Below are positions 1 to 64,000 of a stretch of DNA of 64,000 bases, one piece after another. The stretch comes from Paludibacteraceae bacterium (lineage in GTDB: Bacteria > Bacteroidota > Bacteroidia > Bacteroidales > Paludibacteraceae), in contig JAZKZF010000023.1 of NCBI GenBank assembly GCA_045612525.1, positions 14,097 to 78,096 on the forward strand, given 5' to 3'. The notes below the pieces were generated by a model. That model was not told where the DNA came from. It ran no database searches and worked only from the letters and a program-made list of their open reading frames with translations. A program made the translations under genes and the position numbers. How positions within the stretch are numbered: position 1 is the stretch's first letter; the number at the start of each line of letters is the position of its first letter.

Positions 1-1460
1 TAGGTGATAACGGACGTTTTGGCTACGACTATCGCATCAATATGATGAATGCTAAGATTTGGGCTCAAAACGAGTGGAGATGGAATAGCGTAGATTTGTA
101 CTATGCATTGCAATTCTCCTACTCATCTATCCAACGTACCACCGATATGTTGAACGGACGTGCATGGTACCTCGCAAAACTCAATCCAGATAACGCATGG
201 TACTATCTAGCAGATGATGCTGCTACCATCCTTGCAGGCGACTATAGTAAACTACCAAAGCGTTTGGTAGGTACCGGTCACCACTTTGTTGACCCTGCAT
301 TTAAAGTAGGTGCTACATACAAGATTGATGGTCGCAACCATATCAAGATCAATGCATTGGCAGAGACTAAGGCACCTCTTGGTCGTGATGCATATATCTC
401 ACCACGTGTACACGACCGTGCTACTGAAGCCATCTATCGTCACGATTATGCACGCTTTTACGCAGCACAAAATGGCACATCTTGGCTGCAAGAGTATTTC
501 GGTTCGAACCAAAAGATTGTAGGCGGTGATCTGACCTATTCTTTCAACTATCCTCTAGTACGTGGTCGTATCACTGGATTCTACACTCGTTTTTGGAATG
601 GTACAGAGTTGAATGGTTATTACGACGATGAGGCACGTACCTTTGTTAACCAATCACTGACAGGCATCAACCGTCGCCACTGTGGTGTGGAAGCTGCTGC
701 TGCTGTGAAATTGGGTCTTTACTTCACGCTGACAGGTGTGCTAAGTATCGGTGACTATCGCTACACAAGCAATGCGCTTGCTATCACATCTGCTGAGAAT
801 GGTATGGCATTGGCTGAGAATGCACAAGGTCCTATCTACGAGTTGCGTGATAGCGTATTGTTAGAAGGTTTGCGTGTTGCTACTGGCCCACAACTCAACA
901 CGAGTCTCAAGCTCAGTTTCTTCCACCCAGATATGTGGTTTGCTGATGTGACTGTCAATTACTTTGATTGGAATTATCTGGATTATGCTCCAGCTCGTCG
1001 TATGCAAGGTTTGTTTACCGGTGAGCGTGCTGATGGTAGCAAAGTAAATGGTTGGTATGGTGACACTTACACCAATGCCATCGAGAAAGTGGAAGGAGAA
1101 ATAGTCTATGATAACTACGGTGTGCCCGTATTGAAATATCCATACAACCAATTATCCAACCAAGAGATGCTCACTGCCAACAATCCACTCCATCGATTCT
1201 TGGTGGATGTGAGCGTAGGTAAACTGATTTACTTGCCTAATCGTCAGTCTATCTCTATTAACCTGACTGTAAATAACTTGCTGAACAATACTCATTTCAA
1301 GACGGGTGGTTATCAACAAGCTCGTTTGCCACGTCAAACACGTCAGGGTGTGGAAGACCATCAGAACTCAGTAATCAGTCCTAACGTATGGAAATTCCCT
1401 GCTAAGTACTACTATGCATGGGGAACAAACTTCTATCTCAATATCCAATATAAATTCTAA
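1..1460 (+). CDS. TonB-dependent outer-membrane receptor, C-terminal portion (5' end upstream of window)
   Basis: The frame is open from nt 3, with no stop before the listed ATG at 42. The long beta-strand-rich sequence ends NFYLNIQYKF, and a terminal Phe is typical of OM beta-barrels. A lipoprotein gene follows 5 nt downstream. Confidence 0.75.
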   Translation, partial: GDNGRFGYDYRINMMNAKIWAQNEWRWNSVDLYYALQFSYSSIQRTTDMLNGRAWYLAKLNPDNAWYYLADDAATILAGDYSKLPKRLVGTGHHFVDPAFKVGATYKIDGRNHIKINALAETKAPLGRDAYISPRVHDRATEAIYRHDYARFYAAQNGTSWLQEYFGSNQKIVGGDLTYSFNYPLVRGRITGFYTRFWNGTELNGYYDDEARTFVNQSLTGINRRHCGVEAAAAVKLGLYFTLTGVLSIGDYRYTSNALAITSAENGMALAENAQGPIYELRDSVLLEGLRVATGPQLNTSLKLSFFHPDMWFADVTVNYFDWNYLDYAPARRMQGLFTGERADGSKVNGWYGDTYTNAIEKVEGEIVYDNYGVPVLKYPYNQLSNQEMLTANNPLHRFLVDVSVGKLIYLPNRQSISINLTVNNLLNNTHFKTGGYQQARLPRQTRQGVEDHQNSVISPNVWKFPAKYYYAWGTNFYLNIQYKF

Positions 1461-1465
1461 GCAAT

Positions 1466-2578
1466 ATGAAAAAGATTCTATATATCGCCATCGTGGCATT
1501 GTGTGCATCTTGTACACCTCCTGCATTGGATGAGACTCAACTATTTCTCACCGACCAGCAGGCAGATCAACTCATTGCTCAGGGCACATTGCTTACCTTG
1601 CAAGAGTTTAAGGACACCTATATGACAGAGAAGGGTAACTACCTAAGCGATACGACGTTATATCGTACTCGTGCCACCAAAGATGGCAAGAATTACCTCT
1701 TCTCAATCGACACTATACCAGTAAGTGAGACACCTGTATATATTCGTGGTCGTGTCACTACAGACGACTACGCAGGTAACTTCTACAAAGCGATGTGTAT
1801 TCAGCAGATTGTAGATGGCGAGCAACAAGCATTGCGTCTGTCAGTGGATGCAGGTTCGATTGGTGGTTTGTACCAAATCGGTCAAGAACTCCTTATCCGT
1901 GTAGATGGTTTGGCTATAGGTCGCTATGCTAATCAACCACAACTCTGTTTGCCATCATACAACAACAATATCTATGCTAATAATGCAGAGCAGAAGATTG
2001 GTTGGGCTCCAGGTCGTATCCCTGTGGCTATCTTCAAGGCCCGCACCAGTTGCATCAATCATCCTGATGTAAGCAAATTGGTATATGACGAGTATCAAAT
2101 TGAAGAGTTTACTAAGGTGCTGAATCTGCAAGAGGCACGTAAGTGGGATGGAAAGTTGGTACGTGTAAAAGATGTGCATTATACGGGTGAATACTTTGAG
2201 TCGAATGGTTCGGTGAGCAAATGCTCTACGGGCGATCCAGAGGAGGATGGCAATGCCAATGTCTTTGCGCCTACAACGAATAATATAGGATATCCTCAGA
2301 GTCGTGTTATTGCCGATGCTAATGGAAAAAAGACTGCTGTCTCTGCTTCGGAATATGCTAAGTTTGCCTATTTCTATATCCCAGGTGCAGATCAAAATGG
2401 TATTGAGAATTGTTCTAAGTATGTGGGTGATGTGGTAGGTATCTTAGGTTTCTATAGCGATAATGCAAGGTATGATCCAGCTCCAGACGATTGGTCAATC
2501 TCTATTCGTTCGTTAGACGACTTGCAACTCTATGATGCCGAGGGTAATTTGTGGCCACGCAATGAGTACCAAAAATAA
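1466..2578 (+). CDS. putative lipoprotein partner of the TonB-dependent receptor
   Basis: 370 aa. The signal peptide ends VALCASC, which is lipobox-like. It is tightly linked to the receptor gene. The segment PVYIRGRVTTDDYAGNFYKAMCIQQ...LLIRVDGLAIGRY resembles OB-fold-like modules (inference only). Confidence 0.6.
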   Translation: MKKILYIAIVALCASCTPPALDETQLFLTDQQADQLIAQGTLLTLQEFKDTYMTEKGNYLSDTTLYRTRATKDGKNYLFSIDTIPVSETPVYIRGRVTTDDYAGNFYKAMCIQQIVDGEQQALRLSVDAGSIGGLYQIGQELLIRVDGLAIGRYANQPQLCLPSYNNNIYANNAEQKIGWAPGRIPVAIFKARTSCINHPDVSKLVYDEYQIEEFTKVLNLQEARKWDGKLVRVKDVHYTGEYFESNGSVSKCSTGDPEEDGNANVFAPTTNNIGYPQSRVIADANGKKTAVSASEYAKFAYFYIPGADQNGIENCSKYVGDVVGILGFYSDNARYDPAPDDWSISIRSLDDLQLYDAEGNLWPRNEYQK

Positions 2579-2620
2579 CTATAGTCTTTACATTATCGAT
2601 TCTATATTTTGAATTAGACT

Positions 2621-3145
2621 ATGAGTTGGCTAGATATAGTCATACTACTACCGCTCCTCATCGGGCTCGTAAGAGGCCTGATGAGGGGCTTTGTAGTAGA
2701 ACTCACCGCTATATTGGCGGTTGTGATAGGTTTTATAGGTACCAAGTTGTGGGGTAGTATCTTTTCCGTATGGCTTAGCGAGCAGTTTGCTTGGCCTGAG
2801 GCAGTATGTGTGGTGACAGCTTATGCCCTACTCTTCTTAGGCATTACTTTGCTGCTGAATATCCTAGCTAAGTTACTCTCCAAACTGTTTAAGGCAGTCA
2901 ACTTGGGATGGCTGAATCGTCTTTTTGGTGCTGTGTTTGGTATTGCCAAATGGGGTGTAATCATGCTCTTTGTGGTGTTATGCGTGCATCGTTTAGACCA
3001 GCAGTTTCATTACTTGAAAGACGATCTTAAGGAGCAATCTAGTATCTATACCTTGGTGGCTCCGTTGTCAGAAGAGGCATGGTTGTTGCTGAAAGCTCAA
3101 TCGCCATTATTACCCGATGTGGAGTTAGAGAAGAAGAGTGAGTAG
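2621..3145 (+). CDS. cvpA: CvpA family membrane protein
   Basis: 174 aa with multiple TM helices. The N-terminus MSWLDIVILLPLLIGLVRGLMRG is typical of the CvpA / colicin V production family. Confidence 0.75.
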   Translation: MSWLDIVILLPLLIGLVRGLMRGFVVELTAILAVVIGFIGTKLWGSIFSVWLSEQFAWPEAVCVVTAYALLFLGITLLLNILAKLLSKLFKAVNLGWLNRLFGAVFGIAKWGVIMLFVVLCVHRLDQQFHYLKDDLKEQSSIYTLVAPLSEEAWLLLKAQSPLLPDVELEKKSE

Positions 3146-3153
3146 CAGTTTTG

Positions 3154-4233
3154 CTAGTGCATTGTTATGTACTGTATGGGTTGTTCACGGCTATTCTCTA
3201 ACCCTCTGATTAGAAAATCAATTTTCCCAAAGTTAATCTTCTTTAAATCGATGCAGCGAATGGTTGCATTGTACATGGTACGGTAATATAAGCGCTGATT
3301 TTGCAAGTCGCTGACTATCGTTACTTGTGTAGCACTTGGCATATCGGGCATTATATCAGTGTTGCTGAACTGCAAGCCCAAGGGTATATCAAAGTTATTC
3401 ATTAGATGAAATGCCTGTGCAACCGTTTTCTCAGTAGTTTTCAGTCTTGGTGCAGTGGTTTGTAAGATAGCAGCACGGACGAATCTGCTAGGAGGAGTCA
3501 TATCACCTGGCAATCCGAGCAATCCGCTACCGCCTCCGAATGCCTCTAGTGTTAGCTCTCCTATCTCACGTTGAGGCACTGAACCTGGCATAAGATTGAC
3601 GTAGTTATTGAGGTTGGTGATATGCCATGTAAGTTCAGGAGAATTGGTCAGTACACCTAGTGGATTCTCGTGCACTTTTACCTCTTGATTGATAATCTCT
3701 ACAACGACTTGTCTGCCCGAAGGTTCGGTCACACGCCAGTGTACAGTAGAGGCACGTGGATCGATGCCAATCACTCGGATGGTAGGTAAGAGAGCAATCA
3801 TCTCGTCGATTGTAGCGCAGGTACTCAGAACCCATGCCACGAATTGCATATCGCTTACGCACATTGAGTTATCTTCCTCTTTGTATGGCATATATTCGCC
3901 ATATTGAGGGAAATAGAATAGTCCGGCACCTAAGCCAACTTCATTGATACCTTCCATCACAAAGGCATCGTCTTCAACAGCGATACCTACATAGCCGTAG
4001 TTGGCAACGAATTGTTTGCCATTGTTGGTACCATCGGGCAATAGGGAGTACTGCATTTTTCCTCGTGGCATGAGGACATACATGGTGGTGAGTGGTTGAG
4101 CCGCCCATTCGATGGTGCGTGCTGTGATGGGTTGATTACTTTGTGTTTGCAGTGTGATACCTGTACACGCATTTGCCTTGGGTAATGTGAAAACCCATGT
4201 CATCAAGATGATGAGAAAAAGTTTTGTTTTCAT
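3154..4233 (-). CDS. choloylglycine hydrolase family (Ntn linear amide C-N hydrolase; bile salt hydrolase / penicillin V acylase-like)
   Basis: 359 aa. A signal peptide (..PKANA) is followed immediately by Cys (CTGITL), the N-terminal nucleophile position of this family. Confidence 0.8.
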   Translation of the reverse strand: MKTKLFLIILMTWVFTLPKANACTGITLQTQSNQPITARTIEWAAQPLTTMYVLMPRGKMQYSLLPDGTNNGKQFVANYGYVGIAVEDDAFVMEGINEVGLGAGLFYFPQYGEYMPYKEEDNSMCVSDMQFVAWVLSTCATIDEMIALLPTIRVIGIDPRASTVHWRVTEPSGRQVVVEIINQEVKVHENPLGVLTNSPELTWHITNLNNYVNLMPGSVPQREIGELTLEAFGGGSGLLGLPGDMTPPSRFVRAAILQTTAPRLKTTEKTVAQAFHLMNNFDIPLGLQFSNTDIMPDMPSATQVTIVSDLQNQRLYYRTMYNATIRCIDLKKINFGKIDFLIRGLENSREQPIQYITMH

Positions 4234-4240
4234 AGTTGTA

Positions 4241-4277
4241 AGGTTTTAGGTTTAAGTTTTAAAGGTTAGGTTTGGGG
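4241..4277. repeat. short heptamer-type array (AGGTTTT AGGTTTA AGTTTTA AAGGTTA GGTTTGG) abutting the start codon of the hydrolase gene
   Basis: Read directly. It begins 8 nt from the ATG (complement of 4231-4233). Confidence 0.6.
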
Positions 4278-4430
4278 TAGAAAATATGAAGGGTATTTAT
4301 TTCCTGATACTCTCCCCAAGGTAGTATAGGCAAAATCTGTGCCAAAATAGTGTATTGGTCTAAATGCCATAAAATCTCGTATAAAAGTAAACTTTTATTC
4401 GAATTATTTGCGTATGTGCATTTTTTGTCG

Positions 4431-4438
4431 TACCTTTG
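4431..4438 (+). promoter_or_regulatory. Bacteroidota -7 promoter box TACCTTTG (TAnnTTTG) for tRNA-Gly / rnpB
   Basis: An exact TAnnTTTG match lies 11 nt upstream of the tRNA 5' end. Confidence 0.6.
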
Positions 4439-4448
4439 TAGCGAAATT

Positions 4449-4519
4449 GCGGCATTAGCACATCGGTAGTGCATCGGCTTCCCAAGCCGAGGAGGCGGGT
4501 TCGATTCCCGTATGCCGCT
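4449..4519 (+). tRNA. tRNA-Gly (anticodon CCC)
   Basis: Cloverleaf folded by hand. The acceptor is GCGGCAT/ATGCCGC, the D stem GCAC/GTGC, the anticodon stem TCGGC/GCCGA with loop TTCCCAA, and the T arm GCGGG-TTCGATT-CCCGT. It is 71 nt with no encoded CCA. Confidence 0.9.
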
Positions 4520-4523
4520 CTTG

Positions 4524-4554
4524 GTGAGGCGAGAGGCGAGAGGTTAGAGGCGGG
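4524..4554 (+). repeat. GAGGCGAGAGG / GGTTAGAGG array forming the tRNA-rnpB spacer
   Basis: The sequence is GTGAGGCGAGAGGCGAGAGGTTAGAGGCGGG. A 20-nt stretch (4533-4552) is identical to 10268-10287 inside sdaA. Confidence 0.7.
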
Positions 4555-4556
4555 AA

Positions 4557-4888
4557 TATATAGTGTATCGGTCTATCGCGGGATATGGGAAGAAAAGCGT
4601 ATTGCTTTAATCCCCTATTCCGAGGAAAGTCCGGGCAGCGTAGAGCACCACCGCGGTTAATGGCCGTCAGGCAGTGATGTTTGGTCCCTGCAAAAGAGAC
4701 GAGTAATCCTTAGGGAGGAAGTGATACGAGCATACGGTGGGCTGCAATTCCAAGTATACCGACGTTAGAGCGCTGCTCGCGCGAGTTGGAGGGTAGGAAG
4801 CGATAGAAGCATGTAGCAATACATTGCTCAAGATTAATGGTAGACGCCCTTATAGGGTACAGAACCCGGCTTATAGGTACACTATATA
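4557..4888 (+). ncRNA. rnpB: RNase P RNA, bacterial type A
   Basis: It carries the universal conserved regions GAGGAAAGTCCGGGC (4622-4636) and ACAGAACCCGGCTTA (4859-4873). The 5' TATATAGTGTA pairs with the 3' TACACTATATA (P1), and a T-run follows. The ends are approximate. Confidence 0.9.
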
Positions 4889-4931
4889 TTTTTATTAAGA
4901 TAAGTAATAAAAGAATAATCATAAAAAAGAC

Positions 4932-6776
4932 ATGAAAAAACTGTTGTTAATGTTTGCGCTACTATGTGCAATTAGTTTATCGGCTAAGCCTCGCATCGAT
5001 CGAGCAGAGCCATTGTGCTGGTGGGTGGATATGCAATGTGAATTGACATTATTGTTGCATGGTGAGGATTTATCAGATGCCGAGGTGCATATCAGTCAGT
5101 TGCATAATGGTAAGGTGATGAAAGGTGCTTGCACAGGTTTGGTAGTGAAGGGTCAGCACAATGCTGAGAGCAAGAACTATCTGTTTGTGGATCTGGATGT
5201 GAAAGAGGCGGGTGATTATCGTATTACGCTGAAGAAGGGTAAGCGTAGTACAAGCGTGGATTATAGTATCTATACTCGTCGTGATGGCAGTCGTGAGCGC
5301 GAAGGATTTAGTTCGAAGGATATGATTTACCTGATCATGTCGGATCGATTTGTTGACGGTGATGCGAGCAACAACACGCTGGCAGAGATGGCAGAGGCAG
5401 CAGATAAGAGCAATGTACATGGACGTTTTGGTGGTGATATACAGGGTATCATCAATAGTTTAGACCATATCGCATCGTTGGGTGCAACAGCCATTTGGCC
5501 TACTCCACTCTTGGAGGACAACGAGGCAGCGTGGTCATATCATGGTTATGCATGTTCGGATTATTACCATATTGATCCTCGCTACGGCAGCAACGAGATG
5601 TATTGTGAGTTGGTGGAGAAGGCGCATGAGAAGGGGATAAAGATGATTATGGATATGGTGCCTAATCACTGTGGTGGTACACATTGGTGGATGAAGGATC
5701 TTCCTTACCAAGATTGGATCAACCAATTTGATGAGTTTACCAATACCCACAACGTATTTTCTGCTAACTACGATATCAACGCATCTGAGTTTGATCGTAA
5801 GCTCTCCAACCGTGGTTGGTTCGACCGTCCAATGCCAGATATGAATCTGGAGAATACAGACCTACTGCAATACTTCAAGCAATGGGCGATATGGTGGATT
5901 GAATATGCCAATCTCGACGGTTTGCGTGTGGATACCTATCCATATATAGAGATGATACCAGGTAGCGAATGGGTAAAGGCGATAATGGATGAGTACCCTA
6001 ATCTGAATATCGTGGGTGAGTGTTGGACTCGTCCTACTCCTGCGGTAGCGTATTGGCAGTCGGGTGTGAAGAACCACAATGGTTTTGATAGTCATTTGCG
6101 TAGTGTAATGGACTTCCCGTTAGAAGAAGCTATCCGTCAAGCGTTGGAGAGCAATAACCAAGGTTGGGGCGGTGGTTTGACCCGCGTATATGATGTGCTG
6201 ACGATGGACTATATGTATGCTGATGTAAATAATATCCTGATTATGCTAGGCAACCACGATATGGATCGTATCACCGATGTTGTGAAAGACCAAGATCCTC
6301 GTCGTGTGAAATTAGCAACGGCATTATTGGCCACTATGCGTGGTATACCTCAGGTATTCTATGGCGATGAGTATGGTATGACATCTGCTGACCGTTCTTT
6401 GGGTCACTCTACCCTACGCATGCCATTGCCATTGGGTGAGCAAGTCACTGCCGCACAGCAAGATATGTTTGATTACCAAAGTAGATTATTTCAATGGCGC
6501 AAGGGCGAGGAAGTGATTCACACGGGTCGTACAATGCACTTTATGAGCCGTGATAATACGTACGGCTTCTTCCGTTATAATGATAATGAGGCAGTATTCG
6601 TATTTGCCAATGCAAGTGAAGACAGTCGCACTATACCTACTGGTAACTATGTGGAATTGCTTAGCCAATATAATCCTGTGGGCGTAGATGTGATGACAGG
6701 TAAGACATATGACCTTAGTCAGAGAGATATCGTAGTAGAACCACTATCTACGTTGATTGTGAAACTGCAAAAATAG
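4932..6776 (+). CDS. glycoside hydrolase family 13 (cyclomaltodextrinase / neopullulanase-like alpha-amylase), secreted
   Basis: 614 aa with a signal peptide. GH13 conserved regions DMVPNH, GLRVDTYPY, VGECW and LGNHDMDR are present. Confidence 0.9.
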   Translation: MKKLLLMFALLCAISLSAKPRIDRAEPLCWWVDMQCELTLLLHGEDLSDAEVHISQLHNGKVMKGACTGLVVKGQHNAESKNYLFVDLDVKEAGDYRITLKKGKRSTSVDYSIYTRRDGSREREGFSSKDMIYLIMSDRFVDGDASNNTLAEMAEAADKSNVHGRFGGDIQGIINSLDHIASLGATAIWPTPLLEDNEAAWSYHGYACSDYYHIDPRYGSNEMYCELVEKAHEKGIKMIMDMVPNHCGGTHWWMKDLPYQDWINQFDEFTNTHNVFSANYDINASEFDRKLSNRGWFDRPMPDMNLENTDLLQYFKQWAIWWIEYANLDGLRVDTYPYIEMIPGSEWVKAIMDEYPNLNIVGECWTRPTPAVAYWQSGVKNHNGFDSHLRSVMDFPLEEAIRQALESNNQGWGGGLTRVYDVLTMDYMYADVNNILIMLGNHDMDRITDVVKDQDPRRVKLATALLATMRGIPQVFYGDEYGMTSADRSLGHSTLRMPLPLGEQVTAAQQDMFDYQSRLFQWRKGEEVIHTGRTMHFMSRDNTYGFFRYNDNEAVFVFANASEDSRTIPTGNYVELLSQYNPVGVDVMTGKTYDLSQRDIVVEPLSTLIVKLQK

Positions 6777-6883
6777 TGAGCCCTTTGTATTGGGAAAAGA
6801 CACAAAAATAAGCAATGGTAAGATGGTGGGGGTATATGCCCTCACCATTGCCATAGTAGTGGATTATTAGTAATAGATAAGAT

Positions 6884-7270
6884 ATGTGCGAGCGCAAATC
6901 AACCATAGCCGGTTTAGCGAAAGGAGTGTATAAGGATAGAGGCAGCAAGTTTCTAGCTTTTGCCGAGCCCATCAATGATGAGGATGAGGCAAAAGCACGT
7001 ATAGCTTGGTATAAAAAGAAGTACCACGATGCTCGCCATGTCTGCTATGCCTATCGACTAGGCGAAAACCTTTGGCGCACGAAAGATGATGGCGAACCCC
7101 ATGGTACGGCGGGTATGCCTATTCTTCGCAGCATTGATGCGCAACAATTGGACAATATCTTGGTAGTGGTAGTGAGGTATTTCGGTGGAACACTACTAGG
7201 TACTGGTGGGTTGATGGTAGCTTATCGAGAGGCGACGAAAGAGGCGTTGAAGGATGCGATGAGGGTATAG
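6884..7270 (+). CDS. IMPACT/YigZ family protein, N-terminal domain only
   Basis: 128 aa with motifs [23 protein letters not shown] and [15 protein letters not shown]. It lacks the C-terminal domain of full-length YigZ. Confidence 0.7.
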
Positions 7271-7364
7271 GTGAAAGGTGAAAGGTGAAAGGTGAAAGGT
7301 GAAAAGTGAAAGGTGAAAGGTGAAAGGTGAAAAGTGAAAGGTGAAAAGTGAAAGGTGAGAGGTT
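7271..7364 (+). repeat. 13 tandem heptamers (9x GTGAAAG, 3x GTGAAAA, 1x GTGAGAG) plus GTT, filling the whole spacer
   Basis: Counted base by base. The array runs from the TAG stop (7268-7270) to the coaD ATG (7365). Confidence 0.95.
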
Positions 7365-7811
7365 ATGAAGATAGCAATATTTCCAGGAAGTTTTGATCCA
7401 TTTACGATAGGACACTATGACATCGTGATGCGTGGATTGGAGTTGTTTGATGAAGTAATCATCGGCATAGGTCGCAATGGTACGAAACAAGCCACGTTCC
7501 CCCTTGAGGAGCGTCTATCGGCCATCCAGCGTGTGTTTGAACATGAACCACGTGTGCGCACAATCCTATATCGTGGATTAACAGTGGATTTTGCCACAGA
7601 GTGCGGTGCACAATTTATTTTGCGTGGTGTGCGGTCGGTACAAGACTTTGAATATGAGCGCAGCATGGCCGAGGCCAATAAGCAGTTGAGCGGCATAGAA
7701 ACAGTGTTGCTATATACAAGGCCGGAGTATGCGCATATATCCTCCACCCTAGTGCGTGATTTGTACGCCCATCATAGAGATATAAAACAATATTTACCTC
7801 CAGTAAGATGA
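7365..7811 (+). CDS. coaD: phosphopantetheine adenylyltransferase
   Basis: 148 aa. The N-terminus is [21 protein letters not shown] (HxGH-type nucleotidyltransferase motif), and ISSTLVR lies near the C-terminus. Confidence 0.95.
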
Positions 7812-9364
7812 TGAAACGATATTTTGTGATCATATCCGTGTGGGTATTCGCATCTGCATTACTAGCAGAGTCGGCAACTGCTCGTATTGATAAAAACCTG
7901 ACCATCTATACGGATGTGATGCGTCAGTTGGATATCAACTATGTAGATACGCTGAACTACGATGACCTGATAGAAACGAGCATCAATCAGATGCTGCGCA
8001 AGGTGGACCCATATACGTTGTATATTCCGAAGAGTGAGGATGATGAATTGCGTCGTATAACGCAGGGTAAGTATGGTGGTGTTGGTTCGCTGATCATGTA
8101 TCGCGACAGCAATGTGTATGTGAGTGAGTTGTACGAGGGTATGCCTGCTCAGTTGGCAGGTTTGTTGCCCGGTGACCGCTTTGTAAAAGTGGATGGTGTA
8201 GACTGCGAGGGTAAGAACACAAAGGAGGTGTCAGATTGCTTGCGTGGAAAGCCAGGTACTACGATTAGTTTGGTAGTGGAGCGTGATGGTGAGTTGCTGA
8301 CAAAGGAGGTGACTAGACGCGATATTCACTTGCCTGCAGTGGGATGTGCTACGGTACTGGAAGACTCGATAGGTTATATCTTCTTTAATGAGTTTACGAG
8401 CAATTCGTCACAAGAGTTCTTGGTGGCATTGGATGCGATGGTGCAATCTAACGGGATTAAGCGATTGATAATTGATTTGCGCGGTAATGGTGGTGGTTTG
8501 ATAGACGAGGCAATACAGATCGTGGGATACTTCGTGCCACGTGATACAGAGGTGGTGTCGACGAAGGGTAAAACAGAACGCAGTAATCGTTCGTATAAGA
8601 CTCAGACGTCGCCTATCTTCCCGGATATGCCATTGGTGGTATTGGTAAACGACCAGTCGGCTTCGGCGTCGGAGATAGTGGCAGGTTCGTTGCAAGACTT
8701 GGGTCGTGCTACGATAGTGGGTGAGCGTACGTTTGGCAAGGGTTTGGTGCAGAATATCCGTCCGATAGCATATGGTGGTCATCTAAAAATAACGACAGCC
8801 AAATACTATCTGCCTTCGGGTAGATGTATCCAAGCCATAGACTATGCAGAGCGTCAACGTGGTCATGCATTGCATCGTGATACAGCAGGCGGTATATTGC
8901 CAGATGTGGTACTGACGGATTCGCAGAAGTTGGATATCACGTATAACCTATATCGTGACCATCTGTTTTTTGATTACGCCACTCGCTACTACAAGGAGCA
9001 TGACTCGATAGCGTTGGCAGGTGAGTTTAGGTTGACAGATAGCGATATCGAGGCATTTTGCCAATATCTGGATGAGAAAGAGTTTAGTTATGAGACAGAG
9101 ACGGGTCGCTACTTGGGTGAGCTGATAGATATGGCCAAGCAGGAAGATATCGACTCGACGCTGCTAGCGGAGTTGGAGGCGTTTAAGCCGAGATTGACAG
9201 AGGATTATCGTGCTGCTATCGTTCGTAATAGAAGCGAGGTGGAGCAGTTGTTAGGTGGTGAGATCGTGAAGCGGTACTATTATCATCGTGGTTACTACGA
9301 ATATCTATTGCGCTACGATAAAGATGTGAAGCGTGCAGTGGAAGTGGTTGCTGCCCAAGAATAA
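7808..9364 (+). CDS. S41 family C-terminal processing peptidase with PDZ domain
   Basis: 518 aa with a signal peptide. Motifs DLRGNGGG, SASASEIVAGSLQD and GERTFGKG are present. There is a 4-nt ATGA overlap with coaD. Confidence 0.88.
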   Translation: MMKRYFVIISVWVFASALLAESATARIDKNLTIYTDVMRQLDINYVDTLNYDDLIETSINQMLRKVDPYTLYIPKSEDDELRRITQGKYGGVGSLIMYRDSNVYVSELYEGMPAQLAGLLPGDRFVKVDGVDCEGKNTKEVSDCLRGKPGTTISLVVERDGELLTKEVTRRDIHLPAVGCATVLEDSIGYIFFNEFTSNSSQEFLVALDAMVQSNGIKRLIIDLRGNGGGLIDEAIQIVGYFVPRDTEVVSTKGKTERSNRSYKTQTSPIFPDMPLVVLVNDQSASASEIVAGSLQDLGRATIVGERTFGKGLVQNIRPIAYGGHLKITTAKYYLPSGRCIQAIDYAERQRGHALHRDTAGGILPDVVLTDSQKLDITYNLYRDHLFFDYATRYYKEHDSIALAGEFRLTDSDIEAFCQYLDEKEFSYETETGRYLGELIDMAKQEDIDSTLLAELEAFKPRLTEDYRAAIVRNRSEVEQLLGGEIVKRYYYHRGYYEYLLRYDKDVKRAVEVVAAQE

Positions 9365-9401
9365 AAAAGAGTGACCACCCACGAATATCATGGATGGCCA
9401 C
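9362..9401 (-). terminator. intrinsic terminator of sdaA
   Basis: On the minus strand, GTGGCCATCCA-loop-TGGGTGGTCAC forms a stem whose two non-Watson-Crick positions are G-U pairs in this orientation. CTCTTTTTTAT follows. Confidence 0.6.
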
Positions 9402-9425
9402 AGAATTATATATTGCTGAAAATGT

Positions 9426-10646
9426 TTATTCGTGTGTAGCGGCGAGTCCGCCCTGTGATGTTTCCTTGTATAGCGAAGGCAAGTCGTGTCCGGTTTGCTT
9501 CATAACATCCACGACGCGATCGAAGGTGACATTGTGTGTACCATCGGAGAAGGCCGCATACATATTGCTATCCAGCGCACGCGCAGCAGCAAAGGCGTTG
9601 CGTTCGATGCATGGTATCTGAACCAATCCGCAGACGGGGTCGCATGTCATACCTAAGTGGTGCTCAAGGCCCATCTCGGCCGCATATTCGATTTGCGCCA
9701 ATGTACCTCCAAAGAGTTGGTTAACCGCTGCAGAAGCCATGGCACAAGCTACGCCGACCTCACCCTGGCATCCGACCTCTGCGCCAGAGATGGAGGCATT
9801 TTCTTTAACCACATTACCAATCAATCCAGCAGTAGCTAAGGCATGTAAGATGCGCGTTTCTGAGAAGTCGCGCGAGCGCCATGTGTGGTATAGTACGGCA
9901 GGTAGTACGCCGCATGAGCCGCATGTGGGTGCAGTAACGATCTTGCCTCCCGATGCATTTTCCTCGCTGACCGCTAGTGCATAGGAGAAGACTAGTCCTC
10001 GTGTGCGTAGGTTGTCCTTGTATGCAGCCACCTTGATATAATAGCTAGCGGCTTTGCGACGCAGGTGCAGTGGGCCAGGCAATACGCCCTCGTGGTCCAA
10101 TCCACGCTCAACTGCCTCACGCATCACTTGCCATACCTCACGGAGGTACTCCCATATCTCTTTGCCCTCGTAATGCTCTACATACTCCCAATAATCCCAT
10201 CCCATCTTATCGCAATATTCCTTGATATCGGATAGGCGTTTAAGCGGGTAGATGGCTGTGGACGCTTGAGGCGAGAGGTTAGAGGCGAGAAGGCTAAGAT
10301 GGGATGAATTAGGATCTTCGGCCAGCGCACCTCCTCCGACTGAATATACGATCCAATCGGCAAGCGATTGCCCTACTCCATCCGATGCGCAGAAACGCAT
10401 GCCATTGGGATGGTAAGGGAGGAAATCGTCGTGCCACACGATCTCAGCTGTGGGTAGTACGTCAAGAATAGCGGCATCAGTAAGGTGGCCTTTGCCAGTG
10501 GCCGATAGGCTGCCATATAGATGCACTTGATATTGTGCAGCATTGGGACAATGCTCACGGAAGATTTCAGCTGCCTTACGGGGGCCCATGGTGTGGCTGC
10601 TGCTAGGACCATAACCTATGCGGAAAATTTCGCGAATGGTATTCAT
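9426..10646 (-). CDS. sdaA: L-serine ammonia-lyase (iron-sulfur dependent, single chain)
   Basis: It has GYGPSSSHTMGP and alpha-domain motifs. I trimmed the start to MNTIREIF (10646) because a TACCTTTG promoter box lies inside the longer ORF. Confidence 0.9.
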   Translation of the reverse strand: MNTIREIFRIGYGPSSSHTMGPRKAAEIFREHCPNAAQYQVHLYGSLSATGKGHLTDAAILDVLPTAEIVWHDDFLPYHPNGMRFCASDGVGQSLADWIVYSVGGGALAEDPNSSHLSLLASNLSPQASTAIYPLKRLSDIKEYCDKMGWDYWEYVEHYEGKEIWEYLREVWQVMREAVERGLDHEGVLPGPLHLRRKAASYYIKVAAYKDNLRTRGLVFSYALAVSEENASGGKIVTAPTCGSCGVLPAVLYHTWRSRDFSETRILHALATAGLIGNVVKENASISGAEVGCQGEVGVACAMASAAVNQLFGGTLAQIEYAAEMGLEHHLGMTCDPVCGLVQIPCIERNAFAAARALDSNMYAAFSDGTHNVTFDRVVDVMKQTGHDLPSLYKETSQGGLAATHE

Positions 10647-10684
10647 TGGTAGGTAATGAGTTTTGGAATAAAAAAATAACAGCA

Positions 10685-10692
10685 CAAAGGTA
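10685..10692 (-). promoter_or_regulatory. -7 promoter box TACCTTTG for sdaA
   Basis: The plus strand reads CAAAGGTA, about 40 nt upstream of the chosen start. Confidence 0.55.
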
Positions 10693-10775
10693 GTGCTTTT
10701 TTCTGAATTCTCCAAACAAATGTTTCAAAATTGCATTATAAGATAAAAATTCTTGCATATCTCATAAAATTATCG

Positions 10776-10783
10776 TAACTTTG
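10776..10783 (+). promoter_or_regulatory. -7 promoter box TAACTTTG for the PBP1A gene
   Basis: An exact TAnnTTTG match lies 31 nt upstream of the ATG at 10814. Confidence 0.55.
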
Positions 10784-10813
10784 CACCCAAATATTCGTTA
10801 GTTATTAAGTGTT

Positions 10814-13081
10814 ATGGATAATAAAAGCTTTAAGAAGAAGTTCGCCATTTGGTTTTGGAGTATTGTGGTAGCAGGAATTGGTGCGATTGTGTTGCTATTT
10901 TGGTTGATAACCAAAGGTTGGTTGGGTTATTTGCCTCCATTGGATGAGTTGCAAAACCCTAAGAATAAGTATGCCACCGAGGTAATATCTAGCGATATGC
11001 AATTGTTGGGTAGGTATTACCGCAATGAGAATCGTGTGAGCGTGGATTATGCAGATATCTCTCCCAATATGATCAATGCGCTGATTGCGACTGAGGATGT
11101 GCGCTATTATGACCATACTGGTGTGGATTTCAAATCGCTAATGCGTGCAGTGATGAAATTGGGCAAGGCCGGTGGTGGTAGTACCATTACCCAGCAGTTG
11201 GCCAAGCAGTTGTGGTCTCCCCGTGCGAACAATATCTTTGAGCGTGCGCTGCAAAAGCCGATTGAATGGGTGATAGCAACTAAGTTAGAGCGGTTGTACT
11301 CGAAGGAAGAGATACTGACAATGTATTTGAATCAGTTTGATTTTTTGTACAATGCAGTAGGTATTAAGTCAGCCGCTCAAGTGTATTTCAGTACGACTCC
11401 TGCCGAGCTGACGATAGAGCAGTCTGCGATGCTAGTAGGTATGTGTAAGAATCCTGCTCTGTATAACCCTCGTCGTAGGCCAGAGCGTGCGCTGAGCCGC
11501 CGTAACACGGTACTGAGTCAGATGTACAAGTACGATTATATCACGGAGCAAGTGTATGACTCGCTGAAGGTGCTACCAATTGATTTGAAATATCAGTCGG
11601 TGGATCATAAGCAGGGTTTAGCCCCTTATTTCCGTGAATACTTGCGCCAAGTGTTGACAGCCAAAGAGCCGAAGAAGAGCAACTACTCGGAGTGGAATAT
11701 GCTGCAATACGATATTGACAAACGCCAATGGGATGAGAATCCACTATATGGTTTCTGTAACAAGAATCACAAGCCAGATGGCACGCCCTATGACCTATAT
11801 CAAGATGGTTTGCGTGTGTATACTACGATTGACTCACGTATGCAACAATATGCAGAGGAGGCAGTAAGCGAGCATATGCAGGAGTTGCAAAAGAGTTTCT
11901 TCCGTGAGAAACGCAACAAATCGTATGCGCCCTTCTCTCAGGATTTGACTCCTGAAGATATTGATGGTATCATGAATCGTTCGATGCGTCAGACCGACCG
12001 TTATCGTGGACTGAAGCAGCAAGGATTGAGCGAGGCGGATATTAAGAAATCGTTTAAGACACCAGTGGCGATGCGTGTATTCTCATACAATGGTCTGATA
12101 GACACGGTGATGACACCAATGGATTCGATCAAGTGGAACAAGCATTTTCTGCGTTGTGGTTTTATGTCGATGGATGCGCATTCGGGTGCCGTGAAAGCGT
12201 ATGTGGGAGGTCCGAACTTTGCTCATTTTCAATACGATATGGTAACGTCTGGTCGTCGTCAGGTGGGTTCTACGATAAAGCCGTATCTATTTACGCTGGC
12301 GATGGATGAGGGCATGTGGCCATGCGATAGTACGGTGAATGACTCCATCACATTGGTGGATGCCAATGGTGTGGCGTGGACTCCTCGTGATGACCACCAT
12401 GCTAACCAATACGAGATGGTAACGCTGAACTGGGGTTTGGAGAAGTCTAGCAACTGGATTACGGCGTATCTGATGTCGCTATTTACGCCAGAGCAGTTGG
12501 TGCGTATGATGCGTTCGTTTGGTATAGAAGGTCAATTGGACCCAGTGGTGAGTTTGTGTCTCGGTCCGTGCGAAGTGAGCGTCAAGGAGATGGTGGATGC
12601 TTATACGACGTTCCCGAACAAGGGTATTCGTGTAGAGCCACTATATGTGACGCGTATCGAGGATAATAATGGAAATATCCTGGCTACCTTCACGCCTAAG
12701 ACTTATGAGATTATCAGCGAGACGACATCGTATAAGATGATCTATATGCTGCGCAATGTGATGGATCATGGTACGGGTGTGCGTGCTCGTTTCCGCTATG
12801 GTCTGAAGGCTCCGATGGGTGGTAAGACGGGTACATCGCAAAACCACTCGGATGGATGGTTTGTAGGTTTCACTCCATCGTTGGTGAGTGGTGTGTGGGT
12901 AGGTGGTGAAGACCGCAGTATCCACTTTGATAATATGGCCGCAGGACAAGGTGCTAATATGGCACTACCAATATGGTCTATCTATATGCAAAAGATATAT
13001 GCTGACGAGGAGTTGGGATATAGCGTAGAGGAGCAATTTGATGTTCCAGAGTGGTTTGACGCAGAGGCGGGGTGCAAGTGA
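10814..13081 (+). CDS. mrcA: penicillin-binding protein 1A (bifunctional transglycosylase/transpeptidase)
   Basis: 755 aa with an N-terminal TM anchor. GT51 motifs EDVRYYDHTGVD and GGSTITQQLAK are present, together with transpeptidase motifs STIKP and KTGTS. Confidence 0.9.
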   Translation: MDNKSFKKKFAIWFWSIVVAGIGAIVLLFWLITKGWLGYLPPLDELQNPKNKYATEVISSDMQLLGRYYRNENRVSVDYADISPNMINALIATEDVRYYDHTGVDFKSLMRAVMKLGKAGGGSTITQQLAKQLWSPRANNIFERALQKPIEWVIATKLERLYSKEEILTMYLNQFDFLYNAVGIKSAAQVYFSTTPAELTIEQSAMLVGMCKNPALYNPRRRPERALSRRNTVLSQMYKYDYITEQVYDSLKVLPIDLKYQSVDHKQGLAPYFREYLRQVLTAKEPKKSNYSEWNMLQYDIDKRQWDENPLYGFCNKNHKPDGTPYDLYQDGLRVYTTIDSRMQQYAEEAVSEHMQELQKSFFREKRNKSYAPFSQDLTPEDIDGIMNRSMRQTDRYRGLKQQGLSEADIKKSFKTPVAMRVFSYNGLIDTVMTPMDSIKWNKHFLRCGFMSMDAHSGAVKAYVGGPNFAHFQYDMVTSGRRQVGSTIKPYLFTLAMDEGMWPCDSTVNDSITLVDANGVAWTPRDDHHANQYEMVTLNWGLEKSSNWITAYLMSLFTPEQLVRMMRSFGIEGQLDPVVSLCLGPCEVSVKEMVDAYTTFPNKGIRVEPLYVTRIEDNNGNILATFTPKTYEIISETTSYKMIYMLRNVMDHGTGVRARFRYGLKAPMGGKTGTSQNHSDGWFVGFTPSLVSGVWVGGEDRSIHFDNMAAGQGANMALPIWSIYMQKIYADEELGYSVEEQFDVPEWFDAEAGCK

Positions 13082-13107
13082 GACCGCTGCGCTGGTAGAG
13101 GTTAGAG
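13082..13107 (+). repeat. mini element CCGCTGCGCTGG + GTAGAGGTTAGAG filling the stop-to-start spacer
   Basis: It shares CGCTGCGCT with the 45.1 kb element and the GGTTAGAG unit with the 16.0 kb array. It ends directly at the ATG at 13108. Confidence 0.5.
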
Positions 13108-15123
13108 ATGAAATTATATCTTCGATACATACTGATATGTCTTGGTAGTTGGCTCATATCGATGGGTACTGCTTCCGCCCAACTGAATACCGACCGCATA
13201 ACTGCGATTGGACGTAATGCGTTGTACTTTGACGACTATGTGCTGAGTATCCAATACTTTAACCAAGTGATCAAACTCAAGCCCTACCTAAGCGAACCCT
13301 ACCTACTCCGTGCGATTGCCAAGATACAATTGGGTGACTATATGGGCGCGGAACTGGATTGTAACGCCTCCATCGAGCGTAATCCATTTCAGCCAGGTGC
13401 GTACTATACCCGTGGATATATTTACCGCCAAACCAATCAATTGGAGAAAGCCGAAGAAGACTTTAATCAGGCATTGGTTTTCGCCCCAGAGAATCGCACG
13501 TATATCGCTATGCGAGCAGATGTGTTGGCGGAGATGGAGGAATATGACTTGGCGTTGCAGGACATCAATCACCTGATTCATCGTGATCCTCAATCGGCCT
13601 CACTGCACTTTGAGAAAGGTAGTATATGCCTACGTAGCAACGATACAGTATGCGCATTGGAAGCATTTGGTAAAGCTACAGCGTACGACTCTCAAAACCC
13701 TGCTAACTGGTCGGCACTGGGATTGGTGCAACTGATGTTGGATGAGCAAGATGAGGCTCTGGCATCGCTAAGCAAATCTATCGAACAGGGTAGCAAATGG
13801 GCTGGCGACTATATCAATAGAGGTATCATCTACTATCGCAAACATAACTATCGCAGTGCCTTGGCAGACTATGATAAGGCCGTAGCACTCTCGCCTCGTG
13901 ATGCGCAATGCTACTACAATCGTGGTGTGCTGCGCCAAGAGTTGGGCGACTATAATCGTGCATTGGAGGACTTTACACAAGCAATCAACTTTGCGCCAGA
14001 TCGAATAGAACTATACTACCAACGCGGTATGGTACAACTGCAATTGCGTCAATGGCAGGATGCGCTCAACGACTTTCATATCATCATGGCGCGTTATCCC
14101 TATTTCTTACCTGCATACTACCTCGCTGCTCAAGCAGAGACATCGCTAGGCAATGGAAAGGAAGCATATCAACTGCGCCAACAAGCATATCATCTAGAGC
14201 AGCATAAAGATAGTATCCAATCGCTACAAACAAATATGCAATTGGCAGATAATCAACCACAACAGCGTGACCGTAGGAAAGAGTTTTCTGCTTTGGCGGC
14301 ACAAAACCAAGAGTCGAACGAGGAAGAGAATAAATACGATAGTGACACGCGTGGAACGGTGCAAAAACGCTATACTGATGTGGTGAATGAGCCAAATATA
14401 TTCCTCTCGTATTACGCAACCAACAGCAATGCCAATTCGCTACGCCAGACGAATTACTCACATGCAACAGTGGATGCCTATAACCGCACGATGCAGTTGC
14501 CCGCACCATTGCGCTTTACCACGCAGGAGATGACGCTGACAGCGGATATGGTGAATCAACACTTTGCCCAGATCAGTAATCTGTCTCATCAAATTGACCT
14601 ACTTGAGCAGATAGCACGCCCACAGAAGGAAAGCAATACAGAATTGTGCGCTGCGTATATTGCCCGTGCATTTGAGTTTGCATTGGTGCAAGACTATTCT
14701 TCGGCATTGGATGATGTGACCCGTGCTATATTGCAGGATGGCAGGCTATACTTCGCATATTTCTGCCGAGCAAACTGGCGGTATAAATTGTTGGAATACA
14801 AGCGTGCGATGGGCGAGACGACAGACAAGGCTGACTTTGAATTGATGATGCGTGACTATGATTACGTGATTAACCACCTACCCGACTTCTCGTTTGCCTA
14901 CTACAACAAAGCCAATATGCTCTGTATCCAACAAGATTTCAAGGCGGCGATATCCTATTACACGCAAGCGATTGCTACAGATAGCGACTTTGCTGAGGCA
15001 TACTTTAATCGAGGGTTGACCTATATCTATATAGGCGAAAATGATAAAGGCATAGCCGACCTCAGTAAGGCTGGCGAATTAGGAATATATCAAGCATATA
15101 ACTTAATCACACGCTTCCAATGA
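13108..15123 (+). CDS. tetratricopeptide (TPR) repeat protein, secreted/periplasmic
   Basis: 671 aa with a signal peptide. Many 34-aa TPR-like repeats (..A..Y..RG..Y...G.Y..A..D...A) occur at both ends. Confidence 0.75.
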   Translation: MKLYLRYILICLGSWLISMGTASAQLNTDRITAIGRNALYFDDYVLSIQYFNQVIKLKPYLSEPYLLRAIAKIQLGDYMGAELDCNASIERNPFQPGAYYTRGYIYRQTNQLEKAEEDFNQALVFAPENRTYIAMRADVLAEMEEYDLALQDINHLIHRDPQSASLHFEKGSICLRSNDTVCALEAFGKATAYDSQNPANWSALGLVQLMLDEQDEALASLSKSIEQGSKWAGDYINRGIIYYRKHNYRSALADYDKAVALSPRDAQCYYNRGVLRQELGDYNRALEDFTQAINFAPDRIELYYQRGMVQLQLRQWQDALNDFHIIMARYPYFLPAYYLAAQAETSLGNGKEAYQLRQQAYHLEQHKDSIQSLQTNMQLADNQPQQRDRRKEFSALAAQNQESNEEENKYDSDTRGTVQKRYTDVVNEPNIFLSYYATNSNANSLRQTNYSHATVDAYNRTMQLPAPLRFTTQEMTLTADMVNQHFAQISNLSHQIDLLEQIARPQKESNTELCAAYIARAFEFALVQDYSSALDDVTRAILQDGRLYFAYFCRANWRYKLLEYKRAMGETTDKADFELMMRDYDYVINHLPDFSFAYYNKANMLCIQQDFKAAISYYTQAIATDSDFAEAYFNRGLTYIYIGENDKGIADLSKAGELGIYQAYNLITRFQ

Positions 15124-16037
15124 TGATAAGAACAAGGAATAAGGAACAAGGAGTAAAGACAGCTAGACGAATAATTCTTATTTGTCTTGTTTCTTGGTTC
15201 TTGACTCCTGTATCTATCATGAGTCAAGTGTTATACCGCATATCGGGTAACTCGGCGCTCGCACCATCGTATATATTGGCCACCAATCGGATGGTGGATA
15301 TGCGGTTTATTGATACCATCCCGAATGCATTTAAGTGCTTTGCTGAGTGCGACAAAGTGATTACCGAATTTGCGATGCAAGACTACGAGGCGATAGCCGC
15401 CTTGCGTCAGGCAGCCCTCCTACCCGACTCAGTAAGATTGCGCAATTTTTATAGCGATGAGCAATATCAGGAGATAGACGAGAGTCTTCGCATTAATCTG
15501 GGTATGGGTTTGGACAAATTAGGTAGGATGAAACCTTCGTATTTGGCAGAGATGTATCGCAATGAATTGATGAAACGTTGGCTGAACTATGATGAAGAAT
15601 GTACGATGGAGACATTCTTTGAGAAGGTGGCTTTGCAAACGGATATACCGGTATTGGGATTGGATGATGTGGGCGAGACGATGTATATGCTATTTGACCG
15701 TGAGCCATTTCATTGGCAATGCGATGAACTACTGAAAGTGATAGAATATCCTGAGAAAGAAGTGCGTTTTGAACGCCAATTGGTGGAGATGTACAAATAT
15801 GGTCGTTTGGCTGATATGGCATATTTTGTGAAAGGACCTGACAACCAGACATCGCTATCGTACTCTGATTATCAGGTGTTTGCTAAACGTAATAAAGTAT
15901 GGGTGAAACGACTAACACCCTATTTGAAAGAGGGTAAAGCATTTATCACACTGAATGCCATCTATCTAGGAGGAGATGATGGATTGTTGGCGCAACTGAA
16001 AGCCGCAGGGTATCGAGTGAAGGCGGTGAATAAGTAG
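15120..16037 (+). CDS. TraB/GumN-like family protein (divergent)
   Basis: 305 aa. LYRISGN..APSYILATNRM aligns with the family motif LW.I....S.YLFGT.H, but the G and H positions are replaced. There is a 4-nt overlap with the TPR gene. Confidence 0.5.
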   Translation: MMIRTRNKEQGVKTARRIILICLVSWFLTPVSIMSQVLYRISGNSALAPSYILATNRMVDMRFIDTIPNAFKCFAECDKVITEFAMQDYEAIAALRQAALLPDSVRLRNFYSDEQYQEIDESLRINLGMGLDKLGRMKPSYLAEMYRNELMKRWLNYDEECTMETFFEKVALQTDIPVLGLDDVGETMYMLFDREPFHWQCDELLKVIEYPEKEVRFERQLVEMYKYGRLADMAYFVKGPDNQTSLSYSDYQVFAKRNKVWVKRLTPYLKEGKAFITLNAIYLGGDDGLLAQLKAAGYRVKAVNK

Positions 16038-16124
16038 GTTATAGGTTAGAGGTTAAAGGTTAAAGGTTAGAGGTTAAAGGTTAGAGGCAAGAGGTTAGAG
16101 GTTAGAGGTTAGAGGCGAGAGGTT
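16038..16124 (+). repeat. 12 tandem heptamers (GTTATAG, GTTAGAG, GTTAAAG, GCAAGAG, GCGAGAG) plus GTT, filling the whole spacer
   Basis: Counted base by base from the TAG stop (16035-16037) to the ATG (16125). The terminal GAGGTTATG junction matches the one at 7357-7367. Confidence 0.95.
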
Positions 16125-17189
16125 ATGGGTAAGATAGGTTCGTTCTTCAATCGCAATGCGTTGTCATTGGCCATGCTAGTAGGTGTGGTGGGTTGTTCTG
16201 TGTTTAGACATCTGACGTGGATGTTACCACCACTGATATTCCTAATGCTGTTCTTTACCTTCTGCAAGATTAATCCGCTTGATTTGAGATTGAGGAGATG
16301 GCATTGTGTAGTATTGTTGACGCAATTGCTACTGGGGATAGGACTATATTATGGACTACAAGTAATCGGCAATGAGGTGATAAGGCGATTAGGTGAAGGG
16401 GTGATAGGAGGAAACGATATTGCTATTATCTCACAGGGATTGATGCTGTGTGTGCTGATGCCAACGGCTACTGCGGCACCAATCATAGCTGGTAAACTAG
16501 GGGGAAGTATTCAAAATTTGACCTCATTCACGCTGTTAAGCAATATCGCTACGGCGATTATTGTGCCCGTATTCTTTCCGATAGTCAATCCGAGTGCGGG
16601 TATCGAGTTTGATGTTGCATGCTGGATGATACTCAAGAAGATTAGTCCACTATTGCTGGGACCATTCTTTGCAGCGTGGTTGTTGCGGATTGGCTATAAT
16701 GCATATCATCGCCATAAAGGTACGGGCAAGACATTTACCTTGTCTGCAAAATGGGCACCGATGCCATTCTACGTATGGGTAGTGACGCTGATTATCCTGA
16801 TGGCAGATTTGACCTATACTCTGATTCATCAGGAGTATAGCTACTGGACAATAGGTATCTTATGCGTGGGTTCGATAGGAACGTGTCTGTTGCAGTTTGG
16901 ATTGGGTCGCAGGATTGGTTTGCGTTTTCCTGCCACGACCAAGGGTGAGGATTATCATGATGTGCTTATCAATCCAGCTGCAGCGAATTATAGTATGGAA
17001 CAGGTGAGTCGTATCACAGCGGGGCAAGCCTTTGGACAGAAGAACACTACCCTAGCCATCTGGATGGCTCAAGCGTATCTCGTGCCTGTAGCATCGATGG
17101 CCCCTGCCGCCTATATCATTTGGCAGAATCTATTTAACTCGATTCAACTGAGTAGAGAAGGACGAAAAGCAAACAAAAAAGGAGCGTGA
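16125..17189 (+). CDS. bile acid:sodium symporter (BASS/SBF)-like membrane transporter
   Basis: 354 aa and polytopic. The segments MPTATAAPIIAGKLGG...LLSNIATAIIVP and GQKNTTLAIWMA resemble BASS core motifs. Confidence 0.55.
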   Translation: MGKIGSFFNRNALSLAMLVGVVGCSVFRHLTWMLPPLIFLMLFFTFCKINPLDLRLRRWHCVVLLTQLLLGIGLYYGLQVIGNEVIRRLGEGVIGGNDIAIISQGLMLCVLMPTATAAPIIAGKLGGSIQNLTSFTLLSNIATAIIVPVFFPIVNPSAGIEFDVACWMILKKISPLLLGPFFAAWLLRIGYNAYHRHKGTGKTFTLSAKWAPMPFYVWVVTLIILMADLTYTLIHQEYSYWTIGILCVGSIGTCLLQFGLGRRIGLRFPATTKGEDYHDVLINPAAANYSMEQVSRITAGQAFGQKNTTLAIWMAQAYLVPVASMAPAAYIIWQNLFNSIQLSREGRKANKKGA

Positions 17190-17201
17190 TGCTCCTTTTT
17201 T
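17177..17201 (+). terminator. intrinsic terminator overlapping the stop codon
   Basis: The stem is GGAGC-GTGAT-GCTCC with the TGA stop in the loop. An A-run precedes it and TTTTTTAT follows. Confidence 0.65.
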
Positions 17202-17204
17202 ATT

Positions 17205-17429
17205 GGTGTAAGGTGGAAGGTGAAAGGTGAAAGGTGAAAGGTGAAAGGTGAAAAGTGTATGGTGGATGGTGTATGGTGTAAGGTGTAAAGTGTAAAGGCG
17301 GGGCGGCTGAGCCGCAATTTCTGGGACTTTAATCTATAAACTATTATAACCTCTAACCTTTAACCTATTATAAACTATAACCTCTAGTCTTTAACCAATA
17401 ACCTATTATAACCTTTAACCTATAACCTA
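17205..17429. repeat. composite element: 13 GGTGnAn heptamers / GC core hairpin / inverted GTTAnAG-type array
   Basis: The left arm is 17205-17295. The core AAAGGCGGGGCGGCTGAGCCGCA is 17294-17316. The right arm is 17331-17429 and reads TAGGTTATAGGTTAAAGG.. on the minus strand, starting at the aminotransferase stop codon. Confidence 0.9.
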
Positions 17430-18632
17430 AACTAACTTAGCCAATGCCTCTTTCATGCGGCGCATAGCCTCGATGATAAGGTCTTCGCTGGTGGCATAGG
17501 AGAAGCGAATGCAGTTGTCTTCGCCAAAAGCACTACCTGATACGCATGCCACGTGTGCCTCTTGCAAGAGGTAGGTGACCAACTCATCGGCGTTGTGGAT
17601 GGTTTGTCCGTTGTATTGCTTACCAAAGAAGGCCGTGATATCAGGGAAGAGGTAGAATGCACCTTGTGGCTCAAGCACCTTCATACCAGGGATATCCTTA
17701 GCAAGTCCTACGATCAAGTTGCGACGACGATGGAAGGCTTGACGCATTTCCTCAACGCAGGCTTGTGGACCTGTGTATGCAGCTTCTGCAGCTTTTTGCG
17801 CGATGGTAGTGGCACAGCTGATGACTTGTCCTTGCAAGCGTTTCACTGCAGTAATCAAGTCTTTGTCATGGCTTGCCAACCATCCGATACGATAACCAGT
17901 CATGGCATAAGCTTTGCTGACACCATTGATGATAACGAGGCGGTCTTCGAGCTCAGGGAACTGTGCTAAGGTCTCGTGCTTGCCAGTATAGAGAATGTGT
18001 TGGTAAATCTCGTCAGCGAGCACAACCACTTGTGGGTGACGCTTGAGTACTTCTACTAATGCCTTGAGGTTGTCCAAAGTGTAAACGGAGCCTGTAGGGT
18101 TGTTAGGAGAGCAGAGCATTAGGAGTTTGGTAGCAGGAGTGATGGCAGCCTCGAGTTGCTCGGCAGTGAGGCAGAAATTGTTGTCCATCGTTGTTTTGAC
18201 GAGCACGCTCTTGCCTTGGGCAATCTTCACCATCTCTACATAACTTACCCAGCATGGTGTAGGCATGATGACCTCATCGCCGGGGCCAATCAATGCTTCG
18301 ATAGCATTGCAGATGGCTTGCTTAGCACCTACTGATACAACTATCTCGTTGGCATTGTATGGGCGCACAGGGTAATCCTTGATATCACGATTGAGTGTGT
18401 CGGCTATTGCTTGACGCAAAGCTGGGAAACCAGGTGTAGGACCATAATGTGAGATATCGTTGTTGATGGCATCAATAGCGGCTTGCTTGACATGTGCAGG
18501 AGCAGGGAAATCAGGTTCGCCCAATGAAAGACCAATCACATCTACTCCTTCGGCACGGAGTTGTTGGCACAAAGCAGCCACTTGCAAAGTAGCTGATTCT
18601 TCAAGTGCTGCAATACGTTGTGAAATCTGCAT
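17427..18632 (-). CDS. pyridoxal-phosphate-dependent aminotransferase (aspartate aminotransferase-like, class I)
   Basis: 401 aa with motifs NNPTGSVY and SKAYAMTGYRIGW (PLP lysine). Confidence 0.88.
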   Translation of the reverse strand: MQISQRIAALEESATLQVAALCQQLRAEGVDVIGLSLGEPDFPAPAHVKQAAIDAINNDISHYGPTPGFPALRQAIADTLNRDIKDYPVRPYNANEIVVSVGAKQAICNAIEALIGPGDEVIMPTPCWVSYVEMVKIAQGKSVLVKTTMDNNFCLTAEQLEAAITPATKLLMLCSPNNPTGSVYTLDNLKALVEVLKRHPQVVVLADEIYQHILYTGKHETLAQFPELEDRLVIINGVSKAYAMTGYRIGWLASHDKDLITAVKRLQGQVISCATTIAQKAAEAAYTGPQACVEEMRQAFHRRRNLIVGLAKDIPGMKVLEPQGAFYLFPDITAFFGKQYNGQTIHNADELVTYLLQEAHVACVSGSAFGEDNCIRFSYATSEDLIIEAMRRMKEALAKLV

Positions 18633-18682
18633 AAGTTGAGTGATGAATTATAAGTTATGAATTATGAGTTCTATTTTGGGTG

Positions 18683-18690
18683 CAAAGGTA
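18683..18690 (-). promoter_or_regulatory. -7 promoter box TACCTTTG for the aminotransferase gene
   Basis: The plus strand reads CAAAGGTA, about 50 nt upstream of the start at 18632. Confidence 0.55.
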
Positions 18691-19221
18691 GTGAAAATTT
18701 ATAAGATACGCAAATTTTTAGGGTACTATATACGAGTTGATAGAAAAAATTATCTCCTAGCCCTAATCGGGCAGAAATCTTATAAATCTAATTATTATCG
18801 CTTATTCCGCCCTGTTACGCGGTATTCCGTAATAAATTGCCACCGCTCCTTCGTCGAAACTGGCTTGCAACAATGAACTCACCTTCGTTCGTTAGGGTTG
18901 CCGCCGTTTCTCCTCTCCCCACTCGCTCACGAAGCTCGTGGGGGCCCCGATTGGAGCTCGTCGCTGAATCTTCAGTAAAATGTAGCGGAAGCAAAAACTA
19001 AAATGAGATTAGACAAAATTTTTAACGGCTAATTGGACGAATGGAACGAAGAAATGTTTAAGATAATTTATGTTGTATTTTTAAAACAAAAATACGGCAC
19101 AAGTGCCTACAAAAATATATATAAATCAAGAGATAGATTTTATTGGGGTTGAAAGAATGCGCTAGGCGCATTGGCAACCCACACAAAAAGAAGTTGTACG
19201 CCGAGAAGATAATGCATATTA

Positions 19222-19252
19222 TAAAAAAGAGAGTGCCGTAGCGACACTCTCT
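19222..19252 (-). terminator. intrinsic terminator of surface-protein gene 1
   Basis: On the minus strand, the stem AGAGAGTG/CACTCTCT is followed by a T-run. Confidence 0.7.
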
Positions 19253-19279
19253 AAGAATATAACTTGGAATAATTGCGAA

Positions 19280-20407
19280 TTATTCAATCACTTGACCTTG
19301 AGCGTTGAACTTAACGCCGTCCTTCAGGATAACCAATTGACCGTTCTCGAAGAACTTGGTGACGTTTTGGTTAACGGTTACGTTGTCGATAGCAGAAGGA
19401 GTACTTTCGTCTAAGATATAAATTGCAATAGGTTTTTGAGAAGCACTCGCGTAGCAAGAAAATAATGAACTATTTTGATTATATTGCATTACATTGCGAG
19501 TGTTCGTTCCTTGTGCGACAACAGAAGCCACACCATCTGTGATAGTAATTTCCCATGAAGAATTGTCAGACAACTCTTCTTGAGTTTTTAATTGATTGTT
19601 TGAAGAACTAGCTGCATAGAGATAACCTTCACCTGTATAGAATGCGAATGTGCCATCAATATTTCCTTCTTCAAGAGTCAACACTTGTACTTCGTCGTTG
19701 ATAATAATGGTATTGCCTTTTTTAGTAATAGCAACTTGTCCACGGTTATTATTGTTTTGTGTAGTACTCAATGCCATGTCAGACTCACTTGCAGCGATCA
19801 CCACTTGGTTGCCAATTTGTAAGTCAGCTACATCTGTAACTAAAACGAATACATCACCAGATATGGTAGGTTTATCTTCTTCATCTTCACCTTCGCCTGG
19901 TTGGTCATCACCTGGTTGGTCATCACCTGGTTGGTCTTCGCTTTCTCCATAAGATACAGCAACCGATTTTACATACAAAGCACACTTTGCTGATGACTGA
20001 GTCAACTTAACAACTATTTCACCGGTAGCATTGCCTTCGAATGTATATTCTGTAGCTACATTGGTCAGAGCAACTTCTGCTCCAAATGGATTACCACCAA
20101 CTGTCACATTTAATTTAGCTTTAGTATTTGATGCGCCCGAAGCATTAACTACAATCTTTTTTACAGGTTCAGTGATTTCGTCGGTAGATACTTGTAAGTA
20201 AGAAACCTCTTTTTTACCTGTACCATAGTGAATACCTTTTGTATTATCAAAATTGGATTCTGCGGCATCAGATGTAATAGTCCAAGCATTACCTTTGTCA
20301 TCAGTGCCAGCACCATCACATTGAGCAGTGAAGGTCAAAGTAGCAGTTTCTGCAAAACTCATCAAACTAATGAGCAGTGCGCTTAAAAATAAAGTAAACT
20401 TCTTCAT
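19280..20407 (-). CDS. secreted surface protein 1 (signal peptide, two beta-rich modules, acidic DQPG linker, conserved C-terminal tail)
   Basis: 375 aa. The leader MKKFTLFLSALLISLMSFA and the tail AIDNVTVNQNVTKFFENGQLVILKDGVKFNAQGQVIE are shared with the next gene. There is no lipobox Cys. Confidence 0.8.
   Translation of the reverse strand: MKKFTLFLSALLISLMSFAETATLTFTAQCDGAGTDDKGNAWTITSDAAESNFDNTKGIHYGTGKKEVSYLQVSTDEITEPVKKIVVNASGASNTKAKLNVTVGGNPFGAEVALTNVATEYTFEGNATGEIVVKLTQSSAKCALYVKSVAVSYGESEDQPGDDQPGDDQPGEGEDEEDKPTISGDVFVLVTDVADLQIGNQVVIAASESDMALSTTQNNNNRGQVAITKKGNTIIINDEVQVLTLEEGNIDGTFAFYTGEGYLYAASSSNNQLKTQEELSDNSSWEITITDGVASVVAQGTNTRNVMQYNQNSSLFSCYASASQKPIAIYILDESTPSAIDNVTVNQNVTKFFENGQLVILKDGVKFNAQGQVIE
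19896..19936. repeat. 15-bp tandem repeat CCTGGTTGGTCATCA (2 full copies plus a partial third) encoding (D)DQPG
   Basis: Read directly. It is an in-frame acidic linker repeat, DQPGDDQPGDDQPG. Confidence 0.85.
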
Positions 20408-20467
20408 AATTTTTTATTTAAGTAATTTATAAATTTGATTAAATGAGATACAATCACAATCCGTTTG

Positions 20468-20475
20468 CAAAGGTA
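20468..20475 (-). promoter_or_regulatory. -7 promoter box TACCTTTG for surface-protein gene 1
   Basis: The plus strand reads CAAAGGTA. The surrounding sequence ..GTTTGCAAAGGTA.TGCTTTTTTT is duplicated upstream of gene 2. Confidence 0.6.
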
Positions 20476-20513
20476 ATGCTTTTTTTTTATATATACAAAT
20501 AATCTTACTAATT

Positions 20514-20550
20514 TAGTAAAAAAACAAGGAGCCTAAAATAAGACTCCTTG
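20514..20550 (-). terminator. intrinsic terminator of surface-protein gene 2
   Basis: The stem CAAGGAGTC/GGCTCCTTG has one mismatch and is followed by a T-run on the minus strand. Confidence 0.65.
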
Positions 20551-20577
20551 CAAAATTAGATATTATTCAGTGGAATA

Positions 20578-21669
20578 TTATTCGATCACTTGACCTTGAG
20601 CGTTGTAACGAACGCCGTTTTTGATGATAACCAATTGACCGTTCTCGAAGAACTTGGTGATGTTTTGGTTAACGGTTACGTTGTCAACTGCGGTGGTAGA
20701 AGTAGAAAGAATAGTAACTTGACCATCAGCCATCTCTGGAGTGGTATTGTATTTAGTAAGTTTACCAAACAATTGTACCTTGTCTCCTTTTTTAACAGCC
20801 TCAGATACAAAGCAATAATATGCTTCAAAAACTTTACCACCATCTTCTGTATCTGCAATCCAAAAACTTTGCTTTCCAGATTTCCATTCATAAGTGTCAG
20901 TCACATATCCTACAACTACGTAGGTTAGTTCGGTAGGCACATTGTTTCCGCTCACTGTAAGAGCAATCTCTGCTGCTTCAGCACAAGTTACTTTAGTCGC
21001 TTTAGTGAAAGTTTCGACGGTTACTTCACTGGCATTTTCTCCTTTGTAAGCAATGGCTTTAACAGTAGTGGTTTCAGTTATTTCAAATGACTCAGCATAT
21101 ACAAGACTTGCATTAGTTGGTTCTGTACCATCTGTAGTGTAATAAATAGTCGAACCATCAGCAGCAGTAATAGAAACAGTAGTAGATTCAATAAAATCTG
21201 CATCACCTGCAACTGCTGGTGCAACGACATAGTCATCAGCAACCTCACCGTATGTAACTTTTATTGTTTGGATACGACGATGACCATTAGTTCCATCTAC
21301 AGTGAATTTAACAGACTCAGCAATGCCATTCCAGGTTCCAGAAGCATACGCACCATTATCAGTTGTTATCTGGTTTGAATTATCACCAGTACCAAATGTT
21401 AATTCAATTTTTGTCAACTTACCAGAAGTAGTTGCGATCGTAAAATATCCACCCGCATACACACGTACTGCACTACCAGTATTATAATATTTAGGTGTAT
21501 TTTGATTTGTACCTTTATCCAATGTAACAGAAACAGATTCATCTAAAGTAATAGATAGCACTTCCTCTGCATTTTCATAGCCTTGTGCAGAAAGGTCAAT
21601 ATAAACTTCCTTTGCAAAACTCATTGCGCTAATAAGCAGTGCGCTTAAAAATAAAGTAAACTTTTTCAT
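20578..21669 (-). CDS. secreted surface protein 2 (signal peptide, beta-rich module, FN3-associated TIYYTTDGTEPT module, OB-fold-like module, conserved C-terminal tail)
   Basis: 363 aa. The leader and tail are nearly identical to gene 1, while the passenger region is unrelated to gene 1. Confidence 0.8.
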   Translation of the reverse strand: MKKFTLFLSALLISAMSFAKEVYIDLSAQGYENAEEVLSITLDESVSVTLDKGTNQNTPKYYNTGSAVRVYAGGYFTIATTSGKLTKIELTFGTGDNSNQITTDNGAYASGTWNGIAESVKFTVDGTNGHRRIQTIKVTYGEVADDYVVAPAVAGDADFIESTTVSITAADGSTIYYTTDGTEPTNASLVYAESFEITETTTVKAIAYKGENASEVTVETFTKATKVTCAEAAEIALTVSGNNVPTELTYVVVGYVTDTYEWKSGKQSFWIADTEDGGKVFEAYYCFVSEAVKKGDKVQLFGKLTKYNTTPEMADGQVTILSTSTTAVDNVTVNQNITKFFENGQLVIIKNGVRYNAQGQVIE

Positions 21670-21730
21670 AATTTTTTGTTTTGAATGATTTATAAATTAA
21701 GTTAATTGTTTGTCAATTACAATCTGTTTG

Positions 21731-21738
21731 CAAAGGTA
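21731..21738 (-). promoter_or_regulatory. -7 promoter box TACCTTTG for surface-protein gene 2
   Basis: The plus strand reads CAAAGGTA, in the same context as at 20468. Confidence 0.6.
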
Positions 21739-21780
21739 CTGCTTTTTTTTGATATAAACAAATAATATCTGTTTTTTTTT

Positions 21781-21816
21781 ATAAAAATAAAACAAGGAGC
21801 CGTGGTGGCTCCTTGC
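21781..21816 (-). terminator. intrinsic terminator of surface-protein gene 3
   Basis: A perfect stem CAAGGAGCC/GGCTCCTTG is followed by a T-rich run on the minus strand. Confidence 0.7.
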
Positions 21817-21840
21817 TTTAGAAGATATAATCGAAGTTGA

Positions 21841-24800
21841 TTATTTCACAACAGCACCTTGAGCGTTGTATTGAACGCCGTTCTTGATGATGATCAATTG
21901 ACCGTTAACGATAGCCTTAACAGGAGCAACGGTAGAGTCAATGTTATCAAGAGCAGTTGGAACTTCAGGTTCAACAGTTGGGAAAGTGATAACAAGTGTC
22001 TTAGTTGCATATGTCCAAGTGAAGGTGTAATCACCTGCTTCGTCAACAGAAAGAAGCATATTACCAGAGTTGCCTTCCAAACCAGCTACGTCATTAGCAT
22101 CACGAGTAACATGAGCACCGTTAGCAGTAAATTGTCCATCGACATTGATTCCGAAATCATAGTCGCCTACTGTAGAGATAGTGATAACTACAGAAGCAGT
22201 GGCATTATCATCTGCAAGCACAAGAGGTGTGGTGTTAGCCCATCCATCCCAAGCACCTTTGACAGCAATAGCAGGAAGAACAACTACTTCTTCTAACAAC
22301 TCAGCGGTAGCAGTCACCTCTGCAGTCTCAAGATCGAGTGTAAAGGTCACGTTGTAGCGTCCAGATACAGGAATATTGAGAGTAACATTACCCTTCTCTG
22401 GATAAGTAAACCAAGCCCAACTATGATTCACAGCCACTTTGTATTCGATATTACCAGCAGCAAGGGTCACATTCTCTTTTACAAGGAGATAAGTAGTACC
22501 ATCTGCTTGCTCTACCATGTCGTTAGCAGTATTGCTAGGATCCCATTCTGAGCCAAACAAAGATGTAGATGAACCGGTTACAGTGAAAGGAAGATTACTC
22601 AATTCGTCTGCAGTGTACCATCCGTCTATCATATAGAAGTTGTCAGGAGTCCAAACAAGATCATCTGTTTGATTGTCCTCGCCACCTTGACCATTATTGA
22701 AGATGACATTAGTGATTTCACTTACCGCTGGATAAGCAATGCCATATATATCATAGCCAAAGAAAGTGGTTATTGCTTCTAATTGTATACCTGGCCATCC
22801 ATTGTTGCCATCCTCATTCCAAACGTATACCCAAACCTCGTCCCATTCTTTGGTATTGATGAAGTAAACACTCTCGTAAATATAATCGAAGTTAGCTACA
22901 AGAGCGCAGTCTGCGAGCACTTCGAAAGTATATTCAGCGTCAGTAGAAACCTCTTCACCGCCTACAGTCCAATTAACGAATACGTAACCCTCATTAGCAG
23001 TTGCAGTAAAAGTAGCCTCTGCGCCGTGCTCGAACGAACCTCCACCAGTTACAGTACCAGCCTCAGCAAGGTTAGCAGAAACGGTAACAGTGTATGAAGG
23101 CAAGGTCAATGAAACAATGTAGTTGCTATGGTTGAATTCGTATATTGAATTGTACTTCTTCATTGTACCACAAACTACAACTTGAGAACCAACGACAAGA
23201 TCATCAATAGATGTAAACTGTTCTTGGTTTAATCCTAAACCACCATAGCACTCAAATTTATTACCCTCTTCATCTTGGATCCAATATGTAATATTTCCAT
23301 AGTTATCATTGAAACTCTCTACCTCAGAGATTTCACCTTTTACATATACTTGCTTGGTTAAGTCGCTGGTAACGTTATCAATCAAAGCAATTGCTTCTGC
23401 TACAGTATATGCAGTTTCTGGGGTATTGGAAATATCTACTTTAGGCACAGAGTATGCTTTGTACTCAACCAAATAGCAGCCTGCTCCCAATTCGTATGTT
23501 TCACCATATTTAACTAACTTACCACATGCAACCAATGTGTCACCTGCAACGATGTAATCCTCTGTAAATTGAGTATCACCAGCAGCTTCATAGAATTTGT
23601 AGAATTGGAATCCTCCCTCTAATGTGATAGTATATGTGTTGCTATTACTATAGAATTGTGCGGTTTTTACAACACCTTTTACATATACATCTTGGTCATC
23701 ATAGCAGCCACCGTTATATACCTCAATTGCCTCAGCTTCGGTGTAAGGATTAGCTTGGCTATTGTTCAAAGGAAGTTTGATAGTATATGTAGCAGAAGCG
23801 ACAGAGCTTGTAATCTCACCACTAATTGCAATGGCTTTGATGGTTATTTCACCACATTCATCAAGAACGATAGCTTCTGTATATTCTTCACTATCAGCAG
23901 TAGGAGTAGTACCATCTAATGTATAGTAGATTGTTCCTTCTTCAGCAGAAAGAGTAACCTCTTGAGCTTCGGTATATGTACCTTCTGCAAGTGAGAATGT
24001 AGGAGCATCAAGAGTTGGAACCTCTGGAGTTCCACCAGCTGCAGCGTAAGTAACAGTGATTTTTGTAATACGACATGTTCCTCCAAAGGTAATTGTAACA
24101 GCATTTGCAGAACCTGTCCAATTCTTCGAATCGGTCATTGTACCAACATCTGCAGTATGGGTACCTGCCCAGTTATTGCCATCCGCAGTGAATGCAATTG
24201 CAGTAATCACATAGCCAGCTGGAACAGAGATCTGCATATAATGATCTACGTAAACACGAGTTTGGGAATCATTTACATATAAATTGTTACCGCTTCTGGT
24301 GTGAAGAATACTTATATCATCTTGCTTTCCATATAAGGTTTCTGTTGTATTTGCGTTGGTACCTGTGAAACTTGTACCCCAAAAAGCATTATTTGGGACA
24401 ATCTCGTATGTTCCTGCTGTAATTACATTTTCAGTCACATTAATGGTATAACTATCTGTTACAGTTACCTCATCCTCTGTATATGTAACAGTCACTTCTT
24501 TTTCTCCAGCCGTTGACATGTCAGGAGTAGAAACTGAAGTAGGAGTAACCACTTTAGTTTCATCTTCTTGAGCCACGTCATTCTTGGTTACGCTATAGGT
24601 AGCAGTACAAGTTCCGTCAAATTTGAAAATATCACCTGTTTCATAGTCAGTGGTCGCACCTTCAACAGCAATTGACTTAAGGGTCTTAACGATAACATCA
24701 GGTGTTTCACCAGCTTCATAATAGGTAATTACTGCTTTATTGAAGTAAATTGCACCATTAGCAGAAGAAGGACGAGAAATTTCAATAAGGATATCTCCTG

Positions 24801-25218
24801 TATAGTCGTTAGTGTTTTCAACTGCGAATTCTGTACCTCCAGCAGCAGCAGTCTGACTAGTAAATTTACTTGATTCTCCTAATTTATTGCCACCAATATA
24901 TACTTTAATTGTAACGTTGGTATTGGCTTTAGAAGTTCCCCATACTTGAATTTTTTCAATTTTTTTAGAAGAGTAAGAAGATGTTGATAACTTTAAATAT
25001 GACACTGCTTTACTATTGGTGCCCACTTGAATATATGCCTTGTTACTTGTATAGCTACCATCAGATGTGAGTGACCAACTGCCACCTCCACCATCTGTAA
25101 GTGTACCGTTTGAAGTAACACCGCTAGAAATAGACAATGTCGCTGTCTCTCCCCACGCGTTTGTTACGCCGAGGGCGAGCATCGCAAATAACGCGAAAAA
25201 TAGTTTTAAATGTTTCAT
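21841..25218 (-). CDS. large secreted multidomain surface protein 3 (Ig-like, FN3-associated, two OB-fold-like, InlB-B-repeat-like, CBM25/26-like and two X25/CBM-like modules, related C-terminal tail)
   Basis: 1125 aa from MKHLKLFFALFAMLALGVTNAWG, with the start trimmed from 25281. Module calls rest on recognisable sequence patterns, for example VYFINTKEWDEVWVYVWNEDGNNGWPGIQL...VIFNNGQGGEDNQTDDL (starch-binding-module-like) and GTIYYTLDGTTPT. The tail is VNGQLIIIKNGVQYNAQGAVVK. Confidence 0.8.
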   Translation of the reverse strand: MKHLKLFFALFAMLALGVTNAWGETATLSISSGVTSNGTLTDGGGGSWSLTSDGSYTSNKAYIQVGTNSKAVSYLKLSTSSYSSKKIEKIQVWGTSKANTNVTIKVYIGGNKLGESSKFTSQTAAAGGTEFAVENTNDYTGDILIEISRPSSANGAIYFNKAVITYYEAGETPDVIVKTLKSIAVEGATTDYETGDIFKFDGTCTATYSVTKNDVAQEDETKVVTPTSVSTPDMSTAGEKEVTVTYTEDEVTVTDSYTINVTENVITAGTYEIVPNNAFWGTSFTGTNANTTETLYGKQDDISILHTRSGNNLYVNDSQTRVYVDHYMQISVPAGYVITAIAFTADGNNWAGTHTADVGTMTDSKNWTGSANAVTITFGGTCRITKITVTYAAAGGTPEVPTLDAPTFSLAEGTYTEAQEVTLSAEEGTIYYTLDGTTPTADSEEYTEAIVLDECGEITIKAIAISGEITSSVASATYTIKLPLNNSQANPYTEAEAIEVYNGGCYDDQDVYVKGVVKTAQFYSNSNTYTITLEGGFQFYKFYEAAGDTQFTEDYIVAGDTLVACGKLVKYGETYELGAGCYLVEYKAYSVPKVDISNTPETAYTVAEAIALIDNVTSDLTKQVYVKGEISEVESFNDNYGNITYWIQDEEGNKFECYGGLGLNQEQFTSIDDLVVGSQVVVCGTMKKYNSIYEFNHSNYIVSLTLPSYTVTVSANLAEAGTVTGGGSFEHGAEATFTATANEGYVFVNWTVGGEEVSTDAEYTFEVLADCALVANFDYIYESVYFINTKEWDEVWVYVWNEDGNNGWPGIQLEAITTFFGYDIYGIAYPAVSEITNVIFNNGQGGEDNQTDDLVWTPDNFYMIDGWYTADELSNLPFTVTGSSTSLFGSEWDPSNTANDMVEQADGTTYLLVKENVTLAAGNIEYKVAVNHSWAWFTYPEKGNVTLNIPVSGRYNVTFTLDLETAEVTATAELLEEVVVLPAIAVKGAWDGWANTTPLVLADDNATASVVITISTVGDYDFGINVDGQFTANGAHVTRDANDVAGLEGNSGNMLLSVDEAGDYTFTWTYATKTLVITFPTVEPEVPTALDNIDSTVAPVKAIVNGQLIIIKNGVQYNAQGAVVK

Positions 25219-25501
25219 GATTTTTTGTTTTTTGTTAATAATAAAGTTAATTAATATAAATTGTTGTTCAATTCGTTTCACGTATTTGGCTCTTTATGTT
25301 CGCGAAAGTGGCTAAAGCGAAAGTGGCTTCGCTGGCGCTTTACGAATAAAAAAAGGAAATAATAGATTACCTTACCTATCATTTCCCTATCCTATTTCGC
25401 CCAACAATCCTTACACCCTGTAGTGTAAAAATAATCGGCGATATTTGCAAATATTTGCTTCATCAAAAGAGTGTCTTAACCATTTTTCTGAAATTGCGCT
25501 A

Positions 25502-25509
25502 CAAAGGTA
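25502..25509 (-). promoter_or_regulatory. candidate -7 promoter box TACCTTTG for surface-protein gene 3 (implies a leader of about 280 nt)
   Basis: The plus strand reads CAAAGGTA. A second copy of the box sits in the hairpin loop at 25606-25613. Confidence 0.4.
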
Positions 25510-25600
25510 CAAATAAATTTACACTCCACCAAATTTATGATGTACAATTTGCAAATTTTAATCAAAAAGTACAAAATCATAGTTGTAATATAAGCAAATA

Positions 25601-25620
25601 CCCCCTACAAAGGTAGGGGG
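25601..25620 (-). terminator. GC hairpin CCCCCTAC/GTAGGGGG downstream of the SDR gene (possible terminator)
   Basis: It is an 8-bp perfect stem. The downstream run on the minus strand is only moderately T-rich. Confidence 0.4.
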
Positions 25621-25625
25621 AAAGT

Positions 25626-25707
25626 ATTGGATGGTAATTGAGTGGTAACGGAATGGTAACGAAATGGTAACGTGAAAGAATGTAGAAAGGATGTAGAAAG
25701 AATGTAT
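25626..25707. repeat. short-unit arrays (ATGGTAAC-type x4, then GAATGTAGAAAG-type x2-3) abutting the SDR stop codon
   Basis: Read directly: ..GGATGGTAATTGAGTGGTAACGGAATGGTAACGAAATGGTAACG.. then AATGTAGAAAGGATGTAGAAAGAATGTA. Confidence 0.7.
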
Positions 25708-25709
25708 CC

Positions 25710-26537
25710 TTACTTCTGGAATCTTCCAACCAACTTAATCGCCAAGAATACCAACCAATCAGGCGTATGCTTGAGTAATGGTGTGCAGAGGTGGTTGATC
25801 ACGCCAGGCATATCGGCTTTCTTGCCACGGAACATCTTCTTGAGGGCACGTTTGACGAGTTTCTCAGGTGGGATAGCCACGGTCAAGTTCACCGCTAAGC
25901 GGCGCAAGTGAGGTGCTAAGCCAAAGAGTTCGGTATCTACAGCGCCAGGAGTCATCACAGTGATATGCACACCCTTAGGTTTGAATTCATACCAAAGCGA
26001 CTTGGAGAAATTGTAGATAAATGCCTTGGTGGCATTGTAGGTTTGGATGCCAGGCATAGCCATCCATGCAGACATAGACGACATATTGAGGATATAGCCC
26101 TTTTGGCGTGGTTTGCCACAGAGTTTTTGCGCTTGTTCTTCTGCTGTGAGTTGGCGGTTGATCATCTCCTCGCCAAAGAGGCGGGTGAGTTTGGCCACCG
26201 TGATCATATGCAAGTTGAGCATGAGCTCGATGCGCTTCATGCTGGTCTCGCAATAAGGGTTGAAGAAGAAGACGCCAGCGTTGTTGATGAGGATATCCAC
26301 GACAAGGTGGTTGTCCTTGCAGTATTGGAGCAACTGCTCCGCTGCATCTTGCTTGGAGAGGTCGGCATAGAGAGGAATGGTCTTTACGCCATATTGAGTA
26401 GCGAGGTCAGCAGCCACTTGTTGGAGTTCTGCTTCTTGGTTGCTAACCAACAGCAGATCGGTATGATAATCACGCGCGAGTTGGGTGGCATATTGGAGGC
26501 CAATACCCGATGAGGCGCCTGTTACTAAAGCTAACAT
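25710..26537 (-). CDS. short-chain dehydrogenase/reductase (candidate hydroxysteroid dehydrogenase)
   Basis: 275 aa with the Rossmann motif TGASSGIG and the catalytic motif YNATK. It is the last gene of the reductase operon. Confidence 0.85.
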   Translation of the reverse strand: MLALVTGASSGIGLQYATQLARDYHTDLLLVSNQEAELQQVAADLATQYGVKTIPLYADLSKQDAAEQLLQYCKDNHLVVDILINNAGVFFFNPYCETSMKRIELMLNLHMITVAKLTRLFGEEMINRQLTAEEQAQKLCGKPRQKGYILNMSSMSAWMAMPGIQTYNATKAFIYNFSKSLWYEFKPKGVHITVMTPGAVDTELFGLAPHLRRLAVNLTVAIPPEKLVKRALKKMFRGKKADMPGVINHLCTPLLKHTPDWLVFLAIKLVGRFQK

Positions 26538-26546
26538 ATATTTTTT

Positions 26547-26657
26547 AGTTGAAAGTTTAAAGTGTAAAGTTTAAAGGCAGGGCGGCTATGCCGCAGTACC
26601 TAGCCTATAACCTATAGCGTAGCGTCCTATAGCCTCAAAGAGGCGTCCTATAACCTA
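26547..26657. repeat. composite element: GTTTAAAG-type array / GC core hairpin / inverted CCTATAACC-type array
   Basis: The core AAAGGCAGGGCGGCTATGCCGCA (26573-26595) matches the core at 17294-17316 at 20 of 23 positions. The right end CCTATAACCTA contains the stop codon of the upstream gene. Confidence 0.85.
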
Positions 26658-27896
26658 CTTTTCAGGATACCACATTTGTTCGTACTTGAGGGCTTCCTTC
26701 TTGAGGTAAGCAGGGATGTCCTTGTCGCACTCGTGGCACTTCATATCGAGGGTGTACATACGCGCTACGCAGTAATTAGAGCGTTTGCACTCGGAGTGGT
26801 ATTGCTCCTCGCGCATCTTATTGACGAAGTCGGTGTCGCGTACGAGTGCGTGGCCTATTTGCACGAAGTCGAATCCTGCAGCGAGGGCAGTCTCGGCATT
26901 CTCACGTCCCATGACGCCACCGACATAGATGAGAGGCATCTTGAGCGCTGCGCGGAATTGCTTAGCTGTATCGAGGAAGAAAAGTTCTTTGAAAGGCACC
27001 GTAGGAATCATCAAGTGACCAACGAAGCGCAATGCAAGGCGTAGCCACCAGAAAGACCATGGGTTCATGTAGTGCGCCAGCCTCTTGATAGGCATAGCAC
27101 CACCCATGACGGTGAAAGGTGCCTTGCTGACAAAGCCTGCGGTGAGGACGAGAGCGTGTACGCCATGCTTCTCAATCTCTTGTGCGATGCGGATGCACTC
27201 CTCTACTTTGAGACCAGACTTGAAGCCGTCGTACATATTGGTCTTGACAACGACTGCCATATCGTCGCCTGCGTGCTCCATGACCTCAGCCATGACCTCG
27301 TTCATGAAACGCATGCGGTTCTCGAGCGAACCTCCGTACTCATCGCGACGGCGGTTGGTATATGGCGAGAGGAATTGTGAGATGAGATATCCGTGACCAG
27401 CGTGAATCTCCACGCAGTCGAAGCCACACTCACGGCAGAAATCCACGGCATGACCAAATGCCTTGACGATGTCTTTGATTTCCTCTTTCTTAAGCGCACG
27501 ATGGAGCGTTGGGGAATAGAGGTTGAAGCCGGTGCTGGCGCCTACTGGTAGGCAGTTGCAGGTATAGAAGTGGGTCATGTTGCCACAGTGACCGAGCTGG
27601 ATGCTGGCTTTAGCGCCTTCGGCATGGATACCGTCGGTGAGGCGCTTGAGGTCCTCTTTGATTTCGTCGTGGATATAGAGTTGACCATCGAAAGACACAC
27701 CTGAGCGAGTGACCGAGCAGTATGCTACGGTGGTCATGGCTGCCCCACCCCGTGCAACGGCGGTATGATAGTTGTAGAGATCTTGACTAGGTTTGTTGCC
27801 GTATGCCATATTCTCGAAAGCGGCACTACGTATAGCGCGGTTGCGCAGAGTGATTGGACCGAGTTTGTGCTCGGTGAAAAGGAGGTTATTGTTCAT
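26655..27896 (-). CDS. NADH:flavin oxidoreductase, Old Yellow Enzyme family (candidate 3-oxo-steroid ene-reductase)
   Basis: 413 aa with the OYE TIM-barrel signature HAGHGYLISQFLSPYTNRRRDEYGGSLENR and a C-terminal Cys cluster CKRSNYC...CHEC. Confidence 0.85.
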   Translation of the reverse strand: MNNNLLFTEHKLGPITLRNRAIRSAAFENMAYGNKPSQDLYNYHTAVARGGAAMTTVAYCSVTRSGVSFDGQLYIHDEIKEDLKRLTDGIHAEGAKASIQLGHCGNMTHFYTCNCLPVGASTGFNLYSPTLHRALKKEEIKDIVKAFGHAVDFCRECGFDCVEIHAGHGYLISQFLSPYTNRRRDEYGGSLENRMRFMNEVMAEVMEHAGDDMAVVVKTNMYDGFKSGLKVEECIRIAQEIEKHGVHALVLTAGFVSKAPFTVMGGAMPIKRLAHYMNPWSFWWLRLALRFVGHLMIPTVPFKELFFLDTAKQFRAALKMPLIYVGGVMGRENAETALAAGFDFVQIGHALVRDTDFVNKMREEQYHSECKRSNYCVARMYTLDMKCHECDKDIPAYLKKEALKYEQMWYPEK

Positions 27897-27997
27897 TGTT
27901 CAAAATTGTTCAATGTGGTTCAATGTTGTTCAATGTGGTTCAATGTTGAACGCGAAGCGCTGAACCATACTGAACAGCCTATAGGGCTATTGAACTA
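27897..27997. repeat. five 10-mers GTTCAATGTK / GC hairpin GCGAAGCGC / inverted TGAAC-containing arm
   Basis: Read directly. It fills the entire spacer between the 5-alpha-reductase-like stop and the OYE start. Confidence 0.9.
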
Positions 27998-28786
27998 TTA
28001 GTATATAAACGGAATGATACGTTTTAGTTTCTTTTCGTCGAATTCTTTTGCGAATTCAGTCTTGTAGCGGTGATAGATGGAATTCGCGCGAGGAACGAGG
28101 TTGCAGCAAGAGAACCAGAAGAAGCTCAATCCAGCCCATGACCATGTCAAGATAGCGAAGCCAAGCCACTCGGTGATTTCTCCAAGATAGTTGGCGCTGG
28201 TGACATACTTGTACATACCCTTTTTAGGCAAATAGTGGTTGGTATCCCCAGGTTTGCGTAAGTGGCGAATCACATGGTCGGAATGCATATTGATAACCCA
28301 TCCGCTAATGAAGACAAGCACACCCAAGATGAAGCGCCAATCGGTGAGCCAAGAAGTAGCATAAGGTGCGAACTGAGGGGCTAAATGGAAGAGCCAATAG
28401 CCTTGTATGTATCCATTTACGAGGTTCCAAATCACTGAGAATGCCATGATGATGATAGGCATCTTGCTATTGCCTTTGAGCAGGAATGGGAAGATAAATG
28501 ATCGTTGGAAATAGTGGAATTGGAATATGAGGAAGAAAATCAGATAAGGAAGCTGGAATTTAACTTCAGACATAGCCCAGAGGTAGAACATCACGACAAA
28601 GACAGGCATCTCCATGAGGCACCATCCCACTTTGTTGTTGATAGCAGGTCCCCATTTCTCAGTACGCATTTTGCCATAACCAGCATCTACGAAGTAGAGG
28701 GCAACAAACACAACCAATCCTACAAGAAAGAGGACAAAGAGAAAATTATGAAACGATTCCAAAGCAGTAGATATTTCCATAAGCAT
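27998..28786 (-). CDS. 3-oxo-5-alpha-steroid 4-dehydrogenase (steroid 5-alpha-reductase, SRD5A-like) family membrane protein
   Basis: 262 aa and polytopic. The C-terminal segment HSDHVIRHLRKPGDTNHYLPKKGMYKYVTSANYLGEITEWLGFA is typical of the family. Confidence 0.8.
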   Translation of the reverse strand: MLMEISTALESFHNFLFVLFLVGLVVFVALYFVDAGYGKMRTEKWGPAINNKVGWCLMEMPVFVVMFYLWAMSEVKFQLPYLIFFLIFQFHYFQRSFIFPFLLKGNSKMPIIIMAFSVIWNLVNGYIQGYWLFHLAPQFAPYATSWLTDWRFILGVLVFISGWVINMHSDHVIRHLRKPGDTNHYLPKKGMYKYVTSANYLGEITEWLGFAILTWSWAGLSFFWFSCCNLVPRANSIYHRYKTEFAKEFDEKKLKRIIPFIY

Positions 28787-28793
28787 TATTTTT

Positions 28794-28845
28794 TAGGCGA
28801 CTAGGCTATGAGGCGATAAGGCGATAGACTAGAAGCGAATTAGGG
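28794..28845. repeat. AGGCGA-type short-unit array in the leader of the reductase operon
   Basis: The sequence is TAGGCGACTAGGCTATGAGGCGATAAGGCGATAGACTAGAAGCGAATTAGGG. Confidence 0.6.
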
Positions 28846-28847
28846 CA

Positions 28848-28855
28848 CAAAGTTA
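28848..28855 (-). promoter_or_regulatory. -7 promoter box TAACTTTG for the reductase operon
   Basis: The plus strand reads CAAAGTTA, about 62 nt upstream of the start at 28786. I found no comparable box in the two downstream intercistronic spacers. Confidence 0.55.
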
Positions 28856-28895
28856 CTACTATTTTTTGAGATGACCAAATATTTATTAAAATATG

Positions 28896-29807
28896 TTACA
28901 CTTTTCTTTGTTTTTGACAAATAAACAGTCCAATAATAATAACAATCATCCCTACCCACTTCCATATAGGCAAATGTTCGTCGAAAATGAAGAACATGAG
29001 CAAAGCAGTGAAGACAGGTCTGACATTGTTAAAAACGTTGGCACGCGTGACACCTATTTGTCGTACGGTATAGCAAAATAGAATGAAAGCGGTGACGGAA
29101 GCGAAGACGGCCAAGTAAGCTACCGCAAAGAGCGGTGTGATGTCCGTTGAGAGTGATGGGATGGTGTGCAGCAGGGGTTGTCTATCGAAGATTGCCCATA
29201 CGAGATAGAACAAGAGCAGCGCTACTAGTTGTACGTAGAAGACGATGCTCAAGGAAGAATACTTGGTGGGAATACGTCGCAAGATGATGGTATATCCTAC
29301 AGACATGCTGACGGTAATGATAGCTAGAAGGACTCCCCATGGATTGCCCAGAGCAAAGTCCTTTGCTCCTACTAGCAGAAGGAGAAGCATGCCGAGTGTA
29401 GAAATGATGATGCCAGCGATGTTGTAGCGTGTTACCTTTTCTCGCAAGATGATGAAAGCAAAAATCGGTGCTAAAATAGGCTGTGTGCTAAGCATTGCCT
29501 CAGCGATGGTAGGCGAAGCGAAGGATTGATAGGTATATGTCTCGAAAATAAAATACAGGAAGGGTTGAAACAATCCCCCTAGGATGAAAAGCGGTATATC
29601 CTGCTTGTCGATAGGTTGCAATCGTAGCACTTCGCTATTGCGGCAAAGCAGTCCGATAGTTAGCATCAGCAGAACAGCCAAAGAAAATCGTAAAACAATG
29701 AGGGTCAGTGGAGTGAATACCACCAACGCCTCTTTAACTGCGATGCCAGCTCCCGCCCAGCATAGCATGGCAAAAACCACAGATAGGTATGGGATAAGCT
29801 TTTTCAC
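28896..29807 (-). CDS. DMT superfamily transporter (EamA family)
   Basis: 303 aa with about 10 TM helices in two EamA-like halves. There is a 4-nt overlap with the GH3 gene. Confidence 0.8.
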   Translation of the reverse strand: MKKLIPYLSVVFAMLCWAGAGIAVKEALVVFTPLTLIVLRFSLAVLLMLTIGLLCRNSEVLRLQPIDKQDIPLFILGGLFQPFLYFIFETYTYQSFASPTIAEAMLSTQPILAPIFAFIILREKVTRYNIAGIIISTLGMLLLLLVGAKDFALGNPWGVLLAIITVSMSVGYTIILRRIPTKYSSLSIVFYVQLVALLLFYLVWAIFDRQPLLHTIPSLSTDITPLFAVAYLAVFASVTAFILFCYTVRQIGVTRANVFNNVRPVFTALLMFFIFDEHLPIWKWVGMIVIIIGLFICQKQRKV

Positions 29808-31657
29808 TCTTTCTTAGATCGTTTGGAAGCACGCTCGGTGCGGCGTTGTGCACGGGCTTTCTGACGACCTTTGATGCGTGTATCGATATTGTCCGCCAAC
29901 TCCATAATCATATCAGATAGACGGTCCTGACGCTCGATTTGATCGAACTTGCGACGACGCATATCGTCTTGCATCAAGAGGTTGAATTTGAATTGTCCGT
30001 CACGGAATCCATCTCTCAGACATGCTGCCTTGAAGCGTGAATATGCGTTGCTCAAGAGGATGTGAGCTTGTGGTTCTTTGAGGCGGAAGGAAGCGCGTTT
30101 GGATTCGTATTCATTGTTGATTTCCTGCAACTTACGATCAACGACCTTGGTAAATTCGTCTGCCGTTGGTTGATCAATATCCTCATCAACAAACTCGTAG
30201 TAGAAATGGTATTTCGACTCACGTATATCAGCAAATCCGACGAAGAACTTGGTCTTGATGCCCATCAATTCCTCGGCCTTATGTACTGCGTCGATAAACT
30301 GTGGTTCGTAGAGCTTTTCACCCGTCATCGATACGATGCCATTGACCTTAGAGACCATGTGTACGGTAGGTGAATTGTAGAATCGTCCGCCGACTTCGAC
30401 GAGGTCGTTCATATTGTAGCGGAAGAGACCCGAGTAGGTTGTGACATAGGCGCAATAGCGTTTGCCTTGTTCGAGTTCGTGGATTTGCAAGAAATGCTTG
30501 TGTGGTTTGTCCAGTTCGCTCTCCTCAACAAACTCGTAGTAGTGGAAGTGGGGGAATAGTACGGACTCATTGGTATCATCCAGCGAGAAGCCGAATCGAC
30601 ATTCTGTGGCGATATAGCCGAGTTCTTGGTAGAAAGTTTTGTCCCAATTGAATTGGTCCATGTATTTCTCCATATATATTTTGGTGTTTCCACATTTCCA
30701 TGTAGAGAGCAATTGGAGCCATGGCCAGAAGTGCTTAGGTTCTAATTTGCCGTGCTCCTTGAGTAGCTGGCGCAGCTCTGCAGCTCGCTCTGGCTGAGGA
30801 GACATATAGGCATGTAGTTCCTCACGGATGTATTCGGAAATGTCGAAGTTCCAGCTGAGTGTACCTTTTTCGATATCGTCAATCATCTCTTCGACATTCT
30901 CATTGAGAGTGCGTAGGAGCTCGAGAATTGTAGAAGGATTGGCGGTAGCCCAAAGTGTCACATCACGGTATTGCATGGCGAGTCGCATGAGTGTGTAGTT
31001 GCGTGCCGCATAGTCGTCGATTGACATGACGCAAGCAGGGGCCGTATAATGCTTCTTGATGATTTTTGGGACGTCTCTCACGAGGACTCCACTCACTGAG
31101 CCAAAGATGGTGCCATCAGGTGCATAGCCCTCTAGTTCCTTGCCGACGGTAGTGAAGAGGTGCCCACCAAAGATGCGGCTACGATGGCAAATGAAGTTCC
31201 ATATCCAAATATGGGTCATTTTGCCGTAGACATCTTTAAGATACTTATGTGTCATTGGAATCCACTTAGGTTCGGATGTAGTTCCCGATGTGGTGGCATA
31301 CATGTCTGGTTTGCCAGGGAAGAGGATATCCGTCTCGCCATTCTTGTGGCGCTCGACGTATGGTCTAAGGGGCTCGAAGCTGTCATTGACGGGCACATAC
31401 TGGCGATATAGTCGGAATAGGTCGTCAGCGCTAGTGGCAGATAGAATGCGATCAAAATGATGCTCTTTGCCATAGACGGTGTCGCGTGATATCGTCAAAA
31501 TATCGCGTAGTGTTTGCTCAGCAGCGTGCTTAGGATGACGACTCCAATAATTCAAGCGCAAGCGTTGTAATCCACCCACTAAACATAGCGCCGTATTAAT
31601 CAGCCAAGGATAAGGCAAAGCATTTCCCTGCTGATCCAAATAAGTTTTTTTCTTCAT
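29804..31657 (-). CDS. GH3 family adenylate-forming enzyme (acyl acid amido synthetase-like)
   Basis: The GH3-type motif YATTSGTTSEPKWIP is present and the length is family-like, with a basic C-terminal tail. I trimmed the start to MKKKTYL (31657). Confidence 0.75.
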   Translation of the reverse strand: MKKKTYLDQQGNALPYPWLINTALCLVGGLQRLRLNYWSRHPKHAAEQTLRDILTISRDTVYGKEHHFDRILSATSADDLFRLYRQYVPVNDSFEPLRPYVERHKNGETDILFPGKPDMYATTSGTTSEPKWIPMTHKYLKDVYGKMTHIWIWNFICHRSRIFGGHLFTTVGKELEGYAPDGTIFGSVSGVLVRDVPKIIKKHYTAPACVMSIDDYAARNYTLMRLAMQYRDVTLWATANPSTILELLRTLNENVEEMIDDIEKGTLSWNFDISEYIREELHAYMSPQPERAAELRQLLKEHGKLEPKHFWPWLQLLSTWKCGNTKIYMEKYMDQFNWDKTFYQELGYIATECRFGFSLDDTNESVLFPHFHYYEFVEESELDKPHKHFLQIHELEQGKRYCAYVTTYSGLFRYNMNDLVEVGGRFYNSPTVHMVSKVNGIVSMTGEKLYEPQFIDAVHKAEELMGIKTKFFVGFADIRESKYHFYYEFVDEDIDQPTADEFTKVVDRKLQEINNEYESKRASFRLKEPQAHILLSNAYSRFKAACLRDGFRDGQFKFNLLMQDDMRRRKFDQIERQDRLSDMIMELADNIDTRIKGRQKARAQRRTERASKRSKKE

Positions 31658-31762
31658 AATAGTTGTTGCTCTATGATCGTCCATTTTCCACAACACGCAC
31701 ACTAACAACACATTAGACCATCAAAATATCCTTATCTTGCGCAAAATGCCCAAAATCCGCTG

Positions 31763-31770
31763 CAAAGATA
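31763..31770 (-). promoter_or_regulatory. -7 promoter box TATCTTTG for GH3-EamA
   Basis: The plus strand reads CAAAGATA. Confidence 0.5.
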
Positions 31771-31950
31771 CAATTTATTTTTGATATACGCAAATATCGG
31801 ACGTAAAATGTATGATAAAAGGGAAGAATATTTTAGATTAAGCATGAATTAACCGTGCAGTGAATTTAGGAAAAGACAAGATAAGCATCAAGATACTCTA
31901 CTGTGCAGCAAAAAACAAGAAAAAAATTTGGTAGAATGAAAAAAAAATTG

Positions 31951-31958
31951 TATCTTTG
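31951..31958 (+). promoter_or_regulatory. -7 promoter box TATCTTTG for the aldo/keto reductase gene
   Basis: An exact TAnnTTTG match lies 36 nt upstream of the ATG at 31994. Confidence 0.55.
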
Positions 31959-31993
31959 CAGCGTAATTATAGACCACCCAAAATATTAAGATT

Positions 31994-32944
31994 ATGAATT
32001 ATCGATTTTCTGGCAAAAGCGGTTTGCAACTACCACTGGTATCCCTGGGTTTATGGCATAATTTTGGCAGCGCAGATCCCTCGGATGTAGCTCGTGCAAT
32101 GCTGTTGCACGCATGGGATAATGGCGTAACTCATTTTGATATAGCCAACAATTATGGTCCTGCTCCAGGTACGGCTGAGATGACGTTTGGCAGAGTATTG
32201 CGCGAAGATTTAGCGTCGCATCGTGATGAGATGATTATCTCCTCCAAAGCAGGCTATTTGATGTGGGATGGTCCTTATGGCGATGGTGGTTCGCGCAAGT
32301 ACTTGATTGCGTCGTGCGACCAGAGTTTGAAGCGTACGGGATTGGAGTATTTTGATATATTCTATTCGCATCGTTACGACCCTAACACTCCGATAGAGGA
32401 GACGATGCAAGCACTGGTGGACATTGTGCGGGCCGGCAAGGCGCTGTATGTAGGCATAAGCAATTATCCCGCAGATAAGCAGGAGGAGGCGTATAGGTAT
32501 CTTCAAGCGGCGCATGTACCGTGCGTGATTAGTCAATACAAAGCAAGTATACTTTGCCCCGAGACGTTGCAGGAGAATATGCCTGTGGCCAAGGCTCATG
32601 GTTCGGGCTTTATCTGCTTCTCCCCTTTGGCTCAGGGATTATTGACAGACCGTTATCTGCATGGTATTCCCGCAGGTAGTCGTGCGAGCAAGAATGTGTT
32701 TCTTCGTCCGGAGCACGTGACGGAGGAGGCGGTAGTTCGTGCACAGCGCTTGGGTGCTATCGCAGCCGAACGCGGTCAGACGTTGGCTCAGATGGCCATC
32801 TCATGGTTGTTGGCCCAAGATGTGACGAGCGTGATTGTAGGTGCGAGCAGTGTCAAGCAATTGGATGATAATCTGCAGGCGATTAAAAATATACAGTTCA
32901 CGGAAGAGGAAATGAGGTTGATTGGGCGAGAGGCGAGAGAATAG
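31994..32944 (+). CDS. aldo/keto reductase (YghZ/Tas-like)
   Basis: 316 aa with AKR family motifs (GLW.NFG, DIANNYG, SSKAGY, HRYDP). Confidence 0.88.
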   Translation: MNYRFSGKSGLQLPLVSLGLWHNFGSADPSDVARAMLLHAWDNGVTHFDIANNYGPAPGTAEMTFGRVLREDLASHRDEMIISSKAGYLMWDGPYGDGGSRKYLIASCDQSLKRTGLEYFDIFYSHRYDPNTPIEETMQALVDIVRAGKALYVGISNYPADKQEEAYRYLQAAHVPCVISQYKASILCPETLQENMPVAKAHGSGFICFSPLAQGLLTDRYLHGIPAGSRASKNVFLRPEHVTEEAVVRAQRLGAIAAERGQTLAQMAISWLLAQDVTSVIVGASSVKQLDDNLQAIKNIQFTEEEMRLIGREARE

Positions 32945-32949
32945 AGAGG

Positions 32950-35900
32950 ATGCACATCAACGAATTGCAACAACTGCTGGGCATGCATCCAGAATTGGAT
33001 GTACTGACACAAGAATTAAGTAAGAAGGGGAATAAACACTTCTTGCTGAAGGGTTTGCATGCCTCAGCCAGAGCATTGATATTGCATTCGCTAGCGACTC
33101 GATTGCATGCACAGGGCAAAGGTAGGGTAAGCTGCATCGTGGTAGATAATGCGGATGATGCGCAATACCTATATGCCGATCTACGTACAGTGGGTAGTGA
33201 TAAGGAGGTGTACTACTTCCCAGCCGCTCATCGTCGTCGTCAAGAAAAGGACGAAGCGCTGGCGGTACAGCGAATGGAAGTGCTGAGTGCGCTACTTAGG
33301 AGTAAGGAAGGCGGAAGCCATTTAGATTCAATCATTGTTACTTACCCAGAGGCGTTGGCGGATAGTGTGCCCAATCCGAAGGCATTGGAGGCGAATAAAA
33401 TATCATTGAGTGTAGGCGAAGAAATAGCCATCTCAACGCTGACAAATATGCTGCTGGAGCTGGCATTTAAGCGAGTGGATTTTGTGTACGAGCCTGGTCA
33501 GTTTGCAGTACGTGGTGGTATTGTGGATATCTATAGTTACGCGCATGATATACCGTTTCGAATAGACTTCTTTGGTGATGAAATAGACTCCATTCGCGAA
33601 TTTGAATTAGAGACACAACTCTCTCAAAATAAGGTAGATAGCATAGATATTGTCTCTGCCAACTCCAATAGTGATACAGAAACACTGATTCTTGCGTATT
33701 TGCCAGAGAATACGTTGTGGATAAGCAATGATTTTTCGCTGATTAGGTATAAATACGAAGGTGCGATTAGCAATCAAGATACGACATTATTGACCAAAGC
33801 CATAGAAGAAAGTGCGACCATTGAGATTGGAAATAAATCGACGTTCGTAGCATACGACAGCATCAGTTTTGACACGTTGCCTCAGCCCACCTTCAACAAG
33901 CAATTTGATCTGCTAACGGAAGATTTGAGTGAGCGTTTGAAAGCGGGTTATCGTATTTACATTTTGGCGGATCAAGTGAAGCAAACGGACCGATTGAAGT
34001 CGATTTTTGAAGATATAGCTAGTCATCAAAACAGCACTCCTATCACGTTTACGGCAGTCAATAGCACGTTGCATGAAGGATTTATCGATCATGGTGCAAA
34101 GCTATGTTGCTATACCGACCATCAGATATTTGAGCGCTATCATCGTGTGAGTATGCGTTCGGAGAATGCTCGTCGCGGTAAGGCAATCATGACGTTGAAG
34201 GAGTTGAACCAGTTGCAGGTAGGTGATTATGTGGTGCATGTGGATCATGGTATAGGTCAGTTTGCTGGTTTGGTGACGACACATTTTAATGGTCGTTCTC
34301 AAGAAACGATCAAACTGGTATATCGTAATAATGACACGATTTTTGTTAGTATCCACAACCTGCATCGTATATCAAAGTACAAAGGTAAAGACGGTAGTAC
34401 TCCTACGATATCTCGTCTAGGTTCTGGCGCCTGGGAGCGGATGAAAGAGCGCACGAAAGACAAAGTAAAGGAGATAGCGCGAGATTTGATACAACTATAT
34501 GCCACACGTAAGCAGCAAGCAGGTTTTGCCTATTCTCCTGACGGCTATATGCAGCATGAGTTGGAGGCCTCCTTCCTCTACGAAGATACTCCGGATCAAG
34601 CTAAAGCGACGTTGGATATCAAGCATGATATGGAGAGCAGGATGCCGATGGACCGTTTGGTGTGTGGTGATGTAGGTTTTGGAAAGACAGAGGTGGCCAT
34701 GCGAGCCGCCTTCAAAGCCGCCACAGATGGTAAGCAGGTGGCGGTATTGGTACCGACGACGGTATTGGCCTTGCAGCACTTTAACACATTCAGAGAGCGT
34801 TTTCGTGATTTCCCTGTTCGTGTGGAGTATATCAGTAGGGGTAAGACTGCGAAAGAAGTGAAGGAGCTGTTGCAGGAGTTGAAGGAAGGAAAAATAGATA
34901 TCCTGATAGGAACGCATAAGTTGGTAGGGAAGCAAGTGGTATGGAAGGATTTGGGTTTGCTGATTATCGACGAGGAGCAGAAGTTTGGTGTAGCTGTGAA
35001 GGAGAAGTTGAAGGCGCTTCGCACGAATGTGGATGTGCTGACGTTGACGGCAACGCCCATCCCACGCACGCTACAGTTCTCGCTGTTGGGAGCTCGCGAT
35101 TTGAGTGTGATTACTACTCCCCCACCCAATCGTTATCCAGTTCAAACAGAGCTGATTACGTTGGATGACGAGGATATCATGAAAGAGGCGATAGCATTGG
35201 AGATGGAGCGTAATGGACAAATTTACGTGGTCTGCAATCGGATTGAGATGTTGCCTCGTATAGAGCAGCGTATTCATCGTTTGTGTCCTGAAGCTCGCAC
35301 GATCATTGCTCATGGTCAGATGCCTCAAGGAGAGATGGAGAAGGCGTTGGAGGATTTTATTAATTACGATTACGACATACTGATATCAACAACGATCATC
35401 GAGTCGGGCGTGGATATATCGAATGTGAATACGATTATTATCCACTCGGCGCAGCATTATGGTTTGTCAGATTTGCATCAATTGCGTGGTCGTGTGGGCA
35501 GGTCGAACCGCAAAGCATATTGCTATCTGATCACGCCTGATAGGGAATTGCTGACGTCGGACGCTCGTCGCAGGTTGGATGCGCTGACGACCTTTGCGGA
35601 GTTGGGTGCCGGCTTTCAGTTGGCGATGCAAGATTTGGATATACGTGGAGCGGGCAACATGTTGGGTTCGGAGCAAAGTGGATTTATAGCTGATTTGGGA
35701 TACGATACCTATCAACGCATCCTGAACGAGGCGATGCAAGAGCTGAAGGATGAGTTGTCGTTGGATTTATCGTTTGGCATCGAGCAGACTATCGGTCATA
35801 GTGATGAAAAATTATGGTGCAATGATAGTCAGTTGGAAAGTGACTTATCGTTGGGATTTCCAAGCACATACATTGAAAACATATCCGAGCGCATCAGCTT

Positions 35901-36306
35901 GTACCGCGAATTAGACAGTCTGCCGAACGAAGATGCTCTTCTGGAATACCAGAAGCGTTTGATTGATCGTTTTGGTCCATTACCTGATGAGGCAGAGCAA
36001 CTGCTGGATGTGGTGCGATTGCGATGGCTATGCTGCAAGATGGGCATTGAGAAAGTGATTCTGAAGCAGGAGCGCTTGAGTTTGTATTTTACGACGAAGA
36101 GTGAGAAATACTGGCAGTCAGATACTTTTGGGAAGATTATAGAGTATATTTACTCTCGTGCTCAGCGTTGCCGTATGGTGGAGGACAAAGATCGTCAAGG
36201 TAAGCCGACAGGCAAGCGTTATGCGGTAGTTCAACAAGTGAAAACGATAGGTGGTGTGTTAACGTTATTGAACAAAATCAACGAAACCAAGAAAGAGGAC
36301 AAATGA
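32950..36306 (+). CDS. mfd: transcription-repair coupling factor
   Basis: 1118 aa with a CarD-like domain, helicase motifs GDVGFGKTEVA and DEEQKFG, and a C-terminal TRCF domain. Confidence 0.95.
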   Translation: MHINELQQLLGMHPELDVLTQELSKKGNKHFLLKGLHASARALILHSLATRLHAQGKGRVSCIVVDNADDAQYLYADLRTVGSDKEVYYFPAAHRRRQEKDEALAVQRMEVLSALLRSKEGGSHLDSIIVTYPEALADSVPNPKALEANKISLSVGEEIAISTLTNMLLELAFKRVDFVYEPGQFAVRGGIVDIYSYAHDIPFRIDFFGDEIDSIREFELETQLSQNKVDSIDIVSANSNSDTETLILAYLPENTLWISNDFSLIRYKYEGAISNQDTTLLTKAIEESATIEIGNKSTFVAYDSISFDTLPQPTFNKQFDLLTEDLSERLKAGYRIYILADQVKQTDRLKSIFEDIASHQNSTPITFTAVNSTLHEGFIDHGAKLCCYTDHQIFERYHRVSMRSENARRGKAIMTLKELNQLQVGDYVVHVDHGIGQFAGLVTTHFNGRSQETIKLVYRNNDTIFVSIHNLHRISKYKGKDGSTPTISRLGSGAWERMKERTKDKVKEIARDLIQLYATRKQQAGFAYSPDGYMQHELEASFLYEDTPDQAKATLDIKHDMESRMPMDRLVCGDVGFGKTEVAMRAAFKAATDGKQVAVLVPTTVLALQHFNTFRERFRDFPVRVEYISRGKTAKEVKELLQELKEGKIDILIGTHKLVGKQVVWKDLGLLIIDEEQKFGVAVKEKLKALRTNVDVLTLTATPIPRTLQFSLLGARDLSVITTPPPNRYPVQTELITLDDEDIMKEAIALEMERNGQIYVVCNRIEMLPRIEQRIHRLCPEARTIIAHGQMPQGEMEKALEDFINYDYDILISTTIIESGVDISNVNTIIIHSAQHYGLSDLHQLRGRVGRSNRKAYCYLITPDRELLTSDARRRLDALTTFAELGAGFQLAMQDLDIRGAGNMLGSEQSGFIADLGYDTYQRILNEAMQELKDELSLDLSFGIEQTIGHSDEKLWCNDSQLESDLSLGFPSTYIENISERISLYRELDSLPNEDALLEYQKRLIDRFGPLPDEAEQLLDVVRLRWLCCKMGIEKVILKQERLSLYFTTKSEKYWQSDTFGKIIEYIYSRAQRCRMVEDKDRQGKPTGKRYAVVQQVKTIGGVLTLLNKINETKKEDK

Positions 36307-37382
36307 AAAAGCGTGTACTCATAGGCATGTCAGGTGGTATAGACTCTACCGTAGCAGCCATATTGCTGCAAGAACAAGGTTATGAACTAGTGGGCGCCAC
36401 CTTTCGTACGTTTGACTCGATGAAAGAATCTTGTCTGGCGAAGGAGAAAGGATGTTGCTCGGTGGAAAGCATCGTAGAGGCGCAGCGTATGGCAGCTAGT
36501 TTAGGATTTGAGCATCATATATTGGATTTTAGGGAAACATTTCGTGAGCATGTCATCAGTAATTTTATAGATGAATACAGTCATGGTAGAACCCCAAACC
36601 CATGCGTGCTGTGCAACTCGCATATCAAGTGGGGTAAACTGATGCAGGCAGCCACAGCATATAATTGCGACTATATTGCGACTGGGCACTACGCACAAAT
36701 TGCCACATACCGGGATCATGTATACCTGAAGAAGGCCGTAGATACGCATAAGGATCAAACGTATTTTCTCTGGATGCTCACCGAAGAAAATCTGCGCAAG
36801 ACGCTCTTTCCGCTGGGTGGATTGACCAAATCGGAAGTGCGTCAGATAGCACTGGATCATGGTTATGAAGCATTGAGCAAGAAAGCAGAGAGTCAAGAGA
36901 TATGCTTTGTACCGAATAATGATTATCGCGTGTTTCTTGCCGAGCAAGGTGTATCCATAGCATCAGGCAATTATATTGATGATTCAGGAAAGATTCTAGG
37001 TACGCATCAAGGGTATTGCAACTACACGATCGGTCAACGTAAAGGCTTGGGAATCGCATTGGGTAGTCCCAAATATGTCACGAAGATAGATGCGGTCAAA
37101 AATACCGTGACATTAGGTGATCATGATGCATTATATAGCCGCGAGGTGCTTGCTTGCGACATGCGCGTGCGTGATATGGAATGGTTGAAGGAGTCTCCTG
37201 CTATACAAGCTCGTATCCGCTATAAGTCGCCAGCGGTAGATGGTGTTGTGAGTATCATAGACGATGAACACCTACGCATAGCGTTCGATTCGCCGGTATG
37301 GGGTGTGACACCAGGTCAATCCTTGGTGATATACAAAGATGATTTGGTAGTAGGCGGTGGAATATTGACAACCGAGAGTTAA
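36303..37382 (+). CDS. mnmA: tRNA 2-thiouridine(34) synthase
   Basis: 359 aa with the PP-loop motif GMSGGIDS. There is a 4-nt overlap with mfd. Confidence 0.93.
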   Translation: MKKRVLIGMSGGIDSTVAAILLQEQGYELVGATFRTFDSMKESCLAKEKGCCSVESIVEAQRMAASLGFEHHILDFRETFREHVISNFIDEYSHGRTPNPCVLCNSHIKWGKLMQAATAYNCDYIATGHYAQIATYRDHVYLKKAVDTHKDQTYFLWMLTEENLRKTLFPLGGLTKSEVRQIALDHGYEALSKKAESQEICFVPNNDYRVFLAEQGVSIASGNYIDDSGKILGTHQGYCNYTIGQRKGLGIALGSPKYVTKIDAVKNTVTLGDHDALYSREVLACDMRVRDMEWLKESPAIQARIRYKSPAVDGVVSIIDDEHLRIAFDSPVWGVTPGQSLVIYKDDLVVGGGILTTES

Positions 37383-37398
37383 GAAGGAGATAATAGCG

Positions 37399-38259
37399 TT
37401 AGGTACGCTGGTGTTTCCATCGGTTGTGCGTCCACAACCATTGTGCAGGTTGCTGCAGGATATTGTCTTGAATCAAGCGTGCATACGTAAGTGTGATTTC
37501 ATTCTCAGGCAAAGCAGCGGGATTGTCCGTAATAAGCTCAAAATGAATGCGATAGTATCCACGTTGTGGTGATGTGATATTGGCATATACGACTCCAAGA
37601 TCAAACTTACGAGCTAGCACTTCGCCGCCATCTAGGAAGGCAGTGTCTTGATGGAGGAAAGTGGTCCAAGTGTGTGCATTGCGTGGTGAAGGTTTTTGGT
37701 CGGCTATCAAACCAATCACAAAGGGATGATTAGCATGGCGCAATTGTACCAACTTGCGCAAGAGTAGATTCTTCTCGACACATTCTCCACCTCGTTTGCT
37801 TCGCAAAAGTAACATAGCTTGATCCGCTTTAGTATTCTTTTGCTTGCGATAGACGTTGTATTCGACGATGGATGGGTCGGTGAATTGTTTGCCGACATCC
37901 GCAATCCACTCCCAGTTGCACATATGTCCAAGATAAGCAATCACTCCGTGCTTCTTACGCGCCAAATCCTCGAGCACAGACATATTCTCAAATACCACAC
38001 GCTCGCGCATTTCCTGGTCACTGATTCGGTAGCCATAGATGATCTCAACGAGTAAATCAGCAAAATGGTGGTAGAAAGCGTTGATTATGGCGCTGCGCTC
38101 GACCTCCGACTTCTCAGGGAAGGACAAAGCGATATTCTTACGAACCAATTTCAATCGATATCGCAGGACGTGCCTCACCAATGGATAGATGATATAATCC
38201 GCTAATAGATAGAGGATTGGCAGAGGTAGCAGACTGAATATGCGAATCAAAAGTAACAT
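37399..38259 (-). CDS. lysophospholipid / lipid A biosynthesis acyltransferase (LpxL/HtrB family)
   Basis: 286 aa with an N-terminal membrane anchor and family-typical length and sequence. Confidence 0.7.
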   Translation of the reverse strand: MLLLIRIFSLLPLPILYLLADYIIYPLVRHVLRYRLKLVRKNIALSFPEKSEVERSAIINAFYHHFADLLVEIIYGYRISDQEMRERVVFENMSVLEDLARKKHGVIAYLGHMCNWEWIADVGKQFTDPSIVEYNVYRKQKNTKADQAMLLLRSKRGGECVEKNLLLRKLVQLRHANHPFVIGLIADQKPSPRNAHTWTTFLHQDTAFLDGGEVLARKFDLGVVYANITSPQRGYYRIHFELITDNPAALPENEITLTYARLIQDNILQQPAQWLWTHNRWKHQRT

Positions 38260-38273
38260 TTTATTTATAAGGG

Positions 38274-38344
38274 TTTCCCACTAATAACACTGATTTTCAC
38301 TGATATTCCTTGTAATCCGTGTTCATCCGTGAAATCTGTGGGAA
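38274..38344. repeat. inverted-array element TTTCCCAC-(CACTGAT)n ... (ATCCGTG)n-GTGGGAA
   Basis: Read directly. A relative with the same TTTCCCACTGATT.CACTGATTT start lies at 47562-47615. Confidence 0.75.
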
Positions 38345-38355
38345 GCAATTAGTGT

Positions 38356-39201
38356 TTATAGAATCGTTGGCAAATAAACAAAGAGGAAATACGTCACTGG
38401 CACAGCTAGGAGCAAGCTATCAAAACGGTCCAACACACCGCCATGACCAGGCATGAACTTACCCGAATCTTTGACACCCAAAGTGCGCTTGAATAGGCTC
38501 TCCATCAAATCACCCAATGTACCAAAGGCACCTGCGAACAAAGCAAAGAACAAACTATTACTCAAGGTCATATCACCCATCCATCCTACACGGAAGAACA
38601 CGTAACCTGCTATCAAATCAAATACAAATCCGCCTATCAATCCTTCCCACGATTTGGCAGGGCTCACACGAGGAAACATCTTGTGATTACCACCCTTGCG
38701 CTTTGCCATTAGGCTGCCCACGATATACGCACCGCTATCATTCACCCATAGCAAAATAAATAGTGCCAACATCAGCCATTTGCTGTGCATCAAGACACCA
38801 TTCATCAAGGCAAAAGGCAAAGCTATCATCAGTTGTCCAGCACAAAGATTGCCCCAGGAATGAATAGGCTGTACCTGTGGACGGAAGAGGTGGGTGATTA
38901 GGGCAAGCAGCATGACAGCTACATATGCCACCAGCAAACCACGCCAAATCCAATCGCCAAAGAAGAGGAAATACAACGTACTATACAGCAGTGCATTCGA
39001 TATCATGGCATAGGTCATTGTCTTGATATCAGAACCCACCAATGCATGAAATTCACGCACAGCTAACGTGCTGACTATCATAAACAATATGCCAAAAAGC
39101 AAAGGATGTCCGCCAAAGCAAAGAGGTTGTACTAAGATGGAGCCAATAACCAATCCGGCATAGACAATGGCAGAGAGGGTTCGAGTGATGAAATTATTCA
39201 T
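38356..39201 (-). CDS. cdsA: phosphatidate cytidylyltransferase
   Basis: 281 aa with the signature SLFKRTLGVKDSGKFMPGHGGVLDRFDS. Confidence 0.92.
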   Translation of the reverse strand: MNNFITRTLSAIVYAGLVIGSILVQPLCFGGHPLLFGILFMIVSTLAVREFHALVGSDIKTMTYAMISNALLYSTLYFLFFGDWIWRGLLVAYVAVMLLALITHLFRPQVQPIHSWGNLCAGQLMIALPFALMNGVLMHSKWLMLALFILLWVNDSGAYIVGSLMAKRKGGNHKMFPRVSPAKSWEGLIGGFVFDLIAGYVFFRVGWMGDMTLSNSLFFALFAGAFGTLGDLMESLFKRTLGVKDSGKFMPGHGGVLDRFDSLLLAVPVTYFLFVYLPTIL

Positions 39202-39228
39202 GTTCGTATTTTTTTACTAAATAATTTG

Positions 39229-39236
39229 CAAAGGTA
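39229..39236 (-). promoter_or_regulatory. -7 promoter box TACCTTTG for cdsA
   Basis: The plus strand reads CAAAGGTA, 28 nt upstream of the start. Confidence 0.55.
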
Positions 39237-39248
39237 GCAAAAAAATCG

Positions 39249-39256
39249 TAACTTTG
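39249..39256 (+). promoter_or_regulatory. -7 promoter box TAACTTTG for the 117-aa acidic protein gene
   Basis: An exact match lies 31 nt upstream of the ATG at 39287. Confidence 0.55.
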
Positions 39257-39286
39257 CAAACAATTTAACAAAAACATATCATTATT

Positions 39287-39640
39287 ATGGCAAATTCGAA
39301 TATTGAACTCAGTTTGATGGATGCTGAGGAGAGAGAACAATTGGAGTATATCTGGAATCTTATTCCAGCAGAAGATCGCGAAGGAATGACCCAAGCAGAT
39401 GTACTAATGGTACTAGATTTGATGGACGATTATCTCGTATCACAGGGCTTGCTGCAAGAAGAGGACAATAGCGACGAAGTCACCTACTTGGAAGGCGAAA
39501 TAGACGAAACAGAGCAACTCAATTACCTCATCGAGCATACCAAAACATTAGGACGTCCATTAACAAGCGAACAATTGCAACTCATCATGGATGGCGAATT
39601 GCAGTTTGGTATCGAACAAGGATACTACGAAGAAGAATAA
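39287..39640 (+). CDS. hypothetical acidic protein
   Basis: 117 aa and strongly acidic. It has its own promoter box, and I recognised no family. Confidence 0.5.
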   Translation: MANSNIELSLMDAEEREQLEYIWNLIPAEDREGMTQADVLMVLDLMDDYLVSQGLLQEEDNSDEVTYLEGEIDETEQLNYLIEHTKTLGRPLTSEQLQLIMDGELQFGIEQGYYEEE

Positions 39641-39646
39641 GGCACA

Positions 39647-40219
39647 TTAGCCCTGTTGGGCGATGGTCAATACATAACGGTGATTCGCATTGTCAAATGA
39701 TGTGAATCGGGTGTTAGGTGTAGCAGAAAGCACCTCATGCAAGTCAGAGATGATACCTGTGGCTTGCATTTTTAGTACCGCCTCCTTTTGTGTCCATAGG
39801 CGTGTGAATGCCCAATCTGGATCATCGGATGATAGGATAGCTGCTTGCTCAGAAGCATTCATGGTCTTGTGCATCAACGCCTCCTTAAATGGGCGCACCG
39901 ACTCAATATCAATGCCTATTGGTTGGATATCCACAGCCACCGCAATACCCTCTTTGCAATGCGAGATGGAGAAATATGGTCCGCCCTGAATAGACGGCGC
40001 ACCATATTCATTATAATCAAAGACTGGCTGCTGAATATCGCTCCCCCACTCTCTCAGCAATTCGCATAAGAGTTCGTAAGACTTTAAGCAGCAGTATTGA
40101 CCAAAGAGATGTGAAAAACGCAATGCTTGTTCGCGTCGTTGATCAGATACCAAAGGCAGCAGACGAGCCACCTCCTCTGCCGTACACTGCTCCATATCAT
40201 CGAAGATGCGATAAATCAT
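39647..40219 (-). CDS. 4'-phosphopantetheinyl transferase (Sfp type)
   Basis: Motifs GIDIE and WTQKEAVLK are present. I trimmed the start to MIYRIFDD (40219) so it does not overlap the upstream SDR gene. Confidence 0.72.
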   Translation of the reverse strand: MIYRIFDDMEQCTAEEVARLLPLVSDQRREQALRFSHLFGQYCCLKSYELLCELLREWGSDIQQPVFDYNEYGAPSIQGGPYFSISHCKEGIAVAVDIQPIGIDIESVRPFKEALMHKTMNASEQAAILSSDDPDWAFTRLWTQKEAVLKMQATGIISDLHEVLSATPNTRFTSFDNANHRYVLTIAQQG

Positions 40220-40242
40220 TGATTGGTAAGGCGTTGAGGATT

Positions 40243-41010
40243 TTAGAATATTCCTAATTTGCGAATCAGGCGCAGCAAGCATGTTGGTATCAGTGCCACA
40301 AAAAAGAGCAAGATATGATTCCACAACGCAGGCACCGTCACCTTAGCACGCCCACGAAACATGGCATTCACACCACGGCGCGCCAAATGTTCGGGAGAAA
40401 CAATATACCCCATCACTAAGCCCATCTTAGTCAGCCAACCACGTATATTATACAAGCCCGTATTCACGGCTCCTGGACTGACATTGGTGATAATCACCCC
40501 ATGATTTTTCATCTCAATATGGGTAGAACGCGTGAAGTTTTGCAAGAACGCTTTGGTGGCACCATAGGTACCCAGTCGCTGTACGGCTATGCTGGCTGTG
40601 ATGGAGCACATATTCAGCACATATCCCTTGCCACGATGCTTCATGTCTTTTGCAAAATAATACTGCAACATAGCAGGGGTGACCATATGCAGATTCAGAA
40701 TCAGCATATTGAATCTTTCGGAATCGTCCAAGAAGTCACAATCGTGATACACCCCCGCATTGTTGATTAGCACTTCCACTTCAATGCCTTGCGCATGGCA
40801 GTAGTCGTATAATTCCTTGGCTGCCTGCTGACGTCCTAAGTCCATCACTAGCGACAGTACTTGTACTGCATAGGCAGCTCGTAATGCCTCTGCACGCTCA
40901 TGTATCGCCTCCTCATTGCTGACGATAAGCAAATCATATCCCCTTTGCGCCATCACATGCGCATATTGCAATCCTATGCCCGAACTGGCACCTGTAATCA
41001 ATGCAAACAT
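40243..41010 (-). CDS. short-chain dehydrogenase/reductase
   Basis: Motifs TGASSGIG and YGATK are present. I trimmed the start to MFALITGASSGIG (41010). Confidence 0.82.
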   Translation of the reverse strand: MFALITGASSGIGLQYAHVMAQRGYDLLIVSNEEAIHERAEALRAAYAVQVLSLVMDLGRQQAAKELYDYCHAQGIEVEVLINNAGVYHDCDFLDDSERFNMLILNLHMVTPAMLQYYFAKDMKHRGKGYVLNMCSITASIAVQRLGTYGATKAFLQNFTRSTHIEMKNHGVIITNVSPGAVNTGLYNIRGWLTKMGLVMGYIVSPEHLARRGVNAMFRGRAKVTVPALWNHILLFFVALIPTCLLRLIRKLGIF

Positions 41011-41030
41011 ATGTAATTTTGATTTTTGAA

Positions 41031-42692
41031 TTACGAACAAAAAAACAATACCAATAATTGCCCTCCCATCACGCGCAGGAACATGGTGAGCGGATAGACC
41101 GTGGCATAGACCACCGACGCTTGGTCGTTGTGCGATGAAAGACTCTCAGCGTAGCCTAATGCTGGGGCACCAGTCATAGCACCTATCAGCAGACCTACCA
41201 CCTTAAAGAAGTTGATTTTCATACCCTTATAAGCAATAAAACCTACGACTACGAGCGGTATCATGGTAATCAACACACCATACACCACCCACATATAGCC
41301 TCCATCCAAAATGGTATTCACGAAGCCATCACCTACACTCAAACCCACCGCAGCCAAAAACAACGTCAAACCCACCTGACGCAACATCATATTGGCACTC
41401 GTCGTGGCAAAAGTCACCATACTATAATATGGGCCGAAGCGACCAATCAGCAACGCCACAATCAGCGAGCCACCTGCCAAACCCAACTTGAAGGACTGGT
41501 TCATACCTGGTATCGCTATTGGCAAAGACCCCAGCAACACACCCAAGAAGATACCGAAGAAGATGGGCATCAGATTAGGCAAATCCAAACGCTTGAGCTC
41601 ATTACCAAACATCTCCGCCACATGGCGCACATCATCCCGATCGCCGACGACCATGATGCGATCGCCAAGTTGCAATACGAAATCGGGTGTTGCCAGCAAC
41701 TCCACACCCGCACGATTGATACGTGTGATGGTGGCATGATAGCGATGGCGGACATCAAAACTGCTCAAACGCTTACCATTGCACTCCGTGCGAGTGACTA
41801 CCACACGGCGAGAAATCAAATGGTCGGAGCGCTCACGACCACGAAAGCCATAATGAGTCATCTCGCCTAAGACTTGTAAATCCTTCTCATGGCGCTTATC
41901 ACTCACGATGCGAATCACATCATTAGGGTACAATACGGTAGTCGCATCTACCAATTCATCTCGTCCATCCTCATGCGTTACGCGGCTGACTAACATCTTA
42001 TCCACGGGGCAAAGGTCATGCAGTTCCTTCAGTGTGATTGCATGATCTATCATCAAACGAATATCCACACAGATTGGATCATCATCCGACACATGCTCTT
42101 GGCGTAACTTCTCATCTTCTTGACGCAAGTTAACACGACAACAAAAACGAATCAACTCAAAGGAGAGTATCAAGCCGACTATACTCAAAGGATATGCCAA
42201 TGCATAACCCATAGCAATATCGGGTGATACCTCACCTAACAAATCTGCTGCTGTCTGCTGCACGGCACCCAAGGATGGCGTATTCATTACCGCACCCGAC
42301 ATGATACCAGCCATGGTAGTCATCTCGATGCCTGTGAGATAATGCAATGCGATTGCTATGCCACAGCCTAATAGTACAATAGTAACTGCTAGGAGATTCA
42401 ATCGCAAGCCATTTTTGCCAAAGGGAGCGAAGGATGGTCCCACCTGTAAACCAATGGAATAGACAAACAATATCAATCCAAAATTCTTTGCAAAATGGCT
42501 GACTTGCGGATCAATTGAAATGCCAAAAGAAGAAAGGATGATTCCAACAAATAGTATCCATGTGATACCCAACGAGAAGTTCTTAATACGCAAATGCTCG
42601 CCTGCCCACAGACCAAGGCATACAGTCAGCGTTAGTAGCACAATGGATTGTGTCACTGAAGGTGTCAAAAATAATTCTCGTATGTATTCCAT
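41031..42692 (-). CDS. YidE/YbjL/AspT-type transporter with two RCK_C (TrkA-C) domains
   Basis: 553 aa. Two polytopic halves flank a soluble region of about 170 aa with duplicated RCK_C-like segments. Confidence 0.75.
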   Translation of the reverse strand: MEYIRELFLTPSVTQSIVLLTLTVCLGLWAGEHLRIKNFSLGITWILFVGIILSSFGISIDPQVSHFAKNFGLILFVYSIGLQVGPSFAPFGKNGLRLNLLAVTIVLLGCGIAIALHYLTGIEMTTMAGIMSGAVMNTPSLGAVQQTAADLLGEVSPDIAMGYALAYPLSIVGLILSFELIRFCCRVNLRQEDEKLRQEHVSDDDPICVDIRLMIDHAITLKELHDLCPVDKMLVSRVTHEDGRDELVDATTVLYPNDVIRIVSDKRHEKDLQVLGEMTHYGFRGRERSDHLISRRVVVTRTECNGKRLSSFDVRHRYHATITRINRAGVELLATPDFVLQLGDRIMVVGDRDDVRHVAEMFGNELKRLDLPNLMPIFFGIFLGVLLGSLPIAIPGMNQSFKLGLAGGSLIVALLIGRFGPYYSMVTFATTSANMMLRQVGLTLFLAAVGLSVGDGFVNTILDGGYMWVVYGVLITMIPLVVVGFIAYKGMKINFFKVVGLLIGAMTGAPALGYAESLSSHNDQASVVYATVYPLTMFLRVMGGQLLVLFFCS

Positions 42693-42694
42693 AT

Positions 42695-42750
42695 TTGGTG
42701 TTTAGTGAACGCCCTGCGGGCTACTGTTTAGTGTTTAGTGATTTGATTAG
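42695..42750. repeat. GTTTAGTG array / GCCCTGCGGGC hairpin / GTTTAGTG array
   Basis: It spans the whole 28-nt spacer and the last codons of cinA. The TAG stop is the CTA at 42721-42723. Confidence 0.8.
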
Positions 42751-43980
42751 TTCTACCAACGCCGCAGTGACTGCACGCTGGGTGATTTGTTCACGCTCGC
42801 GGGCTACGCCAAAATGAAAACATTTGGCTATTGTACCCTCAGGCATTGCCCATGCTATCCACACTGTACCTACTGGCTTTTCGGCAGTACCTCCTGTAGG
42901 GCCTGCAATACCAGAGGTCGCTATGGCATAATCGGTGCGCATTAGATTGCGAACACCCTCCGCCATCTGGCGAACAGTTTGTTCGCTTACTGCGCCATGC
43001 TCCACCAATGTATCATGCTTCACACCCAGCACTTGCTCTTTGATACGATTATCATAGGCCACTACCGAACCCATGTAATATGCCGAGGAGCCCGACTGGG
43101 CATTCAGCGCAGCTGCCATGCGGCCGCCTGTGCAACTCTCTGCGGTGGCAATCGTTTGCTGACGTTCTTTGAGCAGATTGCCTAAGATCGTTTCTAGAGG
43201 CAAGTCTTCGGTGGCAATCAGGTAATCTGCTATTAGTGGCATGAGCGCGGCTAATTGCCTTTCTATATCTTCGTTGGTTGCTTCGCCATAGCTGCTCAAT
43301 CGCAAGCGAATAATGCCATCTTTGGGCAAGTATGCCAAGTGCATGGTTGTAGGTAAAGCATTCTCCCAGTCTTCAATCAGAATAGCCAAGGTGGACTCTG
43401 CTATACCATAGAGCATCCAGGTGCGATGAATAATTTCCCCTTGTTTCTTAATGATTTTTTCTTTTAGAAAAGGCATCACCTGCTCTGTCATCGCAATCTT
43501 CATCTCATGTGGTACACCAGGCATTGCAATGAGTGTTTTGGGCTGATAATCAATTTCTTTTTGGAAAACCATAATCGGTGCACTACCTACTCTATTGGTC
43601 AAAATCTTCGCACTCTCAGGGACGAGCCATTGGGTAGCGGTCAAGCGATTGAGTACATCGGGGCGCCCCTTATATAACTCATGTATGTGCTCACGCACGA
43701 GCGAGTCTTCCACTAAGGTAGTGTTAAAATACTCACACATCACATGTTTGGTGATATCATCTTTAGTGGGGCCCAAGCCACCAGTAGTCAGCACAATATC
43801 AGCACGAGAGAAGGCCTCATCCAAGGCCTGGAGGATATGTGCACGGTCATCATGTACAGATGTAATCTGATACAATTCAATTCCCGCCTCATTAAGCCGC
43901 TGTGCCATCCAAGCAGAATTGGTATCGACAACCTGTCCTATCAGCAGTTCGTCGCCAATGGTAATTATTTCTGCGCGCAT
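42721..43980 (-). CDS. cinA: competence/damage-inducible protein CinA (MoCF-binding domain plus nicotinamide-nucleotide amidase PncC domain)
   Basis: The N-terminus is MRAEIITIGDELLIGQVVDTNS and a C-terminal PncC-like domain is present. Start choice is 43980 against 43992. Confidence 0.88.
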   Translation of the reverse strand: MRAEIITIGDELLIGQVVDTNSAWMAQRLNEAGIELYQITSVHDDRAHILQALDEAFSRADIVLTTGGLGPTKDDITKHVMCEYFNTTLVEDSLVREHIHELYKGRPDVLNRLTATQWLVPESAKILTNRVGSAPIMVFQKEIDYQPKTLIAMPGVPHEMKIAMTEQVMPFLKEKIIKKQGEIIHRTWMLYGIAESTLAILIEDWENALPTTMHLAYLPKDGIIRLRLSSYGEATNEDIERQLAALMPLIADYLIATEDLPLETILGNLLKERQQTIATAESCTGGRMAAALNAQSGSSAYYMGSVVAYDNRIKEQVLGVKHDTLVEHGAVSEQTVRQMAEGVRNLMRTDYAIATSGIAGPTGGTAEKPVGTVWIAWAMPEGTIAKCFHFGVAREREQITQRAVTAALVELIKSLNTKQ

Positions 43981-44549
43981 TGCTTCTTCCACTCTTCAGC
44001 AGTTAGACATAATTCATCGTACCATTCTTGACCGAAACGACGGACAAGTGGTTCTTTAAGAAACTGATAGATAGGTAGATGGAGTTTCTTTCCTAACACA
44101 CGCGCACAATGGCAAATATCCCAGCGATGGTACTCCACGCCGATCATATCGCCCACTTGATTGAGGCGAATAGGATATAGATGACAAGAGATGGGTTTCT
44201 TGAAATCAATTTTACCTGCGTTGTATGCTTTCTCTATCAGGCAGTAGCACCAACCATTATGGTCGGTACGAGCAAAGACACAGTCTTTGTCATTCACAAT
44301 CGAAGTGACTTTCTCGCCCGAAGGATCGAGATACGATAATCCTTGCGCTTCCACTACGGCACGTGCTTCTTTGGTCATGTCGGGGAGGATGATTGGTAGA
44401 ATCTCGCGTATTTTCTCCTCTTCTTCATCCGTCAACGGAGCACCTGCATCCCCTTCGATACAGCAGCAGCCACGACATTTATCCAAGTCGCAGCAAAACT
44501 CTTTCTCTAAGACATCTAAGCTGACTAAGGTATTTTGAATCAAGAACAT
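43965..44549 (-). CDS. DUF3109 family Cys-rich protein
   Basis: 194 aa. The N-terminal pattern LDVLEKEFCCDLDKCRGCCCIEGDAGAPL is as I remember for this Bacteroidota family. Confidence 0.65.
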   Translation of the reverse strand: MFLIQNTLVSLDVLEKEFCCDLDKCRGCCCIEGDAGAPLTDEEEEKIREILPIILPDMTKEARAVVEAQGLSYLDPSGEKVTSIVNDKDCVFARTDHNGWCYCLIEKAYNAGKIDFKKPISCHLYPIRLNQVGDMIGVEYHRWDICHCARVLGKKLHLPIYQFLKEPLVRRFGQEWYDELCLTAEEWKKQCAQK

Positions 44550-45109
44550 AAACCTTCAATAAAAATTTTCACGCCAATAAGAATTAGTATAACTCCTCCA
44601 AGGATATTCACGTTTATACGCAAACGTGTGCCGACTAAATGACCTATCACGAAGCCAGTCATAGAAAACAGGAAACAAGTGGCTGCAATCACGCCTACCG
44701 CCAACCACAAGACCTCAGGATAAGGGATAAAAATCACACCCGTAGCCAACGTATCCATCGACGTTGCAAATGCCAAGGACAATAACCCTAAGAAAGAGAA
44801 ATCAGCCAAGTGCGTTTCATCATCTTCGCCTTTGAGTGACTCGTAGATCATCTTTCCACCAATAAAACCAAGTAGGGCGAGGGCTATCCATGGGGCAAAA
44901 CGCTCAAAGAACGATGCAAACAGACTGCCCGCGAAATAGCCAATGAGGGGCATGCCCGCGTGAAAAACGCCAAAGAGCAATGCCATTAGCATCGGTTTGA
45001 TGTAGCGTGGCACATAGCCATGTGGCGAGGTCAGTCCCTTACAAACAGAGACAGCAAAGCAATCCATAGCTAAGCCAATGGCAAGAAGTATTATTGTAAG
45101 TATTGACAT
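44540..45109 (-). CDS. mntP: manganese efflux pump MntP
   Basis: 189 aa with 6 TM helices, the motif LAMDCFAVS and a repeated half. Confidence 0.85.
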   Translation of the reverse strand: MSILTIILLAIGLAMDCFAVSVCKGLTSPHGYVPRYIKPMLMALLFGVFHAGMPLIGYFAGSLFASFFERFAPWIALALLGFIGGKMIYESLKGEDDETHLADFSFLGLLSLAFATSMDTLATGVIFIPYPEVLWLAVGVIAATCFLFSMTGFVIGHLVGTRLRINVNILGGVILILIGVKIFIEGLCS

Positions 45110-45114
45110 ACTTT

Positions 45115-45185
45115 GTGTTTAGTGAACGCTGCGCTACTGTTTAGTGTTTAGTGAACGCTGCGCTACTGTTTAGTGTTTAGCGTTT
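45115..45185. repeat. 29-nt unit GTGTTTAGTGAACGCTGCGCTACTGTTTA x2 plus a partial third
   Basis: Read directly. It belongs to the same family as 42695-42750, contains the def stop codon (45177-45179) and ends 5 nt from the mntP start. Confidence 0.9.
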
Positions 45186-45725
45186 GGTGCGATAGCGAGC
45201 GGAAACTTTGCCTTTGGCAATGTTGGTGAGTTTGGTTTTGACAAACTGGCGGCGTATAGGTGAGATACGATCGGTAAAGACGTGTCCCTCGAGATGGTCG
45301 TACTCGTGTTGGATAATACGTGCTGCAAAACCATCGTAGGTTTCCGTATGCTCGGTGAAATTCTCGTCCATATAGCGAATGGTGATGCTGGCAGGGCGAA
45401 TCACATTCTCCGAGATACCAGGTAGTGACAAGCATCCCTCAGAGAATGTGTTATCCTCTTCGCTCTCCTCAATAATCTCAGGATTGATAAACACTTTCTT
45501 AAAGTCCTGACACTCAGGATAATCCTCTGCCAGTTCGGTTCCATCTACAATGAAAAGACGAATGGCTTTGCCAATTTGTGGTGCAGCAAGTCCGCATCCC
45601 TCAGCTACAGCGAGTGTTTCCCACATATCAGCAAGCAGTTGCTTCAAATCCAATGACTCAGGCGTAATGTCCTCTGTGGGTTTACGCAATACGGGTTGTC
45701 CGTATAAATATATAGGTAAAATCAT
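45177..45725 (-). CDS. def: peptide deformylase
   Basis: 182 aa with motifs GLAAPQIG, EGCLSLPG and QHEYDHLEG. Confidence 0.95.
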   Translation of the reverse strand: MILPIYLYGQPVLRKPTEDITPESLDLKQLLADMWETLAVAEGCGLAAPQIGKAIRLFIVDGTELAEDYPECQDFKKVFINPEIIEESEEDNTFSEGCLSLPGISENVIRPASITIRYMDENFTEHTETYDGFAARIIQHEYDHLEGHVFTDRISPIRRQFVKTKLTNIAKGKVSARYRTKR

Positions 45726-45785
45726 TTTAATTTACAGTTAGACTCTTTACTATCTCTGGCGAAAAGGTAGCGCAAAGGGTAAGGA

Positions 45786-45851
45786 ATAGTGCGTGTATTG
45801 TGCGTGTATTGTGCGTGTATTGTGCGTGAATAGTGCGTGAATAGTGCGTGA
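45786..45851. repeat. six tandem 11-mers (ATAGTGCGTGT, ATTGTGCGTGT x2, ATTGTGCGTGA, ATAGTGCGTGA x2)
   Basis: Counted directly. It lies between the ruvX stop and the def start. Confidence 0.9.
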
Positions 45852-45859
45852 TTGATAGG

Positions 45860-46273
45860 TTAACGAATACTATCCAAATAGCCTTCAAGAATGATGCAAG
45901 CAGCGAGTTTATCTACAACAGCTTTGTCTTGTCGTTGGCATTTCTTCATACCTCCGGCAATCATTGCTTGGTGTGCGATTACAGAAGTAAAGCGCTCGTC
46001 ATACTCGCGTAAAGGCATATTTGGAAAGATTTTGCGAAAGCGATTGATAAATGGTTGAATATATTGCATCGACTCCGAGTCTTGGCCATTCATTTGGTAA
46101 GGATGTCCAATAACTACTTCATCTACTGATTCTTTAGCAAAATAATCCTTCAGCCATGCTTCGAGAGTATGCGTAGGAATCGTAATAAGCGGATTAGCCG
46201 TTATACGGAGCATATCCGTAACGGCTAATCCAGTTCGTTTGCGACCGAAGTCTATTGCAAGAATTCTGCCCAT
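45860..46273 (-). CDS. ruvX: Holliday junction resolvase-like protein RuvX (YqgF)
   Basis: 137 aa with the N-terminus ILAIDFGRKRTGLAV. Confidence 0.9.
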   Translation of the reverse strand: MGRILAIDFGRKRTGLAVTDMLRITANPLITIPTHTLEAWLKDYFAKESVDEVVIGHPYQMNGQDSESMQYIQPFINRFRKIFPNMPLREYDERFTSVIAHQAMIAGGMKKCQRQDKAVVDKLAACIILEGYLDSIR

Positions 46274-47523
46274 TAGTCAGCAAGTGCCTCGTACTTGTCA
46301 TTCATACCAAGGCGGTAGTAGAGCGAACGAAGTGAACGTTTGAAGTCGTAGTTATCTGGCTCCAACTCGTATGCTTTCTCAAAATAAGGTAATGCCTTTT
46401 GGAATGCAGCATCAATCTCAACCTTAGCTTTTGCATAAGCTTTGTTATCGAGATAAGCAGCATCGTCATTGAGTTTGTTACCAAGATCCACGTATGCGAA
46501 ACCAAGCGTCTCAAGGAAGAGTGCATTGTTTGGCTCTATTGCAATTGCTTGTTCAAACGCAGCAAATGACTCGTCAAAACGACCAATACGAGCGAGAATA
46601 GATCCCTTGGAGTTATAGTATTGACCTACATTTGGTTCACGATTGATAGCAATATCCAAGTACTCAATAGCCTTATCCTCTTGACCAGCACTGATGTACA
46701 GGTTGATGAGGTTTTGCATAAACCATGGTTCCTCTGGGAAAAGGTCGATGCTCTTCTTGATAGACTCTATTGCTTTAACAGTATCACCTTGTTCGATATA
46801 GATTTGGTAGATATACTCGTTAGCATAAATAATTTCTTTACGTAGAGCATTGGCGTTAGCATGCTCAGAATTCATGCGATCAAGAGTAGCAATAGCCTCC
46901 TCATAACGTTGTGCTTCGTATGCGAAACGACCAGCGTAGTATAGACAAGTATAGTAACTGCTATCACGCAACAAGTTGGCAGCTTCCTCAGGATTGTCTT
47001 GGAAAATCTTTGCCTCTGGCATGTTGCAATGTGCAATAAACATGTCGTATGCCAAAGAATATTTTTGTGCCTCGTATGCATTAAAACCAGCAATAATCAA
47101 TGGTTGATACAAGAAATACTCTTGTAGTTTAGGCAAGATATTCTTAGGTGTACGTGTATCGTATTTTGCTTTACCTTTTTTGTCATAGGTAGGAATCATA
47201 GCTAATTCGTAAGCTTTATACCAATATTCCACAGACTCGTAGACAGCATTTCCCCATGCATCAACATCTATATTTCGTCCCAATTGACGATTAAGATTAT
47301 TTGCTTCGAATTCCTTATAACCAATGTATCCTGCCACATAATAGGTGTTAGCCAAATCCTTGGTTTCGTCGTTTTGCAACGCCTCTGCAATAGCAGCACG
47401 TGCAGCCGCATAGTCAGGGGTCTCAGCATCTGCCAAACCACGAGCTTTGCTAACATTAGCTTTTTGAGCGAAGCAGCCTGCACTTATCAGAACGAGAGCT
47501 GCAAGAAAAATTGATTTTTTCAT
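46273..47523 (-). CDS. TPR repeat protein (probable lipoprotein)
   Basis: 416 aa. The signal peptide has a Cys (LISAGCFA), and there are multiple TPR-like repeats. Confidence 0.72.
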   Translation of the reverse strand: MKKSIFLAALVLISAGCFAQKANVSKARGLADAETPDYAAARAAIAEALQNDETKDLANTYYVAGYIGYKEFEANNLNRQLGRNIDVDAWGNAVYESVEYWYKAYELAMIPTYDKKGKAKYDTRTPKNILPKLQEYFLYQPLIIAGFNAYEAQKYSLAYDMFIAHCNMPEAKIFQDNPEEAANLLRDSSYYTCLYYAGRFAYEAQRYEEAIATLDRMNSEHANANALRKEIIYANEYIYQIYIEQGDTVKAIESIKKSIDLFPEEPWFMQNLINLYISAGQEDKAIEYLDIAINREPNVGQYYNSKGSILARIGRFDESFAAFEQAIAIEPNNALFLETLGFAYVDLGNKLNDDAAYLDNKAYAKAKVEIDAAFQKALPYFEKAYELEPDNYDFKRSLRSLYYRLGMNDKYEALAD

Positions 47524-47561
47524 ATTTATTAAAAGTTAAAAAGTTCTATACATTCTTATTA

Positions 47562-47615
47562 TTTCCCACTGATTGCACTGATTTCCTCTGATTATTATCG
47601 TGAGCTCAGTGGGAG
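47562..47615. repeat. inverted-array element TTTCCCACTG-(ACTGATT)n ... CAGTGGGAG
   Basis: The inverted ends are CCCACTG (47565-47571) and CAGTGGG (47607-47613). It is a relative of 38274-38344. Confidence 0.7.
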
Positions 47616-47623
47616 TTTATTGG

Positions 47624-50182
47624 TTACTCCTCTACGGTAGTTGCCTCCTCTGCAGTTGCCTCGGGTGTTTCTGTCACCTCTTCTTGCTCCTCTTTAGGTA
47701 CTACGCAACCGAACATGAGTGTATCATTGCGCTTTTGGAGTTCGATGAGTTTCACACCTTGAGTAGCACGCCCCATCACACGGATGGTGTCCATCGCCAT
47801 GCGAATAGCCGTACCTGACTTGGTGATGAGCATGAGGTCTTGCTCATCTGTAACGGCTTCTAGACCAATCAGGTTACCTGTCTTATCGGTGAGGTTCATG
47901 GTCCTCACACCCTTTCCGCCACGGTTGGTAACACGATAGATTGGTTCGCCATTCTCATCGTCGAGGTCGGTGCGCTTGCCAAAGCCCTTCTCTGAAATAA
48001 CGAGTACAGACTCCTTGCTACCCTCCTCTACGCATATCATACCTACTACGCGATCTTGACCATCTTCATCGAGTTTGATAGCGCGCACACCCGTTGCGGT
48101 ACGACCCATTGGGCGAACGGTATCCTCTGGGAAGCGAACCACCTTACCATTGTAGGATGCTACCAACATTTGGCTATTGCCATCGGTGAGTGTTACACGA
48201 ATCAAGCGGTCACCCTCACGCAAGCCAAGGGCAATGATACCGTTGGCACGTGGACGGCTGTATGACTCAAGTGTAGTCTTCTTCATCAAGCCATCCTTGG
48301 TAGCGAAGATGAGGTAGTGGTTTTGTACATACTCCATATCGCTTAGGTTCTTCACATGGATAAATGCACAAACCTTGTCACCCTTCTGGATGTTGATCAT
48401 ATTCTGCAATGCACGTCCCTTGGATTGGCGGTTGCCCTCTGGCAACTCATATACCTTGGTCCAATAGAGACGACCTTGCTCGGTGAAGAACATCATGGTA
48501 GAGTGCATATTGGCTTGGTGCACATACTCGATAAAGTCCTCATCGCGTGCCGCGCTGGCCTTTGCACCAACGCCGCCACGACCTTGCTGACGGAAGTCAG
48601 CCAATGGGGTACGCTTGATATAGCCGAGGTGAGAGATGGTAATCACCATATCGTCGTCGGCATACATATCCTCTGGGTTGAACTCAGTAGCCATCTTGAT
48701 GATGCGTGTGCGACGCTCATCGGCATATTTCTCTTTGATCTCAACGAGTTCGTTCTCAATCACTTCGTAGCGCATCGTCTCGCTAGCGAGCAATGCATTG
48801 AGATATTGGATAAGCTCTTGAAGTTTAGCATACTCCTCTTTCAACTCATCGATACGCAAGCCTGTGAGTTGTGAGAGACGCATATCCACAATCGCTTTGG
48901 ATTGCAAGTTATCAAGATTGAAACGTGCTTCCAAGTTCGCTTGGGCATCAGCAGGAGTGCGGCTTGCACGGATAATCTTCACTACCTCGTCGATGTTATC
49001 TACGGCAATGATCAAGCCCTCCAAAATATGTGCGCGCTCCTCGGCTTTTTTGAGTTCGAATTTCGTGCGGCGTACCACCACCTCCATACGGTGCTCAATG
49101 AAGTTAGCCACCATATCGTGGAGATTCAAGAGTTGTGGACGCCCCTTAACGAGTGCAATACTGTTTACTGAGAAGCTGGATTGCAATGCAGTATATTTAT
49201 AGAGTTTGTTCAACACTACTTGTGCATTGGCATCGCGCTTGATTTCAATGATAATTCGCACATCGCGTTTGGATTGGTCACTAATACCTGAGATACCCTC
49301 GATTTTCTTGTCATTCACAAGGTCAGCGATATTCTTCACAAGATCCGACTTCACTACACCATATGGCAACTCACCAATCACGATACGCTCGCGACCATTA
49401 TCTTCGGTCTCGATCTCCGCTTTAGAACGGATAATCACGCGACCGCGACCAGTCTCGTACGCGTCGCGCACGCCTTGGTAACCATATATAGTACCGCCTG
49501 TTGGGAAGTCAGGTGCCTTGATATGCTCCATCAATTCTGCCACGGTGATTGGTTCCACCTCCGGATTCTCCACACGCGCTACGGCATTCTTTACGTATGC
49601 CACGCAACCGTCGATAACCTCGCCCAAGTTGTGGGTTGGCATATTGGTAGCCATACCTACCGCGATACCGCTAGCGCCATTCACAAGCAAGTTTGGAAAG
49701 CGACATGGCAATACCACAGGTTCTCTGAGCGAATCGTCAAAGTTCAATTGCATATCCACGGTATCTTTCTCGATATCGCGGAGCATCTCCTCAGCGAGTT
49801 TCGAAAGACGTGCCTCGGTATAACGCATAGCCGCTGCACCGTCACCGTCGATAGAGCCGAAGTTACCTTGTCCATCCACCAACACGTTACGCATGTTCCA
49901 TGGCTGTGCCATACGCACGAGGGTGCCATAGATACTGCTATCGCCGTGAGGGTGGTACTTACCCATTACCTCACCCACGATACGTGCAGATTTCTTGGTT
50001 GGTTTGTCGCTGGTATTACCCAACTCATTCATTCCGAAGAGCACGCGGCGGTGTACCGGTTTGAAACCATCGCGAACATCGGGCAACGCGCGTGCCACGA
50101 TGACGCTCATCGAATAGTCGATGTACGAGGTTCGCATTTCCTCGTCAATCTTCACAGGAATAATTCTGTCGTTGTCAATCAT
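47624..50182 (-). CDS. gyrA: DNA gyrase subunit A
   Basis: 852 aa. The active-site region AAMRYTE is present, with a C-terminal beta-pinwheel and an acidic tail. Confidence 0.97.
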   Translation of the reverse strand: MIDNDRIIPVKIDEEMRTSYIDYSMSVIVARALPDVRDGFKPVHRRVLFGMNELGNTSDKPTKKSARIVGEVMGKYHPHGDSSIYGTLVRMAQPWNMRNVLVDGQGNFGSIDGDGAAAMRYTEARLSKLAEEMLRDIEKDTVDMQLNFDDSLREPVVLPCRFPNLLVNGASGIAVGMATNMPTHNLGEVIDGCVAYVKNAVARVENPEVEPITVAELMEHIKAPDFPTGGTIYGYQGVRDAYETGRGRVIIRSKAEIETEDNGRERIVIGELPYGVVKSDLVKNIADLVNDKKIEGISGISDQSKRDVRIIIEIKRDANAQVVLNKLYKYTALQSSFSVNSIALVKGRPQLLNLHDMVANFIEHRMEVVVRRTKFELKKAEERAHILEGLIIAVDNIDEVVKIIRASRTPADAQANLEARFNLDNLQSKAIVDMRLSQLTGLRIDELKEEYAKLQELIQYLNALLASETMRYEVIENELVEIKEKYADERRTRIIKMATEFNPEDMYADDDMVITISHLGYIKRTPLADFRQQGRGGVGAKASAARDEDFIEYVHQANMHSTMMFFTEQGRLYWTKVYELPEGNRQSKGRALQNMINIQKGDKVCAFIHVKNLSDMEYVQNHYLIFATKDGLMKKTTLESYSRPRANGIIALGLREGDRLIRVTLTDGNSQMLVASYNGKVVRFPEDTVRPMGRTATGVRAIKLDEDGQDRVVGMICVEEGSKESVLVISEKGFGKRTDLDDENGEPIYRVTNRGGKGVRTMNLTDKTGNLIGLEAVTDEQDLMLITKSGTAIRMAMDTIRVMGRATQGVKLIELQKRNDTLMFGCVVPKEEQEEVTETPEATAEEATTVEE

Positions 50183-50187
50183 CTATA

Positions 50188-50222
50188 TAAAGTTTTAAAA
50201 GTTTCAAAGTTTTAAAAGTTCA
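50188..50222. repeat. AAAGTTTTA-type short array abutting the gyrA start codon
   Basis: AAAGTTTTAAAAGTTTCAAAGTTTTAAAAGTTCAA begins 6 nt from the ATG. Confidence 0.65.
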
Positions 50223-50242
50223 ACCCCCACTTTTCCACGCTG

Positions 50243-50250
50243 CAAAATTA
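50243..50250 (-). promoter_or_regulatory. -7 promoter box TAATTTTG for gyrA
   Basis: The plus strand reads CAAAATTA, about 60 nt upstream of the start. Confidence 0.5.
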
Positions 50251-50653
50251 CTGCTTTTTTTTGATATGTGCAAATTTTTGTGCGTTTTTTTGAATTTTTC
50301 TTGTTTTTTGAAACTACCCTGATTTTTACCTTCATGCTCTTAAATCGCAAATTTATAGCCTTTTGACTCATTTTACCACACCTTACACATACTGCGCGTA
50401 CGCGCGTAAGGCTTTTTTATCAATAGGTAAATATGCCTTGCTAATAGCAGCCATTCAAGCGCTTACCCCTAGGTTATATCCTGCAACATAGCTGGTATAT
50501 TCAACGGCATGTTATCTTTTGCATTGTATAGGTTTGGTATAGGTGTAGTATAGGTTTGGTTGTAGCAAAAATTGGAATGCGACCAATCATAAATGACACG
50601 AGAAAGTATGTGCTTTTTTTTTAAAAAAATTTGGTTATTTGTAAATATTTTTG

Positions 50654-50661
50654 TACCTTTG
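50654..50661 (+). promoter_or_regulatory. -7 promoter box TACCTTTG for lysS
   Basis: An exact match lies 60 nt upstream of the ATG at 50721. Confidence 0.55.
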
Positions 50662-50720
50662 CACCCAAATTGCGCATTATGTGCGCATGTATATGTGTAA
50701 AATAATAGAACAAAAAAGAT

Positions 50721-52268
50721 ATGGAACTCAGTGAACAAGAAGTAATCCGCAGAGAAAGTCTGCAAAAGATGCGTGATATGGGTATCAACCCCTATCCTGC
50801 TGATGAGTATGTAGTTACAGGTTATTCTACCGATATCAAGTCAACCTTCGTTGACGAGCAAACCGACGATGCCGAGTGGTACACGGGCAAGCCTGTGCGC
50901 ATTGCTGGTCGTATGATGTCGCGTCGTATCATGGGTAAAGCATCCTTCGTGGAGATTCAAGACTCCAAAGGTCGTATCCAAGTATATGTCAGCCGAGATG
51001 ATATTCAAGCCTCTACCCCAGAAGGTGAGAACGCTACCACAGTGGAGCAACAGATGTACAACGTGGTATTTAAGAAATTGTTGGATATCGGAGACTTTGT
51101 AGGTATTGAAGGTTTTGTATTCCGCACCCAAATGGGCGAGATCTCTGTACACGCACAAAAACTCACCGTGCTGGCTAAATCGCTCCGCCCACTCCCTATC
51201 GTGAAATACAAAGACGGTGTGGCATACGACGGCTTCAACGACCCTGAGCAACGCTACCGCCAACGTTATGTGGACCTCGTAGTGAACGAGGGCGTGAAGG
51301 ACGTATTCCTCAAGCGTGCTACTATCATCCGTACCATGCGTCAGGTGTTTGACGAGGCAGGTTACACAGAGGTGGAGACCCCAATGCTGCAAGCTATTGC
51401 AGGTGGTGCAAGTGCTCGTCCGTTCATCACCCACCACAATGCTTTGGACGTGGATATGTATATGCGTATTGCTACCGAGCTCTACCTCAAGCGTCTCATC
51501 GTAGGTGGTTTTGAGGGCGTGTACGAGATCGGTCGTAACTTCCGCAACGAGGGTATGGACCGCACCCACAACCCAGAGTTCACCTGCATGGAGCTCTACG
51601 TACAATACAAGGACTACAACTGGATGATGTCCTTCACCGAGCAACTGCTGGAGAAGATCGCCATTGCCGTGAACGGCACCACCGAGGTGAAGATTGGCGA
51701 TAATATTGTGAACTTCAAGGCGCCATACCGCCGTTTGCCTATTTTGGAGGCTATCCAGGAGAAAACGGGCTATGACCTGAGCGCCATGACCGAAGATGAG
51801 ATTCGCCAAGTGGCTAAGAAATACGGCGTAGAGGATACCGAGAAGATGGGCAAAGGTAAGCTCATCGACGAGATCTTTGGCGAGACATGCGAGGGCACCT
51901 TTATCCAACCTACTTTCATCACAGACTACCCTGTGGAGATGTCACCTCTGACAAAGATGCACCGCTCAAAACCAGGTCTTACCGAACGTTTCGAGCTGAT
52001 GGTAAACGGCAAGGAGTTGGCTAACGCCTACAGCGAGCTCAACGACCCTATCGACCAATACGAGCGTTTCGTAGAGCAAATGAAGCTCGCCGACAAGGGT
52101 GACGACGAGGCAATGATTATCGACCACGACTTTATGCGTGCGCTAGAGTATGGTATGCCTCCTACATCGGGTATCGGTATCGGTATCGACCGCTTGGCTA
52201 TCTTCATGACAGGACAACCATCTATCCAAGATGTGCTGTTGTTCCCAACGATGAAGCCAGAGAAATAA
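50721..52268 (+). CDS. lysS: lysine--tRNA ligase (class II)
   Basis: 515 aa with an N-terminal OB anticodon-binding domain and class II motifs (FRNEG, GIGIGIDRL). Confidence 0.95.
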   Translation: MELSEQEVIRRESLQKMRDMGINPYPADEYVVTGYSTDIKSTFVDEQTDDAEWYTGKPVRIAGRMMSRRIMGKASFVEIQDSKGRIQVYVSRDDIQASTPEGENATTVEQQMYNVVFKKLLDIGDFVGIEGFVFRTQMGEISVHAQKLTVLAKSLRPLPIVKYKDGVAYDGFNDPEQRYRQRYVDLVVNEGVKDVFLKRATIIRTMRQVFDEAGYTEVETPMLQAIAGGASARPFITHHNALDVDMYMRIATELYLKRLIVGGFEGVYEIGRNFRNEGMDRTHNPEFTCMELYVQYKDYNWMMSFTEQLLEKIAIAVNGTTEVKIGDNIVNFKAPYRRLPILEAIQEKTGYDLSAMTEDEIRQVAKKYGVEDTEKMGKGKLIDEIFGETCEGTFIQPTFITDYPVEMSPLTKMHRSKPGLTERFELMVNGKELANAYSELNDPIDQYERFVEQMKLADKGDDEAMIIDHDFMRALEYGMPPTSGIGIGIDRLAIFMTGQPSIQDVLLFPTMKPEK

Positions 52269-52288
52269 AGTGTTTGCGCTTTATTTAT

Positions 52289-52335
52289 CAGTTTAAAGGA
52301 CACTCGCAGAAGCGAGTTACAGTTTAAAGTTTAAA
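52289..52335. repeat. CAGTTTAAAGG / ACTCGC-AGAA-GCGAGT hairpin / TACAGTTTAAAGTTTAAA
   Basis: Read directly. It lies in the lysS-gpsA spacer and has the same architecture as the 42.7 and 45.1 kb elements. Confidence 0.75.
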
Positions 52336-52346
52336 TACTAGAATAG

Positions 52347-53330
52347 ATGAATGTAGCAATATTGGGTTCAGGGAGTTGGGCAACGGCATTGGCAAAGATT
52401 GTGATGCACAATGTGCCGGAAATCAATTGGTATATCCGCAAACAAGAAACGATAGATGAGTTTGTGGAGATTCGGCGCAATCCGAACCACTTGGAATGGG
52501 CATATTTCGATGTATCACGTATACGTTTCTCTGCGGATATCAACGAGATAGTCGATCAATCGGATTTGATCATATTGGCCATCCCATCGCCATACGTCAA
52601 GCAGAGCTTGCAAGATATACGTGTGGACATGTCGCAGAAATGCGTCATATCCGCCGTAAAAGGCATGATCCCGGATGAGAACATGCTGGTGACGGATTAC
52701 ATGCAAAAATATCACCATGTTCAGGAGATGAACCTAGGTGTGATAACAGGTCCTTGTCATGCAGAAGAAATCGCGTTGGAGCGCTTGAGTTACCTGACTG
52801 TGGGTTGTAAGGATGCGGCGAAAGCCAATGAGTGGCAAAAGCTTTTTGACACGCCCTATGTGCGCACCACTCCTAGTCAGGATGTCGATGGCTTAGAGTA
52901 TGCCAGCATCATGAAGAATATCTATGCCATTGCAGCAGGCATCTGCAAGAGTTTGCATTATGGTGATAATTTCCAGGCCGTGCTGCTGACCAATGCCATG
53001 CACGAGATGATGCGTTTTGCCAAAGCCCAATCGGATATCCCACGCGATATTACTGACAGTGCTTATCTAGGCGATGTACTGGTGACAGCGTATAGCAATT
53101 TCTCGCGCAATCGTCAGTTTGGGCAAATGATCGGCATGGGCTACAGCGTGAAAGCAGCGCAGACGGAGATGGAGATGGTAGCAGAGGGGTATTACGGCAC
53201 GAAAGCCATATGGTTGGCCAACCAAAAGACTCAAGTGGAATTGCCAATCGTAGAAGCGATGTATCAAATTCTGTACAACAGAAGATCCGTCAAAGCAGTA
53301 ATAAAAGAACTAACTAAAAAATTTCAATAA
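52347..53330 (+). CDS. gpsA: NAD(P)H-dependent glycerol-3-phosphate dehydrogenase
   Basis: 327 aa with the N-terminal motif ILGSGSWATALA. Confidence 0.92.
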   Translation: MNVAILGSGSWATALAKIVMHNVPEINWYIRKQETIDEFVEIRRNPNHLEWAYFDVSRIRFSADINEIVDQSDLIILAIPSPYVKQSLQDIRVDMSQKCVISAVKGMIPDENMLVTDYMQKYHHVQEMNLGVITGPCHAEEIALERLSYLTVGCKDAAKANEWQKLFDTPYVRTTPSQDVDGLEYASIMKNIYAIAAGICKSLHYGDNFQAVLLTNAMHEMMRFAKAQSDIPRDITDSAYLGDVLVTAYSNFSRNRQFGQMIGMGYSVKAAQTEMEMVAEGYYGTKAIWLANQKTQVELPIVEAMYQILYNRRSVKAVIKELTKKFQ

Positions 53331-53360
53331 TTATTATTTCAAAATTCATAATTTATAATT

Positions 53361-54692
53361 ATGACAAAAGATATTCAATTTTCTTATGCCAAAGCCGTTA
53401 GCGCTGAGGCAGTGGCTGCCTACGAGCAGCAAGTGAAAGCATGCCAAGAGATGTTGGTAAACGGTACTGGTGCAGGTAACGATTTCCTCGGTTGGATGAA
53501 TCTCCCTGCCGATATCCGTCCACAATTGGCAGATATCCAAGCAACTGCAGATTTGCTTCGCCGCGAGTGTGAAGTAATCGTATGCATCGGTATTGGTGGT
53601 TCATATTTAGGTGCGAAGGCAGTTATTGACGCACTCAGCAGTAGTTTCGCATGGCTTGAGGGCGAGAAACCAGCTATCGTATATGCTGGACAAAACATCG
53701 GCGAGGATTACCTCTACGAGTTGCAAGCGCTCCTCAAGAACAAGAAGTTCGGTATTATCTCTATCTCCAAATCAGGTACTACCACCGAGCCAGCATTGGC
53801 TTTCCGTCTGCTGAAGACCCAACTCGAAGAGCAACAAGGCAAAGAGGCTGCTAAGCAACTCATCGTTTGTATCACCGATGCTAAGAAAGGTGCGCTCCGC
53901 ACATTGGCTACTCAAGAGGGATACAAGACTTTCGTAATTGAGGATAATATCGGTGGTCGTTTCTCAGTACTCTCTCCTGTAGGCTTGTTGCCAATCGCGT
54001 GCGCGGGTTATGATATCAACGCATTGATTGACGGTGCAGAACGCATGATGAAGGTGTGCGGCATCGATACCCCACTCGCCGAGAACCCTGCTGCGCAATA
54101 TGCTGCTGCACGTAACTACCTCTATGGCGAGCAAGGCAAAAAGATTGAACTCTTGGTGAACTACCACCCTAAATTGCACTTCGTGAGCGAATGGTGGAAA
54201 CAACTCTATGGCGAGTCAGAGGGTAAGGAGAACAAGGGTATCTTCCCTGCTAGCGTGGACTTCACCACCGACCTCCACTCAATGGGTCAATACGTACAAG
54301 AAGGCGAGCGTCACTTGTTTGAGACCGTGATTACGGTAGAGGAAAGCAACCATATGGTAGCATTCCCACACGATGAGGCAAACCTTGATGGCCTCAACTT
54401 CCTTGCAGGCAAGCGCGTAGATGAGGTAAATAAGATGGCAGAGCTTGGCACCATGCTCGCGCATATCGATGGCGGTGTACCTAACATGAAGATTACCTTG
54501 CCTAAGCTCAACGAGTATTATTTAGGCGAGTTAATCTACTTCTTCGAGCGCGGTTGCGGTATCTCAGGTTATATCTTGGGCGTGAATCCATTCAACCAAC
54601 CTGGTGTAGAGGCATACAAGAAGAATATGTTTGCTCTCCTTGACAAACCAGGCTACGAGGCAGAGTCTGCAGCTATCAAAGCACGTCTATAA
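53361..54692 (+). CDS. pgi: glucose-6-phosphate isomerase
   Basis: 443 aa short-type PGI with motifs [10 protein letters not shown] and GGRFSVLS. Confidence 0.95.
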
Positions 54693-54710
54693 TCAAAACC
54701 TCATACTGAT

Positions 54711-54740
54711 AAAAAAGGCTGTCAATCTGACAGCCTTTTC
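54711..54740. terminator. bidirectional intrinsic terminator between pgi and the rubrerythrin gene
   Basis: The stem GGCTGTCA-ATC-TGACAGCC is flanked by an A-run and a T-run. Confidence 0.75.
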
Positions 54741-54759
54741 TTTGTATTATCGAAGGAAA

Positions 54760-55308
54760 TTACTTCTTGAAGTAGCGGTTGTACAAGCCTTCGAAGCCTT
54801 TGCCGTGACGAGCCTCGTCCTTAGCCATCTCGTGTACGGTGTCGTGGATAGCATCCCAATCCATAGCTTTTGCACGCTTAGCAATGCGGAGTTTGTCGTC
54901 GCAAGCACCAGCCTCAGCCATCATACGCTTCTCAAGATTCTCCTTAGTGCTCCATACTACCTCTCCCAAGAGTTCAGCGAACTTAGAGCAGTGCTCAGCC
55001 TCTTCCCATGCATAGCGTTTGAATGCCTCTGCGATCTCAGGATATCCCTCGCGGTCAGCTTGGCGTGACATAGCGAGATACATACCTACCTCGGTAGCCT
55101 CACCCATAAAGTGCGCATTGAGGTCTTTAATCATCTCTTCGTCAGTATCTTTAGCAACGCCAATGATATGCTCGCATGCGAATGCGATACCAGCAGACTC
55201 ATCTACTTCCTTCCATGTTACTACTTGTTTGCATTGTGGGCAGCGCTCTGGTGCAGGTGCTCCTTCGTGTACATAGCCGCAAATTGGGCAAATGAATTTC
55301 TTGTTCAT
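54760..55308 (-). CDS. rbr: reverse rubrerythrin (N-terminal rubredoxin-like domain plus ferritin-like diiron domain)
   Basis: 182 aa. CPICG...CPQC sits at the N-terminus, followed by a four-helix region with E..H ligand pairs (EEAEH, EARH). Confidence 0.82.
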
Positions 55309-55395
55309 AATGTTTGTTTTGTCTTTTATGGTTATTATTCGTTTTCTGTTTTAGATACACATACATATCTATTACACACTCTACAAAAACCATGC

Positions 55396-55403
55396 CAAAA
55401 CTA
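55396..55403 (-). promoter_or_regulatory. candidate -7 promoter box TAGTTTTG for the rubrerythrin gene
   Basis: The plus strand reads CAAAACTA, about 90 nt upstream of the start. Confidence 0.4.
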
Positions 55404-55464
55404 TTAATTTTTGTAAATAAAATAATGTGCCTACAACAATTAGTGTCGCTATGCAAGGTGATAA

Positions 55465-56058
55465 CTACCCCATTCTGCTCGATATAAGATGCCAATTGAT
55501 TAGCAGCCAGAAGTTGTTGAGGTAATCTTTCCTGCGATTTTGATAATCCAAATAATACGCATGCTCCCACACATCAATTGCCAAAATCGGTTTCAGGTTA
55601 TAGCGCAGAGGGTTCTCACCATTAGGCAAGGATAATATCTTCAGTTCGCCTACTTCATTCATTGCCAAGAATGTCCATCCTGAGCCGAAAAAGGTAGAGG
55701 CGGCCTTATCCAATTGCTCAATCATATTGTCCAATGAGCCAAAGGATTGCTCAATTAAGAATAGGAATTCTCCCGATGGCCGTTTGGCATTTTGTGCGGG
55801 AGTGAGTTGTTCGAAGAATAATTGGTGGTTAAGTACTTGTCCTGCATTGTTGGCTATTGGTCCTTCAGGAGCTTTACGCACTAACTCTTCGAGGGATAGT
55901 CCTTCATACTTGGATCCATCTACTAGTTGGTTGAGATTATCCACATAGGTACGAAAATGTTTACCATAGTGAAAAGAAAGTGTCTCGTGGCCCATCATTG
56001 GAGCCAAATCTCCGAGTTGGTATCCCAACTCAGGAAGTTCGAAATGAAATTTAATCAT
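55465..56058 (-). CDS. sodB: Fe/Mn superoxide dismutase
   Basis: Motifs FHYGKH and DVWEHAYYLDYQNRR are present. I trimmed the start to MIKFHFELPELGY (56058). Metal specificity cannot be determined from the sequence. Confidence 0.9.
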   Translation of the reverse strand: MIKFHFELPELGYQLGDLAPMMGHETLSFHYGKHFRTYVDNLNQLVDGSKYEGLSLEELVRKAPEGPIANNAGQVLNHQLFFEQLTPAQNAKRPSGEFLFLIEQSFGSLDNMIEQLDKAASTFFGSGWTFLAMNEVGELKILSLPNGENPLRYNLKPILAIDVWEHAYYLDYQNRRKDYLNNFWLLINWHLISSRMG

Positions 56059-56142
56059 AAGGTTTAGGTCTAAAAAATAACGTGTAACACACAATTGTGC
56101 TACACGTCATTATTGGCAAAAACCGTGCCAAAACATATTTTC

Positions 56143-57387
56143 TTATCTGCGGGTTGAACCTCCACTGCGCGATGAAGAACTTGAGCCCGAGCGTGATGCG
56201 CCACCTGACATGCCACCCGACGAGCGCATAGTGCCTGACGAAGAGGAGCGCACCGCTGAACTGCTGGATCGTGATGTTGTGTTAGAGGAGCGCACTGCCG
56301 AGGAAGAGCGCGATGGTGTGGTAGAAGTGCTGACACTGGAGCGCGAGGGTTGCGTGCGTGTGGTAGTAGTGCTACGTGTAGTGGTGGTACGTGAAGGTGT
56401 AGCCGCTGTGCGGGTGGTAGTGGTAGCGGTACGCGTGGTAGTTGTGGTGGAAGTGCGGGTAGCGGTGCCACGAGTAGCGGTAGTGGTTGTACCACGGACA
56501 TTGGAGCTGCCATAGGTAGCGTTGCGCGATGCTTGTACATTGCCACGTGTGGTGGAAGAAGAACTGACGCGCGTAGCGGAACCACGAGTAGAAGTGGTTC
56601 GGGTGGCATTGGCCTCGCGTACGGCAGTGCGTCGGCTCTGCTCGAATGCGCGAGCGTTGGTGACGTTGCGCGATGCATTGCGTGTAGCGAACGAGCGCTC
56701 AGGATGGCGATGTGCATAATCATTGCGGCGCACGCGATCGTACATGTTATGATAGTGCGCATGGTGATGATGTCCCATACGGAAAGAGCAGTAAGGATAG
56801 TGATAGTGGTGCCAATAGCAGTGGTCCCAATAGAGGAAAGGATCGATGCAGTAGTATGGACGCCACCAAGCAGGCCAATATCCCCAATAATAAGGCGAAT
56901 GCCAGCAGACCCATGTAGGTCCCCAGAACCAATCGTAGATCAATGGTCGATAGATATAGACTGGTTCGATGATGTAGTCTGCGCCATAGATATACTCGTC
57001 GCCAACTACCTGTACGGTAACCTGGTTGTTGTCGTCTTTCTCTACAAAGATAGACGCAACATCCTGGTAGATATCCTGTGCTAAAACGGCTTGGATAACG
57101 ACGAGGTGGCGATTATTGTCGGCCGTCTCGATAACACGAAGATAATCGACCTCACCATCGGCATTGAGGTCAAGGTTAGAGAATGCGGAATCGGGATTAT
57201 TGAGCAAAGCCTCGAATTGCTCGAGATCTTTGGATTGTCCAAAGAGTGTAGCGACAGTTTTGAGGTCAAGATTCTCAGAGATGTCGGATGAAGTGGCTGT
57301 GACGGTGACCGTCTCGTCGGCGCTGACATGGTAAGGAACCAATAGTAAGGAAGTAAGCGTCAGGAATAAAAATAATACTCTTCTCAT
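56143..57387 (-). CDS. hypothetical secreted protein with a DxNxDG loop, a Trp/Tyr/His/Cys-rich core and a long Ser/Thr/Arg-rich tail
   Basis: 414 aa with a signal peptide. The biased composition explains the long ORFs in other frames of this region. Confidence 0.6.
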   Translation of the reverse strand: MRRVLFLFLTLTSLLLVPYHVSADETVTVTATSSDISENLDLKTVATLFGQSKDLEQFEALLNNPDSAFSNLDLNADGEVDYLRVIETADNNRHLVVIQAVLAQDIYQDVASIFVEKDDNNQVTVQVVGDEYIYGADYIIEPVYIYRPLIYDWFWGPTWVCWHSPYYWGYWPAWWRPYYCIDPFLYWDHCYWHHYHYPYCSFRMGHHHHAHYHNMYDRVRRNDYAHRHPERSFATRNASRNVTNARAFEQSRRTAVREANATRTTSTRGSATRVSSSSTTRGNVQASRNATYGSSNVRGTTTTATRGTATRTSTTTTTRTATTTTRTAATPSRTTTTRSTTTTRTQPSRSSVSTSTTPSRSSSAVRSSNTTSRSSSSAVRSSSSGTMRSSGGMSGGASRSGSSSSSRSGGSTRR

Positions 57388-57388
57388 A

Positions 57389-58627
57389 TTACACTAAGTT
57401 TAGATTATGATGCATTTTCTCCTTTTTTGTGCGCATATAGCGCATGTTATAGGGATTAGGAGCGATCTCTATAGGAATATTCTCTACAATTTCTATGCCA
57501 AAGCTCTCGAGTCCGATTCGTTTGATAGGGTTGTTAGTCATCAAACGTAGTTTGTGTGCGCCGAGCAGTTGTAGGATCTGCGCCCCTACTCCATAGTTGC
57601 GTTCATCGGGTTGGAATCCGAGATGTAGGTTGGCTTCGACGGTGTCGTCGCCTTGCTCCTGGAGTTTGTATGCACGGATCTTGTTCATGAGTCCAATGCC
57701 TCGTCCCTCTTGGTTCATATATACAATGATACCCTTGCCCTCTTTCTCGACCTTCTGCATGGCCTTGTGTAGCTGTTCTCCACACTCGCATCGTTTTGAG
57801 CCAAAAATATCGCCCGTCATACAAGATGAGTGTACACGACAAAGGATAGGTTCGTGGGGTTGCCATTCACCTTTGACAAGTGCTATATGCTCTAGTCCGG
57901 TTGTGAGTTCTCGGAAGGGTGTAAGCATAAAATTGCCAAACTCAGTAGGTAGGTTGACAGTCTCTCCTTGTTCGACTAGTGCTCCTCGCTTGTTGCCTGC
58001 AGGCAGTTGTCCTTTAGCCTCTTCGTCTTTCAAGCGGTATGCAATGAGGTCCTTGATAGATACGAGGCTGAGTCCATATTGCTGAGCTACCTGTTCGAGT
58101 TGTGGCATACGTGCCATGGTGCCGTCTTCGTTCATGATCTCGATGAGTGCAGCGACAGGTTGCAATCCTGCCAATCGGGCGAGATCTACGGCAGCCTCGG
58201 TGTGTCCAGCGCGTTGTAGTACGCCTCGCTCTTGCGCATATAGAGGATTGATATGCCCAGGTCGACCGAAGGTTTGTGGCGTAGAAGTCGGATCTGCCAA
58301 AGCTCGGATGGTAGCAGCACGGTCGTCGGCGCTCACACCAGTAGTGCATCCCTCCAGTTTGTCGACTGTGACGGTGAATGGTGTGCCAAGCATCGAGGTA
58401 TTATTCGATACTTGGTGCATCAATCCCAACTCGGCACAGCGAGTCTCAGGCAGAGGTACGCAGAGTACACCACGTCCGTGTTGGAGCATAAAGTTCACCT
58501 TTTCAGGTGTTATCATCTCAGCCGCAATGATGAAATCGCCTTCATTCTCACGATCTTCATCATCCACTACAATCACGAATTTACCTTCGCGAATATCTTC
58601 GATAGCTTTTTCGATTGTATCCATCAT
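57389..58627 (-). CDS. ribBA: bifunctional 3,4-dihydroxy-2-butanone-4-phosphate synthase / GTP cyclohydrolase II
   Basis: 412 aa. The DHBP synthase half carries [10 protein letters not shown], and the GCH II half carries [20 protein letters not shown]. Confidence 0.95.
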
Positions 58628-58629
58628 AT

Positions 58630-60117
58630 TTACTTACGTTTAACGAGATTACGTTTTAAAAATTTAATCACTTTGATTTTGATATATCCCAAATACTTCA
58701 TCCATACTTCGGGGTTGAATAATGTGGAATCAGTAGCTGCTTTGTATGTCAGGAATATGCCGATGGGCAACAGCACCATGGAACTGAGCCACATACCAGC
58801 CCAGCAAGGCCATAGTGCCTCACGAGCCATCTTGTATCCAGTATTATCAATGATATAATAAATGATAAACATCACGACAGAAATGACGACAGGTGCTCCT
58901 AGTCCTCCCTTGCGTGTGATGGCGCCTAGTGGAGCTCCAATAAAAAAGAAAATGAGGCAAGCGAATGCGAGGGTGAACTTGCGATAGAGTTCGACCTCAT
59001 GTTTGCGTATATAGCGTTGGTAGTCATTGAGCATCAATGCGTTGTAGTCGATCTGGTCGCGTTGTGCTTTGGCTTTTTCCAATGCAGCTGACAAGGCACG
59101 ATATCGTTCATCATCCGAGAAGACTCCGTAAAGTGAGTCAAGGTTGAAGACGTTATTTTGATCAGTATTTCCCTGCCAATTTTCGACATCACGATTAGCC
59201 ACTCGCTCACGTCCAAAATAGCGACTGCTGACCATGGCTTGGCTCTGTTCGATGCTTCGATCATGTGCGAGCAGTTGTACGGAATCAATGGACTGTACGA
59301 GTTCGACGACATCTTTCGCCACATGTTGGTCGGCCAGGACATCCTCATTGTATCGGTCGAATTCCATATCAAATTCAATGAGCATTTGCTTTTGTGCGAA
59401 ACTCTCACGCCGGTATGGGATATTCTGCTCGGAATTAGTGGCACGTTGCTGGTTGTTGTCAAGATTCTCAAAAGACTCACCGGCATACACACAGAGCAAG
59501 AGGTATTTTTTGTCGTCGGTAAAGAAGATACGTCCCGAGTCTGCTACGATGACGCTTGCGTTGCGGAATCCTTCTGAATAGTCGTAGATCATCATGTCGT
59601 AGAGCATACCGTTTATTGGGTTTTTCTTTCGGACATAAACGTTGTATCCCTCTATACCATCATAGAACTCGCCTTGTGGTATGTCAAGTTCGGGTGACTT
59701 CTGCTTGAGTGAGAAGATCAGCGCCCAAAGTTTGACTTGCGACACAGGTAGTACATTATTCGAGAAAAAGAATGCTCCTACAGAAACAAAAGCAATGGCT
59801 ACAGCCAATGGGCGCATGATACGAAAGAGACTAATTCCAGCAGCCTTCATGGCTGTAAGTTCGAATTTCTCTCCCAGATTGCCAAAGCTCATCAATGATG
59901 CCAATAATATGGCCAACGGCAATGCTAATGGGACTACCGATGCGACTGCGTAGAGAAAAAACTCCGCCAACACGCTGATGCCAACACCCTTTCCCACGAG
60001 GTCATTGACGTGCATCCAAACGAACTGCATCAGCAGGATGAAGACGCATATCAAGAAGGTCATCATCAGCAGCCCTAGAAACTGTTTGAGCAAGTATATG
60101 TCAATCTTTTTTATCAC
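58630..60117 (-). CDS. LptF/LptG family permease
   Basis: 495 aa with the YjgP/YjgQ-type topology: 3 TM helices, a large periplasmic domain, then 3 TM helices. Confidence 0.8.
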
Positions 60118-60602
60118 CCTTTCAAATTATCTGATACGAAACTGAGTGGCAGCAGGTCCTTGGCTTTGTGGAAGATATAGCATCCTTCTTCGCCGTAGAG
60201 GACGACCTGCATGTCTTGTCCATAGCGATGTTCCGTTTCGAGCATCACTTGTCGGCATGCGCCACATGGAGTGCCAGCCTGCTTGGTAAAATGCCCATTG
60301 GTAAAGCATGCAATGGCTAAGGCTTTTACCGGAGTATTGGGGTGATTGGCGTTGGCTGCAAACAAGGCAGTACGTTCAGCACATATACCGCTAGGGTATG
60401 CTGCATTCTCCTGATTAGCACCGGTAATGATGGTACCATCATTGAGCAAGGCGGCTGCGCCGACATGGAAATGCGAATATGGGCAATAGGCATCTTGCGT
60501 CTTTTGCTTGGCGACCTCGATCAGATGGCGGAGTTCGTCGTTGAGTTCGTCCACCGTGCAAGCAGTAATACTCGTTTGCAAATTTATCTCTTTCATATCC
60601 AT
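60114..60602 (-). CDS. cdd: cytidine deaminase
   Basis: Zinc motifs CAERTA and PCGACRQ are present. I trimmed the start to MDMKEINL because the promoter box lies inside the longer ORF. Confidence 0.88.
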   Translation of the reverse strand: MDMKEINLQTSITACTVDELNDELRHLIEVAKQKTQDAYCPYSHFHVGAAALLNDGTIITGANQENAAYPSGICAERTALFAANANHPNTPVKALAIACFTNGHFTKQAGTPCGACRQVMLETEHRYGQDMQVVLYGEEGCYIFHKAKDLLPLSFVSDNLKG

Positions 60603-60645
60603 ACAGTATTTGATGATTAATACTCTACTAAACATAATTAGCGCA

Positions 60646-60653
60646 CAAAGGTA
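60646..60653 (-). promoter_or_regulatory. -7 promoter box TACCTTTG for the cdd-lptFG-ribBA operon
   Basis: The plus strand reads CAAAGGTA. Confidence 0.55.
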
Positions 60654-60746
60654 CAAAAATTCTTTCACATATGCAAATTGCATTGGAAAATTTCATTTTT
60701 TTAACAATGATTTCACACCTAACTTGCATATCTCAAAAAAAAGTAG

Positions 60747-60754
60747 TACCTTTG
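60747..60754 (+). promoter_or_regulatory. -7 promoter box TACCTTTG for pheT
   Basis: An exact match lies about 80 nt upstream of the ATG at 60835. Confidence 0.5.
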
Positions 60755-60834
60755 TGCGATAATTTGGTGTTTTGTAGCTATACTGCATGATTAGTCACCA
60801 AAAGTCAAGTTATTTTAGATAAAATAAATGCATT

Positions 60835-63351
60835 ATGAATATATCGTACAATTGGTTGAAACGCTACATTGCGCTTGAAGATAGCGCAGAGCAAGTAGCA
60901 CAAATCTTGACTTCCATTGGTTTGGAAGTTGGTAAAGTAGAGCAAGTTCAAACCATCAAAGGCGGTTTGGAAGGTTTGGTAGTGGGCGAGGTTGTTACCT
61001 GCGTAGATCATCCCAACTCCGACCACCTGCATATCACTACCACCCGTGTAGCTCCGAATGCTGAGCCATTGCAAATCGTGTGTGGGGCGCCCAATGTGGC
61101 TGCAGGTCAGAAGGTGATTGTAGCTACCGTAGGCACCGTGCTATATGACGGCGATGAGAAATTCACTATTAAGAAAGGCAAGATTCGCGGTGAGGAGTCG
61201 CTGGGTATGATTTGCGCTGAAGATGAGATTGGCGTAGGCAATAGTCACGACGGCATTATGGTATTGCCAGCAGATACTCCCGTAGGTATGCCTGCGAAAG
61301 AGTATTTCGGCGTGGAAGATGATACAATGATCGAAGTGGACATCACCCCTAACCGTGCGGACGGCGCAAGTCACTATGGTGTGGCGCGCGATTTGTATGC
61401 GTACTATCAAGCTCATGGAAAGGACGTAGCGCTGACTAAGCCAAGTGTAGAGGCGTTTAAAGTGGAGAGCAATGCATTGCCTATTGAGGTGGTAGTGGAG
61501 AATACAGATGCTTGCCCTCGCTATACAGGCGTGAGCATTAAAGGTGTGACCATCAAAGAGTCGCCAGATTGGTTGAAGAAAGCGTTGGGTGCAGTAGGTA
61601 TCCGCTCGATTAACAACGTGGTGGACGTGACAAACTTCGTATTGCATGAGATGGGACAAGCCTTGCACTCGTTTGATGCCGATAAGATCAAAGGCAATAA
61701 GGTAATTGTAAAGAACGCCAATGAAGGGGAGAAGTTTGTGACACTAGACGGAGTGGAGCGCACTATGTCGTCGGCCGACTTGATGATTTGCAATGCAGAG
61801 GAGCCAATGTGTATCGCGGGCGTCTTTGGCGGACAAGATTCGGGTATCACCGAGCAGACAACCAACGTCTTTTTAGAGAGCGCATATTTCAACCCTGTGA
61901 GCATTCGCAAGACAGCTCGCAGACATCAGTTGTCGACAGATGCTAGTTTCCGCTATGAGCGCGGTTGCGATCCAAACAATACGTTGTACGTACTGAAGCG
62001 TTGCGCGCTGCTGATCCAAGAAGTGGCAGGTGGTGAGATTGCGATGGAGGTGACTGACGTCATAGGCGATGAGACTATTAAGCCATTAGGCGAGAACCCA
62101 TTTGCACCATTCGCAGTAGAGTTTAATATCGATCGTGCTAACGCGCTGATTGGAAAGACATTGAGCGAAGATTTGATTGAGAAAATCTTAGTAGCGCTGG
62201 AGGTAGAGATCTATAGCAAAGCCGGTAAAGTATGGCAATTAGGTGTGCCTCGTTATCGCGTGGATGTACATCGCGAGTGCGACGTAGTGGAAGATATCTT
62301 GCGTTTGTACGGCTTTAACAATATTGAGTTCCCAGAAAAGTTGAACACTTCGCTCAGCTATAGTCCAAAACCAAATCCAGTAGCATTGCAGGTGCGTATC
62401 TCGGAGCAATTGACCGCTCAGGGATTCAATGAGATACTGAACAACTCGTTGACCAAAGTATCCTACTACGAGCCATTGGAAGGTTATACATTGGCTAGTT
62501 GTGTGAAAATTATGAATCCGTTGAGCCAAGACCTAGGCGTGATGCGTCAGACCTTGCTCTTTGGTGGTTTGGAGAGTATTCAACGCAATGCGAACCGCAA
62601 GAATGCGGATTTGAAGTTCTATGAGTTTGGCAACTGCTACCACTACGATGCAGAAAAGATTGCCACTCGTCAAGCCAAAGATCCACATTGGGTATATGAT
62701 CCACTCTATGCATACAGCGAGGAGCCACACTTGGCATTGTGGGTGACAGGTAACAAGACAGCACAATCATGGGTGCAGAAAGAAGAGAAGACTACTTTCT
62801 ACCAGCTGCACGCATACGTGAATAACGTGCTTCGTCGTTTGGGTGTGAACATCGCCAATTGCAAGTTGCAACCTATACACAACGAGCTCTTTGATGATGG
62901 TTTGACCATCCTCGCCCCTAACGGCAAGCAGATTGGTGTGATGGCCGTAGTGGCTAGAAAGCAGCTCAAGGCATTTGATATTGACAATGCAGTATATTAT
63001 GCCGATTTGGATTGGAACATGCTGCTCCGCTTGCATAAGCAATACAAGCCCGTTATCAATGATTTGCCTAAGTATCCTGAAGTGAAACGCGATTTTGCGT
63101 TGCTCGTGGACAAACAAGTGACCTTTGCGGACTTGGCACAAGCTGCCTATGCTACGGAAAAGAAATTGCTAAAAGCTGTGAACTTGTTTGACGTATATGA
63201 GGGCAAAAATCTGGAGGCAGGCAAGAAGAGTTATGCATTGTCGTTTATCCTACAAGACGCAGATAACACCTTAAAAGACAAACAGATAGAAGCCATCATG
63301 GCAAAATTGCAAAAGACTTTCGAAGAGAAATTCGGAGCCAAATTGCGCTAA
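60835..63351 (+). CDS. pheT: phenylalanine--tRNA ligase beta subunit
   Basis: 838 aa with an N-terminal tRNA-binding OB domain, B3/4 and B5 domains and a C-terminal FDX-ACB domain. Confidence 0.95.
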   Translation: MNISYNWLKRYIALEDSAEQVAQILTSIGLEVGKVEQVQTIKGGLEGLVVGEVVTCVDHPNSDHLHITTTRVAPNAEPLQIVCGAPNVAAGQKVIVATVGTVLYDGDEKFTIKKGKIRGEESLGMICAEDEIGVGNSHDGIMVLPADTPVGMPAKEYFGVEDDTMIEVDITPNRADGASHYGVARDLYAYYQAHGKDVALTKPSVEAFKVESNALPIEVVVENTDACPRYTGVSIKGVTIKESPDWLKKALGAVGIRSINNVVDVTNFVLHEMGQALHSFDADKIKGNKVIVKNANEGEKFVTLDGVERTMSSADLMICNAEEPMCIAGVFGGQDSGITEQTTNVFLESAYFNPVSIRKTARRHQLSTDASFRYERGCDPNNTLYVLKRCALLIQEVAGGEIAMEVTDVIGDETIKPLGENPFAPFAVEFNIDRANALIGKTLSEDLIEKILVALEVEIYSKAGKVWQLGVPRYRVDVHRECDVVEDILRLYGFNNIEFPEKLNTSLSYSPKPNPVALQVRISEQLTAQGFNEILNNSLTKVSYYEPLEGYTLASCVKIMNPLSQDLGVMRQTLLFGGLESIQRNANRKNADLKFYEFGNCYHYDAEKIATRQAKDPHWVYDPLYAYSEEPHLALWVTGNKTAQSWVQKEEKTTFYQLHAYVNNVLRRLGVNIANCKLQPIHNELFDDGLTILAPNGKQIGVMAVVARKQLKAFDIDNAVYYADLDWNMLLRLHKQYKPVINDLPKYPEVKRDFALLVDKQVTFADLAQAAYATEKKLLKAVNLFDVYEGKNLEAGKKSYALSFILQDADNTLKDKQIEAIMAKLQKTFEEKFGAKLR

Positions 63352-63499
63352 GTTATTGATGACATACGAAGAATACATACAGGAGCAAGAGGCAGCATTC
63401 GCCGAAGAACATTCGGACGGATGCTGTTTCGTAGAACAACAAGCAGAAGGAGTGTTTGTGCGAGGGCATTAACTCCTTACATCGTATCGACATATTGGC

Positions 63500-64000
63500 A
63501 TGAATATCAAGAAGTACCTAATAGTAATCGTAGTAGTATTGACTATTTGCAACTTAGTAGCTGCACCATTCACTATCAACGGAAGACATATCGTGTACAA
63601 CCAGACGGATAGTATGTACATGTGTGTGCTTCCTGATTCGCTATTCTATGGAAAAGACTACCCAGCAATCATTCACCCAGATACCCTCTTTGAGGAGAAA
63701 ATAGATACGATTACCGCCGATACCACCTTATACGAATACCTCGTTAATGTGTGCGACACCACATTGCTTCAAGACACCGTGGTGTACTGCGATAGCGTAG
63801 TGCTGACCGACACCACCATCGTAGTAGATAGTATCATCTATCGTGTAGACACGGCATGGGTGTGCGACACGGTATTGATGCAAGACACTTTGGTCAACTG
63901 CGATAGTATAGTGCGGGCAGATAGCCTATTCGTAGTGGATACGATAGTACGTATGGATACGGCATGGGTATGCGATACTATTTTTGCACAAGATACGATG
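63500..64000 (+). CDS. secreted repeat protein, N-terminal part (3' end beyond window)
   Basis: An ATG at 63500 opens a frame with no stop to the window end. This frame is not in the ORF track because it lacks a stop. It has a hydrophobic signal (MNIKKYLIVIVVVLTICNLVAA) and then D[TS]xxxx hexapeptide periodicity organised in 36-37-aa repeats with conserved Cys. Confidence 0.55.
   Translation, partial: MNIKKYLIVIVVVLTICNLVAAPFTINGRHIVYNQTDSMYMCVLPDSLFYGKDYPAIIHPDTLFEEKIDTITADTTLYEYLVNVCDTTLLQDTVVYCDSVVLTDTTIVVDSIIYRVDTAWVCDTVLMQDTLVNCDSIVRADSLFVVDTIVRMDTAWVCDTIFAQDTM

Follow-up and report, generated by a model that had tools for sequence, protein, structure and literature searches.

The spacer between a YigZ-like gene and coaD in this Paludibacteraceae genome is filled by a real heptanucleotide simple-sequence repeat (SSR), a VNTR that varies from 2 to 18 copies within one species. 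In the window (the whole stretch of DNA that was analysed, 64,000 nt), direct reading of the sequence gave thirteen heptamers placed head-to-tail on the forward strand: nine GTGAAAG (G), three GTGAAAA (A), and one GTGAGAG (E), in the order G G G G A G G G A G A G E. Together with a trailing GTT, the array accounts for the entire 94 nt from the TAG stop codon to the coaD ATG, exactly as claimed in the initial annotation. The junction and the gene that follows it are made up of these features:

6884-7270, forward strand: YigZ/IMPACT N-terminal-domain gene, 128 amino acids, TAG stop at 7268-7270 (Pfam UPF0029, NCBIfam YigZ)
7271-7361, forward strand: heptanucleotide array (sequence, Tandem Repeats Finder, copy number among same-species assemblies)
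7362-7364, forward strand: GTT between the last unit and the coaD ATG (direct read)
7365-7811, forward strand: coaD, pantetheine-phosphate adenylyltransferase, the downstream cistron (TIGR01510, Pfam CTP_transf_like)
7808-9364, forward strand: S41 C-terminal processing peptidase gene (ORF map; Pfam Peptidase_S41 and PDZ)

Tandem Repeats Finder assigned the array a period of 7, with 13.6 copies, 92% matches, and a score of 162, the highest in the window. The unit dimer, the 14-mer GTGAAAGGTGAAAG, occurred 21 times with up to two mismatches, vs. 0.44 occurrences expected from shuffles; none of 100 shuffles reached 21. Sliding-window autocorrelation of the window detected period 7 in five runs covering 344 nt; the only other periods between 4 and 12 to register were 10, with one run, and 11, with three. 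The long period-7 arrays of the window are intergenic, the one at coaD lying exactly between stop and start codon. As is typical of LSSRs and VNTRs, the units of the coaD array are uninterrupted, head-to-tail, and within 1-11 nt, the array is longer than expected by chance, the unit length is not a multiple of three, and the position is exclusively non-coding. The forward strand of the array is without C, and TGA occurs in each of the three frames per 21 nt. The C-free or G-free composition was considered as a signal and rejected, since by our own estimate nearly half of random AT-rich heptamers are without C or G. In a search of the window with Rfam 15, tRNA and RNase P alone reached the gathering score, and there was no hit on the arrays; the unit dimer was not found in the literature in any bacterial context.

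The assignment of the flanking genes (YigZ-like and coaD) was upheld by profile searches. The upstream ORF carries a complete Pfam UPF0029/Impact_N domain (4.3e-36) but corresponds to the N-terminal half of YigZ only; the NCBIfam YigZ model matched at positions 20-129 of 205 only, under its cutoff. A protein identical to its product occurs in 44 blocks of the public collection. Exact-protein look-ups with CoaD and with a TraB-family protein and a transporter (both described below) gave no match. The downstream ORF scored 166.7 bits against the coaD equivalog TIGR01510 (cutoff 103.3), and a protein 98% identical to CoaD has been named PPAT by JGI. Because the S41 peptidase gene overlaps the coaD stop by 4 nt, these two genes are probably co-transcribed in one transcription unit; gene order around them was identical across all same-species contigs.

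A comparison of the junction among related strains, proposed with the initial annotation as a check for unit-number polymorphism, was positive. Same-species alleles were taken from near-identical relatives and from contigs with the exact YigZ-like protein in ENA, JGI, and Logan assemblies. Next to the 13 units of the window, ten other same-species assemblies carry 2, 4 (five times), 6, 7, 17, and 18 units, a 9-fold range. Since short-read metagenome assemblies may collapse repeats, individual counts beyond about 15 units (>100 nt) carry more uncertainty. All 11 spacers measure 7n+3 nt. The stop and start codons had been described as standing in register with the unit; this holds for the spacer length and for nothing beyond it, the yigZ/coaD reading-frame offset varying among alleles. 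The patterns of variant units are nested, from G A G E through G G A G A G E to the pattern of the window, and one allele (L222) is built from another unit, GTTAAAG. Ten of the 11 alleles end in GTGAGAG GTT ATG and one in GTGAGAT GTT; the start context GTGAGAGGTT, which consists of the last unit and GTT, is present in 10 of 11. The flanks of the alleles are about 99% identical, with 1-13 differing positions per allele over 920 nt; L216 is excluded from this range, since an upstream indel shifts its left flank when sequences are compared without gaps. In an alignment of about 6 kb (98.6-98.8% identity), the only multi-base internal indels were whole heptamers, located in the coaD array and in a GAGGCGA array at 4532. 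Length thus differs by whole units between close relatives with unchanged flanks.

Repeats are prone to mis-assembly; one same-species contig breaks inside another array of the window (16038-16124, see below), and most contigs with the YigZ-N-domain gene are shorter than 2 kb. An assembly or sequencing artefact nevertheless deserves next to no credence: ten independent assemblies (ENA, JGI, Logan) have the same junction, the same unit family, identical flanks, and nested alleles, and at 94 nt the array fits within a typical read and stays below the k=141 with which several of the assemblies were made.

The array is probably a slippage-driven, hypermutable heptanucleotide VNTR which serves, as we infer, as a largely passive spacer. 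It would have arisen recently, within the species, where the YigZ-N-domain gene and coaD were ancestrally separated by a short spacer inside the operon. In the closest other species (L001-L003, CoaD 90-91% identical), the spacers are 0-20 nt long and without repeat, and at the yigZ-coaD junction of more distant relatives there are unrelated units or nothing. The allele pattern suggests growth and shrinkage by whole units via slipped-strand mispairing at replication, and arrays at different loci may occasionally have been exchanged or homogenised. The last unit and GTT would keep a near-constant coaD start context while the number of upstream units drifts.

The spacer had been described as too full to hold a conventional leader, promoter, or terminator, in agreement with our scans of the array for a promoter or terminator consensus (sigma-70 scan and the Bacteroidetes TAnnTTTG motif), which found none. 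Because no promoter or terminator lies in or around it, the array is most likely transcribed within the yigZ-coaD-S41 peptidase mRNA. The RNA of the array is predicted to be unstructured, as it contains no C with which to form stable helices: its minimum free energy when folded alone was 0.0 kcal/mol, and it was unpaired in folds of 161 and 461 nt (z = -0.84 and +1.13, inside the range of shuffled sequences), forming a loop of about 72 nt in the longer one. In this mRNA the array may act as a passive spacer in which read-through or frameshifted ribosomes would be halted within a few codons, since TGA recurs in three frames every 21 nt. A chain of GTG...TGA mini-ORFs relaying ribosomes (GTG AAA GGT GAA AGG TGA, overlapping at GTGA) was considered and discarded as an explanation for the class, since neither the GTTAAAG allele nor the AGGTTAG array has a start codon.

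The array could alternatively be an expression rheostat, its AGGUGA copies serving as Shine-Dalgarno-like (SD-like) or standby sites, or its length setting the coupling to the upstream gene, so that strains would differ in CoaD level in the manner of the hmw (ATCTTTC)n repeat. AGGTGA is found at -12 to -7, 6 nt before the ATG, in 10 of 11 alleles, with GGAG at this position in the GTTAAAG-type allele, and it could pair with the conserved UCACCU stretch at the 3' end of bacterial 16S rRNA (the 16S of this organism lies outside the window). Bacteroidota, however, make little use of SD pairing. An SD-like 4-mer precedes only 7 of 48 genes of the window, and the CoaD orthologues of the family have no SD-like motif, some of them overlapping the upstream stop. 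The initial annotation had proposed a run of SD-like motifs; with these counts and an unconstrained copy number, a Shine-Dalgarno reading of the array overall is weak, though the proximal unit may conceivably have some role in initiation. The 9-fold copy-number variation among strains does fit a rheostat, and length-set expression is already known from another transcribed heptamer SSR (PMC12721329). The hmw mechanism needs a long 5'-UTR hairpin, whereas no long hairpin with a complementary partner was found for the array in the folds of 161 and 461 nt, and a structure of this type was rejected. In contingency loci the SSR sits in the promoter, the 5' UTR, or the ORF of a gene with surface or virulence functions; coaD has a housekeeping role, and its array is operon-internal and without promoter consensus. 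Arrays of the same class are also located after terminators and between convergent genes. A rheostat is on these grounds unlikely, and any effect of copy number on coaD expression would, as judged from sequence, probably be modest at most and quantitative.

Four further heptamer arrays of the window were considered:

4526-4552, forward strand: short GAGGCGA/GAGGTTA array between tRNA-Gly(ccc) and RNase P RNA (Tandem Repeats Finder)
16038-16124, forward strand: 12 heptamers of the GTTAGAG/GTTAAAG/GCGAGAG type plus GTT (Tandem Repeats Finder, sequence)
17205-17298, forward strand: GGTGTAA/GGTGAAA units (Tandem Repeats Finder, sequence)
17327-17426, reverse strand: GGTTATA/GGTTAAA-type heptamers (Tandem Repeats Finder, sequence)

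The array at 16038-16124 has the same architecture as that at coaD, filling all of the space between a TraB-family gene (TAG stop) and a BASS-like transporter gene (ATG start); at this locus a sister species has an 8-nt spacer (TAG TTGGGGAG ATG) without array. The recurrence of a GGTGAAA run at 17219-17253, also pointed out in the initial annotation, was verified as part of the longer array 17205-17298, which lies 3' of the transporter gene's terminator hairpin. In strain L205 the GGTGAAA block is absent from this locus and the units differ. A GC mini-hairpin, GGCGGGGCGGCTGAGCCGC, separates this array from the one at 17327-17426, whose heptamers start, on the reverse strand, directly after the TAG stop of an aminotransferase gene (17427-18632). 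The array at 4526-4552 is polymorphic in copy number, with one whole unit fewer in L081 and L082. Units across the window comprise GTGAAAG, GTTAGAG, GGTGTAA, GAGGCGA, and TGTTTAG; the unit family NAGGTKA recurs at several loci of the genome, and the 14-mer TAGGTTATAGGTTA is found exactly at 17416-17429 (reverse strand) and 16035-16048 (forward strand), where it starts two arrays. Counter to a passive role, this recurrence and the shared 14-mer could reflect sequence-specific constraint.

Array periods at ingroup loci peaked at 7, 11, and 14, and at outgroup loci no peak comparable to the ingroup was found at period 7 or 11. The preference for periods 7 and 11 is not accounted for by simple slippage. 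The coaD-spacer array is one among many intergenic arrays in this Paludibacteraceae lineage, in which periods 7 and 11 are dominant. It had been regarded as odd for a Bacteroidota-like genome, a view that does not stand next to the many such arrays in the genome and lineage and to the heptamer class already described.

Within the window most arrays are G-rich on the forward strand, whatever the gene orientation, and orientation by replication vs. transcription is ambiguous there. Because of the metagenome sample, this ambiguity is resolved toward gene-end polarity. At least 120 metagenome contigs contain arrays of (GTGAAAG)4 or longer. Of 67 metagenome loci, 34 have a G-rich-strand gene whose end lies at most 30 nt before the array, vs. 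7 of 66 in which a C-rich-strand gene ends at most 30 nt from the other side. In 17 of 40 such loci a TGA triplet of the array itself serves as the gene's stop codon; outside these cases stop codons have no preferred register with the unit, so that a strict model of seeding from the stop codon is only partly supported. Stop-codon content is by itself enough to account for the polarity, and because the arrays are stop-rich with this polarity, they would abut or overrun gene 3' ends only in sense orientation. The strong coding-strand polarity also fits an RNA-level function, which runs counter to a passive role.

Two-tetrad quadruplexes of DNA or RNA had been suggested from the GG-N5-GG spacing; they would affect transcription or translation, as has been proposed for the GGGNATC heptamers of Xanthomonas and Nostoc. 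The GG spacing stays regular for as many as four or five GG-containing units in a row. The array begins directly after the TAG and, with the metagenome polarity given above, shares the position of the G4-forming heptamers, which lie within 50 bp after the stop on the coding strand (PMC4692102). The suggestion was nevertheless not borne out by the ViennaRNA quadruplex model, in which no G4 formed in the array (two tetrads, L=2, with three 5-nt loops gave +12.8 kcal/mol), whereas the positive controls GGUGGUGGUGG and (GGGAAUC)n folded. G4 repeats have at least four tracts of at least three G with short loops; the array has GG tracts and 5-nt loops, and its spacing is interrupted by the three GTGAAAA units. 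The GTTAAAG allele and the arrays of relatives at the yigZ-coaD junction (TTTAGTG, AGTAATA, and GATAGTT units, all without GG) hold the position with fewer or no GG, and a quadruplex is therefore highly improbable. Because the GTGAAAG unit, for which no G4 is predicted, has the polarity of the G4 heptamers, the positional bias appears to be independent of quadruplexes. The polarity would then have another source, for which stop triplets in all frames, in one orientation only, are the simplest candidate.

A decidedly improbable alternative is that the heptamers are tandem RNA or ssDNA sites, each bound by a cold-shock/OB-fold, S1, or RRM-type protein that covers about 7 nt, which would give the class a post-transcriptional or 3'-end function. 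Arrays at different loci of this genome share the AGGT core, and arrays of the GTGAAAG unit have a strong coding-strand polarity after stop codons in many taxa. CspB has been reported to bind one molecule per heptamer, and S1, Csp, and CsrA have been proposed for the TAACTGA repeats (PMC4679880). The unit sequence differs, however, at orthologous junctions, both between species of the family and within the species (L222), copy number is unconstrained, and the array at 17205 lies 3' of a terminator hairpin; stop-codon content alone can explain the polarity, and no candidate protein was identified. The best reading is that the array is not a sequence-specific regulatory element, and no test here indicates a regulatory switch.

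It is rather improbable that the array belongs to a selected cross-phylum class of stop-anchored, coding-strand heptamers acting in RNA, either as all-frame insulators of translation or 3'-end elements or as platforms for a single-strand binder with a 7-nt footprint. Inter-locus exchange would then underlie the concerted evolution of NAGGTKA, and copy number would be a heritable, fast-mutating rheostat for the essential coaD. The alleles form a natural series of 2, 4, 6, 7, 13, 17, and 18 units, operon-internal, before an essential gene, in an SD-poor phylum. This series can be used to test whether bacterial heptamer repeats, long noted and never explained, affect expression. The arrays are in addition hypervariable strain markers for an uncultured gut/rumen Paludibacteraceae lineage, and they probably give rise to broken contigs and to spurious antisense ORFs when metagenomes are assembled.

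The coaD array is a known kind of bacterial repeat, comparable to LSSRs and to the heptamers of Xanthomonas/Nostoc and Beggiatoaceae. The cyanobacterial STRR heptamers are a related class; no unit of the window matches TAACTGA or CCCCAGT, TTGGTCA, and CAACAGT. Among the long SSRs of prokaryotes, heptanucleotide units form the most frequent class, and their origin was attributed to polymerase slippage (Mrazek, 2007, as summarised in PMC4679880 and PMC4692102). As far as these summaries describe LSSRs (Mrazek, Guo and Shah, 2007), the coaD array resembles them in its head-to-tail 7-nt unit, non-coding position, length beyond chance, and copy number that varies among close relatives; it differs in filling a complete stop-to-start operon spacer and in belonging to a lineage with a second preferred period, 11 nt. 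Uncultured Paludibacteraceae are not covered by that survey in its summarised form.

The GGGAATC and GGGGA(C/T)T heptamers of Xanthomonas and Nostoc are genome-wide SSRs over-represented between co-oriented genes (Rehm et al., 2015, PMC4692102). Their length and sequence vary widely between close relatives, many of their neighbours are housekeeping genes, and their function is unknown (PMC4692102). (GTGAAAG)n has the same gene-end, coding-strand polarity. The Xanthomonas/Nostoc units contain GGG or GGGG tracts and form G4 in vitro, with four copies preferred (PMC4692102), whereas the GTGAAAG unit has GG only and is not predicted to form G4.

In the hmw1A/hmw2A genes of H. influenzae, (ATCTTTC)n lies in the 5' UTR of an adhesin gene and pairs with a G-rich region; RNase III cleaves the resulting long hairpin, and expression is inverse to repeat length (PMC12721329). 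The coaD array is likewise a heptamer SSR upstream of a gene with strain-to-strain differences in copy number; unlike the hmw repeat, it is operon-internal, precedes a housekeeping gene, and is without pairing partner. TAACTGA direct repeats have been described from marine Beggiatoaceae, cyanobacteria, and a few Bacteroidetes, including Paludibacter propionicigenes (MacGregor, 2015, PMC4679880); Paludibacter is a member of the same family as the organism with the present array. They occur mostly as sets of 2-6 copies in forward orientation just upstream of start codons, with one unit genome-wide (PMC4679880). In comparison, the arrays described here are longer, diverse in their units, and anchored at stop codons; like the TAACTGA repeats, they are intergenic and near gene boundaries, contain stop triplets in their units, are distributed sporadically over the phylogeny, and have a function that is unproven.

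The spacer between the YigZ-N-domain gene and coaD is filled completely by heptamers. Direct reading of 7268-7367 confirmed this as well as the unit count of the initial annotation: nine GTGAAAG (G), three GTGAAAA (A) and one GTGAGAG (E), in the order G G G G A G G G A G A G E. The junction comprises the following features.

7268-7367, + strand: stop-array-start junction (TAG, 13 heptamers at 7271-7361, GTT, ATG)
6884-7270, + strand: YigZ-N-domain gene, 128 aa, complete Pfam UPF0029/Impact_N domain
7365-7811, + strand: coaD, TIGR01510 equivalog, 166.7 bits against a cutoff of 103.3
Starting 4 nt inside the coaD end (overlapping its stop by 4 nt): S41 peptidase gene
7119-7490, - strand: antisense ORF of 123 aa opposite yigZ and coaD, crossing the array and reading LSPFTFH repeats

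Tandem Repeats Finder (TRF) gave the array the top score in the window (162; period 7, 13.6 copies, 92% matches). The unit dimer, at up to two mismatches, occurs 21 times in the window versus 0.44 expected, and none of 100 shuffles reached 21. In a sliding autocorrelation over periods 4-12, period 7 formed five runs (344 nt) in the window; the only other periods to register were 10 (one run) and 11 (three runs).

The lineage, judged by CoaD relatives, belongs to uncultured gut/rumen Paludibacteraceae (Bacteroidales). Through near-identical CoaD proteins (98-99%) and the exact YigZ-like protein, we found ten further same-species contigs in ENA, JGI and Logan assemblies. Among 44 collection blocks with this exact protein, 29 held no contig longer than 2 kb. 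The unit-number polymorphism that the initial annotation had proposed to look for is present, with 2 to 18 units across 11 alleles: 2 (one contig), 4 (five), 6, 7 (one each), 13 (the window), 17 and 18 (one each). Spacer length is 7n+3 nt in every allele. Ten of the 11 end in GTGAGAG GTT ATG, the exception being the 2-unit allele (GTGAGAT GTT). The variant-unit patterns are nested, from G A G E through G G A G A G E to the window allele, which is what stepwise unit gain would produce. Over 920 nt of flanking sequence, just 1-13 positions differ among these contigs. This range excludes L216, a same-species contig in which an indel farther upstream puts the left flank out of step when compared without gaps. 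Across an alignment of ~6 kb (98.6-98.8% identity), the sole multi-base internal indels were whole heptamers at two sites, the yigZ-coaD array and a GAGGCGA array at 4532. Heptamer repeats probably break up short-read assemblies in this Paludibacteraceae lineage, and the same-species contig L205 terminates within its counterpart of a second array (16038-16124). We are nearly certain that the yigZ-coaD array is a genuine polymorphic SSR, and the probability that it is an artefact is very small.

The repeat is absent from the nearest other species (CoaD 90-91%), where the spacer measures 0-20 nt; in several other species the upstream stop and the coaD start are adjacent. At this junction, more distant members carry unrelated tandem units: TTTAGTG, AGTAATA/AGTTAAT, CACAATG(C), 15-mers, or TGTTTAG on either side of a small hairpin. 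In one locus (L027) ~13 GATAGTT/GATAATT units precede coaD, and the upstream gene differs. The species with the TGTTTAG-hairpin element between yigZ and coaD is another one (L023, ~3940-4000; CoaD 75% identical). Four GATAACT heptamers were also seen directly upstream of coaD in an unrelated bacterium, a Gammaproteobacteria MAG (L073, 3960-3987). Against the YigZ model, the product of 6884-7270 aligns with the N-terminal half alone. In all relatives seen (orthologues in L001-L032), the YigZ/IMPACT homologue likewise lacks DUF1949, the C-terminal domain, so the truncation is older than the repeat.

The yigZ-coaD array is one member of a large class. Other repeat features of the window and its lineage are listed here.

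16035-16127 (array 16038-16124), + strand: second stop-to-start heptamer spacer (TAG, 12 units, GTT, ATG)
17190-17437 and 26537-26655: composite elements (G-rich heptamer array, small GC hairpin GGCGGGGCGGCTGAGCCGC or GGCAGGGCGGCTATGCCGC, C-rich array)
4526-4552: GAGGCGA/GAGGTTA array in the 40-nt gap from tRNA-Gly(ccc) (4449-4520) to RNase P RNA (4560-4889)
13082-13107 (GGTAGAGGTTAGAG ATG) and 32925-32949 (GGCGAGAGGCGAGAGAATAGAGAGG ATG): operon-internal junctions with 1-2 same-family units right before ATG
25631-25706, 45789-45854 and 50526-50560, and ingroup loci L012, L015, L022 and L023: period-11 arrays (with 22 nt)
42695-42720 and 45115-45189: dispersed element, TGTTTAG heptamers around a short hairpin (GTGAACGC...GCGCTAC), upstream of minus-strand genes

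The spacer at 16035-16127 has the same architecture as the yigZ-coaD junction and an identical end (GAGAGGTTATG). Its units are of the GTTAGAG/GTTAAAG/GCGAGAG type and separate a TraB-family gene from a BASS-like transporter gene. In a sister species (88% aa identity) the array is absent and the junction reads just TAG TTGGGGAG ATG. The second GGTGAAA run noted by the initial annotation at 17219-17253 is real and part of a longer array (17205-17298). The corresponding L205 array is without this block, so the recurrence is strain-specific. In the composite elements, the C-rich arm (TATAACC type) reaches the stop of a minus-strand gene; both arms and the hairpin form a long imperfect palindrome, and L205 units differ in both arms. 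The 4526-4552 array is one unit shorter in two same-species contigs. The units at 13082-13107 and 32925-32949, the latter partly within the 3' end of the upstream gene, may be array seeds or remnants.

Many short intergenic tandem arrays of periods 7, 8, 9, 10 and 11 lie beside starts and stops in the window. Of 51 arrays with at least 2.8 copies, 40 are intergenic. In ingroup loci totalling 274 kb, TRF arrays peaked at periods 7 (18 arrays), 11 (16) and 14 (12). Outgroup loci (357 kb) had no similar peak at either 7 or 11 (6 and 2 arrays), and a single dispersed repeat accounts for four of their six period-7 arrays. Period 11, the second preferred repeat length of the lineage, has unrelated units (ATGGTAACGGA, GTGCGTGTATT, ATAGGATAGTT and others). 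A NAGGTKA unit family is common to several arrays of this genome. The 14-mer TAGGTTATAGGTTA, which opens with the gene's own TAG, occurs exactly at 16035 (+) and 17416-17429 (-), with 18 matches at up to two mismatches versus 0.31 expected. It also begins the yigZ-coaD allele of same-species contig L222 (874-918), which has another unit, GTTATAG (GTTAAAG)3 GCGAGGA GTGAGAG, and resembles the array at 16038-16124. From its sequence, this allele suggests that exchange or homogenisation may occur between arrays at different loci.

No sigma-70-like promoter or intrinsic terminator was detected in 6700-7900 besides one hairpin upstream of the first gene, and no Bacteroidetes-type TAnnTTTG motif on the + strand of 6600-7400. 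No consensus for either lies in the array, as had been claimed for the spacer, and we infer that the yigZ, coaD and S41 peptidase genes are co-transcribed. Rfam returned only tRNA-Gly and RNase P RNA for the window. The first ~70 nt of the array are unpaired in a 161-nt fold, in which the last units alone pair weakly with the coaD start; in a 461-nt fold (z = +1.13), ~72 nt form an unpaired loop. Folded alone, the array gave 0.0 kcal/mol. A two-tetrad G-quadruplex (G4) had been proposed from the GG-N5-GG spacing of the units. With the ViennaRNA quadruplex model switched on, the fold was unchanged and the positive controls, GGUGGUGGUGG and (GGGAAUC)n, both folded; two tetrads with three 5-nt linkers cost +12.8 kcal/mol in the model. 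GG is also missing from the relatives' units at this junction, and a G-quadruplex appears very improbable.

A copy-number rheostat or Shine-Dalgarno (SD)-like element was considered. The AGGUGA motif is the complement of a segment of the conserved 16S 3' end (the host 16S lies outside the window), and the copy at -12 to -7 of coaD is kept in 10 of 11 alleles. The proximal unit may matter for initiation. However, an SD-like 4-mer precedes only 7 of 48 window genes, none is found in coaD orthologues, and the number of AGGUGA motifs is unconstrained among alleles. The array as a whole is therefore probably not a run of working ribosome-binding sites, and we regard a rheostat or SD-like element as unlikely.

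Exact matches to (GTGAAAG)4 were found in metagenome contigs, at least 120 of them, as arrays of 4 to 29 units. A set of 80 of these contigs (L085-L164) came from many samples and had a G+C of 32-65%. Among the matches listed, a same-strand gene ends within 30 nt before the G-rich-oriented array in 34 of 67 loci, an opposite-strand gene ends within 30 nt on the other side in only 7 of 66, and a same-strand gene starts within 30 nt after the array, as in the window, in only 3 of 66. Where a long ORF ends at the array, its stop codon is one of the TGA triplets of the array itself in 17 of 40 loci among the matches listed. The unit contains a TGA, and as 7 and 3 have no common factor, these triplets fall in all three frames in turn, so that each frame of the G-rich strand meets a stop once per 21 nt. 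The CTTTCAC strand reads without a stop in any frame, which keeps open the antisense frame at 7119-7490; this ORF is almost certainly spurious and could be annotated by gene callers. The polarity of the class would reflect selection, by which arrays adjoin or overrun gene 3' ends only in the stop-supplying orientation.

The yigZ-coaD array is a fast-evolving VNTR that changes by whole units and arose recently in an operon spacer that was ancestrally short; its RNA is predicted to be unstructured. Replication slippage would add and remove units, with occasional exchange between arrays. Transcribed inside the operon, the array would act as a passive spacer, C-free and stop-rich in all frames, while the last unit and GTT would hold the coaD start context nearly constant. 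Taken as a whole, this reading of slippage and exchange, passive spacer and stop-selected polarity is the one we consider probable.

Among the long SSRs of prokaryotes, heptanucleotide units form the most frequent class and have been ascribed to slippage tied to the length of DNA contacting the polymerase (Mrazek, 2007, as cited by MacGregor, 2015, PMC4679880, and Rehm et al., 2015, PMC4692102). The yigZ-coaD array has the defining features of a heptanucleotide SSR/VNTR, and its alleles offer a natural series in which the effects of bacterial heptamer repeats could be tested. Expression from H. influenzae hmw, with (ATCTTTC)n, is set via a 5'-UTR hairpin cut by RNase III (PMC12721329); the array differs from the hmw type in its defining features. 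In Beggiatoaceae, cyanobacteria and a few Bacteroidetes, Paludibacter among them, TAACTGA heptamers lie close to starts, and S1, Csp or CsrA were suggested to bind them (MacGregor, 2015). The yigZ-coaD array departs from the TAACTGA/STRR type, and we consider a protein-binding platform quite improbable. The GGGNATC heptamers of Xanthomonas and Nostoc lie on the coding strand, no more than 50 bp past a stop and closer to the 5' neighbouring ORF and beside housekeeping genes; they differ among close relatives and have no known function (Rehm et al., 2015). Positional polarity is common to these repeats and the yigZ-coaD array, but the array is not predicted to have their G4 capacity; it thus indicates that the stop-anchored polarity of heptamer repeats is independent of quadruplex formation.

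Follow-up and report, generated by a model that had tools for sequence, protein, structure and literature searches.

The whole stretch of DNA analysed here (the window, 64,000 nucleotides of a Paludibacteraceae bacterium) raises the question of how a 20-mer of an intergenic repeat comes to lie, antisense and in frame, within the coding region of the metabolic enzyme SdaA. The features on which this question turns are the following:

9426-10646, reverse strand: sdaA, an iron-sulfur L-serine dehydratase of the single-chain form, 406 aa from the ATG at 10646.
10254-10328, reverse strand: the linker joining the two SdaA domains, which spans codons 107-131 (ALAEDPNSSHLSLLASNLSPQASTA) and exceeds the usual Bacteroidales length of 13-15 aa by about 10 aa.
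10261-10294, forward strand: the whole degenerate array in sdaA, namely GACGCTT, three perfect units and GAAGGC, standing solo.
10268-10288, forward strand: the three perfect heptamer units of the RAGGYKA family (GAGGCGA, GAGGTTA and GAGGCGA), antisense to sdaA and encoding L120-Q127.

A Pfam search recovers the SDH_beta (PF03315, 9.3e-28) and SDH_alpha (PF03313, 2.5e-78) domains in one SdaA polypeptide, which also matches PDB 4rqo at 6.6e-93, with its linker aligning with a shorter linker in that structure. The C293-X41-C335-X10-C346 constellation, which we take to be the cluster-binding motif of the single-chain SdaA family, is intact, and all three cysteines are invariant in an alignment of 47 sequences. 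The TTG listed as a start codon at 10715 probably reflects an extension introduced by the ORF caller. Among the 15 members listed for the cluster of this protein, all except the representative are fragments (45-387 aa).

Within this protein, the 20-mer GAGGCGAGAGGTTAGAGGCG (10268-10287) is antisense and encodes L120-Q127 (LASNLSPQ) of the peptide ...EDPNSSHLSLLASNLSPQASTAIYPL, between the beta and alpha domains. The insert is predicted to be coil of low confidence (AF2 pLDDT 64 for residues 111-120 and 51 for residues 121-130) between domains that are well predicted, in agreement with the surface loop proposed in a preliminary description of this locus. Metatranscriptome contigs cross the linker and, taken together with the open and conserved reading frame, suggest that the insert is translated. 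The array itself contains no hairpin core, ORF, second or inverted partner arm, or inverted termini, and its mRNA fold is not significant (z = -0.14); a reading as an RNA hairpin was dropped.

The same description had drawn attention to the identity of the 20-mer with a stretch of the tRNA-rnpB spacer, and the identity is indeed exact at both sites (4533-4552 and 10268-10287), with 0 such matches expected from 100 shuffles. The related loci in the window are:

4526-4552, forward strand: an intergenic copy in the tRNA-Gly(CCC)/RNase P RNA spacer, made of two GAGGCGA units, GAGGTTA and GAGGCG.
16036-16125, forward strand: a 13-unit intergenic array of the same RAGGYKA family, beginning at the stop codon of the upstream gene and variable in length between samples.
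17205-17429, no strand assigned: a composite of array, GC hairpin and inverted array belonging to the wider family, given for context only.

The first of these sites is a 39-nt spacer between the tRNA-Gly(CCC) gene (4449-4520) and the RNase P RNA (4560-4889), and the array at 16.1 kb holds copies of the 20-mer with two to three mismatches. The 20-mer itself is found at just two places in the 1.81-Mb assembly, and a 19-mer of it also occurs at G000:C13:3001. Some exact 20-mer is common to another array in 23 of the 37 strict arrays of the genome, and hence the 20-nt identity marks membership in a family, not a special tie between the two loci.

This family is abundant in the genome: (RAGGYKA)n accounts for 37 strict arrays as against 2 in a reversed-genome control, and, with units of 7 or 8 nt allowed, for 75 loose arrays as against 3. 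The arrays are composed of head-to-tail 7-nt units and are mosaics of CGA, TTA, TGA, CTA and CAA units that are common to dozens of loci. High numbers (35-370 hits) are seen only in genomes G000, G007, G008, G011-14 and G022-24, the remaining congeners having 0-11 hits and other families 0-14. The repeat is a dispersed one specific to a single sub-clade of a Paludibacteraceae genus, and the ten repeat-rich genomes take in all five congeners with a full-length sdaA. Across the genus, sdaA is present in 6 of 25 genomes, in one of them as a contig-end fragment, and on account of this limited distribution the earlier designation of the enzyme as "essential-type" does not hold. A Y1/RAYT transposase (PF01797) was considered as a mobiliser of the arrays and rejected, none being detected in G000, the 77% complete genome to which the window belongs, where the positive controls matched; an insertion mechanism was likewise not found.

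In SdaA, the spacing between the GGG and (I/V)Y motifs is 13-15 aa in 80 named Bacteroidales genomes, and a 15-aa linker is kept in two Paludibacteraceae MAGs of 83-87% identity. The 25-aa linker of the window is therefore a derived expansion, that is, an insertion as had been suspected, and the orthologues of repeat-poor genomes carry neither its peptide nor its DNA. Among 120 close relatives the linker ranges from 15 to 41 aa and is made of repeat DNA, in the form of RAGGYKA arrays in either orientation, other heptamer families, or arrays combined with a GC hairpin. Relatives L103 and L104 each translate a composite of array, hairpin and array, the former on the sense and the latter on the antisense strand; the linker of L105 contains an antisense array of 11 units, and that of L108 contains two other heptamer families. 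Between close strains the linker length differs in steps of 9, 18 and 27 nt, which are not multiples of 21 or 24, and simple slippage of units thus fails to explain the changes. The notion that a repeat-rich genome implies an expanded linker is contradicted by the genome of L024, which has 239 hits and a short linker; the abundance of the family alone does not, therefore, predict occupation of the linker.

Within the species represented by the window the linker is fixed: 8 of 8 samples show no indel or frameshifting allele (in assembled contigs, which drop rare variants), and the only sdaA variants across them are one synonymous substitution and one minor-contig variant. By contrast, two out of four of these samples show the intergenic array at 16.1 kb altered by about 9 units, with contigs shorter by 63 nt and by 68 nt (4 nt between). 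On the whole, the orthologues, the length variation among relatives and the predicted structure support the original proposal of an in-frame repeat in a tolerant interdomain linker.

The sdaA case is one instance of a genome-wide phenomenon and not a unique event. Deep within long ORFs, 16 strict and 46 loose arrays lie in frame, the latter being a count from a crude ORF caller that divides into 21 on the gene strand and 25 antisense; inspection of 14 host genes besides sdaA recovered Pfam domains in 13 and no hit in one. The Pfam-confirmed hosts are a DsbD-like protein, a ClpB-type AAA protein, LigA, an M20 peptidase, RecJ, a Rce1-like protease, a TonB receptor, two GT2 enzymes, Ddl, RsmE, a HAD hydrolase and an NTP-transferase. 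The inserts in LigA (at 3 sites), RecJ and Ddl (at 2 sites) are all absent outside the repeat-rich sub-clade, and when array positions are compared with domain limits, the first and third LigA sites, like those in the DsbD-like protein and the M20 peptidase, fall between or beside Pfam domains. The encoded peptides are of the EVKGERL type in one orientation and of the SPLASNL type in the other. The stop-free CG unit makes up 40% of the units in coding arrays as against 14% in non-coding arrays.

Given the above observations, the best explanation, to which we assign a probability of roughly 0.82, is that a solo (RAGGYKA)n array of about 35 nt lies antisense in sdaA and is translated in the linker, that its family also occupies spacers, the arms of S23p loci and many genes, and that the site has been re-occupied. 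Since a 7-nt unit does not divide into whole codons, the same 7-residue periodic peptide results whichever frame of the array is read, of the E-V-K-G-E-R-L type from one strand and of the S-P-L-A-S-N-L type from the other. An inserted array would survive provided that three circumstances coincide, namely a net length that is a multiple of 3, units of the stop-free CGA type in the stop-prone phase, and a site in a loop or interdomain linker tolerant of added residues. The sdaA linker is such a site, occupied repeatedly and with its content quickly replaced or exchanged between lineages. Within a lineage, selection keeps the length of the array constant, because adding or dropping a single unit would put the codons out of register. 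The insert itself appears to be a near-neutral passenger.

The alternative that survives best is that a few old linker alleles (sense, antisense, ENQ and LIQ), each arisen once, were shuffled between species by homologous recombination via conserved flanks, as opposed to repeated de novo insertion or replacement; we regard this as a serious possibility at somewhat less than even odds. The protein tree of the 120 relatives leaves 65 of 113 branches open and is too poorly resolved for event counts; a linker-free DNA tree of 18 genes was used in its place, and its starred shallow clades contain mixed linker types. On this tree linker type is unclustered (10 changes versus a shuffled mean of 9.5), as shuffling would predict, and the flanks are nearly invariant; alleles of the same type also have end motifs in common (EDP[ATN]SS...EAS and EDPxG[IVM]RLLG...). 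Against this, stepwise changes of linker length (28, 31 and 37 aa) within one clade (98*) with branches <=0.005 are events in place, and so is the gain or loss of the 42-nt core: the sdaA genes of P0004 and P0035 differ at 22 of 1221 nt and, in addition, by a discrete 42-nt hairpin core between two units. This core is flanked by identical-type units, such that a target-site duplication is indistinguishable from the array itself. RecJ, LigA and Ddl, moreover, show the same pattern of arrays in opposite orientation at their own sites as seen in SdaA. Recombination of old alleles and in-place turnover are not mutually exclusive.

Another form of turnover would be inversion in place, whereby a single segment, once flipped, accounts for sense and antisense linkers that match in length (23 aa, with a 52-nt variable part). 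The antisense linker of P0018 and the sense linker of P0044 are equal in length and have identical flanks, and the lengths in RecJ are near-equal for both orientations; nevertheless, the comparison of P0018 with P0044 is no better as reverse complement than directly (40/83 versus 39/72 identical), which leaves inversion unsupported and in our view quite improbable; as the two genes differ by 8% in DNA, an old inversion keeps a small probability.

It could also be argued that the likeness of the linkers to intergenic arrays is incidental, the peptides having been selected as flexible tethers and having converged at the protein level. The site is an interdomain tether, S/P-rich or charged EAKGER-type peptides resemble typical linkers, and a length of 23 aa is common to many variants, which might reflect a length constraint. 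However, the identity is at the DNA level, with an exact 20-nt match to an intergenic array, and at the same site one DNA family read on either strand gives unrelated peptides. Furthermore, a GC hairpin core of 42 nt accompanies the arrays in frame and turns up again in LigA, RsmE and the HAD hydrolase, and the inserts are restricted to repeat-rich genomes. Convergence is already contradicted by this evidence, and we judge it very unlikely. An equally small chance attaches to the array as a contingency locus, in which a slippage-prone heptamer array would switch sdaA on and off by frameshift. The gain and loss of units in intergenic arrays between samples, and the dispensability of sdaA in the genus, would suit such phase variation, but 0 length variants were seen in those 8 of 8 samples (again as assembled contigs, which drop rare variants), just three perfect units that differ from one another are poor material for slippage, and the same arrays occur in ligA, ddl and recJ, genes for which a switch of this kind is implausible. 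Derivation of the arrays from the sdaA linker, or a chance 20-nt match, deserves next to no credence even though no more than two copies of the 20-mer exist in the genome, given that 0 matches are expected by chance, that the segment is missing in outgroup SdaA, which already contradicts it, that ten congeners contain dozens of intergenic and genic copies, that sdaA is present in only 6 of 25 congeners, and that 23 of 37 arrays have some 20-mer in common with another array.

A conjecture wider than the preferred reading of a translated solo array, and one that we put forward tentatively as a minority possibility, is that heptamer arrays, small GC-hairpin composites and S23p/IVS-protein cassettes are size classes of one undescribed mobile or template-copied element, with arrays actively written or replaced on either strand at nicked or stalled sites, genes included. 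All three PF05635 genes of G000 lie between inverted heptamer arrays, as do 10 of 10 loci from other genomes, and one of the G000 brackets is of the RAGGYKA family and has a 19-mer in common with the sdaA copy; one PF05635 gene lies at G000:C13:3059-3373. Beside the PF13366 genes of G000 stand repeats of other kinds than the RAGGYKA arrays. To our knowledge, no IVS or S23p element has ever been shown to be mobile. The presence or absence of PF05635 or PF13366 was rejected as a correlate of repeat abundance, both being common in repeat-poor genomes and in other families; of this idea, just the bracketing of individual PF05635 genes by inverted arrays stood up. Were arrays actively written, housekeeping-protein loops would be continually overwritten at roughly constant length, and the arrays that run in opposite directions at one and the same position in sister species (SdaA, RecJ, LigA and Ddl) would be footprints of strand-switching synthesis. 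The gain or loss of the 42-nt core between 98%-identical genes would be another such footprint, as would a 12-nt inverted copy of downstream coding sequence in this linker, which comprises two arms:

10295-10306, forward strand: TAAGATGGGATG beside the array, which encodes SSHLS from the gene strand and repeats 10198-10209, 85 nt away, perfectly in inverted form.
10198-10209, forward strand: the partner arm of the 12-nt inverted repeat, in the DKMGWD codons within conserved alpha-domain coding sequence.

This inverted repeat was matched in 0 of 200 shuffles and is missing from 17 relatives; the fold of 10188-10316 on the reverse strand is -31.8 kcal/mol (z = -2.15).

The wider interest of the locus is that junk-like intergenic repeat DNA is apparently read as extra protein loops in the everyday enzymes of a gut bacterium. 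The inserts amount to an experiment of nature that indicates where core enzymes (LigA, RecJ, Ddl, SdaA and ClpB) have loops tolerant of 7-70 added residues and how quickly such segments turn over, a matter of relevance to protein engineering, to annotation by orthologues and to the quality control of MAGs, in which such inserts may look like errors. One repeat system would also unite heptamer microsatellites, REP-like hairpins and S23p/IVS protein genes, which are usually treated apart, and the role of S23p and the spread of heptamers become approachable questions in a culturable-adjacent gut lineage.

In a literature search that covered few subscription journals, no description of in-frame heptamer arrays in Bacteroidales or Paludibacteraceae was found. 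Comparisons can be drawn with known systems of related behaviour. The Coxiella IVS has tandem GACAGAT heptamers, variable in number between strains, beside its S23p ORF (PMC4990558). Unlike the 23S rRNA IVS/S23p elements, those described here lie between protein genes and not in rRNA, and the sdaA copy, as a solo array without ORF, inverted arm or stem, has only the unit family in common with them. REP, BIME and REPIN elements are associated with RAYT transposases (PMC3733652), whereas here no Y1/RAYT gene was detected, and the hairpins are embedded in heptamer arrays and also found within genes. Borg tandem repeats, which create disordered regions in proteins, are reported to arise independently at each locus and to form perfect amino-acid tandem repeats (PMC9879509). 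In both systems tandem repeats evolve fast, occur between genes as well as within ORFs, and supply proteins with low-complexity segments, but the present arrays belong to a single family that is common to many loci of a bacterial chromosome and has a unit length that is no multiple of 3.

Heptamer repeats are reported, in secondary citations, to be under-represented in genes, those in coding regions having units in multiples of 3 (Mrazek et al. 2007, via PMC4679880 and PMC4692102). The present arrays resemble such heptanucleotide LSSRs, so far as these second-hand accounts describe them, in their tandem 7-nt units, their abundance in some genomes, their mostly intergenic location and their strain-variable copy number; on the same accounts, the 16-46 heptamer arrays in frame in genes set them apart. 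They also depart from LSSRs in that mosaic unit variants are common to many loci, unlike the product of local slippage, and in that the sdaA copy is fixed in all 8 samples, although the intergenic copy at 16.1 kb does vary. TAACTGA heptamer direct repeats occur in Beggiatoaceae, Cyanobacteria and some Bacteroidetes, including Paludibacter propionicigenes (MacGregor 2015, PMC4679880), and give stop codons from one strand and a 7-residue periodic peptide from the other (PMC4679880). They share with the RAGGYKA family the use of one favoured heptamer family over many loci, often at start or stop codons, but have another unit sequence and are nearly all intergenic, with one two-unit set in purC, and systematic in-frame occupation of housekeeping proteins is undescribed there (PMC4679880).

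The RPEs of Rickettsia, an alphaproteobacterial intracellular parasite, are dispersed palindromic elements of about 150 bp found in frame within housekeeping genes (Ogata et al. 2000 Science 290:347, as cited in PMC10969869). As summarised in that citing source, they resemble the arrays described here in forming a dispersed family that lies in frame in many unrelated housekeeping genes, is read through as extra peptide and inserts in a manner that the folding and function of host proteins can accommodate. Further likenesses are the absence of the in-frame copies from orthologues of repeat-free lineages and the location of the sites between domains or in coil, structure having been modelled for SdaA alone. 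The comparison is one of behaviour, no relationship of sequence being expected. The present elements are tandem arrays of 21-50 nt with a unit of 7 or 8 nt, some of them also including a 42-nt GC hairpin, rather than palindromes of about 100-150 bp. They are further distinguished by belonging to free-living gut Bacteroidales, by being read on either strand with translation independent of frame, and by the re-occupation of one site by different unit families.

The 20-mer GAGGCGAGAGGTTAGAGGCG occurs in two exact copies in the window, against an expectation of zero from shuffles, and the array at 16.1 kb contains versions of it that differ by 2-3 mismatches. The exact copies are:

4533-4552: in the 39 nt that separate tRNA-Gly(CCC) (4449-4520) from RNase P RNA (4560-4889)
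10268-10287: antisense within an ORF (sdaA) with SDH_beta and SDH_alpha domains

The sdaA product matches the structure of the Legionella L-serine dehydratase (PDB: 4rqo) and retains the cluster motif C293-X41-C335-X10-C346; the repeat encodes L120-Q127, inside the peptide EDPNSSHLSLLASNLSPQASTAIYPL. The identity, the antisense placement and the likeness to the arrays are as the preliminary description gave them, but its label of an "essential-type" enzyme does not apply, as sdaA is dispensable in the genus, being found in only 6 of 25 genomes (one copy being a contig-end fragment). The gene is full-length in five congeners, all of them members of the repeat-rich sub-clade. The gene neighborhood varies among relatives, with methylmalonyl-CoA mutase upstream and aspartokinase or diaminopimelate decarboxylase downstream. 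The TTG start chosen by the ORF caller adds 23 residues (10647-10715) common to no orthologue, and the true start is probably the ATG at 10646 (MNTIREIF...).

Period-7 arrays are numerous in both the window and the genome, and the family concerned here has the unit R-A-G-G-Y-K-A (e.g. GAGGCGA, GAGGTTA and AAGGTGA). A strict pattern of at least 3 units recovers 37 arrays in the 1.81-Mb assembly versus 2 in the reversed sequence, and a loose one allowing 7- or 8-nt units recovers 75 versus 3. Each array mixes several unit variants. Given that 23 of the 37 have an exact 20-mer in common with another array, the identity between sdaA and the spacer reflects family membership rather than a private link between two loci. 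The repeat in the linker stands, but sdaA is one instance of a genome-wide phenomenon rather than a singular case. Many intergenic arrays start exactly on the TAG/TAA of the upstream gene (16035-16037, 7266-7268 and on other contigs), and some finish on the A of the downstream ATG. The pattern is abundant (35-370 matches) only in the window's genome (G000) and in G007, G008, G011-G014 and G022-G024; the remaining congeners have 0-11 matches and other families essentially none. All genomes with a RAGGYKA-type SdaA linker are repeat-rich, although one genome with 239 matches (that of L024) has a short linker, showing that repeat abundance is not sufficient for expansion.

The stretch running from GGG to (I/V)Y usually measures 13-15 aa in 80 named Bacteroidales genomes and stays at 15 aa in two Paludibacteraceae MAGs of 83-87% identity, versus 25 aa in the window; on this sequence comparison the insert is derived. 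The AlphaFold2 model (mean pLDDT 82, pTM 0.84) predicts the beta and alpha domains well and places between them a low-confidence stretch, residues 107-131, with almost no regular secondary structure (block pLDDT 64 and 51), opposite which the 4rqo alignment has a shorter linker. Both the short outgroup linkers and this model support the proposed capture or expansion of the repeat within a tolerant linker. The sdaA copy is a solo array, for which searches found neither an inverted partner array nor a significant RNA fold. Beside it, 12 nt at 10295-10306 (encoding SSHLS) form a perfect inverted copy of 10198-10209, the conserved DKMGWD codons 85 nt downstream in the gene. This inverted repeat, equalled by 0 of 200 shuffles and absent from 17 relatives, is lineage-specific, and the fold that its stem produces is modestly unusual (z = -2.15); from this one case, it is possible that it is a footprint of strand-switching synthesis.

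Among 120 SdaA relatives (84-100% identity) the linker ranges from 15 to 41 aa between almost invariant flanks, and its DNA takes several forms:

L103, sense: (AAGGCGA)n, GC hairpin core, (RAGGCGA)n
L104, antisense: composite of the L103 type
L105, antisense: 11-unit array
L106 and L107, mutually opposite orientations: arrays of 8-nt units
L108, sense, commonest class: (GAACCAR)x4 and (ACTCTCW)x6, two other heptamer families

The commonest linker peptide is ENQEPGTKNKDSLLSTLNSQLSTD (L108 and 29 protein clusters), and L005 (G024) carries a 15-nt tandem duplication with a small palindrome inside. Two genes, P0004 and P0035, are separated by 22 substitutions over 1221 nt and by a discrete 42-nt hairpin core exactly between two units, which makes this a gain or loss that is recent and in frame. 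When the linker is left out and a DNA tree is built from 18 sdaA genes, linker types do not cluster on it (10 changes versus 9.5 on average after shuffling), and shallow clades with good support hold mixed types. Simple in-place inversion as the source of the opposite orientations is unsupported by sequence comparison. This leaves rapid replacement of the linker in place, a swapping of alleles as the conserved flanks recombine, or a combination of the two.

The hairpin core has the layout GAGCACCCC-[inner stem-loop]-CGGGGACCCCGCTG (G000:C16:21468, G000:C61:24639, G000:C26:3845; also L103 and L104). Its inner stem differs in sequence in every copy and always pairs (ACGAACC/GGTTCGT-like, AAAAATC/GATTTTT, AAAACGC/GCGTTTT), suggesting either compensatory change or a palindrome-generating process. 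The core peptide GVPEKSADFWGAL, or APxxxxxxFGDPAEA from the other strand, also occurs in LigA of G012 and, in the window's genome, in RsmE and a HAD hydrolase.

Deep inside long ORFs lie 16 strict or 46 loose arrays, about equally on the gene strand (translated as E-V-K-G-E-R-L or E-A-K-G-E-R-R) and antisense (S-P-L-A-S-N-L or S-P-L-T-F-N-L). Among the host genes examined, Pfam confirmed a DsbD-like protein, a ClpB-type ATPase, NAD-dependent DNA ligase (three arrays), an M20 peptidase, RecJ, an Rce1-like protease, a TonB-dependent receptor, glycosyltransferases, D-Ala-D-Ala ligase, an RsmE-type methyltransferase, a HAD hydrolase and a nucleotidyl transferase. Since the unit length of 7 is no multiple of 3, an array yields one and the same periodic peptide whichever frame is read; in TTA-type units TAA/TAG arises in one phase. 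Of the units in coding arrays, 40% are of the stop-free CG type, versus 14% in non-coding ones, an excess consistent with a selective filter. In alignments of 30 genomes each, the loops of LigA (three sites), RecJ and Ddl (two sites) are short and gap-free in other families and most of the genus, the repeat-derived inserts being confined to the sub-clade nearest the window. At the junction of the LigA OB fold and zinc finger, L128 (G014) and L130 (G012) have in-frame inserts of 50-70 aa, the latter including the hairpin-core peptide SGVPEKSADFWGAL, and the window's genome has a 10-aa array.

Contigs of the same species, drawn from eight independent gut and biogas samples, span the linker, as do two metatranscriptome assemblies. 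The eight samples show no indels; the differences are a synonymous change at 10263 and a variant in a minor contig at 10287. The anticipated length polymorphism exists among relatives, whereas within the species the length is fixed (8/8). By contrast, across four of these samples the length of the 16.1-kb intergenic array varies: it is 63 nt shorter in one sample and 68 nt shorter, with 4 nt between, in another. A frozen coding copy beside a variable array is predicted by purifying selection against frameshifts, and argues against a phase-variation switch.

Inverted heptamer arrays enclose all three PF05635 genes (S23p/23S-rRNA-IVS protein) of the window's genome, and the unit family differs from gene to gene:

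G000:C13:3000-3436 (L215): RAGGYKA
G000:C13:9339-9841: GGTGTAA
G000:C73:8265-8710: AACTGAA

The RAGGYKA-bracketed locus has a 19-mer in common with the sdaA copy; its first array begins on the stop codon with which the upstream glycosyltransferase gene ends. In other genomes, 10/10 PF05635 loci have flanks whose inverted-repeat match exceeds that of every shuffle, in one case only marginally. A Coxiella 23S rRNA IVS with an S23p ORF likewise has tandem heptamers in strain-variable number (PMC4990558). The heptamer arrays thus double as arms of IVS-type cassettes, which by itself implies no role of the cassettes in spreading them; genes of the PF05635 and PF13366 families occur widely in Bacteroidales whatever the repeat abundance. 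A dense patch at G000:C13:1269-3436 holds a PF13366 GxxExxY/PD-(D/E)XK gene flanked by ~60-nt direct repeats, a GT2 glycosyltransferase with four in-frame arrays in both orientations, and the array-bracketed PF05635 gene.

On the whole, we consider it likely (probability about 0.8) that the sdaA insert is a translated passenger from a lineage-specific heptamer family, which would persist as near-neutral in a permissive interdomain linker and would be kept in frame by selection. The interest lies in the route by which repeats reach and replace coding sites. A literature search found no account of such in-frame heptamer arrays for Bacteroidales. Bacterial heptanucleotide repeats are known, Bacteroidetes included, and are described as lying mostly between genes and being under-represented within them (PMC4679880, PMC4692102). 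The units of the present family, unlike those of microsatellites, are heterogeneous and common to many loci. The Rickettsia palindromic elements are marked out by being a repeat family that occupies housekeeping genes in frame (PMC10969869); the RAGGYKA family, which also sits in frame in housekeeping genes, works like them, whereas those elements are palindromes of ~150 bp, an anatomy distinct from that of the RAGGYKA arrays.

What the first reader, a model, noticed from the sequence alone, without database searches (positions are those of the whole stretch)
16035..16127. Second stop-to-start heptamer array (GTTAnAG x12) with the same phase and the same GAGGTTATG junction
Twelve heptamers plus GTT run exactly from the TAG stop of the TraB-like gene to the ATG of the BASS-like transporter gene. 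The first unit is GTTATAG and the start region is GTTATGG, so both the stop (..TAG) and the start (GTTATG) look like members of the array. The last 9 nt (GAGGTTATG) are identical to the coaD junction at 7359-7367. The 11-mer TAGGTTATAGG, with TAG as the functional stop codon, also ends two other unrelated genes: the aminotransferase (complement of 17419-17429) and the OYE reductase (complement of 26647-26657). This points to either array growth seeded at stop/start codons or a mobile or copied module that supplies stop and start signals.
Basis: seen in the sequence. Interest (0 to 1): 0.72.

Follow-up and report, generated by a model that had tools for sequence, protein, structure and literature searches.

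The report
Variable heptamer repeat between two genes
The 87-base gap between two co-oriented genes of a gut Paludibacteraceae bacterium is filled by a 7-base tandem repeat that gains and loses whole units between strains; it is an example of the known bacterial heptamer microsatellites, not a mobile module that supplies stop and start signals.

Summary
Window 16035-16127 holds 13 in-register heptamers (TAGGTTA, then R-AGG-TTA/CGA/CAA units) plus TG. The TAG stop of a TraB/GumN-like gene is inside unit 1, and the ATG of a distant SBF/BASS-like gene overlaps the last unit.

The decisive evidence comes from conspecific strains with 97-99% identical flanks. They carry the same array with 4, 6 or 7 units instead of 13. 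The first unit (TAGGTTA) and the last (GAGGTTA+TG) never change. Every indel of 3 nt or more across 12.7 kb lies inside a heptamer array, and in the simple arrays each is a multiple of 7.

In other species the orthologous spacer runs from a 4-5 nt overlap to 359 nt. Across 2.27 Mb of relatives, period 7 is the dominant tandem period. About 3% of genes have such an array abutting the stop codon and about 3% abutting the ATG.

The best explanation is a slippage-driven heptanucleotide microsatellite that grew in place, bounded by selection on the stop and start codons. The stop and start positions are ancestral, so the array does not supply them. A tuning role in expression is not excluded. This is a new member of a known kind, of moderate interest.

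The parts
15120..16037 (+). TraB/PrgY/GumN-family gene. Its TAG stop (16035-16037) forms positions 1-3 of the first heptamer.
   Evidence: ORF list. Pfam PF01963, E 2.2e-34. The stop sits at the conserved C-terminal position in about 80 relatives.
16035..16127 (+). The reported array: 13 in-register heptamers plus TG, running from the stop codon to the start codon. It contains only 2 C and is predicted unstructured.
   Evidence: sequence, TRF score 124. (no RNA or DNA structure, no G-quadruplex, stops in all three frames, no ATG/GTG/TTG before the real ATG). (13, 7, 6 and 4 units in conspecific strains).
16125..17189 (+). Gene for a 354-aa membrane protein, distantly SBF/BASS-like. Its ATG overlaps the last heptamer (GAGGTTA|TG).
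   Evidence: The N-terminus aligns from residues 1-8 in relatives.
7268..7367 (+). Sister array: TAGGTGA, then (AAGGTGA/AAAGTGA) x12, then GAGGTTA plus TG. It runs from the TAG of the UPF0029/Impact_N gene to the ATG of coaD.
   Evidence: It has 14 units in the window and 5 units in L162, L168 and L169, with the same first and last units.
17172..17204 (.). Terminator-like hairpin (AAAAAAGGAGCgtgaTGCTCCTTTTTT) just past the end of the 354-aa gene. It marks the end of the inferred transcription unit.
   Evidence: sequence.
17205..17298 (+). GGTGAAA/GGTGTAA heptamer array (about 13 units) after the terminator. Copy number varies between strains.
   Evidence: A 49-nt indel against L168 and a 14-nt indel against L162. 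Strain alleles are shown.
17299..17325 (+). GC-rich hairpin core GGCGGGGCGGCTGAGCCGCA between the two opposed arrays.
   Evidence: Present at this site in the seven conspecific contigs that reach it (L162-L166, L168, L169).
17330..17429 (-). GGTTATA/GGTTAAA-type array starting at the TAG stop of the aminotransferase gene (17427-18632, minus strand).
   Evidence: Its length and first units vary between strains.
26538..26657 (-). Spacer from the OYE-type reductase stop (TAG, 26655-26657) to the ATG of the short-chain dehydrogenase gene. It contains TAGGTTATAGG, two small GGAC-hairpin-TATAGG units, the GCGGCnnnGCCGC core and four CTTTAAA-type heptamers.
   Evidence: It is non-homologous to conspecific L168 from the stop codon onward.
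4521..4552 (+). Heptamers of the same family (GGCGAGA, GGTTAGA) filling the gap between tRNA-Gly and RNase P RNA.
18639..18670 (-). CATAATT-type heptamers in the aminotransferase leader, between a Bacteroidetes-type promoter (18683-18714) and the ATG (18632).
   Evidence: Orthologous leaders in relatives carry CATAATT or AACTGTC arrays.

Best explanation
The feature is a heptanucleotide microsatellite (a long simple-sequence repeat, or VNTR) that expanded in place inside the spacer between two co-oriented genes. The likely mechanism is slipped-strand mispairing during replication or repair.

Shown:
- Units are gained and lost in whole 7-nt steps between strains of one species.
- The first unit (which contains the TAG stop) and the last unit (which overlaps the ATG) do not change.
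- The stop and start codons sit at ancestral positions.
- The same kind of array is frequent at gene boundaries throughout this bacterial family, with many different unit sequences.

Inferred:
- The array spreads until purifying selection on the two coding sequences stops it, so it fills the spacer exactly. A 7-nt insertion inside an ORF would shift the reading frame.
- The stop codon's second and third bases have been drawn into the unit pattern (unit RAGGTTA goes with stop TAG).
- The two genes are co-transcribed, since there is no promoter or terminator between them.
- A filter on composition decides which arrays survive in transcripts: almost no C on the mRNA strand, so no self-pairing.

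On this reading the array is mostly tolerated filler. Its only consequence is to separate two cistrons that were once tightly spaced.
For: 1. Conspecific contigs L162-L169 have 97-99% identical flanks and the same gene order. Their spacers are 24, 38 and 45 nt, against 87 nt in the window. All are 7k+3. Internal units differ in number and order, while TAGGTTA and GAGGTTA-TG are invariant. The 38-nt allele occurs in four samples and the 45-nt allele in two.
2. In a 12.7-kb alignment, every indel of 3 nt or more lies in a heptamer array: 63, 42/49, 49 and 14 nt, all multiples of 7, plus a complex 10+62 nt change in the array after the aminotransferase stop.
3. Orthologous spacers in other species range from -5/-4 nt (overlap) through 8-24 nt to heptamer arrays with other units (GGTTTAA x3-5, TTGAGAG x6). 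One has a period-8 array and others have 143-359 nt hairpin repeats.
4. Period 7 dominates the tandem repeats: 231 TRF rows, plus 96 of period 14 and 66 of period 21, in 2.27 Mb. That gives 174 arrays of at least 4 copies with 80 distinct units.
5. In the first data set, 35 of 1087 stops and 29 of 1049 starts are abutted by period-7 arrays, against 0-7 at lags 3-6 and 8-13. In the full set, 56 stop-abutting arrays fall at 20 independent gene families.
6. Stop codons match the in-register triplet of the unit more often than under random pairing: 1.63 against 1.20 of 3, with none of 5000 permutations reaching the observed value. Register 0 gives the best match.
7. Heptamers of the same family also fill the tRNA-Gly to RNase P RNA gap, so no translation signal is needed for them to occur.
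8. The array is predicted unstructured as RNA (z = +0.84, centroid unpaired) and as DNA (MFE 0).
9. Heptamer-rich long SSRs in non-coding DNA are an established class. This rests on MacGregor 2015 (PMC4679880), which summarises Mrazek et al. 2007.
Against: - Slippage itself is inferred from the pattern of 7-nt indels and was not observed. Short-read metagenome assemblies can collapse repeats, although the different unit orders and the recurrence of alleles across samples argue against this.
- Several features go beyond what neutral slippage predicts. Arrays between co-directional genes lack C on the sense strand in 58% of cases against 24% expected, while lack of G is not enriched.
- The same unit families recur at unlinked loci and in different species: AAGGTGA in 8 loci and GAGGTTA in 4.
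- Both stop-to-start arrays in the window end in the identical GAGGTTA-TG, and this is fixed in all strains.
- Arrays persist at the same junctions across species with only about 60-70% protein identity. The PBP-gene stop has one in 13 loci and the TraB stop in 8.
- All four arrays in the window that start at a stop codon follow TAG, although TAG is only 10 of 48 stops.
- Orthologous loci are not independent samples, so the p-values are optimistic.
Confidence: 0.65

Rival explanations
1. The array is a selected intercistronic leader that works as an expression rheostat. A C-free, unstructured spacer lets the downstream ATG be used independently of the upstream gene. It also offers no C-rich site for Rho loading on an untranslated stretch. 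Copy-number changes would tune the ratio of the two proteins.
For: - C depletion on the sense strand is specific: 58% against 24%, with no matching G depletion.
- No structure is predicted.
- There is no alternative start codon before the real ATG, and there are stops in all three frames.
- The boundary units are invariant in all strains.
- Arrays persist at the same junctions across distant species.
- Some relatives have overlapping or very close stop and start. By its title and abstract, PMC10666635 reports that translational coupling needs overlaps or very short distances, so an 87-nt spacer must change how the second gene is initiated.
- MacGregor 2015 proposed translational roles for heptamer repeats upstream of start codons. 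A Nostoc preprint reports expression effects when heptamer repeats are deleted (10.1101/2022.06.06.494920).
Against: - Eighty different unit sequences argue against a sequence-specific signal.
- Strains tolerate 4 to 13 units and frame-independent spacers.
- The same arrays occur after terminators, after the last gene of convergent pairs and between two RNA genes.
- Leaders in this lineage are A-rich with about 15% G, so a G-rich leader is atypical rather than optimal.
- Part of the C depletion follows from units that incorporate the C-free stop codon.
- No expression data are available.
Confidence: 0.2
2. The array is a mobile or copied module: a small non-autonomous element, or a segment spread by ectopic recombination, that brings its own TAG and ATG context (TAGGTTATAGG ... 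GAGGTTATG) to gene junctions.
For: - TAGGTTATAGG occurs 4 times against 0.01 expected, three of them at functional stops.
- The same last unit plus ATG is found at two junctions 8.7 kb apart.
- The spacers after the aminotransferase and OYE genes share their architecture and a hairpin core found only twice in the window.
- The OYE-side copy is absent from conspecific L168, with homology breaking exactly at the stop codon.
- The same unit families occur at unlinked loci.
Against: - The stop and start positions are ancestral and conserved in relatives without arrays.
- The TraB-side 11-mer is absent from all conspecific strains, which read TAGGTTAGAGG.
- The array has almost no C, so it cannot have inverted terminal repeats or a hairpin.
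- Strain differences are internal whole-unit changes, not presence or absence of an element.
- The hairpin core was not found in any of the 160 related loci from other lineages held at that point.
- No transposase is linked to it in the window.
Confidence: 0.07
3. The array is a tandem Shine-Dalgarno or ribosome standby site. Each unit carries GAGG/AGGT (or AGGTGA in the coaD array), which is complementary to the 16S rRNA 3' end. The array would then recruit ribosomes to the downstream gene.
For: - GAGGT and AGGTGA are 5-6 nt matches to the canonical SD consensus AAGGAGGTGA (established knowledge).
- The penultimate unit places GAGG 9 nt from the ATG.
- The closest sister lineage has TTGAGGAG x3 directly before the ATG (L081).
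Against: - The lineage shows no SD signal upstream of starts. SD-like 4-mers are found in 9% of -18..-4 windows against 13% of control windows, and G is about 15% at every leader position. This fits the known weak SD use of Bacteroidota (my own knowledge, not tested here).
- Most arrays in relatives have units with no SD resemblance, such as CATAATT, AATAATC and TTTCAAT.
- Arrays of the same units also lie after terminators and between RNA genes.
Confidence: 0.05
4. The array is a set of binding sites for a sequence-specific DNA- or RNA-binding protein, such as a regulator or nucleoid protein, that recognises RAGGYNA every 7 nt.
For: - Related units (AGGTGAx, AGGTTAx, AGGCGAx) recur in several species and loci and are mixed within single arrays (L024 and L034).
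- The literature speculates about binding proteins for heptamer repeats in Beggiatoaceae and Nostoc.
Against: - There is no conserved unit across the family: 80 distinct units.
- Copy number is unconstrained between strains.
- No candidate binding protein was identified, and the periodicity rather than the sequence is what is conserved.
Confidence: 0.05

Closest known systems
Long simple sequence repeats (LSSRs) of prokaryotes with 5-11 nt units, in which heptanucleotides predominate (Mrazek et al. 2007, as summarised in PMC4679880)
   Same: Head-to-tail heptamers lie in non-coding DNA of a non-pathogen. Period 7 dominates every other period. Copy number changes in whole units between strains. 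Polymerase slippage is the proposed origin.
   Different: This lineage (gut Paludibacteraceae known only from MAGs) is not among the groups I found described as repeat-rich. The exact stop-to-start filling, the register shared with both codons and the sense-strand C depletion are quantified here. I did not find them reported in the papers I read.
TAACTGA intergenic direct repeats of marine Beggiatoaceae, cyanobacteria and five Bacteroidetes (MacGregor 2015, PMC4679880)
   Same: Tandem heptamers in 'forward' orientation lie immediately upstream of start codons, and some lie immediately downstream of stop codons. Canonical SD sites are scarce. Close strains differ by indels in 7-nt increments. 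Paludibacter propionicigenes, of the same family, is one of the listed hosts.
   Different: The unit here is RAGGTTA, not TAACTGA. No TAACTGA tandem occurs in the window or in 169 related loci. Many unrelated units coexist here, whereas the TAACTGA case is defined by a single unit.
Cyanobacterial short tandemly repeated repetitive (STRR) heptamers and Nostoc 'contiguous heptamer repeats' near start codons (bioRxiv 10.1101/2022.06.06.494920)
   Same: Heptamer tandem arrays lie in non-coding regions close to or overlapping start codons. Their function is debated.
   Different: The phylum and the unit sequences differ. The STRR units I recall from memory (CCCCAGT, TTGGTCA, CAACAGT) do not match. 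The Nostoc work concerns promoter-proximal arrays, not stop-to-start spacers within operons.
Phase-variable simple sequence repeats (contingency loci) of host-adapted bacteria
   Same: Both are hypermutable tandem repeats whose copy number varies between strains by slippage.
   Different: Contingency repeats sit inside ORFs or between promoter elements, so a unit change switches the gene on or off. This array lies between a stop and a start, contains no promoter, and its observed alleles leave both ORFs intact.
REP/BIME-type intergenic palindromic repeats
   Same: They are placed just after stop codons in intergenic spacers. The neighbouring GGAC-hairpin-TATAGG units (26600-26650, and in relatives) resemble them superficially.
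   Different: The reported array has no palindrome at all. No RAYT-type transposase was seen. The hairpin units in relatives have variable stems, unlike REPs.

Membership tests
Heptanucleotide long simple sequence repeat (LSSR / VNTR) | Head-to-tail tandem copies of a 5-11 nt unit, many copies, high identity | tested here: met
   13 units of 7 nt, 84% matches, TRF score 124.
Heptanucleotide long simple sequence repeat (LSSR / VNTR) | Copy number polymorphic between close strains in whole-unit steps | tested here: met
   13, 7, 6 and 4 units in conspecific contigs. All simple-array indels are multiples of 7. Caveat: the data are short-read assemblies.
Heptanucleotide long simple sequence repeat (LSSR / VNTR) | Non-coding location, with heptamers the predominant repeat period in the genome or lineage | tested here: met
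   The array lies between a stop and a start. Period 7 gives 231 TRF rows, against 36-51 each for periods 8-10 and 12 and 155 for period 11. Lag-7 windows at gene ends number 35 and 29, against 0-7 at lags 3-6 and 8-13.
TAACTGA repeat system (MacGregor 2015) | Unit sequence TAACTGA in direct tandem | tested here: not met
   No TAACTGATAACTGA in the window (1 mismatch allowed) or in 169 loci.
TAACTGA repeat system (MacGregor 2015) | Forward orientation ending within a few nt of a start codon that lacks an SD | tested here: met
   The array overlaps the ATG. No SD usage is seen in the lineage.
Cyanobacterial STRR | Specific heptamer units (recalled from memory: CCCCAGT, TTGGTCA, CAACAGT) in heterocystous cyanobacteria | tested here: not met
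   The units here are RAGGTTA/RAGGCGA. The host is Paludibacteraceae, Bacteroidales.
Phase-variation SSR (contingency locus) | Repeat inside an ORF or between promoter elements, so that unit changes switch expression | tested here: not met
   The repeat lies wholly between the stop and the start. No TTTG-N17-23-TAnnTTTG or sigma-70-like promoter lies in it. All alleles keep both ORFs intact.
REP/BIME or MITE | Palindromic unit or terminal inverted repeats; target-site duplication; multiple dispersed copies with conserved ends | tested here: not met
   TRF's span 16036-16125 holds 35 G and 2 C, so no reverse-complement arms are possible. DNA MFE is 0 and RNA z is +0.84. Strain differences are internal unit changes. 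A genome-wide copy census was not possible.
Shine-Dalgarno ribosome-binding site | Complementarity to the 16S 3' end at about 5-10 nt from the start, in a lineage that uses SD | tested here: inconclusive
   GAGG lies 9 nt and 2 nt from the ATG, but the lineage shows no SD enrichment: 9% against 13% in the control window. No 16S sequence is available in the window.
CRISPR array | Repeats of about 23-50 nt separated by unique spacers of similar length | tested here: not met
   The units are 7 nt and contiguous, with no spacers.

The most novel reading that the evidence does not exclude
Boundary-anchored heptamer arrays are not mere filler. They would be a lineage-wide, evolvable 'spacer rheostat': C-free, unstructured linkers kept at particular junctions for long evolutionary times. 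Strain-to-strain unit gain and loss would tune how far a downstream cistron is uncoupled from its upstream neighbour, through reinitiation distance, Rho access or mRNA decay. A still more radical version, also not excluded, is a dedicated lineage-specific process that seeds arrays at stop codons.
Probability: 0.18. Interest if true: 0.65.

Novelty: new member of a known kind. Interest (0 to 1): 0.38.

Why it matters
The function of heptamer tandem repeats in bacterial intergenic DNA has been an open question since they were found in cyanobacteria.

This locus shows that abundant, uncultured gut Paludibacteraceae carry them at roughly one array per 13 kb, often filling the gap between two genes exactly. 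Public metagenomes already contain natural allelic series (4, 6, 7 and 13 units) in otherwise near-identical strains. That makes it possible to test, from metatranscriptomes or simple reporters, whether copy number affects expression.

Practically, these arrays break short-read assemblies: two contigs begin at or just before this array (L161, L166). They also create false 'novel motif' signals at stop and start codons, and they could serve as strain-typing markers. If the arrays are only tolerated filler, the finding is ordinary genome natural history.

Tried and rejected
- Exact look-ups of three window proteins (TraB-like, aminotransferase, CoaD) found nothing. Conspecific contigs were reached only through the 98% identical BASS-like cluster.
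- NCBIfam gave no hit for either flanking protein. Pfam gives only a sub-threshold SBF hit for the 354-aa protein.
- No Rfam family reaches its gathering score in or near the array. The only two matches in the window are tRNA and RNase P RNA.
- The sigma-70 scan was uninformative: 6 sites found against 5.9 expected. The Bacteroidetes promoter pattern is real in the window (15 matches against 1.6 expected), but none lies in the spacer.
- G-quadruplex folding of the GG-every-7 RNA is not predicted.
- No hairpin or structure is predicted for either RNA or DNA.
- TAACTGA membership is rejected.
- The GGGCGGCTnnGCCGC hairpin core was searched in the 160 related loci held at that point and not found. 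A looser pattern later found the core in seven conspecific contigs. I could not decide whether it marks a dispersed element.
- In spacers with at least 40 nt free, 14 arrays sit near the stop and 7 near the start, against 2 expected for each. I do not rely on this. My simple ORF caller mis-placed several downstream starts, notably for the TPR gene, and many of the cases are orthologous.
- The enrichment of stop triplets in units (65% against 36%) was not separated from the C-free composition, so I do not treat it as independent evidence.
No genome-wide motif census was therefore possible.
Full report
**1. What is there**

Window 16035-16127 reads TAGGTTA TAGGTTA GAGGTTA AAGGTTA AAGGTTA GAGGTTA AAGGTTA GAGGCAA GAGGTTA GAGGTTA GAGGTTA GAGGCGA GAGGTTA TG. 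TRF calls it period 7, 12.9 copies, 84% matches, score 124.

The first three bases are the TAG stop of ORF 15120-16037, a TraB/PrgY/GumN-family protein (PF01963, E 2e-34). The last three bases are the ATG of ORF 16125-17189. That ORF encodes a 354-aa membrane protein with only a sub-threshold SBF/BASS match (E 0.0064). JGI names a 98% identical protein 'BASS family'.

Ten units fit GTTAnAG and two are variants (GCAAGAG, GCGAGAG).

The sister array at 7268-7367 runs from the TAG of a UPF0029/Impact_N gene to the ATG of coaD and ends in the same GAGGTTATG. The two spacers are 87 and 94 nt, both 7k+3.

TAGGTTATAGG occurs four times against 0.01 expected. Three of these are the functional stops of the TraB-like, aminotransferase and OYE-type genes. 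GAGGTTATG as a bare 9-mer is only marginally unexpected: 2 matches against 0.33 expected, and 8 of 100 shuffles reach 2.

**2. Host and context**

The TraB-like protein retrieved 80 loci, almost all titled Paludibacteraceae or uncultured Bacteroidales MAGs from ruminant, horse, human and other guts, at 64-87% identity.

The window has Bacteroidetes-type promoters (TTTG-N17-23-TAnnTTTG): 15 matches against 1.6 expected. None lies between the two genes. No terminator-like hairpin lies in the spacer. The first one follows the 354-aa gene at 17172-17204. The two genes are therefore probably co-transcribed. This is an inference.

The lineage does not use Shine-Dalgarno sites. SD-like 4-mers occur in 9% of -18..-4 windows against 13% of control windows, and leaders are A-rich with about 15% G.

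**3. The decisive comparison: strains of the same species**

A protein search found a 90% cluster whose representative is 98% identical to the 354-aa protein. Its members lie on contigs L162-L169. The long contigs show the same gene order as the window: amylase, UPF0029, coaD, S41 peptidase, serine dehydratase, PBP, TPR, TraB, 354-aa gene, aminotransferase. The shorter ones match the part they cover. Flanks are 97-99% identical at the nucleotide level.

TraB-to-354-aa spacer by strain:

| Source | Spacer (nt) | Units |
|---|---|---|
| Window | 87 | 13 |
| L168, L169 | 45 | 7 |
| L162, L163, L164, L165 | 38 | 6 |
| L166 | 38 | 6 |
| L167 | 24 | 4 |

Every spacer length is 7k+3. The first unit (TAGGTTA) and the last (GAGGTTA+TG) are invariant. 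Internal units differ in number and order.

The coaD array has 14 units in the window and 5 in L162, L168 and L169, again with fixed end units.

A MAFFT alignment of 12.7 kb (window against L168 and L162) places every indel of 3 nt or more inside a heptamer array. The indels are 63, 42 or 49, 49 and 14 nt, all multiples of 7. There is also a 10+62 nt change in the more complex array after the aminotransferase stop.

The convergent spacer between the 354-aa gene and the aminotransferase gene is 237, 209, 195 or 115 nt, depending on strain.

This is the behaviour of a hypervariable microsatellite. One caveat applies: these are short-read assemblies, which can collapse repeats. However, the alleles differ in unit order, and they recur in independent samples and projects.

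**4. Other species**

Where the two genes are adjacent in other species, the orthologous spacer takes these forms:
- -5 or -4 nt, an overlap (L084, L097)
- 8-9 nt (L085, L045)
- 16-24 nt (L082, L083, L090, L092, L093/L036; L081 has a period-8 repeat, TTGAGGAG x3)
- 27-42 nt of heptamer arrays with other units (GGTTTAA x3, x4, x5 in L028, L031, L029; TTGAGAG x6 in L086)
- 75 nt (L035, L094)
- 143-359 nt of hairpin repeats mixed with heptamers (L019, L096, L024, L034, L030, L033, L088, L087)

In many relatives the 354-aa gene is absent altogether.

The TraB stop sits directly after the last aligned residue in most of the related loci. The N-terminus of the downstream protein aligns from residues 1-8.

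The stop and start are therefore ancestral, the spacer is the fast-evolving part, and a tight or overlapping junction is a plausible ancestral state.

**5. A family-wide habit**

Across 2.27 Mb (160 loci plus the window), TRF rows by period are:

| Period | TRF rows |
|---|---|
| 7 | 231 |
| 14 | 96 |
| 21 | 66 |
| 11 | 155 |
| 8, 9, 10, 12 | 36-51 each |

There are 174 period-7 arrays of at least 4 copies, about one per 13 kb, with 80 distinct units.

In the first data set, 35 of 1087 genes have at least 20 of 28 lag-7 matches starting at the stop codon, and 29 of 1049 ending at the ATG. Lags 3-6 and 8-13 give 0-7.

In the full set, 56 arrays abut stops at 20 independent gene families. Many units visibly share the codon:
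- TGAAAAT x3 after TGA, TAATCAA/TCATCAA after TAA, TAGTGAA x2 after TAG
- ATGAAAA x4 and GTGATTT...ATGATTT at starts

Stop codons match the in-register triplet of the unit at 1.63 of 3 positions, against 1.20 under random pairing. None of 5000 permutations reaches the observed value, and register 0 is the best of the seven. The usual pattern is that the unit has R where the stop has T: TAAAGTG with AAAAGTG, TGAGTTG with AGAGTTG, TAGGTGA with AAGGTGA.

Array density per type of intergenic region is as follows:

| Spacer type | Arrays | Total spacer (kb) | Arrays per kb |
|---|---|---|---|
| Co-directional | 60 | 117 | 0.51 |
| Convergent | 10 | 27 | 0.37 |
| Divergent | 11 | 45 | 0.24 |

**6. 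Composition**

Of 60 arrays between co-directional genes, 35 (58%) have no C in the unit on the sense strand, against 24% for random intergenic heptamers (p about 1e-8). Units lacking G are not enriched (22% against 24%).

The array here has almost no C (one search counts 35 G and 2 C in TRF's span 16036-16125). It is predicted unstructured as RNA (MFE -14.6 kcal/mol, z +0.84, empty centroid) and as DNA (MFE 0). No G-quadruplex is predicted. It has stops in all three frames and no ATG/GTG/TTG before the real start.

Orthologous loci are not independent, so these p-values are optimistic. Part of the C depletion also follows from units that incorporate a C-free stop codon.

**7. Explanation**

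The best reading is a heptanucleotide microsatellite that grew in place by slipped-strand mispairing.

A 7-nt gain or loss inside an ORF shifts the frame and is removed by selection. The same change anywhere from the stop codon to the start codon is harmless. The array therefore expands and homogenises until it meets the two coding boundaries.

This accounts for three features:
- the exact stop-to-start filling
- the fixed first and last units
- the stop and start looking like array members, because the last two bases of the stop and the A of the ATG are drawn into the unit pattern while selection holds the T of the stop and the TG of the ATG

Heptamers of the same family also fill the tRNA-Gly to RNase P RNA gap (4521-4552) and lie after a terminator (17205-17298). 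Translation signals are therefore not required for arrays to occur.

The strain alleles, the ancestral codon positions and the family-wide statistics are shown. The slippage mechanism, co-transcription and the selective filter are inferred.

**8. What this does not explain**

- The specific C depletion on the sense strand.
- The recurrence of AAGGTGA-type and GAGGTTA-type units at unlinked loci and in several species.
- The identical, strain-invariant GAGGTTA-TG at two junctions.
- The persistence of arrays at the PBP stop (13 loci) and the TraB stop (8 loci) across species with about 60-70% protein identity.
- All four arrays in the window that start at a stop codon follow TAG, although TAG is only 10 of 48 stops.

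These points keep a functional reading alive, in which the array is an unstructured, Rho-invisible linker whose length tunes uncoupling of the downstream cistron.

An SD-standby reading is weakened by the absence of SD use in the lineage.

A mobile-module reading fails for this array but not clearly for the composite spacers after the aminotransferase and OYE genes. Those two share the layout [TAG-GGTTATA-type units][GCGGCnnnGCCGC core][TTTACAC/TTTAAAC-type array]. In L168, the only conspecific contig that covers it, the OYE-side spacer is replaced by unrelated sequence. Homology breaks exactly at the stop codon: AAG TAG against AAA TGA, with the same WYPEK C-terminus.

**9. Comparison with what is known**

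The class is known. Long SSRs with predominant heptamers were described by Mrazek et al. 2007, as summarised in PMC4679880.

TAACTGA repeats lie immediately upstream of start codons in Beggiatoaceae, cyanobacteria and five Bacteroidetes, including Paludibacter propionicigenes. Close strains of those organisms differ by 7-nt indels. Cyanobacterial heptamer repeats near start codons are also described.

The present array meets every LSSR/VNTR criterion I could test. It is not a TAACTGA or STRR array by unit sequence. It is not a contingency locus, REP, MITE or CRISPR array.

I did not find the following reported in the papers I read:
- the lineage
- the quantified stop/start anchoring
- the shared register with both codons
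- the natural allelic series

**10. Verdict**

It is a new member of a known kind, of moderate interest, with an open functional question that the natural alleles make testable.

Noticed in passing
window 17190-17430 and 26538-26660: Two spacers share a composite layout: heptamer array, GC-rich hairpin core (GGCrGGGCGGCTnnGCCGCA), then an opposed heptamer array. The core occurs only twice in the window (0.05 expected). The copy after the aminotransferase gene is present in the seven conspecific contigs that reach that site. The copy after the OYE gene is missing from L168, where unrelated sequence starts exactly at the stop codon. This may be a copied or mobile spacer module.
   Followed up: partly
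window 26600-26650; L010 ~10930-10990; L015 ~7910-7985; L019, L033, L034, L096 after the TraB stop; L121 ~4680-4725: There are repeated units of the form TAT(A/T)GG-AC-[GC-rich hairpin]. The stems differ in sequence from unit to unit but stay paired (for example GCCCTTCGGGC, GCCGCAGAGCGGC, GCTCGCGAGCGAGC). They are interleaved with TTATAGG/CTATTGG heptamers. Variable stems with constant flanks are unlike classical REPs.
   Followed up: partly
window 25631-25706, 45789-45854, 50526-50560; related loci: Period 11 is the second most common tandem-repeat period: 155 TRF rows in 2.27 Mb, mostly intergenic. Examples are ATGGTAACGGA x3.8 followed directly by GAAAGAATGTA x3 at 25631-25706.
   Followed up: no
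window ~16365-16400 (inside the 354-aa gene); L019 11266-11314, L024 11337-11372, L033 7505-7553, L034 11350-11377, L129: Heptamer-like repeats (GGCAATG AGGTGAT AAGGCGA TTAGGTGA in the window; TGGCTAT/GGGCGAT arrays in relatives) lie inside the coding sequence of the SBF-like protein, in what looks like a variable loop. Arrays of this kind apparently also invade coding DNA.
   Followed up: no
window 4521-4552: Heptamers of the same family (GGCGAGA, GGCGAGA, GGTTAGA) fill the gap between tRNA-Gly(CCC) at 4449-4520 and RNase P RNA at 4560-4889. Both follow a Bacteroidetes-type promoter at 4407-4438, which suggests a tRNA-RNase P RNA co-transcript with a repeat spacer.
   Followed up: partly
window 18639-18670 (minus strand); L002, L003, L005, L018, L028, L035 upstream of the aminotransferase gene: The aminotransferase 5' leader, between the promoter (18683-18714) and the ATG, carries a G-poor heptamer array. 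It is CATAATT in the window, L002, L028 and L035, and AACTGTC in L003, L005 and L018. Arrays in leaders tend to lack G, whereas arrays after stops tend to lack C.
   Followed up: partly
window 45115-45189: There is a perfect 29-nt tandem repeat (2.3 copies, 100% identical): GTGTTTAGTGAACGCTGCGCTACTGTTTA. It combines TGTTTAG heptamers with a small GC hairpin and resembles the CTACTGTTTAGTGGACGC... units seen after genes in L033 and L088.
   Followed up: no
L081 7915-7945: The closest sister lineage (88% protein identity) has a period-8 array, TTGAGGAG TTAAGGAG TTGAGGAG, directly between the TraB stop and the ATG. L082, at similar identity, has a 16-nt non-repetitive spacer. Turnover is fast, and period 7 is not obligatory.
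   Followed up: no
L161 1-30 and L166 1-45: Two metagenomic contigs of the same species begin at or two bases before this array. This is consistent with the repeats breaking short-read assemblies. L161 also has a 6-nt last unit (GGGTTA), the only allele not of length 7k+3.
   Followed up: no
L053 8130-8159, L054 10022-10051, L073 10960-10994: TTTGTCC-type heptamer arrays lie at the very start of ORFs, in what look like signal-peptide regions (for example ...LFVLCLLSFALCPAHA). This is another case of arrays overlapping coding sequence just inside a gene boundary.
   Followed up: no
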